A DNA stretch of 44,157 bases from Planctomycetota bacterium (GTDB lineage Bacteria; Planctomycetota; GCA-002687715; DRQF01): NCBI GenBank assembly GCA_027001995.1, contig JALTLO010000182.1, positions 1 to 44,157 on the forward strand. Reading direction: 5' to 3'. Position numbers and translations under genes: made by a program. This document shows positions 1 through 44,157 of the stretch, piece by piece. Under the pieces are notes generated by a model. That model saw only the letters and a program-made list of their open reading frames with translations. It ran no database searches and had not been told where the DNA came from. Every line of letters starts with the position of its first letter. The stretch's first letter is position 1.

Positions 1-621
1 GAAGAGAACAATGCCTTTTCTGGGGCTGATACAGACATCAATGCCCAGTTTGCTGCCTTGGAAGTCTCCTACGATTTCGATTGGTTGCGCCTGCGGGTCT
101 ACGGCATGTACGCTTCGGGTGACGACAATCCCCGGGATGGTAAGGCAGAGGCTTTTGATGCCATTGTTGATGCTCCCAACTTTGCCGGCGGTGAGTTCTC
201 TTATTTCAACCGTCAGGAAGTGAGGCTCTTGGGAGTTGGTCTGACTCCAAGGTTTAGTTTCTTGCCTGACCTGACGGCTTCCAAGTTCGAAGGTCAGTCA
301 AACTTTGTGAACCCAGGTTTGTTCCTCTTTGGAGCGGCGGTGGATGCAGAATTAACACCCACCTGGCGTGCTCAACTTGGTTTTAACTATCTTCGGTTTG
401 CCCAAACTGAGACCCTGGAAACCTATTTGCAACTCGAGAGTGTCGAGAATGAAATCGGATGGGAAGTCTTCTTCGGTTCCACTTATCGTCCTTTATTGAC
501 AAATAATATTATTATTACTGCTGGTGCTTCAGCTCTGTTTCCCGGTGACGGCATGCAGAAACTCTACCAGCAGAACAAGGTGCTCTACTCTGTGTTCCTT
601 GATGTGACCATCACGTATTGA
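1..621 (+). CDS. Outer-membrane beta-barrel (porin-like) protein, 5'-truncated by the window edge
   Basis: Frame 1 is open from base 1 (EENNAFSGADTDINAQFAALEVSYDF...). Alternating amphipathic strands, a YASGD motif and a C-terminal beta-signal ending in an aromatic residue (VFLDVTITY). Confidence 0.75.
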   Translation, partial: EENNAFSGADTDINAQFAALEVSYDFDWLRLRVYGMYASGDDNPRDGKAEAFDAIVDAPNFAGGEFSYFNRQEVRLLGVGLTPRFSFLPDLTASKFEGQSNFVNPGLFLFGAAVDAELTPTWRAQLGFNYLRFAQTETLETYLQLESVENEIGWEVFFGSTYRPLLTNNIIITAGASALFPGDGMQKLYQQNKVLYSVFLDVTITY

Positions 622-653
622 GCGGATCCATGAACCCAGTCGAATCTGAACAT

Positions 654-3600
654 ATGAAAAGTCGCAGTCACTTTGGCCTGGCGGTCATCGGCAGCACGAC
701 ATCCCTATTGGCTCTGTTGATTGTTGTCGTGAGCTGTAGTCACGATCCAAGACCAGCCTACCAAGCGTCCCAAGAACCTGAGCTTGGTATGGGGAACGTC
801 AATGGCGTCACCGTTGACTTCGCTGATCAATCTGCAAATCCGGGCCTGGCAGAAAAACGGAGCGCAGGGTGCATGAAGTGTCATGAGAATTCTCATGACC
901 CCCACGGTTCCAATAAGGTCTCTATGTCTTGCGTTGATTGCCACGGTGGCAACGGCTTGGCTGATACCATTGAGGAAGCTCATCCGACGGCCAATCACCC
1001 GGAGCTCTTTCCCACATCTGCCAATCAAGAACGCACATACATGGATTTCATGTATGAGAACTGGGACTTCGTACGTTTTGTCAATCCAGGGGACCTGCGG
1101 GTAGCCCACGTCACCTGTTCTCCATGTCACGCCGAAGAGGTGATGAACGTGAAGAAGTCCGTGATGACCCACGTGGCTCATTTCTGGGGAACTGCGGCCT
1201 ACTCCAACGGGATCGTCTCCCAAAAACGAAGTATTTTTGGCGAGAGCTACAGTCCTCAAGGTCGGGCCCAAGCCATCAAAACCTTTGTTCGCACCGACAC
1301 AGGCTGGCGTGACTTGACCAAGGAAGAGTCGGTCAAGCACAGCATTTCACCTTTGGTGGCTCCTTTGCCTCACTGGGAGATCACTCAGGTTGGTAATATT
1401 TTCCGGGTGTTTGAGCAAGGTAGCCGTTTGGGTGGCCCAGCTCTGGGCTTCAACGGTTTGCCCATTCCCGTTCCCGGAATTCCTGACAAATTGGAAGATC
1501 CAGGGCGGCCCAACAACCGTTTGTCTGACCGTGGTTTGGGAACATCAAATCGTGTGGATCTTCCGGTTCTGAACATTCACAAGAGTCGTCTGAACGATCC
1601 TCATTTGAGTTTCTTGGGGACGAACGACCAGCCTGGGGATTACCGTTCAAGTGGTTGCACGGCTTGCCACGTTGTTTATGCCAATGACCGTGACCCCTTC
1701 CATTCCGGGCCCTACGCCAAGTTTGGCAACATGGGCAAGACCGATCCGAAGAATCCAGATCCCACCATCAGTACCAAGGAATCGGGGCATCCTATTGCCC
1801 ACAAGTTCACCAAGGCGATTCCTTCCAGTAACTGCATGGTTTGCCATATGCATCAGCCCAACTCTTTTGTGAATTCCTATTATGGTTTCACCATGTGGGT
1901 TTATGAGACTGACGGTGATCCGTTTTGGCCCAAAGTTCAGAAAGAGCTTAGCCACGAAGAATTCGTCCAAGGTGTCCTGAAGAACCCAGAGGAAGCTGCG
2001 GTTCGTGGTAATTGGATCGACAACGAATTCCTGAAAGACTCAGCTCCGCGCATCAATCCTAACGCCAAGCATACCCAGTTCGCCGACTATCATGGCCACG
2101 GTTGGATGTTCCGCGCTGCTTTCAAGATGGACCGTAAGGGTAATCTCTTGGACAAGGACGGGAACATCGTTGACTACGATGACCCCAACAAATTTCAGGG
2201 TGCAGTTCCTATCGTTGGCTCAAGCAACAAATACAACACGGCGTTGCCGGGGCATGCTAAGCGGGCGGTCCACTTGAAGGATATCCATGCAGAGAAGGGC
2301 ATGCATTGCGTTGACTGTCATTTCCGCAATGACTCTCATGGGGACGGCAACGTCTACCATGAGTATCAAGCTCAGGTTGAGATCAAGTGTGAAGACTGCC
2401 ACGGCACCACTACCGAGTATGCCACTTTGAAACCGTCTGGTCCTGCCAGCAAGTCCCCCAACCATCGGGCCCTTGACTTGAAGGATATCCGAACGGCCTA
2501 TGACAAACCGCTCTTTGAAATCGGCAAAGACAAAGACGGCTTTCCTCAGTTGATCCAAAATTCCATGGTCAATAAAGGGCAGTCTTGGGTGGTGAGCCAA
2601 GTCAAGAACGCTGTGAACCCTGGCTTCTCTGGTTTCAACGAAAAGGCGTCATACGCCAAGACCATCCAAAAAGACAATATCAAATGGGGCGAAGTCGGTG
2701 CCGATCACGACAAACTGGCTCACAATCCCCAAGGCATGGAGTGTTACGCTTGTCATACGTCTTGGGTAACTGCTTGCTTTGGTTGCCATTTGCCTACCCG
2801 GGCCAACATGAAGACACCCATGCGTCACTTCGATAAGAAGGAATTACGCAACTACGGGACGTACAATCCTCAGGTTGTGCGTGACGCAGAATTTGCCCTG
2901 GGTGTGTCGGGCAACGTCAAAGGCGGAACGATCGCCCCTGTGCGGAGCAGCTCTGCTGTCTTGATTTCGTCGATGGACTCGCAGCGTCGCCAGCTCTACG
3001 AGCAGGTGCCGACCATCGCCTCAAACGGAATGTCAAGCCAAGTGTTCAACACGCACTTTCCCCACACTGTGCGGACGACAGAAACCCGGAAATGCGACGA
3101 ATGCCACGTTTCCGAAGCCAATGACAATAATGCTTGGTTGGCTACGACCTACCTCTTAGGAAGTAATACCGTTGGTTTCATGGGAGTGAATGCCTGGGTG
3201 GGCTGCGGCCCAGAGGGCCTCTATTCTGTCCAGGTGACTGAATATGAAGAGCCACAGGCGATTATCGGCTCGAACCTACACAAGCTGGCTTGGCCCAAGT
3301 ATTACAAGGAGTTTGAGGCCCGAGGTCGCAAGCTACATAAGGACAACCACCATGGAGCCACGGATGTTCGCACCATCCAGTTGCGTGGGGAGTATGTCTA
3401 CACGGCCCAAGGCCGAGGAGGCTTCCGGGTCTACGATGTGGCCAATGTTCACAATAAGGACTTTTCCGAGAAAATCGTGACAGCACCGGTGTCACCCTTG
3501 GGACAGGATACTCACGTGTCGACCTCCTTTGCTACATCTATGGCCTTGCCCTTCAACAATCACATCAGCATGAGCCGTGTTTATCGGCCCGAAAATGAAG

Positions 3601-4535
3601 AGACGTTTGTTGAATACAAAGGCAAGAAGCAAAACATGCACGAGATGTATCGTTATGCTTATGTCAGTGACCGCTATGATGGTCTGGTTGTGATTGACAT
3701 CGATTCCCTTACGGACGGGAACCCCAGCAACAACTTCATCGAGAAGGTTGTCTCCTTCAATCCCAAGGGAATTCTCAATGGCGCTGAAAACCTCGCTGTT
3801 GCTGGAACTACAGTCTATATCTGTTGCGATGCTGGTTTAGTGGCTGTTGATATTGACGACCCCAGGGCACCGAAGATTAAGAAAGTGTTGCCTTGGCCGA
3901 AGGGCGTGAAAACACGTTACGTCGCCATCCAGTTCCGCTACGCCTTTGTTTGCGATAGCGAAGGGCTCACCGTGGTGGATATCACGGTCCCTGAAGAGAT
4001 GCACCCGGTGGAGAAGTTGGAGATTCCAGACGCAAGGAGCATCTACGTTGCTAAAGATTATGGTTACGTGGCTGGGGGCAAAGACGGCTTGATCATTGTT
4101 GATTTGGAAACTCCAACAAACCCCAAGGTCCAGCAGGTCTGGAGTGCCGGGGGTAAGATCAACGATCTTTACGATGTCAAAGTCGCCATGACTTATGATT
4201 CCACCTATGCTTACTTAGCTGATGGTAAGAATGGTCTTCGGGTTGTGCAGTTGGTGTCCGCTGGGGATGGCAAGCGAAGCCCTTACGGTTTCTCGCCACC
4301 ACCAATCCCGAAGTTGATTTCTGAGTTCAAGACAGACGGAAGCTGCATTTGTGTATCTAAGGCTTTGGATCGAGATCGAGCTGTGGATGAAAGCGGCAAT
4401 CAGGTGACGCTGTTTGGCCGTATTGGTGGGCGCCCGATGAATCTCAAAGAGCGCCAAAAGCTCTATATGAAGAATGGTAAGCTCTACCGGGTCACAAATG
4501 AGCCAAAGAACGGGCCTGTAACCCCACGGAAATAG
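654..4535 (+). CDS. Decaheme c-type cytochrome lipoprotein with C-terminal LVIVD-repeat (beta-propeller-like) region
   Basis: 10 CxxCH motifs (CMKCH, CVDCH, CSPCH, CTACH, CMVCH, CVDCH, CEDCH, CYACH, CFGCH, CDECH). Signal ends in a lipobox-like VVVS-C. About 7 LVIVD-type repeats (e.g. YAYVSDRYDGLVVIDI, YGYVAGGKDGLIIVDL). Start is ATG 654 or 630. Confidence 0.85.
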   Translation: MKSRSHFGLAVIGSTTSLLALLIVVVSCSHDPRPAYQASQEPELGMGNVNGVTVDFADQSANPGLAEKRSAGCMKCHENSHDPHGSNKVSMSCVDCHGGNGLADTIEEAHPTANHPELFPTSANQERTYMDFMYENWDFVRFVNPGDLRVAHVTCSPCHAEEVMNVKKSVMTHVAHFWGTAAYSNGIVSQKRSIFGESYSPQGRAQAIKTFVRTDTGWRDLTKEESVKHSISPLVAPLPHWEITQVGNIFRVFEQGSRLGGPALGFNGLPIPVPGIPDKLEDPGRPNNRLSDRGLGTSNRVDLPVLNIHKSRLNDPHLSFLGTNDQPGDYRSSGCTACHVVYANDRDPFHSGPYAKFGNMGKTDPKNPDPTISTKESGHPIAHKFTKAIPSSNCMVCHMHQPNSFVNSYYGFTMWVYETDGDPFWPKVQKELSHEEFVQGVLKNPEEAAVRGNWIDNEFLKDSAPRINPNAKHTQFADYHGHGWMFRAAFKMDRKGNLLDKDGNIVDYDDPNKFQGAVPIVGSSNKYNTALPGHAKRAVHLKDIHAEKGMHCVDCHFRNDSHGDGNVYHEYQAQVEIKCEDCHGTTTEYATLKPSGPASKSPNHRALDLKDIRTAYDKPLFEIGKDKDGFPQLIQNSMVNKGQSWVVSQVKNAVNPGFSGFNEKASYAKTIQKDNIKWGEVGADHDKLAHNPQGMECYACHTSWVTACFGCHLPTRANMKTPMRHFDKKELRNYGTYNPQVVRDAEFALGVSGNVKGGTIAPVRSSSAVLISSMDSQRRQLYEQVPTIASNGMSSQVFNTHFPHTVRTTETRKCDECHVSEANDNNAWLATTYLLGSNTVGFMGVNAWVGCGPEGLYSVQVTEYEEPQAIIGSNLHKLAWPKYYKEFEARGRKLHKDNHHGATDVRTIQLRGEYVYTAQGRGGFRVYDVANVHNKDFSEKIVTAPVSPLGQDTHVSTSFATSMALPFNNHISMSRVYRPENEETFVEYKGKKQNMHEMYRYAYVSDRYDGLVVIDIDSLTDGNPSNNFIEKVVSFNPKGILNGAENLAVAGTTVYICCDAGLVAVDIDDPRAPKIKKVLPWPKGVKTRYVAIQFRYAFVCDSEGLTVVDITVPEEMHPVEKLEIPDARSIYVAKDYGYVAGGKDGLIIVDLETPTNPKVQQVWSAGGKINDLYDVKVAMTYDSTYAYLADGKNGLRVVQLVSAGDGKRSPYGFSPPPIPKLISEFKTDGSCICVSKALDRDRAVDESGNQVTLFGRIGGRPMNLKERQKLYMKNGKLYRVTNEPKNGPVTPRK

Positions 4536-4604
4536 GCTTCTTCGAGAGTTTCGCCCTGGATGAGGTGGAAACCTCTCCGGTGAGCAGGAAATGAAGGGCT
4601 CAAT

Positions 4605-4649
4605 GCGGCGAGCTCGGCTTTACAAGTCGGGCTCGCCGCTGTATTTATT
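4605..4649 (+). terminator. Putative intrinsic terminator or stabilising hairpin
   Basis: GCGGCGAGCTCGGCTT-TAC-AAGTCGGGCTCGCCGC forms a 16-bp stem (two G-U pairs) followed by TGTATTTATT. Confidence 0.5.
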
Positions 4650-4683
4650 AGGAATCAGTGAATTCTCAGGAGACTCTTATCCC

Positions 4684-5748
4684 ATGTCTGAACTTGCTTT
4701 TCGCATTTCGGAGCCAGGCAAGCCCACGAAAGAAGTTCCCATCGAAGTAGGCCTCAGTTTGGGCCGAAGTGATGAGAACACCGTGCCTATCGTTGACAGC
4801 AAGATCTCGGGCCGCCACGCCCATGTCATTGAAAAGGATGGCAAACTGGTCATTGAAGACTTGGGAAGTTCGAATCACACCCACGTCTTAGGGGGAGCGT
4901 CTCTCAAGGGGGGGGAAAGCCACCCCTTATCCGTCGGAACCATGATCCAATTGGGCGATACCAAATTGATCGTTGTCGCGGCGGGTAAGTCTGGCGGTGC
5001 CGATAAGACTGTGGCTGCCCAAATGATCACCCTGGACGGTGGGGCCGATGACGAGCCTGGGGGGGCGGCGGCCAACTTGGCCATGTTGGCGGCGTTTAAG
5101 GCTGCACGGGGCCGCATTGTCGTGGCTAATGAGGCGTTTCGGCAAATTGCCGATGTTGACAAGATCGAATACATCGTTGGACGCAATGGTGAGTCGACCC
5201 ATCTTTCCATCGACCACAAGGCTGTTTCCAGCAGTCACGCTGCCATTCGTTTCGAGAACAAGCGGTTTACCATTGAGGACTTGGGGAGCGCCAATGGCAC
5301 ATTCGTTGATGGCGAAAAGCTCGTTCCCAATGACAAGAAACCTCTGAAGTCAGAATCTCACATTCGATTTGGTTCAATCGACACGCTTTTCGTTGTGACT
5401 TCTGATTCATCTGGCTCGACCCCAGATTCAAAGCGCTATCGCAATGCAGTGGAAGTCTTGATTCACGAGGGTACGCTCCCGGCTTCTCAGCGAGACGAAG
5501 CGATTCGGGAGGCCCAAGCTAGTCACCATCATCCCGGTGAGGTTCTTCTCCAAAAGGGACTACTCACAGTGGAAGAGTGGCTTTCGGCCTACAAGAAAGC
5601 GGAGTTTTTTGTTGCCCCCCGTGCCCTCGGGGGAGGATCTCAGGGAGGTGGCGGCAGCAAGAAATTCTTGATCGCCTTAGTGATTCTTTTGCTGGCTGTC
5701 ATTGTCGTCTTGGTGGTGAAACCAGGGTTGTTAGGGCTGGGGGGCTAA
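4684..5748 (+). CDS. Tandem FHA-domain protein with degenerate MshEN-like segment and C-terminal membrane anchor
   Basis: FHA1 LGRS...SGRHA...DLGSSNHT; FHA2 VGRN...SSSHA...DLGSANGT. HPGEVLLQKGLLTVEE segment and a C-terminal hydrophobic helix. SD AGGAGA at 4668-4673 supports ATG 4684. Confidence 0.85.
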   Translation: MSELAFRISEPGKPTKEVPIEVGLSLGRSDENTVPIVDSKISGRHAHVIEKDGKLVIEDLGSSNHTHVLGGASLKGGESHPLSVGTMIQLGDTKLIVVAAGKSGGADKTVAAQMITLDGGADDEPGGAAANLAMLAAFKAARGRIVVANEAFRQIADVDKIEYIVGRNGESTHLSIDHKAVSSSHAAIRFENKRFTIEDLGSANGTFVDGEKLVPNDKKPLKSESHIRFGSIDTLFVVTSDSSGSTPDSKRYRNAVEVLIHEGTLPASQRDEAIREAQASHHHPGEVLLQKGLLTVEEWLSAYKKAEFFVAPRALGGGSQGGGGSKKFLIALVILLLAVIVVLVVKPGLLGLGG

Positions 5749-5752
5749 CCTG

Positions 5753-7903
5753 ATGTCGAAATTGCTTCTGCTCGCGACCAGCACTCTTGTGACCTTCTTC
5801 TTGGGGTTGACGCTCTGGGATCATGCTGCTCCGGTCGCCTTATCTGTTGCCCCGAAATTGGCAGAGGCTGATGTCTTTCCTCATGGGAAGCACGTTCACG
5901 GGGAATGGCTGACGTCTCCAGAGGTGAAACGGGATTGCCGCGGTTGCCATGACTTCGATGAGTCCGACGGTGTCAGGCAGCCGGAACAAACCTGCGTTCT
6001 TTGTCACTACGCTTTCGGCCCAGGGCTCGAGAGCCTCAAGGTGGAAGGGTCCATCGAGGCCCTGCCTTCTTCGATTGAAGCCTTTGCCCATGGTGATCAT
6101 GGGAAACTCGATTGCAAAGCATGTCACGCTCCACCGGAAAGTTCTCTCCGAGGAATCGGTGGCCCGATTGTTCCGGATCAGATGTTTATCCCCCAGGGTT
6201 TGGGCTCTTGCGTCAAGTGTCACGACCCCAGTGCCAAGAATCGCCCTGCTAATCGTTCCAAGGACGACGTGGGGTTTCAGGCAGTCATCAATGAAAAGCC
6301 TCGGATGAAGGCTAACCCGGATGCCGTCTTTAAGCACAGCGAACATTTGTCGCCAACTGAAATCAACCGTCAGCAAAACTGCAACACTTGTCACGATAGC
6401 CTGGCGGCTGCCGGCCCAAACATGGGGGATGCTGTTTTCAACAGTGCCTCATGTGGGGAGTGCCATCAGGACGAAAGCGGAGTGAAACTTGAATTCAGAA
6501 CGGAAGTGAGGAAGTACACGAGCCCATCTGATCTCGCCTTCTATCACTCTGACCACGTGACCCCAGAAGCCATGGGTAAGAGTAAGGAACTCAAGGCGAA
6601 AGCCTGCTTCGCTTGTCACGACAAGAATGAAGGCAAAGAAGGCAGGGGTGTGAGTGATTATCCTCTAAGAAGAGGTTTCGACAAGTATCAACAGTGTTCG
6701 ATTTGTCATGCCGAGTCGGATGTTAAATGGCGGGGTTTTGATCATAAGTCTTCCCCCCAAGATGTCACATGGCGCATCCCTGATCATGGGGCCCTGAGCA
6801 AGCAAGGCAACAATTGCACAGCTTGTCACGTCTTTGGGCAAGAATCAGCGATGAAAACCACAAGGCCCATGGGTGAGGTGGGCCGGAGTCGCCCTTCGGT
6901 ATTTGAGATCGTGGAACAAGCTCATCCTCATATTACCGGTTCCAACGACACGAAGAACAAAGATTGCAAGTCTTGTCACATTGCCGAAGCGAAGGTGATT
7001 CCATCGAGAATCAAGGAGAAACGTTTCGCTCATGACGCCCATCTGGGGGCTTCTCCAACGGCTGAGGACTGTCAGACTTGTCATGTCTCGCCCCAGGAGG
7101 GGACGAAAAACCTGATGCAACTCGCCGGTCATGAGGGCATGCAGTTGTCCTATTCTGAAGCTTCCTGCAATGAATGCCACCAGGGGGTCGCTTTGGTCAA
7201 GGCAGGGACGTATACCAAGCAGGTCTCCAAGAATGTTCTCTTTGATCACAGTGATCATGTCACTGCCAAGTCAAGCCCTACGGTTTGCAATGATTGTCAT
7301 GTTCGAGGGGATGGGGGCGAATTTCGAGAGTTCGTTTTTCAGGATGGGGTGAAAGACTGTAGTCAATGCCATGACCATGGAGAGAAGAACTTCAAGAACA
7401 CAGGCAACAAGAATCAAGCCTATGTGAATGGCTGCGTCGCTTGCCACGAAGTTCATGTGAAAGGCATTCCAGCGCTCAACTCAGAGCTCCCAGCCAGTCG
7501 GGTTGATATCCATGCTATCAATGGTTCCCAATTCCATCCTTTGCCTTCGAAGATGGCTTGTTCCAAGTGTCACCGCCCAGGTTTCACTCAGGATAAATTG
7601 GTGGAAAGTCAATTTGACGTGGTGAAGTCGGAATTTACCAACTACCAACGTGGGCAAGGGAAAGGAACTTCCTTCCATTCTAAGCACAAGGACATGGGAG
7701 AAGCGCTGCCTCAGGAATGCTACGCTTGTCACTGGAATAATTTCACCAAACTTCAGACTACAGTGGTAAGAGTGGCCGATGAGTTGGGCAAGGCGCGCTC
7801 CATTGGCAGGTCTCAGCCCCATAGCAATCCCAAGAAGGCGAGTGTCGTTCGTGGGGCCTTAGGAAACATGATTAAGGGCTATCCAGGAAGACTGTCCAAA
7901 TGA
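5753..7903 (+). CDS. Multiheme cytochrome c (17 CxxCH), cytochrome c3/c7-like modules, exported
   Basis: N-terminal signal/anchor, 17 CxxCH motifs, and recurring FxHxxH distal-ligand motifs (FPHGKH, FAHGDH, FKHSEH, FYHSDH, FAHDAH, FDHSDH). Confidence 0.9.
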   Translation: MSKLLLLATSTLVTFFLGLTLWDHAAPVALSVAPKLAEADVFPHGKHVHGEWLTSPEVKRDCRGCHDFDESDGVRQPEQTCVLCHYAFGPGLESLKVEGSIEALPSSIEAFAHGDHGKLDCKACHAPPESSLRGIGGPIVPDQMFIPQGLGSCVKCHDPSAKNRPANRSKDDVGFQAVINEKPRMKANPDAVFKHSEHLSPTEINRQQNCNTCHDSLAAAGPNMGDAVFNSASCGECHQDESGVKLEFRTEVRKYTSPSDLAFYHSDHVTPEAMGKSKELKAKACFACHDKNEGKEGRGVSDYPLRRGFDKYQQCSICHAESDVKWRGFDHKSSPQDVTWRIPDHGALSKQGNNCTACHVFGQESAMKTTRPMGEVGRSRPSVFEIVEQAHPHITGSNDTKNKDCKSCHIAEAKVIPSRIKEKRFAHDAHLGASPTAEDCQTCHVSPQEGTKNLMQLAGHEGMQLSYSEASCNECHQGVALVKAGTYTKQVSKNVLFDHSDHVTAKSSPTVCNDCHVRGDGGEFREFVFQDGVKDCSQCHDHGEKNFKNTGNKNQAYVNGCVACHEVHVKGIPALNSELPASRVDIHAINGSQFHPLPSKMACSKCHRPGFTQDKLVESQFDVVKSEFTNYQRGQGKGTSFHSKHKDMGEALPQECYACHWNNFTKLQTTVVRVADELGKARSIGRSQPHSNPKKASVVRGALGNMIKGYPGRLSK

Positions 7904-9120
7904 ACCTGAGTCTATTCAAGTCCGTTCACGGTCCGATTGCGCTGGTGATCTGCGTAGCATCGACAGCTTGGCTTATCGCCATTGGCGCTACTGCCGGCAC
8001 GCGGGCAGGATCGAATCCAACTTATGTTTTGTGGAGTGGCTGGATTGCCGCTGCCCTGATGCTTGTGGCCATGCTTTACTGTGCACGCAAGTACATGCAT
8101 AAGCTCAAATACTCCCCAGAGCTCAAACTGAAGGTCCCCATTTCTTCCTTAGAAGCTTCCGAAGCTGGGTTGAATGATGTGCGGAGAAGAGCCGCCCGAG
8201 GCGACTTTAGTTCCGTGGCAGAAGTCAACAAAGCAGCTCAAAGAGTGGTGATCGATGAAGGTGTGAGTCAAGTCATTGCTGTCTCGACTCGAGCTGGTAA
8301 TCCTGCTGCCGGTGAGTCTCAGTATGTTATCGAAGTGAAACCACCTGAGAAATTCGGCCGCATGACCAAATGGCTTCATGCTCACATTTATTATGGTTTG
8401 GCTTCTGGGGTTTTGGTCTGGCTTCATGGTGGATTTGCCATGACCCATCCCATGGGCATTCTTCTCAATGTCTTGACTGCTCTTGTCATCATTACGGGCA
8501 TCATTGGGATTTTTCTCTTTGCTTATGGCCCCTCTTGGATGACTCGTCACGAGAAGGATTTGAACTTTGAAGAGAACTTCGTGCTCGATGCCAGCCTGAA
8601 GGACAAAATCCGTGACCATTTGGTTGCTGTTAAGAAAACTCTGCCCGATGAAAAAGAGATGGTCGCGGCTTTGGAGAAAGGCTTTGCCAGTGGTAATCAC
8701 GATCGGCTGACGACGGTTTTTAAGTCGTGGAAAGACGCGAAGACAGCCATCGTTGACCTTGCCAACGGCGTTGTTGCTGCGGTGTCTGAAGCTAAAGAAG
8801 AGGCTGTCCCGGCCGCTGCATTTGCATCTTTAAGCAATTCTCCTGTACTGAAGTCAGAGATGGAAAAGGCAGCCCAAGAAGAAGATCCCAAGAAACGTTT
8901 GGCAGGGGTGAAAAAGGTCTTGGCGAACTACACCAAAGAAAACCAATTGGTGGAAGATGCTGTTGTCCTTCTGGGGCAACGCAATGGAACCCGGGCTGGT
9001 TTGGCCCAACTGACTCGCATTAAATTCTTCATGAATGTTTGGCGCGCCATTCACATTCCTGCTTCTTTGGCGCTCTGTGGTCTCATTGTTCTTCACGTTC
9101 TTTCGGTCTGGTGGTACTGA
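7900..9120 (+). CDS. Integral membrane protein, putative diheme cytochrome b (ferric-reductase-like TM domain)
   Basis: About 5 TM helices and two H-x13-H pairs (HIYYGLASGVLVWLH; HIPASLALCGLIVLH). ATGA overlap with the upstream cytochrome gene. Confidence 0.7.
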   Translation: MNLSLFKSVHGPIALVICVASTAWLIAIGATAGTRAGSNPTYVLWSGWIAAALMLVAMLYCARKYMHKLKYSPELKLKVPISSLEASEAGLNDVRRRAARGDFSSVAEVNKAAQRVVIDEGVSQVIAVSTRAGNPAAGESQYVIEVKPPEKFGRMTKWLHAHIYYGLASGVLVWLHGGFAMTHPMGILLNVLTALVIITGIIGIFLFAYGPSWMTRHEKDLNFEENFVLDASLKDKIRDHLVAVKKTLPDEKEMVAALEKGFASGNHDRLTTVFKSWKDAKTAIVDLANGVVAAVSEAKEEAVPAAAFASLSNSPVLKSEMEKAAQEEDPKKRLAGVKKVLANYTKENQLVEDAVVLLGQRNGTRAGLAQLTRIKFFMNVWRAIHIPASLALCGLIVLHVLSVWWY

Positions 9121-9123
9121 TCT

Positions 9124-10605
9124 ATGACTGACGATTTTGATGTACTTGGACTTCTTCAGTCCCTCCCGCTGTTTGAAAAAGTGAAGCCGGGTGCGCTGAA
9201 GAAGATGTATGTGGACCCGGAGAAGGCTAAACCTGGGCAACAAACAGGGCTCCAGGATAAGCACGTTCAGTTCATTGTCGCCAATCCTGGGGAAGTGATC
9301 GTGCGCCAAGGAGAGCTAGACACAGAGTTCTATATTGTCATTGAAGGCATCGCTAGTGCTTACCGCTCCGAAGATGGAGGGAAGTCAACTCTCTTGGGGA
9401 GTTACGGTCAAAACGACTTCTTTGGCGAGATGTCAGCGATTTCTCATCAAGCTCGATCGGCGACGGTGAAAGCTGACGCCACTTGCACATTGATGCGGAT
9501 GGATGTCACTTTGTTTCAGCAGCTCTTCGGCGACAAAACGTCGAGTTTCGCCAAGATCATTGATGAGCGCTATCGTGAGAGAGCTTTGGCTTTTCACTTG
9601 ATGACTGCCCCGATCTTCAAAGAGACGTCTCAGGAAAAACTGAAACTTGTGGCAGATAGGGCAGAGCTGGTGTCCTACGAGAAAGACGCCGTCATCACCG
9701 TTGCAACGGATCCTGCTGATGCCGTGTTCTTGGTTCGAAGCGGCATCATCAAGCGCAGCACAACGGGCTCGATGGGGGAAGAGAGAGTCCATGACTATCT
9801 CTGCGACAACTCGTCTTTTGGTGAGCAAGCTCTTGCTGGCGGGGAACCGACTTGGGGTTACGATGGCGTCGCTATGAGCCGTGTTGACTTGGTGCGGATG
9901 CCCTGCAAGCTGTTTCAGGAAGTTTTCACCAGCGAAGAAGACAAACACAAGCTGACTCGCCAGGTTAGCCTGCTCTTGCAAGAAGAGCAGGGCATCAAGA
10001 CCTCACTCTCTGACGACGATCGCAATGAACTCTTGGTTGGCCAAGAGACTATCAAGGGCACTGAAGCCTTGGTTATCGACCTGAAGAAGTGCACACGATG
10101 CAATGCCTGCGTCGAGAGCTGTGTGTCTGTTCACGAAGATGGCATCCCCCGTCTGTCAAAGCGTGGTATTCGTATGGGAGACTTAACTCTCTCGTCCGCT
10201 TGCTACAACTGTAAGATTCCAGAATGCATGTTGTCGTGTAATTTTGGCGCAATCAGAAGAGACAAAGACGGGCAGATTCATATCGTTGTGGACAATTGCA
10301 CTGGTTGCAGTAAGTGCGAATCTGGTTGTCCCTATGGCGTTATTCGCATGGCTCATGTCTTGACACCTGCGGAACAATCAGCTCAACAGCCTTCAATTTG
10401 GGAGAGCATTCCTTTGCTTAACAAGTTGATCAAACCCAAGCCGGTGGAGGTCATGGCAGATAGTCCCAAAGGGAAGCCTATGGCTAAGGCGATTAAGTGT
10501 GATCTTTGTGCTGGATTGCCGTTTGAGGCCTGTGTCTATAATTGCCCATGTGATGCGATTGCCAGGCGGTCCCCTGAGGCCATCAGTGGCATTGGCAACA
10601 GATAA
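9124..10605 (+). CDS. Tandem cyclic-nucleotide-binding domains fused to a 4x[4Fe-4S] ferredoxin (NrfC/DmsB-like)
   Basis: cNMP1 PGEVIVRQGE...FFGEMSAISHQARSATVKA; cNMP2 SFGEQAL. Cys groups CTRCNACVESC, CYNCKIPECMLSC, CTGCSKCESGCP and CDLCAGLPFEACVYNCP. No signal peptide. Confidence 0.9.
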   Translation: MTDDFDVLGLLQSLPLFEKVKPGALKKMYVDPEKAKPGQQTGLQDKHVQFIVANPGEVIVRQGELDTEFYIVIEGIASAYRSEDGGKSTLLGSYGQNDFFGEMSAISHQARSATVKADATCTLMRMDVTLFQQLFGDKTSSFAKIIDERYRERALAFHLMTAPIFKETSQEKLKLVADRAELVSYEKDAVITVATDPADAVFLVRSGIIKRSTTGSMGEERVHDYLCDNSSFGEQALAGGEPTWGYDGVAMSRVDLVRMPCKLFQEVFTSEEDKHKLTRQVSLLLQEEQGIKTSLSDDDRNELLVGQETIKGTEALVIDLKKCTRCNACVESCVSVHEDGIPRLSKRGIRMGDLTLSSACYNCKIPECMLSCNFGAIRRDKDGQIHIVVDNCTGCSKCESGCPYGVIRMAHVLTPAEQSAQQPSIWESIPLLNKLIKPKPVEVMADSPKGKPMAKAIKCDLCAGLPFEACVYNCPCDAIARRSPEAISGIGNR

Positions 10606-10627
10606 GTTCGATTGAAGAGGTAGTCCT

Positions 10628-12574
10628 GTGGCCAAGTTCACTTTCAAAGTTGGTAAAGATGTAGAGGTGAGAGAGGGAGATCGGGTTTCTATCGGAACAC
10701 GTTCGACGGCATCGTTTACCTTGGCCGACCCTTTGGCAGCGGATTTTCACTGCGACATTCTCGTTCGGGGTAGCGAGTTCGTCATCATGGACCGAGGTGG
10801 CTCCTTGGGCACCTTTGTTAACGGTGTGAGAGTCGTTGAAGCTCACCCCTTGAAGGACGGTGATCAGATCGTTTGCGCGGTTACCCGCTTGAAAGTCACA
10901 ATCAAGGGCGAAGAACTCCAAATAGAACAAGAGCGAGGTCGTTTCTACTACGACGACAAGAAAGATGGTCTCGACCTCTCTCGCCGGGAAGTGGCATTTG
11001 GACGCTTTCGGCCCGTAAGTGTGGGTAACTGGGTTGTCGTATTTGTCATGTTGATGTTGTTTCCCTTGTGCTACCTAGGAGCCACCAGCGATTTCCTTCT
11101 CGAACCGGGCGAAACCTGGCATGGCAACCAGAAGGCCTACCATGCAGCCATGGAAAATCTTGACGCTGACAATCAGGATTGCAACGCATGCCATGATGCA
11201 CTTTCAGGGACGCCGGCCACAAAGTGCATGAATTGTCATCAGGATGACATTGGCCCCAAGGACATGCACCCATTCCATGAATCCGCAGAAGATTGGGGTG
11301 AGACTTGCATCAAGTGTCACGTGGATCATCGTGGCACCCATGAGTTTGCTCTCATTGCGAAGCCAGCAAAGGAGACATGCGGAGACTGTCACGAGGTGGA
11401 CAAGAAGATGACCAAAAAACGGCCATCAACTATTCCCACCGTCGATGTGGCCTTGCTCTTTAATACATTCTCTCACGCCGATCATATGAACAAGGATGTC
11501 GCTGGCAGCAAGATTGCTTGTGATAGTTGCCACAAACAGTATGACTCCACCACGAAAGACGATGTCACCGAGGGCAATCGCCCTCGTGAATACCAGCCAG
11601 TGGCCTATGAAGCCTGCATGGGCTGCCATTCGGGAGCACAGACTGACATCAAGGATCTGTCTGGGACTTGGCACGGAACTGATGATGGTGGCAAGAAGTG
11701 CCTACAGTGCCATAGTGAACTAAATCAACAGGCTCTGACTCAGGTCGACTTTCAACAAGTCACTTTGGGTTATTCTTTGGTTGGGCGTTCCCACATCGAA
11801 GAAATGACATCCAAGGCCGCCGACGGTGGCCAAGAGTGTGCTGATTGCCATCGCCGAGAAGATCTCTTGAAGGGCGGAGCCGATTTCGCCCAAAGAGGAT
11901 TCGTACACAAGACCCACATTCTGGACCAGGACCCCAAGGACAGTGCCACGAAACTCCTTCTCTCGGGTAGCCTCACCGCACCAGCGAAAGGGCAATGTTC
12001 TTTCTGTCACGCAGACATGATGGAGACCAATTCCCTCAAAGGTGAGAGTCCTCATCATTACGCCAATCAGAGCTGTGCTACTTGTCATACCAGCGGTGGT
12101 GTCCGTCAAGATAATATGAGCCCCCCTGTTGCCAGCAAGCGCAACGATTTTCCGCACAAACTGCACATGAAGGTTGATGGGGGATGCTATGCCTGCCATG
12201 AATTCACTGGTTCTGATCCGAAGATGGACGTGGTAACACCGGCCCAAGTGAAGAGTTGTGTCGCTTGTCACAGTAGCCACCAGAATGTCGGCGGTCGTGA
12301 AGGCCATTGCGCGGATTGCCACAAAGGGGCAGAAGAAGGTCGTAAGAAAGATCCCGTCTATTCTCAGGAAGCAATCCTGTGGAATCGCCGGCCAGACGCG
12401 TCCTATAGCCACAATAGTCCGGGACATGTGGGGCTTACGAAAGCGGGCAAGTGTACGGACTGTCATGGTGAAGATATCTGGGAGACAAAGACTGTGGACG
12501 CCATCAAGATCCCAGTTGAAGACGACCCCAGGTGCCGTGATTGCCATTTGCGTGAACGTTTCCACTGGCGATAG
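10628..12574 (+). CDS. FHA-like domain + TM helix + multiheme cytochrome c (15 CxxCH)
   Basis: GTG start after GAGGT. N-terminal FHA fold (IGTR...FHCDI...GSLGTFVNG...LKDGDQI), TM WVVVFVMLMLFPLCYL, then 15 CxxCH motifs. Confidence 0.88.
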   Translation: MAKFTFKVGKDVEVREGDRVSIGTRSTASFTLADPLAADFHCDILVRGSEFVIMDRGGSLGTFVNGVRVVEAHPLKDGDQIVCAVTRLKVTIKGEELQIEQERGRFYYDDKKDGLDLSRREVAFGRFRPVSVGNWVVVFVMLMLFPLCYLGATSDFLLEPGETWHGNQKAYHAAMENLDADNQDCNACHDALSGTPATKCMNCHQDDIGPKDMHPFHESAEDWGETCIKCHVDHRGTHEFALIAKPAKETCGDCHEVDKKMTKKRPSTIPTVDVALLFNTFSHADHMNKDVAGSKIACDSCHKQYDSTTKDDVTEGNRPREYQPVAYEACMGCHSGAQTDIKDLSGTWHGTDDGGKKCLQCHSELNQQALTQVDFQQVTLGYSLVGRSHIEEMTSKAADGGQECADCHRREDLLKGGADFAQRGFVHKTHILDQDPKDSATKLLLSGSLTAPAKGQCSFCHADMMETNSLKGESPHHYANQSCATCHTSGGVRQDNMSPPVASKRNDFPHKLHMKVDGGCYACHEFTGSDPKMDVVTPAQVKSCVACHSSHQNVGGREGHCADCHKGAEEGRKKDPVYSQEAILWNRRPDASYSHNSPGHVGLTKAGKCTDCHGEDIWETKTVDAIKIPVEDDPRCRDCHLRERFHWR

Positions 12575-12613
12575 AGGGGTGGTGGGAAGTCGCTCAGATC
12601 GTATAGTCGGTCC

Positions 12614-13300
12614 ATGAAGCCCGTGACATTCATATTCTTCGCCTGTCTTTTGCAGGGGGTCATCTTTGGCTCCCTTCAAGAGGAAGGCCGGGTTGATTCC
12701 AATGCCATACAGCAGGCTCGTGACAAAGTGTTGGCCCAAGGGGACTACCAAACGGAACTCCCCAATCGCTTGAGGGAATTCAAATCATCTGAATCTTCGT
12801 CTTCTGATTCATGGCTCCGCGATTTTGTTCCATCCATAGATCTTGTCATCCGAATTATTCTCGGGATCATTGCTGGTGTTGTTTTTGTCGCCTTCGTTCG
12901 TTTCGTTCTTGATCATGTTCAGGAGCGAAAACGTGACATGGGGAAGGAAGCTCGATCAGGGGCCATGCCCATCAAGGCCGGTGATTTTCAAATTGACCTG
13001 GGAGAAATTCGGGACTTGGCGGCGCGGGGTCACCACGGAGAGGCCATTCATCTACTCTTGTTGAAGACGGTGCAAGAATTATGTCGGCTCACGAATGTGG
13101 AGATCTCTCCGGCGAAAACGAGTCGTGAGATTACTCGTGAGATTCCTTTGGAGGATTCCCCTCAGGATGACTTGGAAGCTTTGGTGCTCACTACTGAGAT
13201 TTCCCATTTTGGCGAAGTCCCAGCAACAGCCGCTGACTTTGAGAGTTGTATGCGGCGGTTTGAGAGCTTTGTGACCAATCTGGGCGGGAAGATTTCATGA
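12614..13300 (+). CDS. DUF4129-like membrane protein
   Basis: Signal plus one TM. C-terminal AARGHHGEAIHLLL...AKTSREI...EISHFGE resembles DUF4129. First gene of the MoxR operon. Confidence 0.7.
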   Translation: MKPVTFIFFACLLQGVIFGSLQEEGRVDSNAIQQARDKVLAQGDYQTELPNRLREFKSSESSSSDSWLRDFVPSIDLVIRIILGIIAGVVFVAFVRFVLDHVQERKRDMGKEARSGAMPIKAGDFQIDLGEIRDLAARGHHGEAIHLLLLKTVQELCRLTNVEISPAKTSREITREIPLEDSPQDDLEALVLTTEISHFGEVPATAADFESCMRRFESFVTNLGGKIS

Positions 13301-14514
13301 CCCCCTCTGTGTTCAAGGCCCACGGAACAACAGCAGCAATTCTGGTGCTGGGAGCCTCATTCGTCTTTGCCCTCCTCATGCTTCTCTTCTCTGAGAACGA
13401 AGTTGAGCCTAACCCCAATACCAATGGCTACAGCAAGTCTTCTATTGGCCATGAGTTGCTCATCAACATGTTGGAGGAATTGGGTTATCAAGTCCGAATC
13501 AATCGCTTGACCGATCCGGGGTCGACGATTGCTGGAGACTTGGTCGTCTACGCGGAGCCCCACGCCGATTTCCTTCCGGATGGGGATGAACTGGCGAACG
13601 TTCTTGAGACTGCCGGTGCAGTCCTGTTGGTCTTACCCAAACGCCTCGGTGTAATCGATCCAGATGACCCTCAAAAAATCCTGAGAAGCTCAACAAACGT
13701 CAACGCACAGGAAGTCTTGAGCAAGTTCTTGATGAATGCTGAGGTCTGGCCCCCTGACGGTTCAGAGCTGAAGCCCATTTCGTTGACGCAGAACAGTTTC
13801 GGGAAAGTTCCCCAAGTGGCGGCGCTTCAGTTGATGGACGCGCCGTTCTTAGATGTCTTGATGAGGACGGATCAGGGGGTCTTTCTTGGACGTGATGGAG
13901 AGGCGTCAGGAAACCTATTTGTCCTTTCTGACCCAGATATTATAGCCACCCACGGCCTGATGCATGGGGACAATGCTGAGCTTGTGGTTACCATCATTGA
14001 CCATATCCTACCGGAAGGCGGCGCTATCGTTTTTGATGAATCAGCCCATGGGTTCGCCGTAAGCAAGTCCTTCTGGCAAGAGCTGTTTCGCTTTCCTTTG
14101 AGCCTGGCAACTCTGCACGGTTTCTTGGTTTTCTTGATCTTGATGTGGATCACTCTTGGGAGAATGGGACAAAAGCGGGTCTTGCCCCCGGCCATCCCAC
14201 CAGGAAAGAAATTCCTATTGGAAAACGTATCGAACCTCTTGACCTTCTATGGTCACCGGGGATTCCTCGGCCATAAGTACCTCAATAATTCCCTGCGGCG
14301 GACGGCGAATAAGTTGAGAATCAGTGGCAGTCAAGAAGAAATAGAAGTGCGCATGGAAGCTATGGCGCAACGAAGAAATCTTGCTTGGGAAGTCGAGCGA
14401 TGGCGCTCCGAGTTGGATGCAAACAAAGGCAGCACATCGCGAGGCGCTCGATCCGTTTTGGATGTTGCGCGAGAAATTCACCGATGGAATAGGGAGATGC
14501 TCAATGGATCTTGA
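13297..14514 (+). CDS. DUF4350-like membrane-anchored protein
   Basis: N-terminal [19 protein letters not shown]...DNA and IVFDESAHG motifs, second TM. ATGA coupling to the upstream gene. Confidence 0.7.
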
Positions 14515-15460
14515 CTTGATTCGAGAAACTGTGGGGCGAATTCGCCAGGAATACAGCAAAGTTGTTCTTGGTCAAGAGCGTGTGATCGACTTGTTGTTGA
14601 ATGCCATTCTGTGTCAGGGACATGTGCTTTTAGAAGGCGTTCCTGGTACGGCTAAGACGCTTATCGCTCAGACATTCGCCTCGAGCATGTCGCTATACTT
14701 CAATCGCATTCAGTTTACCCCAGATCTCATGCCCGGTGATGTTCTGGGGACGAACCTTTTCGACTTTCAGTCCAGTTCGTTTAGTTTGACCAAGGGGCCG
14801 GTTTTTACCGAGATTCTCTTGGCCGACGAGATCAATCGCACAGCACCCAAAACGCAATCAGCTCTCTTGCAGGCTATGCAAGAAAGGGAAGTGACGATTG
14901 ACGGTAAGCACCACAAGTTGAGCGAGACCTTCATGGTCATGGCAACCCAGAATCCTATCGAACAAGAGGGCACCTATCCTCTACCCGAAGCCCAGTTGGA
15001 TCGCTTCCTGTTTAAGGTGGGGCTCGACTATCCGAGTCGTGACCAAGAGCGTCAGATGGTTGCCCTTCACGGCAAGTCATCGTCCATGCCCGACATCAAA
15101 CGACTTGGAGTAGAGCCGGTTGTGGACAGCGATTTTATCGAACGGGCGCGCTTGGCCGTGGCGGATGTTGTTCTGTCATCGGAACTGATCGACTATATTG
15201 TGGATATCGTGAGGGCAACGCGGGATCATCAGGATCTCTTTTGTGGCTCGTCTCCGCGCTCTGCGAACATGTTGGCCAGCGCCGCCCGTGGTCGGGCTGT
15301 GCTGGAGGGCAGAGACTTCGTTATACCCGATGATGTTAAGCAACTGGCAGACCCTGCTCTTTCTCATCGCGTGGTCTTGGCGCCGTCCGCCGAGATCGAG
15401 GGACTGACGGCGTCATCGATCATCGACTCCATCTTGAATGAGGTTCCAGCACCTCGATGA
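14504..15460 (+). CDS. moxR: MoxR-family AAA+ ATPase
   Basis: [14 protein letters not shown] (Walker A), [20 protein letters not shown] (Walker B), [27 protein letters not shown] lies upstream of ATG 14504. Confidence 0.95.
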
Positions 15461-16776
15461 TTCGCCCCACCAGACGATTTCTCAATTTCCTTCTCTTGTC
15501 CTTCGTGCTAGCTCTTTTGCCAGCACTATGGCGGGAGGAAGCATGGGTCATCTGGGCAGGCACTGTCGCTGTACTTTTTGTGCTGTTTCTTTTTGATCTC
15601 CTGTTGACGGCAGGACGGTCTTCATTTGAGTTGACCTATGAGGGGCCGTCAAGGATCTATATCGGCGAGGTGGGAGTTGGGGAGATTTGTCTTCGCAAAG
15701 GTGGCCGCCGATCTGCTCGGTCGATCTATGGGATTCTCGATTGCCAGGGGAGTTTCGAGGCGATTCCACCTTGGCAGTCACTTGAATTCTCTGATGCTGA
15801 TACGTTGACGATCCAAGTCGAATTGAAGCCGGTTCGTCGTGGTACGTCTTGGGTGGATACTTTTTGGTGGCGTTGGGAAGGGCCTTTGGGATTGGCATCA
15901 GCCTTGGCCAAGGTCGAATTTGATGAACCCATATCAGTCTTGCCCAATCTGGGGAAAGTTCAGGACGCGGCCATGCGCTTCATGTCGAACCCTGAGTTCC
16001 TGGCTGGAATTAAGGCTGAACGCTATTTGGGGGAAGGATCCGAATTCGACCGGATGCGCGAGTATACCCAGGGAATTGACCCGCGTACTATTGATTGGAA
16101 GGCGAGTGCCAGGCATCGGCGTCTGTTTGCCCGTCAATATCGTCTGGAGCGTAACCACCAAATTGTGATTTCCTTTGATACGGGGCATCTCATGTCTGAG
16201 CCTATAGATGGCATGCCGCGACTTGACCACGGGATCAACGCTGGGTTGCTCTTGGCCTGGTGTTCCTTGAAAGCCCAAGATCGTGTGGTGATTCATGCGT
16301 TTGATGACAAAGTTCGTCATTTTAGTGACTCGCACGTTGGCGTTAAGAGTATGGGACGATTGCAGCAGGCCACCAGTCACTTTGACTATGGGGCCGCGGA
16401 GCCTAATTATACTTTGGCCATGACCGACTTGGCAGTACGGTTGAAACGTCGTTCCCTGATTGTTGTCCTGACAGAATTCTCGGATTCTATTACCGCAGAG
16501 ATTATGGTCGAGAACCTTCGACGTTTGTCGCAACGTCATCTCATTCTCTTTGTTGCCCTGCGAGATCAGGAGTTGTTGGACCTCGAGTCTGCCGAACCAA
16601 GGACCGAGATGGCCATGGGGGTTGGTGTTTTGGCGACGGACCTTCTTCAGGAACGGATGCGCGTTCTGAAACAGTTGGAGAGGGCGGGGATCATGTGCCT
16701 CGATGTTGCACCCAAAGACTTGTCGTCATCGTTGGTGAATACTTACCTTGACATCAAAGCGAAGGAACGCATATGA
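15457..16776 (+). CDS. DUF58 (vWA-like) protein
   Basis: [26 protein letters not shown] and FDTGHLM motifs, N-terminal TMs, directly downstream of moxR. Confidence 0.9.
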
Positions 16777-17774
16777 GTCGTGACTTTCAATTAAGAAGTT
16801 ACGAGTTTCGTCGAGAGCGGGCCTCGAGCTGGCGGGAGCTGGAATCTTTGGTGAGTCGCTGTGAAAAGAGTGGCCCTCGCAGTCTTTCCGCTCGGGAACT
16901 GGCAGGATTACCTATGCTCTATAGGGCGGCGCTTTCATCACTGAGTGTGGCCCGGGGGATTTCCTTGGATCGGGCCTTGCAGTCTTACTTGGAATCACTC
17001 ACGGCCCGTGCTTACTTCGTGGTCTATCGCCCCAAAGAACGAGCGATGAAGGCTTTCGTAGAGTTCTTCTGGTATACCTTCCCACAGGCCGTGAGGCACT
17101 ATAAGCGACCTCTTCAGTTGGCAATGGCGATTTTTGTCGCGGGTGCCTTAACCGGATATCTGATGACCCTTCATGATGATGCAAATTTCTACACCTTCGT
17201 GAACGCGCGTCTTGCCGGTGACCGGGGGCCATCCTCATCAGTTGAGTCCTTGAAAGAGACCCTCTATTCCGAGGAATCTAGAGACGGCAACTTGGCGACA
17301 TTTGCTGCTTACTTGTTCAACAACAACGCGACGATTGGTCTCTTGGCGTTTGCCCTGGGGGGCTTAGCTGGGATCCCCGTGTTTCTCTTGCTTTTCAACA
17401 ATGGTCTTATGTTAGGGGCGTTTGCAGCGATTCATGCGGAGAAAGGTCTCAGTGTCGATCTCTGGGGTTGGTTGCTGCCTCATGGAGTTACGGAGATCTT
17501 GGCGATCGTTCTTTGTGGGGCAGGGGGGCTTGGCATTGCTCGCGGCATTTTGTTCCCCAAGGACTTAGGGCGAGTTGACGCTTTGAAGGTCGAAGGCCGT
17601 TCGGCGGGGGCCATTGCCCTTGGATCGATTGCACTTTTTGTCTTGGCTGGGTTGCTCGAAGGTTTCTTTCGGCAAATGGTTCAAGATATCTATGTTCGCT
17701 ATGCTGTCGCCATGGCAACAGCCTTTCTTTGGGCTTGGTATTTTGGTCGCTGCGGTAAGGGGCGAGTTGCATGA
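16773..17774 (+). CDS. Stage II sporulation protein M (SpoIIM)-like membrane protein
   Basis: WRELESL, LFNNN, NNGLMLG, LLPHGVTE and AGLLEGF motifs; multiple TMs. Confidence 0.88.
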   Translation: MSRDFQLRSYEFRRERASSWRELESLVSRCEKSGPRSLSARELAGLPMLYRAALSSLSVARGISLDRALQSYLESLTARAYFVVYRPKERAMKAFVEFFWYTFPQAVRHYKRPLQLAMAIFVAGALTGYLMTLHDDANFYTFVNARLAGDRGPSSSVESLKETLYSEESRDGNLATFAAYLFNNNATIGLLAFALGGLAGIPVFLLLFNNGLMLGAFAAIHAEKGLSVDLWGWLLPHGVTEILAIVLCGAGGLGIARGILFPKDLGRVDALKVEGRSAGAIALGSIALFVLAGLLEGFFRQMVQDIYVRYAVAMATAFLWAWYFGRCGKGRVA

Positions 17775-18658
17775 GAATGGACCTCAAGCAACACGGAGCT
17801 AGCGAGCGGGGTCAGTCTCTTATGACTCCCGAGGGGGTGGCGATCCAGGTGGAAGTCGCAACCCTTGGCCGCCGGGGGATGGCCTTCGTGATCGACCTTA
17901 CTTGCATCACCGGCTTGTGCCTCTTACTTCTCATGTTCCTGATCCCTTTGATAGATATTGGGGTAGATGTGGGGGGGGCTTTTGGACTCGTCGCTTGGTT
18001 CCTTTTGCTGAACTTTTATTTTCCCTTGTTTGAGGGGCTGAAGGGAGGGCGCACACCTGGGAAGATGTTGACGAAGATACGGGTGATTGATTGCTCAGGT
18101 GCGGCTCTCACTTTGAAGGCGGTTTTTGCCAGAAATTTCATGCGCGATCTTGAGCTCTGGCTCCCCCTCAAGGTCATCTTCTTCAATAGCATTCTTATGA
18201 GTGATTTGCCCGGTTGGTCCGTTCCTTTCGCCATTCTCTGGGCCTTAGTTCTTCTTTTTTTCCCATTGTTCAGCAGTCAGCGCTTTCGCTTGGGTGATCT
18301 GGTTGCCGGTACGATGGTCGTCGATTGCCCTCGGGTTTCCTTGTTGAAAGACCTGGCAGCACCTTTGGCATCTGACAACAAGGAGGAGGAAAGTCTGACG
18401 TTCACCAAAGAGCAGATGAGTGTCTACGGAGTCTATGAACTTCAGGTCCTCGAAGAGATCTTGCGGCAGAAACCGCCGCCCAAGAAAGAAGTTCTCGACG
18501 GTGTGGTGGCCAAGATCAAAGGGAAAATCGCCTTCGATCGTAAGACTGACCTCTCCCCCCGGGCTTTCTTGGCCGAATTCTATCGAGCTCAACGTGCCCA
18601 TCTTGAAAGTGAAATGGCCCTGGGTAAGAAGAAACTCGACAAATTTGACGAGCACTAA
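17771..18658 (+). CDS. RDD-family membrane protein
   Basis: TPEGV...ATLGRRGMAFVID, GRTPGK...IRVID, RN and RLGDLVAGTMVV motifs. Confidence 0.9.
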   Translation: MRMDLKQHGASERGQSLMTPEGVAIQVEVATLGRRGMAFVIDLTCITGLCLLLLMFLIPLIDIGVDVGGAFGLVAWFLLLNFYFPLFEGLKGGRTPGKMLTKIRVIDCSGAALTLKAVFARNFMRDLELWLPLKVIFFNSILMSDLPGWSVPFAILWALVLLFFPLFSSQRFRLGDLVAGTMVVDCPRVSLLKDLAAPLASDNKEEESLTFTKEQMSVYGVYELQVLEEILRQKPPPKKEVLDGVVAKIKGKIAFDRKTDLSPRAFLAEFYRAQRAHLESEMALGKKKLDKFDEH

Positions 18659-18682
18659 GGGAAGATCTTCGCAGAGAATAGC

Positions 18683-19465
18683 TCAAGCGAAAATGTCTTC
18701 TACCTCTTTTTCTGTGAGCCCTTCCTTTGTCTCTCGCAAGTCATGATAAACCACACCCATGGCGATCGCCGGAAGAATGGTGTTAGTCAAGAACACCAAG
18801 AGGCAGGCTGTAAGAAAGCCGTAAGTCCCAAGGAAGACGAATGGGATGACCAAGATCCAGCTCAACACCCGCAGGATGAAAACTAAGATCGAGATGCCAA
18901 AGATGGGGCCACGTTTGTCCTTGGACAACAACTTGCTCCGGCTCAAAGCCGCCATGGGGCCAATTCCTTCGACCATCATGGCAGGAATCGCTACGTAGAA
19001 GAGAGCGACCCAGAGGATTGAGATCATCATTCCGAGTGGGGCTGAGTAACCGTAGGCGACGGTGGAGCACAGGGTTTCGATCACCGACAAGACCACGATG
19101 CCCCATGTTCGATTGAAAGCGCGGAGGAGCAAGTGGCCGATTCCGATGGGATGCTTTCGCAGAGTGTCGAATGTGCCAACGGAAAATGCTGCCACGGTAA
19201 ACTGGCCGTGCATGGTCACAAGAAAACTATTGGCGATGACCCAAAAGACGAGATCAGCGGGGGGATCAATCCGATATTGCTCTGTCTCGCCCATTTCAAC
19301 GGCGTCAATCATCGACTCAAGCGGTGCCCAACCAATGAGTGCGTAACTTATTGCCACGAATGGAATAAGGAGGATGAAAGCTACACTTAGCCAGATGAAG
19401 ACCTTGCGGAAAAAGACCGCGAAGATGCGACCGAAAGTGGTGCCGAAGTCAAAGTGGTACGAGAT
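18683..19465 (-). CDS. Multi-pass membrane protein of unknown function; probable ATC start
   Basis: Hydrophobic ORF with PAMMVEGIGPMAALSRSKLLSK and VYHDLR. The frame stays open upstream of GTG 19357 through ISYHFDFGTTFGRIFAVFFRK and a further TM. SD AAAGGAG lies 7 nt before ATC 19465. Confidence 0.7.
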   Translation of the reverse strand: MSYHFDFGTTFGRIFAVFFRKVFIWLSVAFILLIPFVAISYALIGWAPLESMIDAVEMGETEQYRIDPPADLVFWVIANSFLVTMHGQFTVAAFSVGTFDTLRKHPIGIGHLLLRAFNRTWGIVVLSVIETLCSTVAYGYSAPLGMMISILWVALFYVAIPAMMVEGIGPMAALSRSKLLSKDKRGPIFGISILVFILRVLSWILVIPFVFLGTYGFLTACLLVFLTNTILPAIAMGVVYHDLRETKEGLTEKEVEDIFA

Positions 19466-19653
19466 GATAGCTCTCCTTTGTGAGCGTCATGTGCTGCGTT
19501 CGTCTTTCATGATAACTGAATAATAATTCAGCGGAACCGAAGCAAAACTCTTGCGTGGTGCATTTACTCAATCGGGGCATCGCTGGTGTCGATGATTAGA
19601 TGGGCCTTAGTGAAGGCTCATAAATCAAAACTCCCCCGGTGTGGCACGACCTT

Positions 19654-20910
19654 ATGACTTCGGAAATGCAGAATCCCAAGATCGTCGACGATACTGCTTT
19701 GGCGGTCTCTCCTGTCTTGGTGGGACGTCAGGCTATTTTTGACCGGAATCTACAGGTCTTCGCCTACGAACTGCTCCATCGATCTGGTCAGGCCCACGAG
19801 GCCTCTTTCGAAGATGGGGATGAAGCCACAGCGATTGTCATGTCGAATGCTTTCGTTGATTTGGGGCTTGATGTTGTCACCGGTGGCAAACCCGCATTCG
19901 TGAATCTGACCACCCAACTCTTGTGTGATGAACTGGCACATCTCTTCTCCCCAGACCGGATCGTTGTTGAAGTTCTGGAAGATGTGAAAGCAAGTGATGA
20001 AGTCGTAGCCCGGGTAAAAACTCTGAAGGATGCCGGATATACTGTGGCATTGGACGATTTTGTCTTTCACGAGCATCTGATTCCTCTCATCGAATTGGCA
20101 GACATCATTAAGATCGATATTTTTGAGTTGGGCTTAGAGAGGGTAGAGGAACAGCTCGAACTCTTGTCTCCCTACTCCCTCAAATTCCTGGCTGAGAAAG
20201 TTGAGACTCACGAAGAATTCCATGCCTGCAAGGATATGGGATTCGATTTTTTTCAAGGCTACTTCCTCTGCCGCCCCCAGATTGTGGAAGCCAGTAAGCA
20301 ACGACAAAGTGGTCTTGGACTACTCCGACTTCTTGCTTGTCTCAATAATCCAAGCACGACCGCCGAGGACCTTGAGAAGGTCATCACCAAGGATGCCAAA
20401 CTATCCTATCGTTTGCTGAGCTACATGAATTCGTCAGCCTTCGCCTTGACCGGACAGGTTGAATCGATTCATCACGCCTTGATTTTATTGGGCAAGAAGA
20501 CCGTTCGTACATGGGCCAATATGGTGGTTTTGTCCAGTACAAAAGGCAAGTCCACAGAAATCCTTACAACGGCTTTGATGCGCGCAAGAATGTGCGAGAC
20601 CATGGCCAAGAATCTGGGGCAGGACTGTAAGGGTGAGTTCTTTACAGTTGGCCTCTTCTCGGTCTTGGATGCCTTGCTCGGAATGACCATGGCTGACATC
20701 ATCAAAAACCTCCCCCTCGCAGACACGATTGTCCATGCTCTTCTCAAACGAGAGGGAGTCATGGGCTCGGTCTTAGACGTGGCGATCGCGTATGAGCGCT
20801 CGCCCCAGACTGATACTTCATCGTCTTTGATGGAAACAGCTGAGATCCGGAAGTGCTACTTTGACGCATTGGCATGGGTCAATCAGGTAATGGCGGGCGG
20901 TGGAGACTAA
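19654..20910 (+). CDS. EAL + HDOD domain protein (YuxH/PdeH-like c-di-GMP phosphodiesterase family)
   Basis: RQAIFD...AYELLHR, FVNL, VVEVLE, ALDDF, KIDI, AEKVET and QGYF motifs; HDOD DAKLSYRLL...RARMCE...GLFSVLDALL. Start could be 19639, 19654 or 19666. Confidence 0.88.
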   Translation: MTSEMQNPKIVDDTALAVSPVLVGRQAIFDRNLQVFAYELLHRSGQAHEASFEDGDEATAIVMSNAFVDLGLDVVTGGKPAFVNLTTQLLCDELAHLFSPDRIVVEVLEDVKASDEVVARVKTLKDAGYTVALDDFVFHEHLIPLIELADIIKIDIFELGLERVEEQLELLSPYSLKFLAEKVETHEEFHACKDMGFDFFQGYFLCRPQIVEASKQRQSGLGLLRLLACLNNPSTTAEDLEKVITKDAKLSYRLLSYMNSSAFALTGQVESIHHALILLGKKTVRTWANMVVLSSTKGKSTEILTTALMRARMCETMAKNLGQDCKGEFFTVGLFSVLDALLGMTMADIIKNLPLADTIVHALLKREGVMGSVLDVAIAYERSPQTDTSSSLMETAEIRKCYFDALAWVNQVMAGGGD

Positions 20911-22819
20911 TGTGGGACCAATCGAAGAACTAAAGCTCGCTGGAACGTTACCGTCGCCCCCTGGGGTTGGCATGGCAATCCTCGAACTGACTCGGACGGA
21001 CGATTTCAGTATCGACGAAGTGGCTCACGTCATTCAGTCGGACCCAGCTCTTACCGGGCGCATTCTGAAGTTGACCAATTCGAGTCGCAATGCCACCGTT
21101 AAACCTGTCACCACCGTTGCTCAAGCAGTGAACCGCATGGGTATGAGTACAGTGCGCAGCGTCGCTCTCGGCTTCTCGCTTATCTCAAGTTACCGGGACG
21201 GAAGTTGCCGCGGATTCGACTTTCCGGGATTCTGGTCAGAGTCCCTGGCCTGTGCCTTAGCGGCCCAACAGGTCTCTCAGCGTTTAGGCCTGGGAGACTC
21301 TTCCGAGGCTTACAGTTGTGGCCTCCTTCACAAGATCGGGAAATTGGGCTTCGCGTGTGCTCACCCATCCTCCTATGGTGACGTGCTTGCGAGTACGGAT
21401 GACGACGGACTTCTCGATGCGGAATGCCAAGCGTTTGATGTGGACCATGGTGCTTTGGGAAAGGCGCTTCTTCTTGACTGGGGGCTCCCAGACAGAATTG
21501 CACAAGTGCTGAGTCTTTCTCGTCCAGGTGTTTCTTTGGCCCATGAAAAGAAACAAACGGTAGCGTTGGTAGAAGTCATGCGGATAGCCGCCCCCATCGC
21601 CAGTGTTTGTTTTGCCGGTGAAGAAAGAGAGGCGCGCCATCGTCGTATTCTCCAAGAGGCCCTCCATAACTCTGGTTTGGAGGAGAAGGACTTTAAGGAA
21701 CTCTGCAAAAGCGTAGCTGTGGCTTGGCGAGAATGGGGTAAAATCCTTGAGTTGGAAACTCACTACGTTCCGCCGTTTGATTTGGCTCCAGGAGCCAGGA
21801 AAAGAACTGAACCTGGACCCCAGGTCCTTGACGCAGAGGAAGAACCTGAATCTGGGCTGAGTATTCTCATTGTCGATGAAGACGTTTTGAGTGTCCGGTT
21901 GTTGTCGAAGGCGATTGCTGACGCCAAGCATGCAGTGATGACCTGCCAGGAAGGTGGAAAAGCCTTAGCAACTGTTCTCAACATGCTTCCGGATATTGTC
22001 GTTTGCAATGCAGAACTTTCGGGGACCAGCGGGATTAAACTTGTATCTCAATTGCGCGCCTGTCCAGAAGGTCGTCAAGTGTATTTCTTGATGCTCAGTT
22101 CAGATGAGTCGGAAGAAGCCGAACTCGATGCTTATCGTCAGGGCGTGGATGGATTCATGAGGAAGCCAGTTCTTCCGGATCTCGTGCGTGCCCATGTGGA
22201 CGCTGGTGCTCGGTTGGTGGCGATGAAGAGAGAAACGCAAACTACCCGCTCAAGGCTCGAATCTCAGGTCGCAGAGATGGCCGTTCTCAATCGTCGACTC
22301 TTGCGAGCATCCCTCACCGACCCTTTGACTGGCCTGCCAAACCGGCGTTCAGCCATGGAAACACTCAAAGCGCGGTGGACTGAATGTTCGACCCTGAAGG
22401 ATCCCGTGATTGCGCTCATTCTGATTGACATCGATCATTTTAAGAAAGTGAACGATGATTACGGGCATGATGTCGGTGATGAAGTTTTGAAACAGACCGC
22501 CCAGATTTTCTCGGATCAGGTGAGGAATGATGAGCTTGTCGCCCGAATCGGCGGCGAAGAATTTCTTGTCGTTTGTTCAGTCAAATCGTCAACGGAGGCC
22601 CTATCATGCGCTGAACGTTTGCGAGTTGCAGTGGAAGCGAACCATATCTCCTTCGGTGGTTTGGATCGAGCCATCACTGTGAGTTTAGGAATCGCAACAG
22701 GGAATCCGAATGAATTGGGGCATGAGGCTCTGTTGAAGGCAGCAGACGAGGCGCTCTACAAGGCGAAAGACTCCGGGCGAAACCAAGTCTATGTCATGGA
22801 CCCTCAGGGCGTGCTATAA
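20900..22819 (+). CDS. HDOD-REC-GGDEF diguanylate cyclase
   Basis: HDOD LPSPP...DPALTGRILKLTNS...GLLHKIG; receiver-like ILIVDED...FMRKP; TDPLTGLPNRR, DIDHFKKVNDDYGHDVGD and RIGGEEF. Confidence 0.92.
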   Translation: METNVGPIEELKLAGTLPSPPGVGMAILELTRTDDFSIDEVAHVIQSDPALTGRILKLTNSSRNATVKPVTTVAQAVNRMGMSTVRSVALGFSLISSYRDGSCRGFDFPGFWSESLACALAAQQVSQRLGLGDSSEAYSCGLLHKIGKLGFACAHPSSYGDVLASTDDDGLLDAECQAFDVDHGALGKALLLDWGLPDRIAQVLSLSRPGVSLAHEKKQTVALVEVMRIAAPIASVCFAGEEREARHRRILQEALHNSGLEEKDFKELCKSVAVAWREWGKILELETHYVPPFDLAPGARKRTEPGPQVLDAEEEPESGLSILIVDEDVLSVRLLSKAIADAKHAVMTCQEGGKALATVLNMLPDIVVCNAELSGTSGIKLVSQLRACPEGRQVYFLMLSSDESEEAELDAYRQGVDGFMRKPVLPDLVRAHVDAGARLVAMKRETQTTRSRLESQVAEMAVLNRRLLRASLTDPLTGLPNRRSAMETLKARWTECSTLKDPVIALILIDIDHFKKVNDDYGHDVGDEVLKQTAQIFSDQVRNDELVARIGGEEFLVVCSVKSSTEALSCAERLRVAVEANHISFGGLDRAITVSLGIATGNPNELGHEALLKAADEALYKAKDSGRNQVYVMDPQGVL

Positions 22820-22826
22820 GCCCTTC

Positions 22827-23618
22827 ATGGTCGACCATAGTAAAGATAAATTGGCTGGCACCAGGCTCTTGGTGCAAATAGGCAAGCAAAGCGTCAAGGG
22901 CCGTCTTGACTTGGAGCAGGCCTTCTCTCAGAATCTCGGATCTAAGAACTTCTTTCATCGAACCTTGGATGGCTCTTCGCCCCCTATCACAAGCGGGGAT
23001 AACTCGGTGACTGCTTTTTTGCTGAGTGAGAGTCCCTCTGTGGCGGGGGAAAGTGATGTCTTGGTGTTTGAATCGGCCTTGAAGCGCTGGGGAGATCGGG
23101 TTGATGCCGGAGCCCTGGCTCTTTTGGCCACAATCCTTCACAAAGCTAAGCATGTCCATGACCATCGTCTGTTTTTTCACTATTGGCTATCCGAAAACAT
23201 GCGTTCTTGGCTTGGGCCACGAGGCTTCGACTTGCCTGCATCTGTGGGGGATCTGGAGGCTTTGCGGCAGAGAATTCAGAACATGCTGACCATGGGAATC
23301 AACTTGCGTGGTCGGTCTTCGGCAGAATTCCTGGCGGCTCAGTTTGAAGTTATGAGTGGGACGGCTGGACATCAAGTCGGAGCTGGGTATGTCCTTGATT
23401 CGATTGTCGCAGCATCGAGTTTTGCCGGTGCTGGTCTCTTGGAAACGGTCGACGTACTATCTATGTCGCCTCACAATCGTGCTGACCTGTGTGATTGTTT
23501 TGGACTGCTGGCAGGAACATTCTACGGCAGGAGTCGTCTTGTGGAACTAGAGACTTTTGGCGAACAGCTAACCGAGTTTTTCCGAATCGAAGTAGAGGAA
23601 AAGGGAGACCAAAGGTGA
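22827..23618 (+). CDS. Hypothetical protein, possibly a degenerate ADP-ribosylglycohydrolase fold
   Basis: ORF lies between coupled genes. C-terminal GYVLDSIVAA...GLLAGTFYG resembles the ARH/DraG C-terminus but lacks DTDT. Confidence 0.55.
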   Translation: MVDHSKDKLAGTRLLVQIGKQSVKGRLDLEQAFSQNLGSKNFFHRTLDGSSPPITSGDNSVTAFLLSESPSVAGESDVLVFESALKRWGDRVDAGALALLATILHKAKHVHDHRLFFHYWLSENMRSWLGPRGFDLPASVGDLEALRQRIQNMLTMGINLRGRSSAEFLAAQFEVMSGTAGHQVGAGYVLDSIVAASSFAGAGLLETVDVLSMSPHNRADLCDCFGLLAGTFYGRSRLVELETFGEQLTEFFRIEVEEKGDQR

Positions 23619-24391
23619 TCACATTGAAGCAATATCTGGACCGGCTGGAGTTCTCAGCAGCCCCTTCAATCGATGCATCAGGTTTGTCCAAGTTGCAAGA
23701 GCGCCACCTCATCACAGTTCCTTTCGAAAACTTGGATATTTGCTACCAAAGGCCCATTGCACTTGATGAAGAACAAATCTTGGAGAAAATTGTCGAGCGA
23801 CGTCGGGGAGGATTTTGTTTTGAACTCAATACTGCATTTGCTTGGCTACTGAGAGAATTAGGCTTCTCAGTGACACTCCTGGAGGCTCGTGTTATCGGGG
23901 AGAGTGGTGACTTGGGAATACCCTATGACCATCTTGTCCTCAAAGTGGATTTGGATGAGTCCTATCTTGTTGATGTGGGTTATGGTCGTGGCTTCTTGAA
24001 TCCGCTGCCGTTGCAGGAAAGAGATGACATCAAGCAGCGGGGAGTCTTGTGGCGCCTTAAAGAGCAAGATGAGTCGCACTTGTGTCTGGAACGTTTAGAA
24101 GCGGGTTCTTTGGAGTTTCAAGAGGTCTATCAGTTTAGTTTGAATGGTTGCGACATCAGGGATTTTTCTGAGGCTTGTCAATACCATCAGACATCAAAAG
24201 ACTCAGTGTTCACTCAAGGGATCTTGTGTTCTATTGCTGCTCCTGATGGCCGAATCACCATTCGAGACCGTACCCTTCTAATCACACGGCATGGGCGTAA
24301 AGAAGAGATTGCGATCAAGGACAAAGACGATTTGGAACGGCAAATGAAACGTTACTTCCGTATTTCAATCGCGGCTCTTCAGGATAAATAG
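23615..24391 (+). CDS. Arylamine N-acetyltransferase
   Basis: PFENL, RRGGFCFELN (catalytic Cys), DHLVL (His) and LVDVG (Asp). GTGA overlap with the upstream stop, preceded by GGGAG. Confidence 0.93.
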   Translation: MITLKQYLDRLEFSAAPSIDASGLSKLQERHLITVPFENLDICYQRPIALDEEQILEKIVERRRGGFCFELNTAFAWLLRELGFSVTLLEARVIGESGDLGIPYDHLVLKVDLDESYLVDVGYGRGFLNPLPLQERDDIKQRGVLWRLKEQDESHLCLERLEAGSLEFQEVYQFSLNGCDIRDFSEACQYHQTSKDSVFTQGILCSIAAPDGRITIRDRTLLITRHGRKEEIAIKDKDDLERQMKRYFRISIAALQDK

Positions 24392-24970
24392 AGACAGGGT
24401 GCCGTTATTTTCACGGGTGTACTCTACCCGACCTTTGGTTTTCCATTGAGGATCCAACTCCTCGGAATCTGAGGCTGCGTCCATGTCCAAGTGTCGGTCT
24501 AACCGTTGAGCAACTTCTTCTGGGATCCTCGTGAAGACCAAGTATTGACCTTCTTCATGGGCCAAAGTACCTCCGGCCAACTCAAATCCCAGAGCTGGGT
24601 GAGTCGACAGGTTGTTGTGAAGTTCAACTGTTCCAGCATAGGGATTGTCGGCTTGGGTGATGGGAACTTGGATATAGGGACCATCCCAACCCTTGTAGAG
24701 CTGCTTTGCTGAAAGTTGGTGATACCTCTTGAGAGCATAGCGATCTGACTCTGAGGCGCTGGCAAATTCTGTCGCCATCCGCCCCGTATCTTTGTAATGC
24801 TTGGTGCAGGCTCTGCTTGTTCTTTCGAAGACGCGCAATACTTGTAAAGACTTGCCATCTTCGACGATCTCATCCATCGTTGGCGTCGCAACAACAGCGA
24901 CGATAATGAAGATACTGCTGGCAATGACGCCTTGGACGAAAGCTTGTTTGAATCCGGTTATGCGACCCAT
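24365..24970 (-). CDS. GspG-like pseudopilin/pilin paralogue 2
   Basis: N-terminal hydrophobic helix ending VATP, WDGPYI...DNPYAG motif, and similarity along its length to 24978-25574. Confidence 0.65.
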   Translation of the reverse strand: MGRITGFKQAFVQGVIASSIFIIVAVVATPTMDEIVEDGKSLQVLRVFERTSRACTKHYKDTGRMATEFASASESDRYALKRYHQLSAKQLYKGWDGPYIQVPITQADNPYAGTVELHNNLSTHPALGFELAGGTLAHEEGQYLVFTRIPEEVAQRLDRHLDMDAASDSEELDPQWKTKGRVEYTRENNGTLSLFILKSRD

Positions 24971-24977
24971 GCTGTTC

Positions 24978-25574
24978 TCATTTCTTGGGGTTGTCCAATA
25001 GGCAAATGGAAAGGGAACCTCCGCCTCCGGGGGCCCATTCGACTCGACCGACACGATGCCAGTTGCGGTTTGACTTTGTTTTCTTGTCTAAGATGTTGTC
25101 CACATGCTCAGCTACTCTTTTGGGGATGCCATGGAAGACGACAAATTGCCCATCACCTTGAGATTCCGTTCCCGTTAAACCGTGGAGGGAAAAGCCATGG
25201 GCCGGAGAAGCAGATAGGCTGTTTTGGACATAGATGGCAGTTCCGAACGGGTTGTGGTCTCTGGCAAGAGGTGTGCTGAGATAGGGGCCACGCCATCCTT
25301 GAATTGACTGGGGCATCGATAGCTCATGAAACTTCGGGTGAGAATACGATTGCCCATCTTGAGAAGAAGTGAATTCGATAGCACCTCTGCCGACATCTTT
25401 ACGAAACTGAAGGCTTGCTTCACTGAGCTGCTCAGCCAAATCGATGATTTTCTCAGCGTGCTGCTGGTCATTGAACTTGCCCACAGAAGGCACAGCCACA
25501 ACAATGAAAATGGCAGCAAGCGCCATCGTGATAAACACTTCGGTGAGTCTTGAGCCTCTTTTTCGTGGGGCCAT
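24978..25574 (-). CDS. GspG-like pseudopilin/pilin paralogue 1
   Basis: Basic leader MAPRKRG, then SRLTE (Glu at +5) and a hydrophobic helix to VAVP; WRGPYL...NPFG motif. GGAGG upstream. Confidence 0.7.
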   Translation of the reverse strand: MAPRKRGSRLTEVFITMALAAIFIVVAVPSVGKFNDQQHAEKIIDLAEQLSEASLQFRKDVGRGAIEFTSSQDGQSYSHPKFHELSMPQSIQGWRGPYLSTPLARDHNPFGTAIYVQNSLSASPAHGFSLHGLTGTESQGDGQFVVFHGIPKRVAEHVDNILDKKTKSNRNWHRVGRVEWAPGGGGSLSICLLDNPKK

Positions 25575-25877
25575 GTGTACCGTATCCTCCCGTTAACCCG
25601 AACCATTCACAAGAACTGCCAACTCTGGCTACGCTGTGTCCTAAAAAGAAGTCCCAACAACGACTGTTCTGCATCTTCTTTGCGGAGCAATTCCTCACAC
25701 AACGAGCACGATCTCATGAATAAGTCAGGTAAGCCGACCTGAAATCTCCTTTATAGGATCGGCATTTCGCGGGTATTTTCTTGATGATTCAACTGGCATT
25801 ATTCATGACTTTGCCGCTAAACGTTTTTTACATCGGGGAAGACGCCTTGCTGAGCGAAAGCAGGAGAATCATGTCGT

Positions 25878-28748
25878 TTAGAATTTTCGGGTCAGGCGAA
25901 AACCAAGATGGTCACGATGCAGAAGATAGGACAATCGTTCTCGTGGCCAAGCCGCGAAGTAGAATGGGCTTGTGTTCATCAGCATGCCCCCAGCGATGGG
26001 CATGCGACGATCAGAAGAACCATCGATTTTGCACCATTCTCCGGCGTTTCCGGCCATGTCCAAACATCCATAGGGACTCTTGTCGATGGGATAGCTTCCA
26101 GGAAGAAGGGTTGTGGAGCCAGGGCCTAGAGGTTGGGCCAAGGATCGGCGGCCTGCGGTATAGGACCAATCGAAACCATTTCCCCAAGGAAACAAGCGCC
26201 CGTCGACTCCACGAGCGGCCTTCTCCCATTGTCTGGGTGTGGGCAAAGAAACTTGCTCTCCCGTGTTGGCAGTGACGAACTTTGCATAAAAATTCGCTGT
26301 GTAACCAATGATGCCGCAGACAGCGGCTCGCATCAGTTGCTCTCGACTTCTTCCTGCGGGTTCTAAAATCCGCAGCTCGCCGTCCGGGTCTCTCTCAAAG
26401 CGAGATTTGATTTGACCCTCATCGAAGAATAGGGGACCAAAGAAATGCCGATCTTCAGGTTTAATTCCCGCAGCCGGCGATTGGGTTTCCAAGAAGAACG
26501 GGAGAAACTCGCCAAAAGTGGTCTCCCGTTTTCTGATCAAGAATGCCTCTTCCCATGCCCAGGATGTTGGTGCGTCCAATTCCTTACAGAAAGGAGGCCA
26601 AGTGGCCAAGAACGGTCCGTTGGCAACGAATGCCCAAGCGTCGCAGTCGAAGGAGTCTTTTGCAGGCAATTCGACATCCCATTTCTTGTCTTTGAAACGA
26701 TCTTGGTGCCAACTCGGATCCCCCCAGTGTTGATTCCTTTCGGAAAGAACTGGATAAATGATGGTCTGGCAGTCTTGGTGTCGGATGATGAGCTGCCATG
26801 ATCCTAAGCCTAAGGGTTGACGCGTGATCGGGGTGGTCCCCAAATCGAAGTTTTCCGCCGACAGTTTGAGTCGTCCATCACCACTGGCAACCCATCGACA
26901 GGCTGTAACCCGGGCCCCAACTGGTTGGGTACGCAAAGAGATGAGCCCGGTGGACGGACTTGGTTCTGCATGGCCACTGGCTCGGAGTCGATTGGCAATG
27001 GAAGCGCACACACTTCTATCTTGATTGTCCTCAGCGATGGTGAACCAAGATCGTAAAGCACTCTGGCGGGCGTCTTCTGCTTCTTCGTTGGGGATCGATT
27101 TCAGGGCATCGTCGAATTTCTCGACCGCTCTTTGAAGATTCCCAGCTTGTTTCTGTTGCGCGTCCTTGATTTTTGCGCCCAGGTTGCGAATCTTGCGCCC
27201 AGTCTTCATGTCTGCTTTGCCCAAGAATGCTCTCTCGCGTTCTTGTCGAAATCTATTGACCTTCTCACCCCAGTCGTTTGCTTCCTTGAGCAAACTCATG
27301 GCGATGGTACGGAGGTTCTTGGCTGACTCTTCCTCTAACCTCTGGGCCGCTATTTTCCGTTGAGCAACAAAAGCCCCGAAGAATCCCAAGACGATCAATA
27401 GGACCAGGGAAATCGCTGCCTGAAGCCGGTTGCGCTTTGCCCAACGGTGAACTCTTCCCAGGGGGCCAATCGGTTCGGCAAGGATACTTTGGTGGGCGCG
27501 AATTCTCCCCAGGTCTTCCGCTAATGCTTGGCAGTTGGCGAAACGGCGGTGGGGATCTTTTTCCAAACACTTGAGGGTAACAACCTCCAAGTCTTGACTC
27601 AGCTCCGGGTTTAGCTTTCGCGGAGGAACAGCTTCCCTCGAGATAATTTTCGTCATCAAAGATTCGAATCTCTTCGACTGAAATGGCAATTGCCCCGTCA
27701 GGCCTTGATAGAGGATGACACCTAATGAGTAGAGGTCGCTGCGGTGATCGATCTCCCCGTGGTTGGCGGTGATTTGTTCCGGTGACATGAAGGGGACGGT
27801 GCCCAAGATGTTACCGGTCTTGGTGATCGTTTGCTCGGATTCTTGCTTGGCTAAGCCAAAGTCCAAGATGATCGGGTTGTTTTCATCGTCGACAACGATA
27901 TTGCCAGGTTTGATGTCGCGATGGAGGATGCCGTTGCCATGGGCGAAATGGAGGGCGATTGCACAGCGCTCAACAATATAAAGGAATTGCCCCAGGGTCC
28001 TTTCTGGGTGTTCATGGTTCTTGTTTCCTTCGGCTTTCGTGATACCAGATTCTTCCGATTGCCAGAGACCTTCGTCGGTCCAAAACTCCTTGAGCCACAA
28101 ACCGAGGCTCTTGCCTCGAACGAATTGCATGACGAAGTAGTGAAGACCATCTTGCTCGCCAGTGGCATAGATGGGAATGATGCCCGGATGTTGCAGACGA
28201 GAAATGGCCCCCTGTTCTCGGCGAAAACGCTCGAGATATTCCGGATTCTGACTGAATTCCGCTGGCAGCACTTTGATGGCAACTAGGCGGGCCATGGAGT
28301 CATCCATTCCCAGGTAAACCACCCCCATGCCTCCCCGGCCGAGTTCCTTTATGATGCGGTAGGTTCCCAGAAAACGCGGAGCACTCGCCGGTAGGTCTAC
28401 CCGTGGAACGTCAAGGGCCCTACTGCCCACGTCCGGAATGTTGCCCTTAGGTTGTGTGGCATGGGATCTTTGAGCAATTTGGGTTTGATCCGGGTCAAGA
28501 TTTTGGGGCATACTCGGTCGATGGGCAAGGACAGTGCGATCATCGTCGAACTCTCCGGGATTGACCTGAAGCTCGCGTATTCTCAACGATTGGTTGGGAT
28601 ACTTGATGAGGTAACGGTCGACGATTCTGCTTTTCTTGTCTTCGGGGACTGCCTCCAAATCTCGTTGAAGTCGACGGAGGATTTCTTCAGGTGTGGGTTG
28701 TCGATTCCTCTGGGCCCGGAAACGTCCCATGCTCTTTTCTTCGTTCAT
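25878..28748 (-). CDS. Ser/Thr protein kinase-TM-PEGA-like-FGE-sulfatase domain protein (copy 3)
   Basis: LGRGGMG, VAIK, HRDIKPGN, DFGLAK and SPEQ; TM; LPTPRQWEKAARGVDGRLFPWG, SPYGCLDMAGNAGEW and GFRL. ATGA overlap gives start 28748. Confidence 0.92.
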   Translation of the reverse strand: MNEEKSMGRFRAQRNRQPTPEEILRRLQRDLEAVPEDKKSRIVDRYLIKYPNQSLRIRELQVNPGEFDDDRTVLAHRPSMPQNLDPDQTQIAQRSHATQPKGNIPDVGSRALDVPRVDLPASAPRFLGTYRIIKELGRGGMGVVYLGMDDSMARLVAIKVLPAEFSQNPEYLERFRREQGAISRLQHPGIIPIYATGEQDGLHYFVMQFVRGKSLGLWLKEFWTDEGLWQSEESGITKAEGNKNHEHPERTLGQFLYIVERCAIALHFAHGNGILHRDIKPGNIVVDDENNPIILDFGLAKQESEQTITKTGNILGTVPFMSPEQITANHGEIDHRSDLYSLGVILYQGLTGQLPFQSKRFESLMTKIISREAVPPRKLNPELSQDLEVVTLKCLEKDPHRRFANCQALAEDLGRIRAHQSILAEPIGPLGRVHRWAKRNRLQAAISLVLLIVLGFFGAFVAQRKIAAQRLEEESAKNLRTIAMSLLKEANDWGEKVNRFRQERERAFLGKADMKTGRKIRNLGAKIKDAQQKQAGNLQRAVEKFDDALKSIPNEEAEDARQSALRSWFTIAEDNQDRSVCASIANRLRASGHAEPSPSTGLISLRTQPVGARVTACRWVASGDGRLKLSAENFDLGTTPITRQPLGLGSWQLIIRHQDCQTIIYPVLSERNQHWGDPSWHQDRFKDKKWDVELPAKDSFDCDAWAFVANGPFLATWPPFCKELDAPTSWAWEEAFLIRKRETTFGEFLPFFLETQSPAAGIKPEDRHFFGPLFFDEGQIKSRFERDPDGELRILEPAGRSREQLMRAAVCGIIGYTANFYAKFVTANTGEQVSLPTPRQWEKAARGVDGRLFPWGNGFDWSYTAGRRSLAQPLGPGSTTLLPGSYPIDKSPYGCLDMAGNAGEWCKIDGSSDRRMPIAGGMLMNTSPFYFAAWPRERLSYLLHRDHLGFRLTRKF

Positions 28749-31588
28749 TTTGACTGCGCTCTCCATGGCATGACTAAGCGAATCCCAGAGTCAAAAAGAA
28801 CATTATCGTAGGCCATGAATTCCCGAGGAGTCACCATGAAACTACGGCCCGAGAAGAGACCCCAGACGGCGTTGCCACCAACTAAGTAGGGCGTCGTTTC
28901 TCCATCAAGCAAATCATGACCGTCGCCGCACCATTCCCGCACACCACCAGATAGTTCCAGAATGCCATAGGGACTTCTATCCTTTGAATCTTTGGGAGTG
29001 GGTTGCGGAGGGACGAGCTTTCCATCGATGAAGCCGCATGGGTGGATGTACTCCTCGTCGAAATGGTTACCCCAAGGATAGAGACGCCCGTCTATCCCCT
29101 TGGCAGCTTTCTCCCACTGAAGGCTTGTCGGGAGCTTAACTCCTGAGCCGTACGTTGTTGTGGCCCAGGTTGCGAAGTCTCGGGCGTTTCTTTGGCTAAT
29201 GCTGGCGACGGGGGATAGAAGCATCGTCTGTCGGTAGAGTGGTGGTGACAAGGTGGTCGCAGCCGGAACCATGAAGACTTCTTGAAGGTTTCCGTCAGGT
29301 TGTCTCGGCACCACTTTGAATGGTGCTTGAAGGGGCCGTTGTTTACTCTTGTTTCTAGTGGCGAGGAACTCGGCGTATTCTGACCCAGTTACCTCCAACC
29401 GTTTCATCAAGAAACTGTCGAGCCACAACCAAGTTGATTGACTTGAGGCTGGGTTCATATCGCGATTGACGATCGATTGGAAGGGTCCCCCCGGTACCAG
29501 GCTCCACGCCTTGGCATCAATGTCTCTGTGGGAAGGAACTGGCACGGTCCAGTCCTTGTCTTTGAAGAGGCCGCCATGCCAAGATGGTTGCCCCCAAGAT
29601 TCTCCTCGTTCGATGAAGATGGGGTAGGTGATTCTTGGGCCCTTGAGCTGCTCAAGTTCAACGACATAGTGTCCGCAAGGAAGGTCTAAGCCATCGATTG
29701 GCGTCTTGCCATGAGCCCAAATGAACTTGCTAGGCATCAGCATTTTCTTGGCATCGTCGGTGACGCGGCGAATGGCGAAGGTTGCGCCTGGAGGGGAGGT
29801 GCGAAGATACAAAGAGCCGGATCCAACGATGCGATCTTTGAAAGAGGTGTTTTTCAATTGATCCCCAAGGGCAGAAAAGCGCTCTGCATCGCCGGCTGAT
29901 TCGGCGTCCAAGAGTTGTGAGAATAAGAAGGCAGCAAATCGTTCTTCAGCTTCTGGGGAGGGATGCCCGAGAATCTCTCGGGCCCGGGCGTGGGCGAATT
30001 CGGCTTCCACGGCTTGAGTTCGGATTGCCTCGATCAATTGGGAAAGTCGAGAGCGAAATTCTAAGAGTTGACTCTTACGCTTGTCCGTAGCTGGAATGGC
30101 GTCGGGGGTCTTGCGCTCTTGTTCAATGAGATCGAATCGGACCTTCTTGAGCTCTTCTTTGAGGAGTTCGTATTGGCTGATGTGCTTTTGTGTTTTCTTG
30201 TCTGCCTCCAAGAAATCAGCGAGAGCCTTTTGCCTGTCGACATAGTCTTGTTGCCACGCCAGAACGGGGATGCCTGCCAAGAGGATGAGGACGAGAGCTA
30301 TGAGGCCGGCAGCGGCCTTGTGATATTCGCACCAGCGCCAGATTTTTCCCAGAGGTCCCAAGGGCTGGGCCTCGATCTTTTTGTGAGCTCGAATACGGGC
30401 TATGTCATCGGCGAGCTCTGACGCCGTGGTATATCTTCTCTCTGGATTTTTCTCCAGGCACTTGAGAATAATTGTTTCAATGTCCCGTGAGAGTTCGGGG
30501 ACAAAAATCAGTGGCGAGGGTGCCGGTTTGTTCAGTGTTTGAAAGATCAGTGCTTCAGACGATGCTCCTTGAAATGGTCGGCAACCCGCCAAACACTCGA
30601 ACAGGGCGACACCCAAGGAGTAAATGTCAGCACGGCCATCTACGTCGCCAAGGTCATCAGTGACTTGTTCGGGAGCCATGTAGGCGATGGTTCCTACGAG
30701 TAGCCCGGTTCGGGTCATGGTGGCCGTCGTCTCGCTTTTGGCCAGACCAAAGTCGAGCAACTGAGCGGCCCCTTGGCCATCAACCATGATATTGGCGGGC
30801 TTTACATCGCGGTGAATAACGCCGTGGTTGTGGGCGTGAGCCAAGGCCCGGGCTGTTTCTTCTCCAACCCGGAGGATGCCTTCTATGCCCTGGGGAGAGA
30901 TGTTGACGCGGGCTCGCATGCGTGCCGTTGTCCTGATGAGGCCCACAGCTTGTTTGAAGAAACTGACACTGATTCCTTGAGGGGGCGTCGGGGATTCTTG
31001 GGAGTCCATTTCAGGATGGAGGACACGATGAGCGTAGTCGCGAAAGGGTTCGCCTTCCACATAGCGCATGGTGTAGTAGAGGGAGCTGCCTTCTTGACCG
31101 ACCTCATAAATTGGCACGATGGCAGGGTGGTTGAGCTCGCTACAGGCTGCAGTTTCTCTGCGGAATCTCTCCCGCGCATCCTCATTTTTTGACATCGTGG
31201 CAGGAAGCATTTTGAGTGCGACCTGACGTTTCATCATCGGGTCATCTGCCAAGTACACAACGCCCATTCCTCCCCGCCCCAAGGGTCGGATGATCCGATA
31301 TCGGCCTAAAGTTTCTGGGTCCTTCTTCCTCAGATCTTCTTGTGGTGGGGGAGAGCTGGTCTTCGGGTTTCCGGCTTCTTCAAAAGGAGTGGGTGAAGCC
31401 ATTCTACTCACGGCGATAGCTAACTCGCCCCTCAGAACGTGGGCATGACTGGGGAAGCGGACCAAGTAAGCGTCGGTGATTCGACTCATCTCTTCAGAGG
31501 CCCCTCCTTGATCGCAAATAGAACTGAGATCGTCCCTCAGTTGTTGAGCGTGGATGTGCTTCGAATTTGATTCGGATGGTCGCGTCAT
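28745..31588 (-). CDS. Ser/Thr protein kinase-TM-PEGA-like-FGE-sulfatase domain protein (copy 2)
   Basis: LGRGGMG, VALK, HRDVKPAN, DFGLAK and APEQ; TM; LPTSLQWEKAAKGIDGRLYPWG and SPYGILELSGGVREW. Start is uncertain (31588, 31612 or 31639). Confidence 0.9.
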   Translation of the reverse strand: MTRPSESNSKHIHAQQLRDDLSSICDQGGASEEMSRITDAYLVRFPSHAHVLRGELAIAVSRMASPTPFEEAGNPKTSSPPPQEDLRKKDPETLGRYRIIRPLGRGGMGVVYLADDPMMKRQVALKMLPATMSKNEDARERFRRETAACSELNHPAIVPIYEVGQEGSSLYYTMRYVEGEPFRDYAHRVLHPEMDSQESPTPPQGISVSFFKQAVGLIRTTARMRARVNISPQGIEGILRVGEETARALAHAHNHGVIHRDVKPANIMVDGQGAAQLLDFGLAKSETTATMTRTGLLVGTIAYMAPEQVTDDLGDVDGRADIYSLGVALFECLAGCRPFQGASSEALIFQTLNKPAPSPLIFVPELSRDIETIILKCLEKNPERRYTTASELADDIARIRAHKKIEAQPLGPLGKIWRWCEYHKAAAGLIALVLILLAGIPVLAWQQDYVDRQKALADFLEADKKTQKHISQYELLKEELKKVRFDLIEQERKTPDAIPATDKRKSQLLEFRSRLSQLIEAIRTQAVEAEFAHARAREILGHPSPEAEERFAAFLFSQLLDAESAGDAERFSALGDQLKNTSFKDRIVGSGSLYLRTSPPGATFAIRRVTDDAKKMLMPSKFIWAHGKTPIDGLDLPCGHYVVELEQLKGPRITYPIFIERGESWGQPSWHGGLFKDKDWTVPVPSHRDIDAKAWSLVPGGPFQSIVNRDMNPASSQSTWLWLDSFLMKRLEVTGSEYAEFLATRNKSKQRPLQAPFKVVPRQPDGNLQEVFMVPAATTLSPPLYRQTMLLSPVASISQRNARDFATWATTTYGSGVKLPTSLQWEKAAKGIDGRLYPWGNHFDEEYIHPCGFIDGKLVPPQPTPKDSKDRSPYGILELSGGVREWCGDGHDLLDGETTPYLVGGNAVWGLFSGRSFMVTPREFMAYDNVLFDSGIRLVMPWRAQSK

Positions 31589-31657
31589 GGGTAGAGACCA
31601 AAATACCGCCATTTTGTTTCTTGTCCAAGCAAATGTCAAAGGCTGGGTCTTCTGGGT

Positions 31658-34288
31658 CTAAAGATCTCGGACAAGTCGGAAACCAAATTGTATGTCGACG
31701 TGACCGAAAGGGTAAGAACGTTGGGGCCAGGTGGTGAAGAAAGTCTTGAGGTTCCAACCGAAGGACCCACCCATAACCCAATGTTGATCCTTGAAACCAT
31801 CGCGAGTGGGGCCATCGCTGCACCACTCTGCTGCGTTTCCCGCCATATCCATGCAACCGTAGGGACTGGTGTCTGAGACAAATTGATTCGATTTTCCTCC
31901 ATGATACTGCCAGGCCTGTTTTCCTTCTGTGGGTTCTCGAGAATAACGCCCGTAAGTGTAGGACCAATCGAATTGGTTGCCCCAGGGGAATATCCGCCCG
32001 TCAACGCCACGAGCTGCCTTCTGCCATTGACTGGCTGTGGGCAAGCGTGTGTTCTTTTCTTTCTCTAGAACAGCGTCGCCGAACCATCGAGTGAACTCTT
32101 CAATTTCTTGGAGAGATAAGCCCGTCAAGACGAAATCAGGGGAGTAGGGTCGAGGTGGCAATTCACCGTAGGTCTTACCTGGGCCTAAGTTGCCGTGCCC
32201 GTCGATTTCGAAGATACCTAACCATGGCTCGATTCTTGGTAGCCAGCGATAGACATTGTTTTCAGTCACAGACTTGATGAGTTCTTGTCTCGTTTTTTCT
32301 AAACGCAGGAAGTCCTCGTAGTCGGCGAAATGAACTTCTTGACGACCAATGAGAAAAGAATCTTCCCAGCGCCATTCCAAAGGTGGCTTCAGGCCGTGGA
32401 AGAATTCAGGAGTTGCAAGATAGGGGCCGGCAGGAACAAAACACCAAGTCTTCTTTTCGAATTCTCCGACTTGAGGTAGGCGAACCGTCCAGTCCTTGTT
32501 TTGGAATTTCCCTTCGTGCCAGCCGGGGTCACCCCAATGTTGGTCGGGTTCTATGAAGACCGGCAGGAATACGGTGTCATGATTGCTTTTGTTCAAGGTG
32601 ATGAGCCATGACCCAGGAGGCAGGGTCGCTTCAGTTACCGGTGTCGTCCCTAAATCCAACGATGCCTTTTGATCCAGTTGCCGGATGCCACCAATGTCGT
32701 CCTTGAGGGGATAGGCCACGGCTCGCGCTCCAGGGGGCTCGGTCGAGACGGTGAGTTTTCCTGTAAGCGCTTCAGCGCTATCAGTTCCGGATTCCGCCAA
32801 GTAGATCTGAATCTTGGCAACCGCAGACAAGTCTTGTCTTGCGGTGGCTTCCTTGAGGAGCTTGAGATACATGGCGGTTCTTTCTTCGCCGCCCATGTTC
32901 ACTGGCTCCACTGCCTCGCGGGATCGTTGGAGGTGGTACTCGATTTTTCCTTGGAGCTTCGCGATACTTTGGTCCAACTTCTTGATTGCAGCGCGAGCTA
33001 CGAAGAGCTCGCGTTTCCCCAAACTTGTGGCTTTCTCGTGGCTGGGCACTTCATGCTCCAAGCGTTTCACCAGCTTGGCTTGATCTTTGCGGGCGGCCAT
33101 GGCTTCATCACGGTCGACCTCCAATTTGCGCGCTTCCCCAACGTGGTGGCGGTAGCTCTTCATGCGAGCTTCCTCAACGCTTCGATGATAGGCATTGCTC
33201 ATCAGGAAAGTCGAAAGAACCACCAGGGCAATCAAGGCGGAAACGGTGGCAAACGCTAACAATCGATTTAGCTCGGCCCAGCGAAGAGCCTTTCCCAGCT
33301 TTCCCACAGGTCGTGCTTCGATGTGACGGTGCTCCCGGAATCGCCGCAAGTCCATGGCAAGTTCTCGTGCTGTGGCATAGCGCCGGGCGGGATCTTTCTC
33401 CATGCATTTCAGAATGATCGTTTCAATGTCTTTCGACAGATCTGGGATATGTTGCCTTGGAGTTGGAGGCTGCTTCATCAAGATCTGGAAGACGAGGGAT
33501 TCAGCTGTGGCCCCATGAAAAGGTCGCTTGCCACAAACGCATTCGTACATGGTGACCCCAAGGGCATAGACATCTGTTTTTTGGTCTACTTCTCCTTTGT
33601 TGGGTGATACTTGTTCAGGAGACATGTAGGGCAGTGTTCCCAAGATCTTGCCACTCACGGAGTGCGTCTCTAAACCCACGACCTTGGCTAAACCAAAGTC
33701 GAGAACATGGGGGTGCCCCTCGCTGTCGATCAAGATGTTCGATGGTTTTACGTCTCGGTGAATGATGCCTTGTTGATGAGCATGGTCGAGGGCAAATGCT
33801 GTCGTTTCGAATATCTGCAAGAGTCGGCTCAAGTCCGTCGCTGCTTCAGTCATTCCTGATGTTGAAGTCTCGTTCTTTTCAGCACCGGCTGTGATAGGAC
33901 CACTCAAGGGTCTCGCTGGAGGATATTTGGCCGTTTTCCGTTTGTGCAACAATTGGACGAAACCGGAAAGAGAGATCCCTTTGATGAAAGGCATGACAAA
34001 GAAATGAAATGCTCCGTCTCGTCCCATCTCATAAATGGGAACTATGCTTGTATGTTTGAGCTTCGATACGGCATTGGCTTCTCGTGTGAAGCGGTCGATC
34101 AGATCTTCTCGCACAGCCATCTCTGGTGGCAATATCTTCAGGGCTACCTCTCGGTTGAGGGTTTCGTCCATCGCCAGGTAGACGATTCCCATTCCTCCTT
34201 GGCCTAGACGGCGGAGAATCCGGTAGTGGGCAATTTTTTTCGGATCGTCGTCGTGAAGGGCGAATTTGCTCGAATCAGAGTCGCTCAT
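31658..34288 (-). CDS. Ser/Thr protein kinase-TM-PEGA-like-FGE-sulfatase domain protein (copy 1)
   Basis: LGQGGMG, VALK, HRDVKPSN, DFGLAK and SPEQ; TM; LTVSTEPPGA...LGTTP; RLPTASQWQKAARGVDGRIFPWG, SPYGCMDMAGNAAEW and GFRLV. Confidence 0.92.
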   Translation of the reverse strand: MSDSDSSKFALHDDDPKKIAHYRILRRLGQGGMGIVYLAMDETLNREVALKILPPEMAVREDLIDRFTREANAVSKLKHTSIVPIYEMGRDGAFHFFVMPFIKGISLSGFVQLLHKRKTAKYPPARPLSGPITAGAEKNETSTSGMTEAATDLSRLLQIFETTAFALDHAHQQGIIHRDVKPSNILIDSEGHPHVLDFGLAKVVGLETHSVSGKILGTLPYMSPEQVSPNKGEVDQKTDVYALGVTMYECVCGKRPFHGATAESLVFQILMKQPPTPRQHIPDLSKDIETIILKCMEKDPARRYATARELAMDLRRFREHRHIEARPVGKLGKALRWAELNRLLAFATVSALIALVVLSTFLMSNAYHRSVEEARMKSYRHHVGEARKLEVDRDEAMAARKDQAKLVKRLEHEVPSHEKATSLGKRELFVARAAIKKLDQSIAKLQGKIEYHLQRSREAVEPVNMGGEERTAMYLKLLKEATARQDLSAVAKIQIYLAESGTDSAEALTGKLTVSTEPPGARAVAYPLKDDIGGIRQLDQKASLDLGTTPVTEATLPPGSWLITLNKSNHDTVFLPVFIEPDQHWGDPGWHEGKFQNKDWTVRLPQVGEFEKKTWCFVPAGPYLATPEFFHGLKPPLEWRWEDSFLIGRQEVHFADYEDFLRLEKTRQELIKSVTENNVYRWLPRIEPWLGIFEIDGHGNLGPGKTYGELPPRPYSPDFVLTGLSLQEIEEFTRWFGDAVLEKEKNTRLPTASQWQKAARGVDGRIFPWGNQFDWSYTYGRYSREPTEGKQAWQYHGGKSNQFVSDTSPYGCMDMAGNAAEWCSDGPTRDGFKDQHWVMGGSFGWNLKTFFTTWPQRSYPFGHVDIQFGFRLVRDL

Positions 34289-34586
34289 GAAGTGGCTTCC
34301 TGGGAGTGCAATCGTAAGTCCCTGTCAGTTATCATTTTAAGTTCTGCGCGAAGCCCCTTGTGGAAGCCTCAGCATGATTGTTTCATAGGTCGATCGTCTG
34401 GTAAATAGGCAGCACTATTCAACCTGGGTATTCAGTCATCCGTTTTCTTCTAAGCGTCGGAAGATGAATTCCATATGATTTGTCTGCCCGAGTTGTATTT
34501 GCCGCATCAAAAGCCACATTTGACGAACGAGACTGGGACACCCTGGTTGCGGCGATGACTTTGTTTGGCCACATAGAGAGATTTAG

Positions 34587-36620
34587 ATGATGAGTTTCAT
34601 CGCTGCCAGCCTCAACAAGGCGAGACTTCTTAGTCTGTTGATTTTGATTATGACTCTTTGCTTGGTGAACCACACCTTCGCCCAAGCTCTCACAAGGACC
34701 GTTGGGGTGAGTGGCACCACTTTGGCCGGAATGAGTTTTACTTTGGAGATTGAGGCAGCCCCCACTTACACCCGTGCAATAGACTTCGACCCCATTGAGG
34801 TTGACTACCCACCGGCGGCCATGGCTGAATTGATGGTTTCCATGATTAACCAAAACTACCGAGAGTTTGGTAAGACTGGTTTCACTGCAAGCAATGTCAA
34901 TTCGCGTCCTGAAAACAAGGAATTTGATGCCACCTTTGTCATCTCTTGCACGGTTCCGATTACCGGAATCAAAGTGGGCATGTTGGGGAATCCCAGCGTC
35001 CCGATTCCTCGAGCACCGGGGGTCGCCTTTAATCCGAACATCATCACTTTTGACGCCAATATTCCCCATGCTTTCCAAGGGCCCCAGTTGTCCCAGGCGA
35101 ACGCATCGTTCTCGATCAACGGGGAAACGGCCGATTTCGATCTGTTTCGGCGGGTGAAAGTTCTCACTAGCCAGAATATCAATTTGCATGTTTCTTCGTT
35201 GCCGAATGTGGGGCAACCATTCGTGATGATGGCAGGGATCTATAATTTCGGCGCTTATCAAGCTCCTTGGGGAGATTTCTTGGACATAGGCACCTACTCC
35301 GGTGGAGTCGTCCCTCCAGACATTCAAGTGCTTGCTGACGGCATCAATCCGACGAATGTCTTGGATGCTTTTTTTCGTACCAACGCTCTGGGTGTTTTTG
35401 ATTTAGATCTCTTTGTCACCGACACATTTGCCGGTGTTCAGGGATTGGCTTACCAGTGCTTGGTTTTGGACCCCACTAACGCCCCTTTGGCTCTTCGCCT
35501 CACGAATGCTGTCAATCCTTCTTACGAAAAAGGTCAACGCCTTGGTTTTACGCCTCAAGCAAATGGGGCCGTGGAAGTGATTTTCACCCCAGGATTTAGC
35601 TTCGATTTCTTCGGTGCCACCTACACCTCGGCATTCGTTCACGAAGATGGATTCTTAACTTTCGGCGGTGCTGGGCTCTTGGGGAACATGATTGACCCCA
35701 TTGTGGCCGCCAATGATCAGCCAGCCATTTTTGTCAACTGGGCGGATTGGGATCTTTCCGGCTCACAGGTCGATGTCTTTCAATTTGGCGATGAGATGAG
35801 AATCTCTTGGGGATCTGCATCGGCTCCGATTTCTCATACGGGTGATGTGGATGCCGCCAATTTCACCTGCATCTTGAGGTTGACTGAGGCTCTTACGCCG
35901 TCCTTGGATGCGGGAGGGGTCTTGTTCGATCATCGTATGCTTGATCCCGCTTCGATCTCTAATAATGACGCCATTGTTGGGGTCATCCCAGGGCTTGGTC
36001 TAGCGCCGATTCCATCCAGTCTCGATCTCGGAACACTCCGTTTTGGTGGCTTAGGCTCAGCCGCCCTTTTGTCCCAGTATGCTTCTTCGGGGCTTTTTTC
36101 TAGCCTTTTGAATGTGGAAAACGGCGGGCCCCAGGTTTATCACAATGGCAGCGCACTCAGAGGCCGTGATTTGGCGTTTTTTCCAGCTAGTGCCGCCGGA
36201 GTGCGAGCGAATCGCCCTTATGCCATAGCCTCGAACCCGAATCCGGATGACGTTCAGGGGGTAGTGGGACCGAACACTCTTTCGGTTGCCAGTGGTCCGG
36301 GCCAGGGCCTCTTGCTGGCCGGATATTTCCGTTATCTCTTTTCTGGCAGTGTGACACCGCAGGTCATACTTGATCCAACAGGGACTGGTGGCATTGGGCC
36401 CTTCGCTCTTCAGATTGACGGCATTCTTGATGACCAAGGAGTCAGTTTTCCTGTGGTCTCGCTACCTGTTTTACCGGGCTTCAGGGATTTTGAGGGCTTA
36501 GTTCTCAGCGTGACGGGACAGCTACCAGCGGTGACTTTGCCCGTCTCAGTTGATCTTCAGATTGTGTTTGCCGATGGCGGCAGTTTTGTTCTTCCTGGTG
36601 CTGTGGTTGTGGGGCCATAG
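34587..36620 (+). CDS. Secreted/surface hypothetical protein with nidogen-like segment
   Basis: Signal peptide ending TFA-Q, GFSFDFFGATYTSAFVHEDGFLTFG motif, beta-rich composition. Confidence 0.7.
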   Translation: MMSFIAASLNKARLLSLLILIMTLCLVNHTFAQALTRTVGVSGTTLAGMSFTLEIEAAPTYTRAIDFDPIEVDYPPAAMAELMVSMINQNYREFGKTGFTASNVNSRPENKEFDATFVISCTVPITGIKVGMLGNPSVPIPRAPGVAFNPNIITFDANIPHAFQGPQLSQANASFSINGETADFDLFRRVKVLTSQNINLHVSSLPNVGQPFVMMAGIYNFGAYQAPWGDFLDIGTYSGGVVPPDIQVLADGINPTNVLDAFFRTNALGVFDLDLFVTDTFAGVQGLAYQCLVLDPTNAPLALRLTNAVNPSYEKGQRLGFTPQANGAVEVIFTPGFSFDFFGATYTSAFVHEDGFLTFGGAGLLGNMIDPIVAANDQPAIFVNWADWDLSGSQVDVFQFGDEMRISWGSASAPISHTGDVDAANFTCILRLTEALTPSLDAGGVLFDHRMLDPASISNNDAIVGVIPGLGLAPIPSSLDLGTLRFGGLGSAALLSQYASSGLFSSLLNVENGGPQVYHNGSALRGRDLAFFPASAAGVRANRPYAIASNPNPDDVQGVVGPNTLSVASGPGQGLLLAGYFRYLFSGSVTPQVILDPTGTGGIGPFALQIDGILDDQGVSFPVVSLPVLPGFRDFEGLVLSVTGQLPAVTLPVSVDLQIVFADGGSFVLPGAVVVGP

Positions 36621-36648
36621 GACTTCGATTGTAGAGGCGATTGAAACT

Positions 36649-37374
36649 ATGTTTGATGCATCTTGCGGAAGCGAGGGAATGCCGCATAGTGAACTTGTAG
36701 TGATCCTTGTGACATTCCGAGGCGGGATGGCAGAACGACTGCGTATGGTGGCTAATTCTATGGGCCCCCATGGTGTTGAGTTACAAGTCCATGACAGCTT
36801 AAGGCAGGCTTTTGCTTTGCTTTCTCCCACCCGAGAGGCCATTCTCATCGTGGATGATGCGGTGGCTGCCGCCGAAATGAGCGGGTTGCCCTCCGCTTGT
36901 GCTCGACGTTATCCCAAGTTGCGCTTGGTCTTGGTAGCTGACCGCGTTGATCCTATGTTTCAACGGAGTGCGTTGAAGATTGGCTATTGGCGCTGCTTTT
37001 CCCTCTATGAAGCTATGCGGGCTGATTTCTTAGAGAAGCTCAAGTCGATGCCAACCCAAATCAATGGTGAGGTGCGCCCAAGCCCAGATTTCGCTTCTCG
37101 TTTTGCAGCTTCGGAATCGGCTCATGTGGTGGCCAATGAACGTGGGCGCATTCGTTATGCAAACCCGGCCTTCTACCGGGCTGTGGGCTTGCTCACCTGC
37201 GATCTTCGGGGGGTTAACTTGTCCAGTTTCTTCCCGGAGCTATCTCCTTCCGCCTTGGAAGGGCATCTCATGGATCAACACCGGCTCTTGGAACTTCGTC
37301 GTGCCAGCGGAAATCAAGAAATGGTACGGGTCACTTTCTCTCCAGACGAAGAGGGGATTGTCCTTTCGTTCTGA
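36649..37374 (+). CDS. Receiver-like + PAS domain protein
   Basis: AILIVDD...PKLRLVLVAD (REC-like) and HVVANERGRIRYANPAF...DLRGVNLSSFFP (PAS). Start uncertain. Confidence 0.6.
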   Translation: MFDASCGSEGMPHSELVVILVTFRGGMAERLRMVANSMGPHGVELQVHDSLRQAFALLSPTREAILIVDDAVAAAEMSGLPSACARRYPKLRLVLVADRVDPMFQRSALKIGYWRCFSLYEAMRADFLEKLKSMPTQINGEVRPSPDFASRFAASESAHVVANERGRIRYANPAFYRAVGLLTCDLRGVNLSSFFPELSPSALEGHLMDQHRLLELRRASGNQEMVRVTFSPDEEGIVLSF

Positions 37375-37633
37375 ACTTCCCCTATACCCTTTGAACCGCT
37401 ATAAAGGTGCAGTGACTTTCTCCATTGGGGAGTCTTTCAAGAGCGAAGTATGACGACCAAGACATGGGCCAAAACAAGAAGGCTTTGGGCTTTCTCATTG
37501 ACTCTTACATGAGCACAGCATTCACAATTCTTTTCGGGTTTGGGACCTTTCTTCGCGGCATGAGCATTCATGCCTTGAGGGGAAGTACATCCTGCTTTCA
37601 CGGGATCAAATCCCTAAACTCAAGAGTTCAGAA

Positions 37634-39148
37634 TTGAAGACTGCGAAGTTCAAGTTTGTTCTTGGGGGGGCGCTTCTTACCTTGTTTGCGCTCATTTCTC
37701 ATCGTGGCTTGAATGAACCTGATGAAGGGCGTTACGTCGAGATCGCTAGAGAGATGATGGTCTCTGGTGACTATGTTGTCCCGCGTATTAAGGGCATTCC
37801 CCACTATGCCAAACCACCTTTGACCTATTGGTGTTTGGCCCTATCGATGAAGGTTCTTGGCGTCCATGAAGTTGGAGCTCGGATGCCGAGTTTTCTGGCT
37901 GCTCTTCTGGTTCTCTTTGTCCTCAAGGACTTTCTCAACCATTTCGGCTGCCAAGAAGAGTCGTCTTGGCTCATGATATTTGTCCTGCTTTCGACTCTTG
38001 AGTTCTTTGCTCTGCTGCAAATCGTCACCACAGACATGATCCTTTGCGCCACAATAGTCTTGGCTATGTATGCCCGCTGGCGAAGTATCAAAGCTCAACA
38101 GGGGCGACGATTTTGGAACTTCCTATTCTGGATTTCTTTGGGCCTTGGCTTTTTGGTCAAAGGGCCCATCATCCTCATGGTTGTCTTTGTGGCCCTCATT
38201 TTTCATGGGGTCATGGGACGGTCTTTTCTTCCACTTCGAAACTTAGGATGGCTTTGGGGGATACCGCTTTTTTGCGTCATCGTTTTGCCTTGGTTCCTCA
38301 TGGTCACACAGCAACAAGAGGGGCTGATTGATTTCTTTCTTGGGGAAGAGGTCGTCGACCGCGTGCGCCATGGGCGGGGACGCTCAAAGCCGGTCTATTA
38401 CTTCTTGTTTGTCTTTCCTCTCGTGCTTTTGCCTTGGACGGGGCTCATCACCGGGGCAATTCGAAAACTGCTCATGCAGCCACATGATGCAAAGTTCTTC
38501 TTGCTTGGCTGGCTCCTTGGCCCCTTTATTGTCTTCAGTTTGGCTTCGTCTAAGTTGTGGACTTACATGTTGCCATTGGTGCCCCCAGCAATCCTTATCC
38601 TGGGAATCGCCATTGATTCCTTTTCTGCCAAGAAGAAGCGATATCTTGCCCTTGGTTGTGGTGTCGCTTTCTTGATGTTCTCGATTCTCACTCTTGTGGC
38701 AGAGGACCGTTCTTTGGAATTGAGGAACAACGCTGGCTACCAACGTTTCTTGTCGACCCTCCCTGATGAAAATTATCGGGGGCAATCCATTGAAGCTGGA
38801 GGGGGAACAAGGGTGGGGCCGCCTGTATTTGCCCCGGGCTCTGGTCCCAAGATCGCCACTGACCGCCTTCGTATGATGGCGGCATCCTTTTACATCATGA
38901 GGGAAAAAGCTGCCTTTCTTCCATCCTATGGCAATGGCTCATTGTGGGAATGGGAAGTTATGCAACGGCTGGATCGGCCAGGAGAATTACCGGATTTAGT
39001 GGCGGAACTTCGCCTCCCAGAAGACTTTGTCGTTCTTACGAAGCAACGCTATCGAGAAGAACTGGAAGGAGCTCTGGGGCGTCCCTTGAAGCTCTTAGCA
39101 AAATCTGGAACGGGGAGAGCGACCGTGGTAGCCTTAAGCAACCAATGA
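37634..39148 (+). CDS. ArnT-like GT-C glycosyltransferase (4-amino-4-deoxy-L-arabinose transferase family)
   Basis: PDEGRYVEIAREM, YAKPPLTYW, ARMPS, LVKGP, LPWF and SKLWTYMLP motifs; many TMs; TTG start. Confidence 0.88.
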   Translation: MKTAKFKFVLGGALLTLFALISHRGLNEPDEGRYVEIAREMMVSGDYVVPRIKGIPHYAKPPLTYWCLALSMKVLGVHEVGARMPSFLAALLVLFVLKDFLNHFGCQEESSWLMIFVLLSTLEFFALLQIVTTDMILCATIVLAMYARWRSIKAQQGRRFWNFLFWISLGLGFLVKGPIILMVVFVALIFHGVMGRSFLPLRNLGWLWGIPLFCVIVLPWFLMVTQQQEGLIDFFLGEEVVDRVRHGRGRSKPVYYFLFVFPLVLLPWTGLITGAIRKLLMQPHDAKFFLLGWLLGPFIVFSLASSKLWTYMLPLVPPAILILGIAIDSFSAKKKRYLALGCGVAFLMFSILTLVAEDRSLELRNNAGYQRFLSTLPDENYRGQSIEAGGGTRVGPPVFAPGSGPKIATDRLRMMAASFYIMREKAAFLPSYGNGSLWEWEVMQRLDRPGELPDLVAELRLPEDFVVLTKQRYREELEGALGRPLKLLAKSGTGRATVVALSNQ

Positions 39149-39960
39149 ACTCCATTTTCGCCACATTTATCTTTCTCCTTAGCTTCTTTCCCCATGGGGA
39201 TCTCCACGATCAGATCGCTCAGTTGGACAAGCAAGTCAAGGCTCAGCCAAAGTTGTTGTCCTTGCGTCTTCGCCGAGGAGAGCTCCTGCGTCTGCATGGC
39301 GAGTTCTTGCGAGCACTCAAGGACTATCAGTTTGTCCAAAAGTTGGATCCTCAACAGGTGGCCGTCCACTTGCTCAAAGGTCGCTTGTTCTTGGACATGA
39401 AGCGCCATGATGCCGCCGCCAGAGAACTTCGCCTTTTTCTGGAAAAAAATCCCAAGAGCGCAGAGGGTTTGCGGTTTTCGGCTCAAAACGAAGTTGCCAG
39501 AAGTGACTTTGCCAAGGCCGTTCAATTCTATCAGAGGCTTTGCGCCCAGGGAGGAGGGGGCCGCCCTGGAGATATCTTGGCTTGCTCTCGAGCCATAGTG
39601 AAGAGGGACAAGGGCTCTATCCCCAAGGCTATTGCTTTCTTGGAATCTCAGCTGCTCCTTCGAGGTTCGGTCTTCGTTATTGAAATCGAAGCTCTGGAAT
39701 TGGAGAAGCAGGCGTTACGCTTTGACGCTGCTCTCAAGAGGATCAACAGATTGGCCAAAGGTGCAAAACGCCAAGATTTGTGGAGTGTTCGCCGGGCGGC
39801 ACTCTATAGATCTTCAGGAGAACCAAAGTTGGAGCTGAGCGCTTGGAAGAAAGCGCGAAAAGAACTGCTCCATTTGCCCCAGCACGTGAGGCGAAGACCT
39901 AGCGTCGTCTCACTGCAGAAAAAGATCGATCAAGAAATTGCGCGCCACATCGCAAAGTAG
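39145..39960 (+). CDS. Exported TPR-repeat protein
   Basis: Signal followed by HGDLHDQI; TPR-like helices (LRRGELLRLHGEFLRALKDY...LDP). ATGA overlap with the upstream gene. Confidence 0.8.
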   Translation: MNSIFATFIFLLSFFPHGDLHDQIAQLDKQVKAQPKLLSLRLRRGELLRLHGEFLRALKDYQFVQKLDPQQVAVHLLKGRLFLDMKRHDAAARELRLFLEKNPKSAEGLRFSAQNEVARSDFAKAVQFYQRLCAQGGGGRPGDILACSRAIVKRDKGSIPKAIAFLESQLLLRGSVFVIEIEALELEKQALRFDAALKRINRLAKGAKRQDLWSVRRAALYRSSGEPKLELSAWKKARKELLHLPQHVRRRPSVVSLQKKIDQEIARHIAK

Positions 39961-39972
39961 GAAAATGAAATC

Positions 39973-42279
39973 ATGAGCCGATTGTTCTTGCTCTTGTCAC
40001 TGATTTGTCTCTTGCCATCATTGGCAGCTCAAACTCCTGTTGTCGTTCGGGGGCCGTATTTGCAGCAAGGTACTCCCAACAGTGTTATCCTCCGTTGGCG
40101 CACTGATATTGCTTGTGACAGTGTGGTCAATCATGGCGCTGCCCCAGGTGCCCTTTTTGCCAATAGTTCTGATTCTACTTTGACCACCGAACACACCATC
40201 ACGGTTCAAGGTCTTACCCCAGACTCGATTGTCTTCTATTCCATCGAAGCCACTGGTTTTGGGGTCCTGGTTGGGGATGATGCCGACCATTTCTTCAAGA
40301 CGGCACCTCCATCGGGCGTGGCGAAACCGACGCGCATTTGGGTCTTGGGAGATTCTGGTACCGCCGACAACAATGCCCGCCGCGTCCGGGATTCCTACTA
40401 CGATTTTCAGGGATCGGGTTATACCGATCTGATGTTGTTGTTGGGTGACAACGCTTACAACACGGGGTTGGACTCCGAATTCCAGTTCGCCATGTTCGAA
40501 AACATGTATGAAGACAAGTTGCGCCAGACGGTGGTGTGGCCAGCTTATGGGAACCACGATGCTATCAACGCTGATGCATCCACTCAGTCTGGTCCTTACT
40601 ATGATATCTTTAATTTGCCAACGGCTGGGGAATCCGGCGGTTTGGCCTCTGGTACGGAGGCTTACTATTCCTTTGACTATGGCAACATTCATTTCGTTGT
40701 TCTTGATTCAGAGGAAAGTGATCGCAGCGTGGGAGGGGCCATGGCCACTTGGTTGCAGGCCGATTTGGCAGCCAATACTTTGAAGTGGACGATCGCCTAT
40801 TGGCATCACCCTCCCTACAGCAAGGGTTCCCACGATTCGGACATAGAAGCTCGGTTAGTTCAGATGCGGCAGAATTTCTTGCCAATTCTCGAGAACGAAG
40901 GTGTAGACCTGGTCTTGGGTGGCCACAGTCACGCCTACGAGCGGAGCTATTTTATCTCTGGTCACTACGGTGATTCAACGACCTATAACGCTGCTACCCA
41001 TGCACTTTCCCCATCAAAAGGCCGGGTGGGTTTGGATGGCGGCTATGAGAAGCGTCCCAATAGCACGGGAGCCTATGATGGCTGCGTTTACGTCGTAGCA
41101 GGTGCATCCGGAAAAATCAGCGGCGGTACCTTTGATCATCCAACGAGTGTTATCTCCTTTCCGGTCCTGGGATCCGTTGTGATTGATGTCGATGGAGACC
41201 AGTTAGACGCTCGCTATTTTACCAGCGAAGGTTTGCTCTTTGACTTCTTCTCAATTACCAAGAGTGGCGTGACTCCTTTGCAGCGCACCCACCTGCCAAT
41301 TCTCACGTCGCAGTTTTGGAAATACGATGACAACGGTGTTGATCTTGGGACTGCTTGGCGCCAACCGGGTTTCGATGACTCTTCTTGGTCTTCAGGGATG
41401 GCACCATTGGGCTATGGAGAACCGTGGATCACAACTCTTGTGTCTCAAGGGTCCAGTGCCACCAACAAGAACCCAACAACCTATCTGCGCCGGGAGTTCA
41501 ATGTCGATTTGGATCCGGCGGATGTGGAGCATCTTTTGTTTGCGGCACTCTATGACGATGGATTTGTTGCTTACCTGAATGGTGTTGAGGTGGCACGTTC
41601 TCCATCTATGCCTGGGGGGCCCATTTCTTATGGGACTTTGTCTGGCAATCATGAGGCTGTGGCCTATGAGAAGTTCGACTTGCAGGCTTTTGCTTCACTT
41701 CTGGTGCCGGGGCAGAATGTCTTTGCTGTTGAAATTCACCAAACTTCTCCGACGAGTTCCGACTTGGCATTTGATGGCGCTTTATTTATTGATGGGGTTC
41801 GCTCGTTCCTTGGTCCGACTGCTGTGGGGTCCGTTGTTGATGCTCAAGGACAGCCAGAAAGCCCATTTACCATCAATGGCAGTGATGGCGGTTTTGGTCG
41901 CAGCGTGGACGTGCGGGTTGGTGAACCTTTCAGTTTCGAAATGCAACCGCCCTCTACATTGGCCAGTGGCGTCGCGTCTTTTACGATTTTCGGCTATTTC
42001 GGTACTCCTTCAGCCTCCGAAAGCTTCTTGTTACCCGCTCCCGTGGGTGAAATGGCTTTTCCTCCGGCTTTTCCCGGAGTATCTGCTCCTTTGAGTTTCT
42101 TGGTGGGCGACAATTTGTTGGGATTACCAGGAGCTTTAGCTTTCACCACACCTGCACCTTGGTCTGCGGTCAATCCGGGCTTAGGATTCCCCGGGGTCTA
42201 TACCTTCCATGGTTGGATTATCACGAGCCCAGGTGTGGCTCAGACATTCAACGCTATCAGGATGAATGTGACCCCGTGA
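39973..42279 (+). CDS. Secreted purple acid phosphatase-family metallophosphoesterase with C-terminal beta-sandwich domains
   Basis: Signal peptide, FN3-like N-domain (RGPYLQ...WRTD), metal motifs GDSG, GDNAY, GNHD, HHPPY and GHSH, then a jelly-roll-like domain (WKYDD...DDGFVAYLNG...AVEIHQ). Confidence 0.9.
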   Translation: MSRLFLLLSLICLLPSLAAQTPVVVRGPYLQQGTPNSVILRWRTDIACDSVVNHGAAPGALFANSSDSTLTTEHTITVQGLTPDSIVFYSIEATGFGVLVGDDADHFFKTAPPSGVAKPTRIWVLGDSGTADNNARRVRDSYYDFQGSGYTDLMLLLGDNAYNTGLDSEFQFAMFENMYEDKLRQTVVWPAYGNHDAINADASTQSGPYYDIFNLPTAGESGGLASGTEAYYSFDYGNIHFVVLDSEESDRSVGGAMATWLQADLAANTLKWTIAYWHHPPYSKGSHDSDIEARLVQMRQNFLPILENEGVDLVLGGHSHAYERSYFISGHYGDSTTYNAATHALSPSKGRVGLDGGYEKRPNSTGAYDGCVYVVAGASGKISGGTFDHPTSVISFPVLGSVVIDVDGDQLDARYFTSEGLLFDFFSITKSGVTPLQRTHLPILTSQFWKYDDNGVDLGTAWRQPGFDDSSWSSGMAPLGYGEPWITTLVSQGSSATNKNPTTYLRREFNVDLDPADVEHLLFAALYDDGFVAYLNGVEVARSPSMPGGPISYGTLSGNHEAVAYEKFDLQAFASLLVPGQNVFAVEIHQTSPTSSDLAFDGALFIDGVRSFLGPTAVGSVVDAQGQPESPFTINGSDGGFGRSVDVRVGEPFSFEMQPPSTLASGVASFTIFGYFGTPSASESFLLPAPVGEMAFPPAFPGVSAPLSFLVGDNLLGLPGALAFTTPAPWSAVNPGLGFPGVYTFHGWIITSPGVAQTFNAIRMNVTP

Positions 42280-42288
42280 GGGAGTGAA

Positions 42289-42579
42289 ATGCCGGAAGAG
42301 TGGTTCTCGACAGAAGGAATTTGGTTGGCGATTGGCTTTGTCGGCCAGAGCTTCTTCTTTATGCGCTTTGCCGTTCAGTGGATCGCCACGGAGCGGGCCA
42401 AGAAAAGCGTCATTCCCGATGCTTTTTGGTGGCTGAGTATCGTCGGTTCGCTGATCATGCTGTGCTATGCCATCTATCGTCGCGATCCTATCTTCATTTT
42501 GGCGTTTACTCCCAATGTCTTTATCTATAGCCGCAATCTCTATTGGTTGAAGAAGGAACGCCAAGGACTGGCGGGCTAA
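42289..42579 (+). CDS. Lipid-A-disaccharide synthase N-terminal (LAB_N) domain membrane protein
   Basis: IGFVGQSFFFMRFAVQWIATERAKKSVIPDAFWWLS...YAIYRRDPIFI...YSRNL. GGGAG SD. Confidence 0.9.
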   Translation: MPEEWFSTEGIWLAIGFVGQSFFFMRFAVQWIATERAKKSVIPDAFWWLSIVGSLIMLCYAIYRRDPIFILAFTPNVFIYSRNLYWLKKERQGLAG

Positions 42580-42697
42580 ACCCGAACGATTCACGACCTC
42601 GCCGCAGCCAAGGGCGGCATAGGGCCTGTACTCTGCACTGGTCGCCTCTCGCGGGGAGCCTTGCAACCCTTCCTCACGACCTCATAAATGAGTCGGG

Positions 42698-43105
42698 CTA
42701 AAGGGTGCGGATATAGGCGATCAAGGAGATTAACTCGTGATCGCGGCCGTCCCATGTGGGCATCAAGGTGCCCGGTTTCATGCGGCGAGGATGGCGAATC
42801 CAGGCTTCTAACTCGGGAATTGTCATTCTGTCCTTGATGCCGGCGAGAACTGGGCCGACGGTCTTAATTGTTCCCTTGGTCTTGTGACAATTATTGCACT
42901 TTTTGAGGACGAAGTAGGTAGCCCCTTCTTCTGTGATTCGCGCTGAAACTCCCTTGTTGAGAGCTGAGATAATGGGGGAGTCCTGGGGAATAACAACTGG
43001 ACCGGCGTCTTCATCACCTCCGGCATCTCCGCAGGACGCAAAGGCAGCGATGACGGAGGCAATCAATAAGACGGAGAATAGGGCTGAGATTCGGATCGGA
43101 TTCAT
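42698..43105 (-). CDS. Monoheme class I cytochrome c lipoprotein
   Basis: Lipobox FAS-C, CNNCH, GPVL and WIRHP...PGTLMP (Met ligand). Confidence 0.85.
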   Translation of the reverse strand: MNPIRISALFSVLLIASVIAAFASCGDAGGDEDAGPVVIPQDSPIISALNKGVSARITEEGATYFVLKKCNNCHKTKGTIKTVGPVLAGIKDRMTIPELEAWIRHPRRMKPGTLMPTWDGRDHELISLIAYIRTL

Positions 43106-43383
43106 GAGGGTTGCTCGGGGCTTTCTTGTTCTTCCGCTGCGGTCAGGGCTCGGAGGCGATCGATTTCCGCCTCCATTTCGCCGATGATTCTCTTGGCTTC
43201 TCTATAGCGCAGGAACATACCCATAAGCCTGAAAATAAAGGCTAGGGAAAGAACTGTGCCCAAGAAAATGCCTACAATGCGAGCCAGGACCACCACATGG
43301 TCTGGGTCGGCTTTGGCCAGCAAGATGGCGATGATGCCAACAATAAGGATCATCGGCATGATGAATCGTTCGAGTTTGTCCAT
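43102..43383 (-). CDS. Small two-TM membrane protein with coiled C-terminus
   Basis: Two hydrophobic helices; ATGA coupling to the cytochrome c gene. Confidence 0.65.
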   Translation of the reverse strand: MDKLERFIMPMILIVGIIAILLAKADPDHVVVLARIVGIFLGTVLSLAFIFRLMGMFLRYREAKRIIGEMEAEIDRLRALTAAEEQESPEQPS

Positions 43384-43484
43384 AACTTGCTGAGGTTCTA
43401 ACCCACTTTGCCCTTGGATTGAAGGCCAAGAAACAGAACCATGGGGGAGATTCGAGCAAGTTGGCTCAGAAACCTGGGGAAACC

Positions 43485-43982
43485 ATGACCGCAGAAGAAG
43501 TTAAGGACGAAGCTGAAGATCGTGCCGGTCAGGTGCTCATGCGCCTGCACAGCGAGCAAAACCTGCTGCGGGGCTCCATCGCCGCTTTGATTTGCGGATC
43601 TTTGGGTTTTGCTCTGGCCCATGCAGTCTTCTTGACCGATGTCGCGAACCGGACCACTATTGCCACGGCATTTATCGGAGTTTTGGTTGCTTTCGGCATG
43701 CGCCAATGGGGTCGCGGCGTGGATCGACGTTTTCGTGTGATCTCATTCTTCGTGACGCTGATCCTCATGACCAGTTCTGTGCTCTTGGCATCTTGCGTGG
43801 CCCGGGCTGCCCGCAGCCGTTTTACCCTCGATCAAATGATAGGCTTTCTGAATCCGTCTTTCGCTTGGGAGCTGATCAAGGAATCAGCGGATGCCTCAAG
43901 CATTTTCTTATGGAGCATTGGCTTGGCCATCGCTTGGAGTAAATCAGGCCGTAACCCCCGCTCGATTGATCTTTCTTCCTGA
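43485..43982 (+). CDS. Hypothetical membrane protein
   Basis: About 4 TMs; EQNLLRGSIAALI...GVLVAFGMRQWGRG. Start is ATG 43485 or TTG 43419. Confidence 0.7.
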   Translation: MTAEEVKDEAEDRAGQVLMRLHSEQNLLRGSIAALICGSLGFALAHAVFLTDVANRTTIATAFIGVLVAFGMRQWGRGVDRRFRVISFFVTLILMTSSVLLASCVARAARSRFTLDQMIGFLNPSFAWELIKESADASSIFLWSIGLAIAWSKSGRNPRSIDLSS

Positions 43983-43991
43983 TCGACCGGG

Positions 43992-44120
43992 CTATGCACT
44001 CACCAAGAGCAGCACGAGAATCACAACAAAATGACAAGCCGCCTCAAAGAGCCGCTCCTGAGCGGTTTCATCACCTTGGCAGGCTTTCTTGATCAGTGAA
44101 TTGCCATCAGTTTTGGACAT
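43992..44120 (-). CDS. 42-aa small ORF resembling an ECF sigma N-terminus plus a hydrophobic tail (possible gene remnant)
   Basis: Hand-translated as MSKTDGNSLIKKACQGDETAQERLFEAACHFVVILVLLLVSA*. GGAGG lies 9 nt upstream. Confidence 0.4.
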   Translation of the reverse strand: MSKTDGNSLIKKACQGDETAQERLFEAACHFVVILVLLLVSA

Positions 44121-44157
44121 AAACGTCATCCTCCATCACTGACAGCCGGTTTGTCGA

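Follow-up and report, generated by a model that had tools for sequence, protein, structure and literature searches.

The conduits MtrCAB of Shewanella and OmaB-OmbB-OmcB of Geobacter draw electrons from quinol dehydrogenases and contain, to our knowledge, neither a dihaem b/Fe-S module nor cNMP or FHA domains. NADPH oxidases and other enzymes with a ferric reductase domain (FRD; PF01794) possess two bis-His b-haem sites, built from H-x13-H-type pairs of TM3 and TM5, and deliver electrons through the membrane to an acceptor on its outer side, O2 or an Fe(III) chelate. The putative porin-cytochrome c clusters PCC3 and PCC4 were described in silico (He et al. 2017, Front Microbiol 8:1584, PMC5566968, where Zhang et al. 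2013 is cited on the NADPH oxidase/FRD enzymes). Their membrane protein, termed IMP, has five TM helices; TM3 and TM5 carry the motif WX3HX13H, and TM4 carries SGXXG. In PCC4, porin and multihaem cytochrome genes are neighbours, one product is a decahaem protein, and an Fe-S gene adjoins the membrane-protein gene, to which it is fused in some organisms; the reported carriers of PCC4 subgroup II include Planctomycetes and hydrothermal-vent organisms. The operon ptdABCDEFG, whose function its authors call completely unknown, is reported also from Planctomycetes MAGs of saline habitats (Elbon, Stewart and Glass, bioRxiv 10.1101/2023.11.21.568154). It comprises a porin, a decahaem protein, a cNMP-binding 4Fe-4S protein (PtdE) and a 'ferric reductase-like' transmembrane protein (PtdF). 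Finally, the NHC of Ferrigenium straubiae has one TM helix and unites an FHA domain with a periplasmic multihaem region, and its neighbours are a 5-TM protein without known family and a [4Fe-4S] protein (bioRxiv 10.64898/2026.01.22.701106).

Gene content and relation to described clusters

The locus studied here stems from an uncultured hydrothermal-vent planctomycete. It opens the window (the whole stretch of 44,157 nucleotides that was analysed) and consists of seven adjacent, co-oriented ORFs on the + strand. Their CxxCH motifs number 10 in gene 2, 17 in gene 4 and 15 in gene 7, i.e. 42 in total, and Pfam recognizes three FHA domains, two in gene 3 and one in gene 7, besides two cNMP_binding domains in gene 6. 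This content is what the original prediction had claimed. Such a system is, however, not unprecedented: PCC3/PCC4 and ptd share the membrane protein, the Fe-S/cNMP protein, the porin and multihaem cytochromes, and the FHA domain has a precedent in the FHA-nonahaem cytochrome of Ferrigenium. By their predicted products, the seven genes form one PCC4/ptd-type set, a kind described in silico before and so not a new one. According to our best reading, to which we give a probability of about 0.6, they encode one electron-transfer chain from the cytoplasm to the outer membrane, as a Planctomycetota variant of these clusters. This reading draws on synteny across families and rearrangements and on natural fusions among the cNMP-FeS, dihaem-type and flavoprotein modules.

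The correspondence is not complete. The multihaem cytochromes of PCC4 have 4, 5 and 10 haems, whereas those found here have 10, 17 and 15, large counts that recall PCC3; the Fe-S gene lies 3' of the membrane-protein gene here but 5' of it in PCC4; the flavin 'redox gene' of PCC4 is absent from the cluster; and PMC5566968 makes no mention of cNMP or FHA domains ('cyclic nucleotide' has 0 occurrences). Confined to ptd are the pentahaem beta-sandwich protein PtdA, the tetrahaem PtdD and the FAD/NAD(P) oxidoreductase PtdC. Conversely, an FHA protein is present here and none appears in the cited description of ptd, whose authors count two Fe-S clusters as against the four indicated here by 16 invariant Cys. 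The FHA cytochrome of NHC has nine haems, that encoded by gene 7 has 15; together with its neighbours the NHC protein matches the inner module of genes 5, 6 and 7, whereas the NHC description contains no barrel, decahaem-propeller, 17-haem or FHA-FHA protein, and cNMP domains have 0 occurrences in it. With MtrCAB and OmaB-OmbB-OmcB the locus shares the logic of a barrel gene beside multihaem genes and an outer-membrane lipoprotein cytochrome. However, NCBIfam models of the DmsE/MtrA family score only 36-43 bits here, against a cutoff of 192.

Synteny and co-occurrence

The cluster is conserved, being collinear in five Planctomycetota MAGs: the order of genes 1 to 7 is kept in four loci (L024, L029, L034, L038) and also in one MAG where it spans two contigs (L036 and L031). 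From 24 loci examined, 15 have at least 40% identity in gene 6; among these, gene 5 precedes gene 6 in all 13 that extend 5' of gene 6, and gene 7 follows it in all 14 that extend 3'. Rearranged versions occur as well. The complete genome G173 holds the barrel gene (-), genes 3-5-6-7 (+), gene 4 (-) and gene 2 (-) inside 17 kb; in G084, the barrel gene and gene 2 (+) are followed by a 5-kb gap and by genes 7-6-5-4 (-).

The phylum was sampled with 301 Planctomycetota genomes, among which related genomes are not independent. The gene 5 profile (E<=1e-10) finds 36 of them and a strong gene 2 match is present in 43; both occur together in 30, gene 5 only in 6 and gene 2 only in 13. In 25 of the 30 genomes with both, the two lie on one contig within about 15 kb. 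Since 13/43 genomes with a strong gene 2 match lack a gene 5 hit, and 6/36 with gene 5 lack a strong gene 2 match, the two modules can occur separately.

The proposed inner-membrane module

Gene 5 (7900-9120, +) encodes an inner-membrane protein of 406 aa with five TM helices and two cytoplasmic helical inserts. It has no Pfam family and no solved relative, and fold searches returned nothing but generic helical matches; a profile search retrieved 1769 representatives at E<=1e-3. The motifs W158x3H162x13H176 on TM3, T199GxxG203 on TM4 and W381x3H385x13H399 on TM5 reproduce those of the PCC3/PCC4 IMP, the TM4 motif of gene 5 being TGIIG, a likeness that follows the published motif definition rather than a sequence alignment. 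The two predicted H-x13-H pairs are confirmed, as all four His (H162/H176 and H385/H399) are invariant in 14/14 sequences, and 139 of 144 proteins of the family contain at least two Hx13H. A distant family member reaches 18 bits with PF01794 (cutoff 28); gene 5 itself has no match. We predict that the gene 5 protein binds two b-type haems.

Gene 6 (9124-10605, +) encodes a cytoplasmic protein of 493 aa with two cNMP_binding domains in tandem (118.9 bits) and a four-[4Fe-4S] module matched by Fer4 families and 4Fe-4S dicluster domains. Its 16 Cys, arranged in four cluster motifs as had been claimed, are invariant in 7/7 sequences. The nearest solved relatives are the tandem CNB domains of PKA-R/PKG (E 1e-28) and ArrB (6cz7_B, E 1.6e-14).

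Natural fusions relate these proteins to each other. In P0138, cNMPx2-Fer4 is followed by a 5-TM Hx13H domain; P0164 has the order Pyr_redox-cNMPx2-Fer4 and then the 5-TM Hx13H domain in a single polypeptide; and locus L046 encodes a single chain of 1326 aa with FHAx3, 10 haems, Fer4 and Pyr_redox that adjoins genes like gene 6 and gene 5. The linkage of a cytoplasmic Fe-S protein with a dihaem-type membrane protein supports a predicted role in transmembrane electron transfer. Because the Fe-S module is N-terminal of TM1 in the fusions, TM3 and TM5 should both run from inside to outside, with the two His pairs at matching membrane depths. In the chain that we propose, the gene 6 Fe-S protein would dock onto the cytoplasmic face of gene 5, in which two stacked b-haems would be ligated by the pairs H162/H385 and H176/H399, in the manner of the ferric-reductase/NOX domain. 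Like the FRD enzymes, the system has a cytoplasmic reductant module on the same polypeptide in some relatives (P0164). Unlike them, it has five instead of six TM helices, interposes cNMP domains and a wire of four Fe-S clusters between flavin and haems, and would have a multihaem cytochrome as acceptor.

Cytoplasmic donor and direction of electron flow

It had been suggested that a flavoprotein may lie upstream of the window. Gene 1 is continued on contig C94 of the same assembly, and there, as in the relatives G005, G013 and G173, the upstream DNA instead carries an FHA-FHA-TM paralogue besides a divergent gene for an HbpS-like lipoprotein, and a flavoprotein in none of the four. The cluster itself contains no NAD(P)H flavoprotein either. 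A tblastn search of this genome (92% complete) with the flavodomain of P0164 gave no match at E<1e-5.

Sequence comparisons favour an outward flow, from a cytoplasmic reductant to an outer acceptor, because relatives have an NAD(P)H flavoprotein fused at the cytoplasmic end. The opposite direction appears improbable to us. Fe(II), Mn(II) or another donor would then be oxidised at the outer end, and electrons would pass inward to the membrane protein acting as a quinone reductase, which is the PCC3/PCC4 model of He et al. Fe(II) oxidisers are among the carriers of PCC4, as are Planctomycetes of hydrothermal vents (PMC5566968), the NHC cluster is expressed in the Fe(II) oxidiser Ferrigenium (bioRxiv 10.64898/2026.01.22.701106), and DNA of the window is present in hydrothermal-vent metagenome runs, of which the best-matching may be the source itself. 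Yet the membrane protein is always accompanied by the cytoplasmic four-cluster Fe-S protein, to which relatives fuse an NAD(P)H-type flavodomain, and this suggests that the redox partner is cytoplasmic and not the quinone pool. Moreover, the transfer from Fe(II) to NAD(P)+ or ferredoxin is uphill, and the needed energy input is not evident in the cluster.

Periplasmic cytochromes and FHA proteins

Gene 4 (5753-7903, +) encodes an exported protein of 716 aa with an N-terminal signal or anchor and 17 CxxCH, i.e. 42 aa per haem. It exceeds the Pfam cutoffs for Cytochrome_C7, the MtrC/MtrF II-IV domain and Cytochrom_CIII, and its orthologues occupy syntenic loci, the version in L077 having 18 haems. 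Gene 7 (10628-12574, +; 648 aa) combines a cytoplasmic N-terminal FHA domain (44.1 bits), a TM helix at about residues 127-154 and a periplasmic haem domain, whose 15 CxxCH are all invariant in 12/12 orthologues; Pfam cytochrome families match here too, and the MtrC/MtrF domain II/IV model passes its cutoff as for gene 4. Gene 7 has about 33 aa per haem, and for MtrA a density of about 33 aa per haem is given (PMC5566968). By this measure, the proteins of genes 4 and 7 look wire-like. Accordingly placed in our model, the outer b-haem of gene 5 would exchange electrons with the membrane-anchored 15-haem protein, and the 17-haem protein would carry the wire on through the periplasm, the two proteins contributing 32 periplasmic c-haems.

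Gene 3 (4591-5748, +) encodes a cytoplasmic FHA-FHA protein (109.8 bits for both domains), which further contains a small helical domain and a Gly-rich linker and is anchored by a C-terminal TM segment at residues 358-376. Its likely start is M32 at nt 4684, a residue invariant in alignment A5. The small helical domain had been called MshEN-like, but it has no match to PF05157 even at E<=10. In an alignment of 8 sequences, G-R, N and T are invariant in FHA1, and G-R, S-x-x-H and S-x-N-G-T are invariant in FHA2 (8/8); the residues of the phosphothreonine pocket are kept in both domains. The pocket of the gene 7 FHA domain is degenerate: it reads AADFH and SLGT, with Ser->Ala and Asn->Leu, and the phosphate-contacting Ser and Asn are gone. 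Switching by Thr phosphorylation, as originally suggested, is backed by the sequence only in part.

The same applies to switching by cyclic nucleotides. Site A of gene 6 (FGEMSAISHQARSAT) is canonical, and two class III nucleotide cyclases are encoded in this genome; site B lacks the Arg and is degenerate across all Planctomycetota sequences examined. Site A itself is lost in 10/17 tabulated Planctomycetota sequences, i.e. in sister lineages: the Arg is missing in L028-L030, L032, L034, L035, L037, L038 and L075, and L033 reads RWE. The inner module may be modulated or scaffolded by gene 3, whose FHA domains are canonical, and by the one cNMP site that is intact in gene 6; gating via cNMP or phosphothreonine is, like flow direction and substrate, something that we infer.

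The window further encodes three Ser/Thr kinases, a GGDEF response regulator and an EAL-HDOD protein. The HbpS-like gene adjoins the barrel gene in 5/6 loci; in Streptomyces, HbpS is a redox-stress sensor partner. This neighbourhood, like the three FHA and two cNMP domains of the cluster, would suit a redox sensor in which the haem chain reports the periplasmic or extracellular redox state to these domains without bulk flow. We consider such a function very improbable, as 42 c-haems, 2 b-haems and 4 Fe-S clusters far exceed the needs of known sensors, the NAD(P)H flavodomain fusions imply turnover, and conservation within the system is lowest at the signalling residues.

The proposed outer-membrane end

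Gene 1 (1-621, +) is 5'-open at the contig start: the last 206 aa of an outer-membrane beta-barrel are encoded here, and its first ~390 aa on C94:1-1323 (-). In tblastn, residues 40-394 of a full-length orthologue (597 aa) align to C94:1107-1 and residues 392-597 to C182:1-618. More than 2098 homologues were found, every one named 'hypothetical', and gene 1 scores 16.4 bits with Pfam Alginate_exp, below the cutoff of 25.2. An AlphaFold2 model of the full-length orthologue from G005 (pLDDT 70) has 18 long strands; its top Foldseek match is AlgE (E 3e-17), followed by OprD/Occ channels. For MtrB/MtoB/PioB, 24-32 transmembrane regions are reported (PMC5566968). As modelled, the 18-strand AlgE/OprD-like barrel is too narrow for an MtrB-type sheath around a multihaem protein. 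An MtrCAB-type outer end is therefore doubtful, and exposure to the cell exterior lacks support; of the originally proposed cytoplasm-to-surface wire, the chain as far as the outer membrane stands as the best reading, based on synteny and fusions.

Gene 2 (618-4535, +; 1305 aa) encodes an exported decahaem c-type cytochrome with a C-terminal propeller region of LVIVD repeats (PF08309, 76.8 bits). Its true start is likely the ATG at 654, and a lipobox-like VVSC is seen by inspection at residues 37-40 (Cys40). No solved structural relative was found by sequence search, and matches to the ExtM/N/O families are sub-threshold only. At E<=1e-20, 7704 of 8000 scored candidates are retained, reaching KSB1 and Calditrichaeota at >50% identity, and exactly 10 CxxCH occur in 110 of the 120 best homologues. 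In the proposed chain, this protein, adjoining the 18-strand barrel, would be the terminus.

Given the barrel model, the gene 2 protein may face the periplasm, and this leads to a possible, though in our view rather unlikely, alternative at the outer end: a periplasmic redox enzyme system instead of an extracellular wire. The barrel would be a small-solute channel (e.g. for metal ions, chelates, or species of sulfur or nitrogen), and the decahaem-propeller protein would be the periplasm-facing catalytic end, linked by the multihaem proteins to the dihaem/Fe-S module. Besides the 18 strands and the AlgE and OprD/Occ matches in place of MtrB, several features of gene 2 point this way: the large non-haem beta-propeller, about 80 aa per haem in the haem region, more like an enzyme than a wire, a lipobox-like signal in just 43/120 homologues (by a rough pattern), and >50% identity between phyla, as for an enzyme. 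A nitrogen-cycle role for ptd was also raised by Elbon et al. (bioRxiv 10.1101/2023.11.21.568154). Against it, we identified no catalytic motif or substrate, and the sequence search gave no solved relative for gene 2; the inner part of the chain is common to this and the preferred reading, which diverge at the outer end alone.

A hairpin at 4605-4639 (+), 3' of gene 2 and 5' of the likely start of gene 3, has a GC-rich 16-bp stem followed by the U-tract UGUAUUUAUU. The fold of 4536-4690 has -64.5 kcal/mol (z -4.47), and 0/200 shuffles are as stable. The hairpin is terminator- or attenuator-like; a putative terminator at this site would divide the cluster, with genes 1-2 as an outer-membrane unit and genes 3-7 as an inner one.

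Within the PCC4/ptd type, the planctomycete set is distinguished by the absence of the flavoprotein, by 15- and 17-haem cytochromes and an extra FHA-FHA-TM protein, by one intact cNMP site out of two, and by an 18-strand AlgE-like barrel.

Gene content of the cluster

Positions 1-12574 of the window are filled by seven open reading frames on the plus strand, spaced from -4 to +55 nt apart: a barrel (gene 1), a decahaem-propeller protein (gene 2), an FHA-FHA-TM protein (gene 3), a 17-haem cytochrome (gene 4), a five-TM membrane protein of the dihaem type (gene 5), an Fe-S protein with two cNMP-binding domains (gene 6), and an FHA-TM-15-haem protein (gene 7). The source assembly comprises 5.2 Mb on 204 contigs and is 92% complete. 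The original prediction described an envelope-spanning conduit with 42 c-haems, and its inventory of the encoded parts is right except for one domain label. The 42 haem sites are present as CxxCH motifs, 10 in gene 2 (1305 aa), 17 in gene 4 (716 aa) and 15 in gene 7 (648 aa); the haem-type variants CxxxCH, CxxxxCH and CxxCK do not occur in these three proteins. All 15 CxxCH motifs are invariant in 12 of 12 gene 7 orthologues, and 110 of the 120 best gene 2 homologues have exactly 10. Likewise, gene 6 carries the motifs of the predicted four [4Fe-4S] clusters, their 16 cysteines being invariant in 7/7 sequences, and the two H-x13-H pairs of gene 5 (H162, H176, H385, H399) are invariant in 14/14 sequences, down to 36% identity. 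Since they are conserved, these cluster motifs are not due to chance.

Pfam also finds the three expected FHA domains, two in gene 3 and one in gene 7 (there together with cytochrome families). Gene 6, which starts 3 nt past the end of gene 5, combines two cNMP-binding domains, also expected, with 4Fe-4S dicluster families (cNMP_binding twice, Fer4_11 and other Fer4 families). Gene 2 contains LVIVD repeats, and gene 5 has no Pfam family. NCBIfam returns sub-threshold matches only (ExtM/N/O, HmcA, DmsE family, NrfH). The label that finds no support is the MshEN-like domain. For the helical domain which precedes the C-terminal TM anchor of gene 3, for the orthologue in the related genome G005, and for a paralogue on contig C94 of the same assembly, the MshEN model PF05157 (T2SSE_N, c-di-GMP-binding) gives no match at E<=10, although with so short a domain a remote likeness may still exist.

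Conservation of gene order

The window's own family contains full-length homologues of gene 6, as does a second family in that order; others are found further afield. The order of genes 1-7 is kept in two relative genomes (G005, G013), and partial contigs of three others (G021, G008, G007) are concordant. Gene 6 patterns were run over a collection of species-representative genomes, and the 24 loci with a long match (L023-L046) were inspected; 15 of them have at least 40% identity to gene 6. Within these 15, gene 5 precedes gene 6 in 13/13 loci that extend 5' of it, and gene 7 follows in 14/14 loci that extend 3'. The full order of seven genes is found in L024, L029, L034 and L038, and also across L036 and L031, two contigs of one metagenome-assembled genome. 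Seven loci extend about 9 kb or more upstream; five of them contain the barrel gene and gene 2, whereas L032 and L035 do not. At the nine loci with 29-35% identity to gene 6, tblastn (E<=1e-6) finds none of genes 1-4 or 7.

Several matches were set aside. The genome G032 (L017/L033) possesses a 33%-identical gene 6 homologue without other cluster genes nearby. Five alphaproteobacterial loci from the pattern scan (L052, L054, L056, L059, L064) encode CRP-like proteins of about 230 aa, have no CxxCH-rich neighbours, and were discarded as unrelated; L047, also lacking CxxCH-rich neighbours, was treated likewise.

For the phylum as a whole, we used an evenly drawn sample of 301 genomes. The gene 5 profile matches 36 of them (E<=1e-10) and gene 2 matches strongly in 43 (E<1e-100); 30 genomes carry both, 6 gene 5 alone and 13 gene 2 alone, figures that are counts and not a test, since relatedness makes the genomes non-independent. 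Of the 30 co-carriers, 25 have both genes on the same contig, at most about 15 kb apart and often on opposite strands. Two genomes illustrate the rearrangements. In the single-contig genome G173, the barrel gene (-), genes 3-5-6-7 (+), gene 4 (-) and gene 2 (-) lie within 17 kb. In G084, the barrel gene and gene 2 (+) are followed by 5 kb with HEAT-repeat and other genes and then by genes 7-6-5-4 (-), with no match to gene 3. Given these arrangements, the barrel gene with gene 2 and genes 5, 6 and 7 are two fixed blocks that remain neighbours. Barrel and decahaem genes share an overlap of 4 nt and are adjacent in 9/9 loci where both are found. Between this pair and the inner block, the window has a hairpin of 16 bp followed by a U-tract (4605-4639; z -4.47 for the region), which precedes the likely true start of gene 3, M32, invariant in the alignment. 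Part of the stretch was found in six public DNA runs from two studies, the best of which may be the source sample; no RNA run is among them.

Flanking genes

The barrel gene is cut by the contig start. Its full-length orthologue in G005 (597 aa) aligns with residues 40-394 to C94:1107-1 and with residues 392-597 to C182:1-618, C182 being the contig whose first 44,157 bases make up the window. Hence C94 and C182 meet at their starts, and the genome contains an intact barrel gene. Divergent from it, on the plus strand of C94 (1617-3539; L074:1617-3539), lies a gene for an exported HbpS-like protein of 640 aa with PF03928 at its C-terminus. Of six loci whose flank is long enough, five (the window's genome G000, G005, G013, G173 and G084) have this gene next to the barrel gene, in three different arrangements, and one (G284) does not; for this reason the HbpS-like protein is probably an eighth component of the system. 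About 2.3 kb (~2290 nt) upstream of the barrel gene, on the minus strand (C94:3615-5351; L074), a paralogue of gene 3 encodes an FHA-FHA-TM protein of 578 aa; it is longer than gene 3 and consists of an FHA domain, a low-complexity linker, a second FHA domain, a helical domain and a TM anchor. G005 likewise has such a paralogue (L021:5898-7484, minus strand). Further upstream genes on C94 encode a 425-aa ORF of no known type, a LolA-like protein and a TPR protein.

A flavin subunit had been suspected upstream. No flavoprotein is encoded in the window cluster, in the 10 kb upstream on C94, or upstream in G005, and a tblastn search of the 92% complete genome with the flavodomain of a fused relative (P0164, described below) gives no match at E<1e-5. 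Nor does this part of C94 contain the cyclase that was to be looked for there; the upstream region of G005 is alike. The genome has two class III nucleotide cyclases. One of them (PF00211, 109.6 bits; G000:C50:14078-14983) adjoins an ORF with a cNMP-binding domain.

Downstream, gene 7 is followed with small gaps by DUF4129, DUF4350, MoxR AAA ATPase, DUF58, SpoIIM-like and RDD genes (12614-18658, plus strand). We did not count the DUF4129-DUF4350-MoxR-DUF58 genes as members of the system, since their position after gene 7 is confined to the family of the window (L024, L031) and is not shared by L029. The plus strand at 19639-22819 encodes an EAL-HDOD protein and then an HDOD-receiver-GGDEF diguanylate cyclase. 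On the minus strand at 25878-34288, 13-22 kb from the FHA-bearing cluster, genes for three paralogous Ser/Thr protein kinases (962, 964 and 876 aa) stand in tandem, and each kinase is fused to an FGE-sulfatase-like domain.

The inner-membrane module

A profile of gene 5 run against a library of 1.84 billion proteins retrieves 1769 representatives with E<=1e-3; 421 of them reach E<=1e-10 and 82 reach E<=1e-30. Two of the retrieved proteins are natural fusions: P0138 (865 aa) consists of two cNMP domains and Fer4 followed by the gene 5 domain, and P0164 (1110 aa) has the same order with a Pyr_redox flavodomain in front. Both have five hydrophobic segments after the Fe-S module, with H-x13-H on the third and fifth. 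A third case is L046, from a Binatia metagenome-assembled genome, in which genes resembling gene 6 and gene 5 are accompanied by a single chain of 1326 aa (12589-16569, plus strand) with three FHA domains, 10 CxxCH motifs, a 4Fe-4S dicluster (Fer4) and a Pyr_redox domain (pyridine-nucleotide-disulfide oxidoreductase); this domain set requires at least two membrane crossings. P0138, P0164 and L046 indicate that membrane protein and Fe-S protein act as a single unit, and that the cytoplasmic end in relatives is a flavoenzyme of the NAD(P)H type. The wiring derived from the fusions would thus run from NAD(P)H-flavin through the four [4Fe-4S] clusters and two b-haems to the c-haems.

With the Fe-S module placed in the cytoplasm, TM3 and TM5 both run from the inside to the outside, which puts H162/H385 and H176/H399 at matching depths. 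Such pairs correspond to the two-b-haem arrangement of the ferric-reductase/NOX domain as described by He et al. 2017 (PMC5566968). Profile searches of the membrane protein with known families stay below threshold. Gene 5 itself has no match to PF01794, and distant members of its family reach 18 bits for Ferric_reduct against a cutoff of 28, and up to 26 bits against 30 for Ni_hydr_CYTB. The nearest Atlas cluster, named 'putative Ferric reductase like transmembrane component' (score 0.90), is a lead only. A sequence search of solved structures gives no relative of gene 5, its model (pLDDT 81) has no Foldseek match in the PDB at E<=0.001, and VIA-align returns only generic helical bundles with Z<=9.1, under the level trusted for helical proteins. 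The closest solved relative of the Fe-S module of gene 6 is ArrB (E 1.6e-14).

The cytoplasmic insert between TM4 and TM5 of gene 5 (residues 223-366; window 8566-8997) models as a four-helix bundle; in other lineages it is far shorter. HPt (histidine-phosphotransfer) proteins match its structure best, at Z 9.1, below the trusted level for helical bundles.

The outer module

Within the system, conservation is highest for gene 2, whose identity is 57-72% inside the order and still exceeds 50% in KSB1 and Calditrichaeota. The barrel family is large, with at least 2098 proteins at E<=1e-5 among 8000 candidates, all of them named hypothetical; the named members are mostly from Planctomycetota. Neither gene 2 nor the barrel has a relative in a sequence search of solved structures. 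An AlphaFold2 model of the barrel orthologue, built from a 26-sequence alignment with the G005 protein as first row (pLDDT 70.3), has 18 long strands. Its best Foldseek match is AlgE (E 3e-17; TM 0.7 when normalised to AlgE), and OprD/Occ and further channels of 16-18 strands come next. The alginate export model PF13372 (Alginate_exp) scores 16.4 bits on the gene 1 fragment, below its cutoff of 25.2, and does not match the full-length orthologue. The similarity of the predicted barrel to AlgE is one of fold only and says nothing on the substrate.

Relation to described clusters

Two cluster types defined in silico, PCC3 and PCC4, combine a porin and multihaem cytochromes with an inner-membrane protein; subgroup II additionally has an Fe-S protein. 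The text of PMC5566968 lists Planctomycetes among the carriers and hydrothermal vents among the habitats, and its cultured carriers include Hyphomicrobium, Oceanospirillum and Zetaproteobacteria. According to the same source, the inner-membrane protein has five TM helices and carries WX3HX13H on both TM3 and TM5 and, on TM4, SGXXG. Gene 5 agrees with this description, having five hydrophobic segments, W158x3H162x13H176, W381x3H385x13H399 and T199GIIG203, with Thr for Ser. The porin beside a multihaem cytochrome corresponds to the barrel and decahaem genes, whereas the haem counts (10, 17 and 15) depart from the definition. A PCC4-type cluster was named ptdABCDEFG by Elbon et al. (bioRxiv 10.1101/2023.11.21.568154), who describe an Fe-S protein that binds cNMP and a membrane protein termed 'ferric reductase-like', and call the function completely unknown. 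The Fe-S gene next to the membrane protein (pfam13247 type; cNMP-binding in PtdE) has its counterpart in gene 6, although the order of the two genes is reversed relative to PCC4 subgroup II, and PtdC, an oxidoreductase that binds FAD/NAD(P), has no counterpart in the window cluster. A preprint on Ferrigenium (bioRxiv 10.64898/2026.01.22.701106) describes an FHA-TM-nonahaem protein together with a five-TM protein and a [4Fe-4S] protein, and states that the combination of FHA and multihaem had not been reported before.

The cluster also departs from the systems named in the original prediction. MtrCAB is characterized by a wide sheath with a decahaem MtrA/DmsE, the sheath of MtrB/MtoB/PioB having 24-32 strands (PMC5566968); the barrel modelled here has 18, and TIGR03508 reaches 36 and 43 bits where the cutoff is 192. 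The components of Hmc/Tmc/Dsr complexes are not recovered either: the HmcA model NF045713 reaches 49 and 55 bits against 400, and DsrO 29 bits against 200. Two further papers (PMC10732223 and bioRxiv 10.64898/2026.05.27.727921) are, in the portions available, not descriptions of this cluster. In the literature searched, we found no paper that treats the cluster in the form seen here and no experimental characterisation (purification, deletion) of any member. The cluster is probably a Planctomycetota form of the known PCC4/ptd-type kind, set apart by its 15- and 17-haem cytochromes, the FHA-FHA-TM protein, the HbpS-like neighbour, the lack of a flavoprotein, and a single surviving cNMP site.

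Signalling domains

The phosphate-binding cassette of cNMP domains of the CAP/PKA type has the motif Gly-Glu ... Arg-[ST]-Ala. Gene 6 scores 118.9 bits with the cNMP model (PF00027; cutoff 27.5), and its tandem domains resemble the pairs of PKA-R/PKG (E ~1e-28). Only one of the two sites agrees with the motif: site A reads FGEMSAISHQARSAT, and site B reads FGEQAL...YDGVAMS, without the Arg. We tabulated the cassettes for 24 sequences of the gene 6 family, leaving out the truncated L031. Site A is canonical (FGEM...R-S-A-T) in the window and in five relatives from its family. Among the remaining 11 Planctomycetota sequences, it has lost the Arg in L028-L030, L032, L034, L035, L037, L038 and L075, and L033 reads RWE. 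The Arg of site B is missing from every Planctomycetota sequence tabulated. In P0164 and in the distant clusters L039-L041, L043 and L044, neither site deviates from the canonical form. This comparison across the family suggests that cNMP binding is probably ancestral, and that one site survives here.

The phosphothreonine pocket of FHA domains (PF00498) is formed by Gly-Arg, Ser-x-x-His and Asn-Gly. In gene 3, the second FHA domain has G-R, S-x-x-H and S-x-N-G-T invariant in 8/8 sequences, and the first keeps GR, SGRH, N and T. The FHA domain of gene 7 scores 44 bits, but its pocket reads A-D-F-H and S-L-G-T: the Arg and His are kept, while the phosphate-binding Ser is replaced by Ala and the Asn by Leu. 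It also matches a Pfam model of the YscD type. A distant relative, L078, has the canonical FHA residues. Because the pocket is kept in gene 3 and degenerate in gene 7, it is plausible that gene 3 reads phosphothreonine, and the FHA domain of gene 7 may be a scaffold, by analogy with YscD-type domains.

Discussion

The best-supported reading of the cluster is an envelope electron-transfer chain, to which we assign a probability of about 0.6. This part of the original prediction is supported, while the flavoprotein suspected upstream was not found and only one of the two cNMP sites is intact. Its more specific form, in which a NOX-like dihaem b/four-cluster module would feed a 42-haem chain to the outer membrane and this wire would be switched by cAMP or cGMP at the intact site of the Fe-S subunit and by phosphothreonine docking of the FHA-FHA anchor, we consider unlikely.

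The wiring diagram is concrete and testable; a chain of this kind would carry electrons over the inner membrane while bypassing the quinone pool. The system is also abundant, with 1769 representative clusters of the membrane protein and a decahaem family of thousands of members across phyla, to which the Planctomycetota version adds the largest cytochromes and the FHA proteins. If instead the narrow barrel serves as a channel for substrate, the cluster may encode a periplasmic redox enzyme that has gone unrecognised and that takes part in the cycling of metals, sulfur or nitrogen in oxygen-deficient waters and at vents. As regards the electron-transfer chain, the retained cyclic-nucleotide site makes the Planctomycetota version a good place to ask about the post-translational regulation of electron export. 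Should the gated wire be true, it would mean that cell signalling controls a respiratory-type conduit directly, at the protein level.
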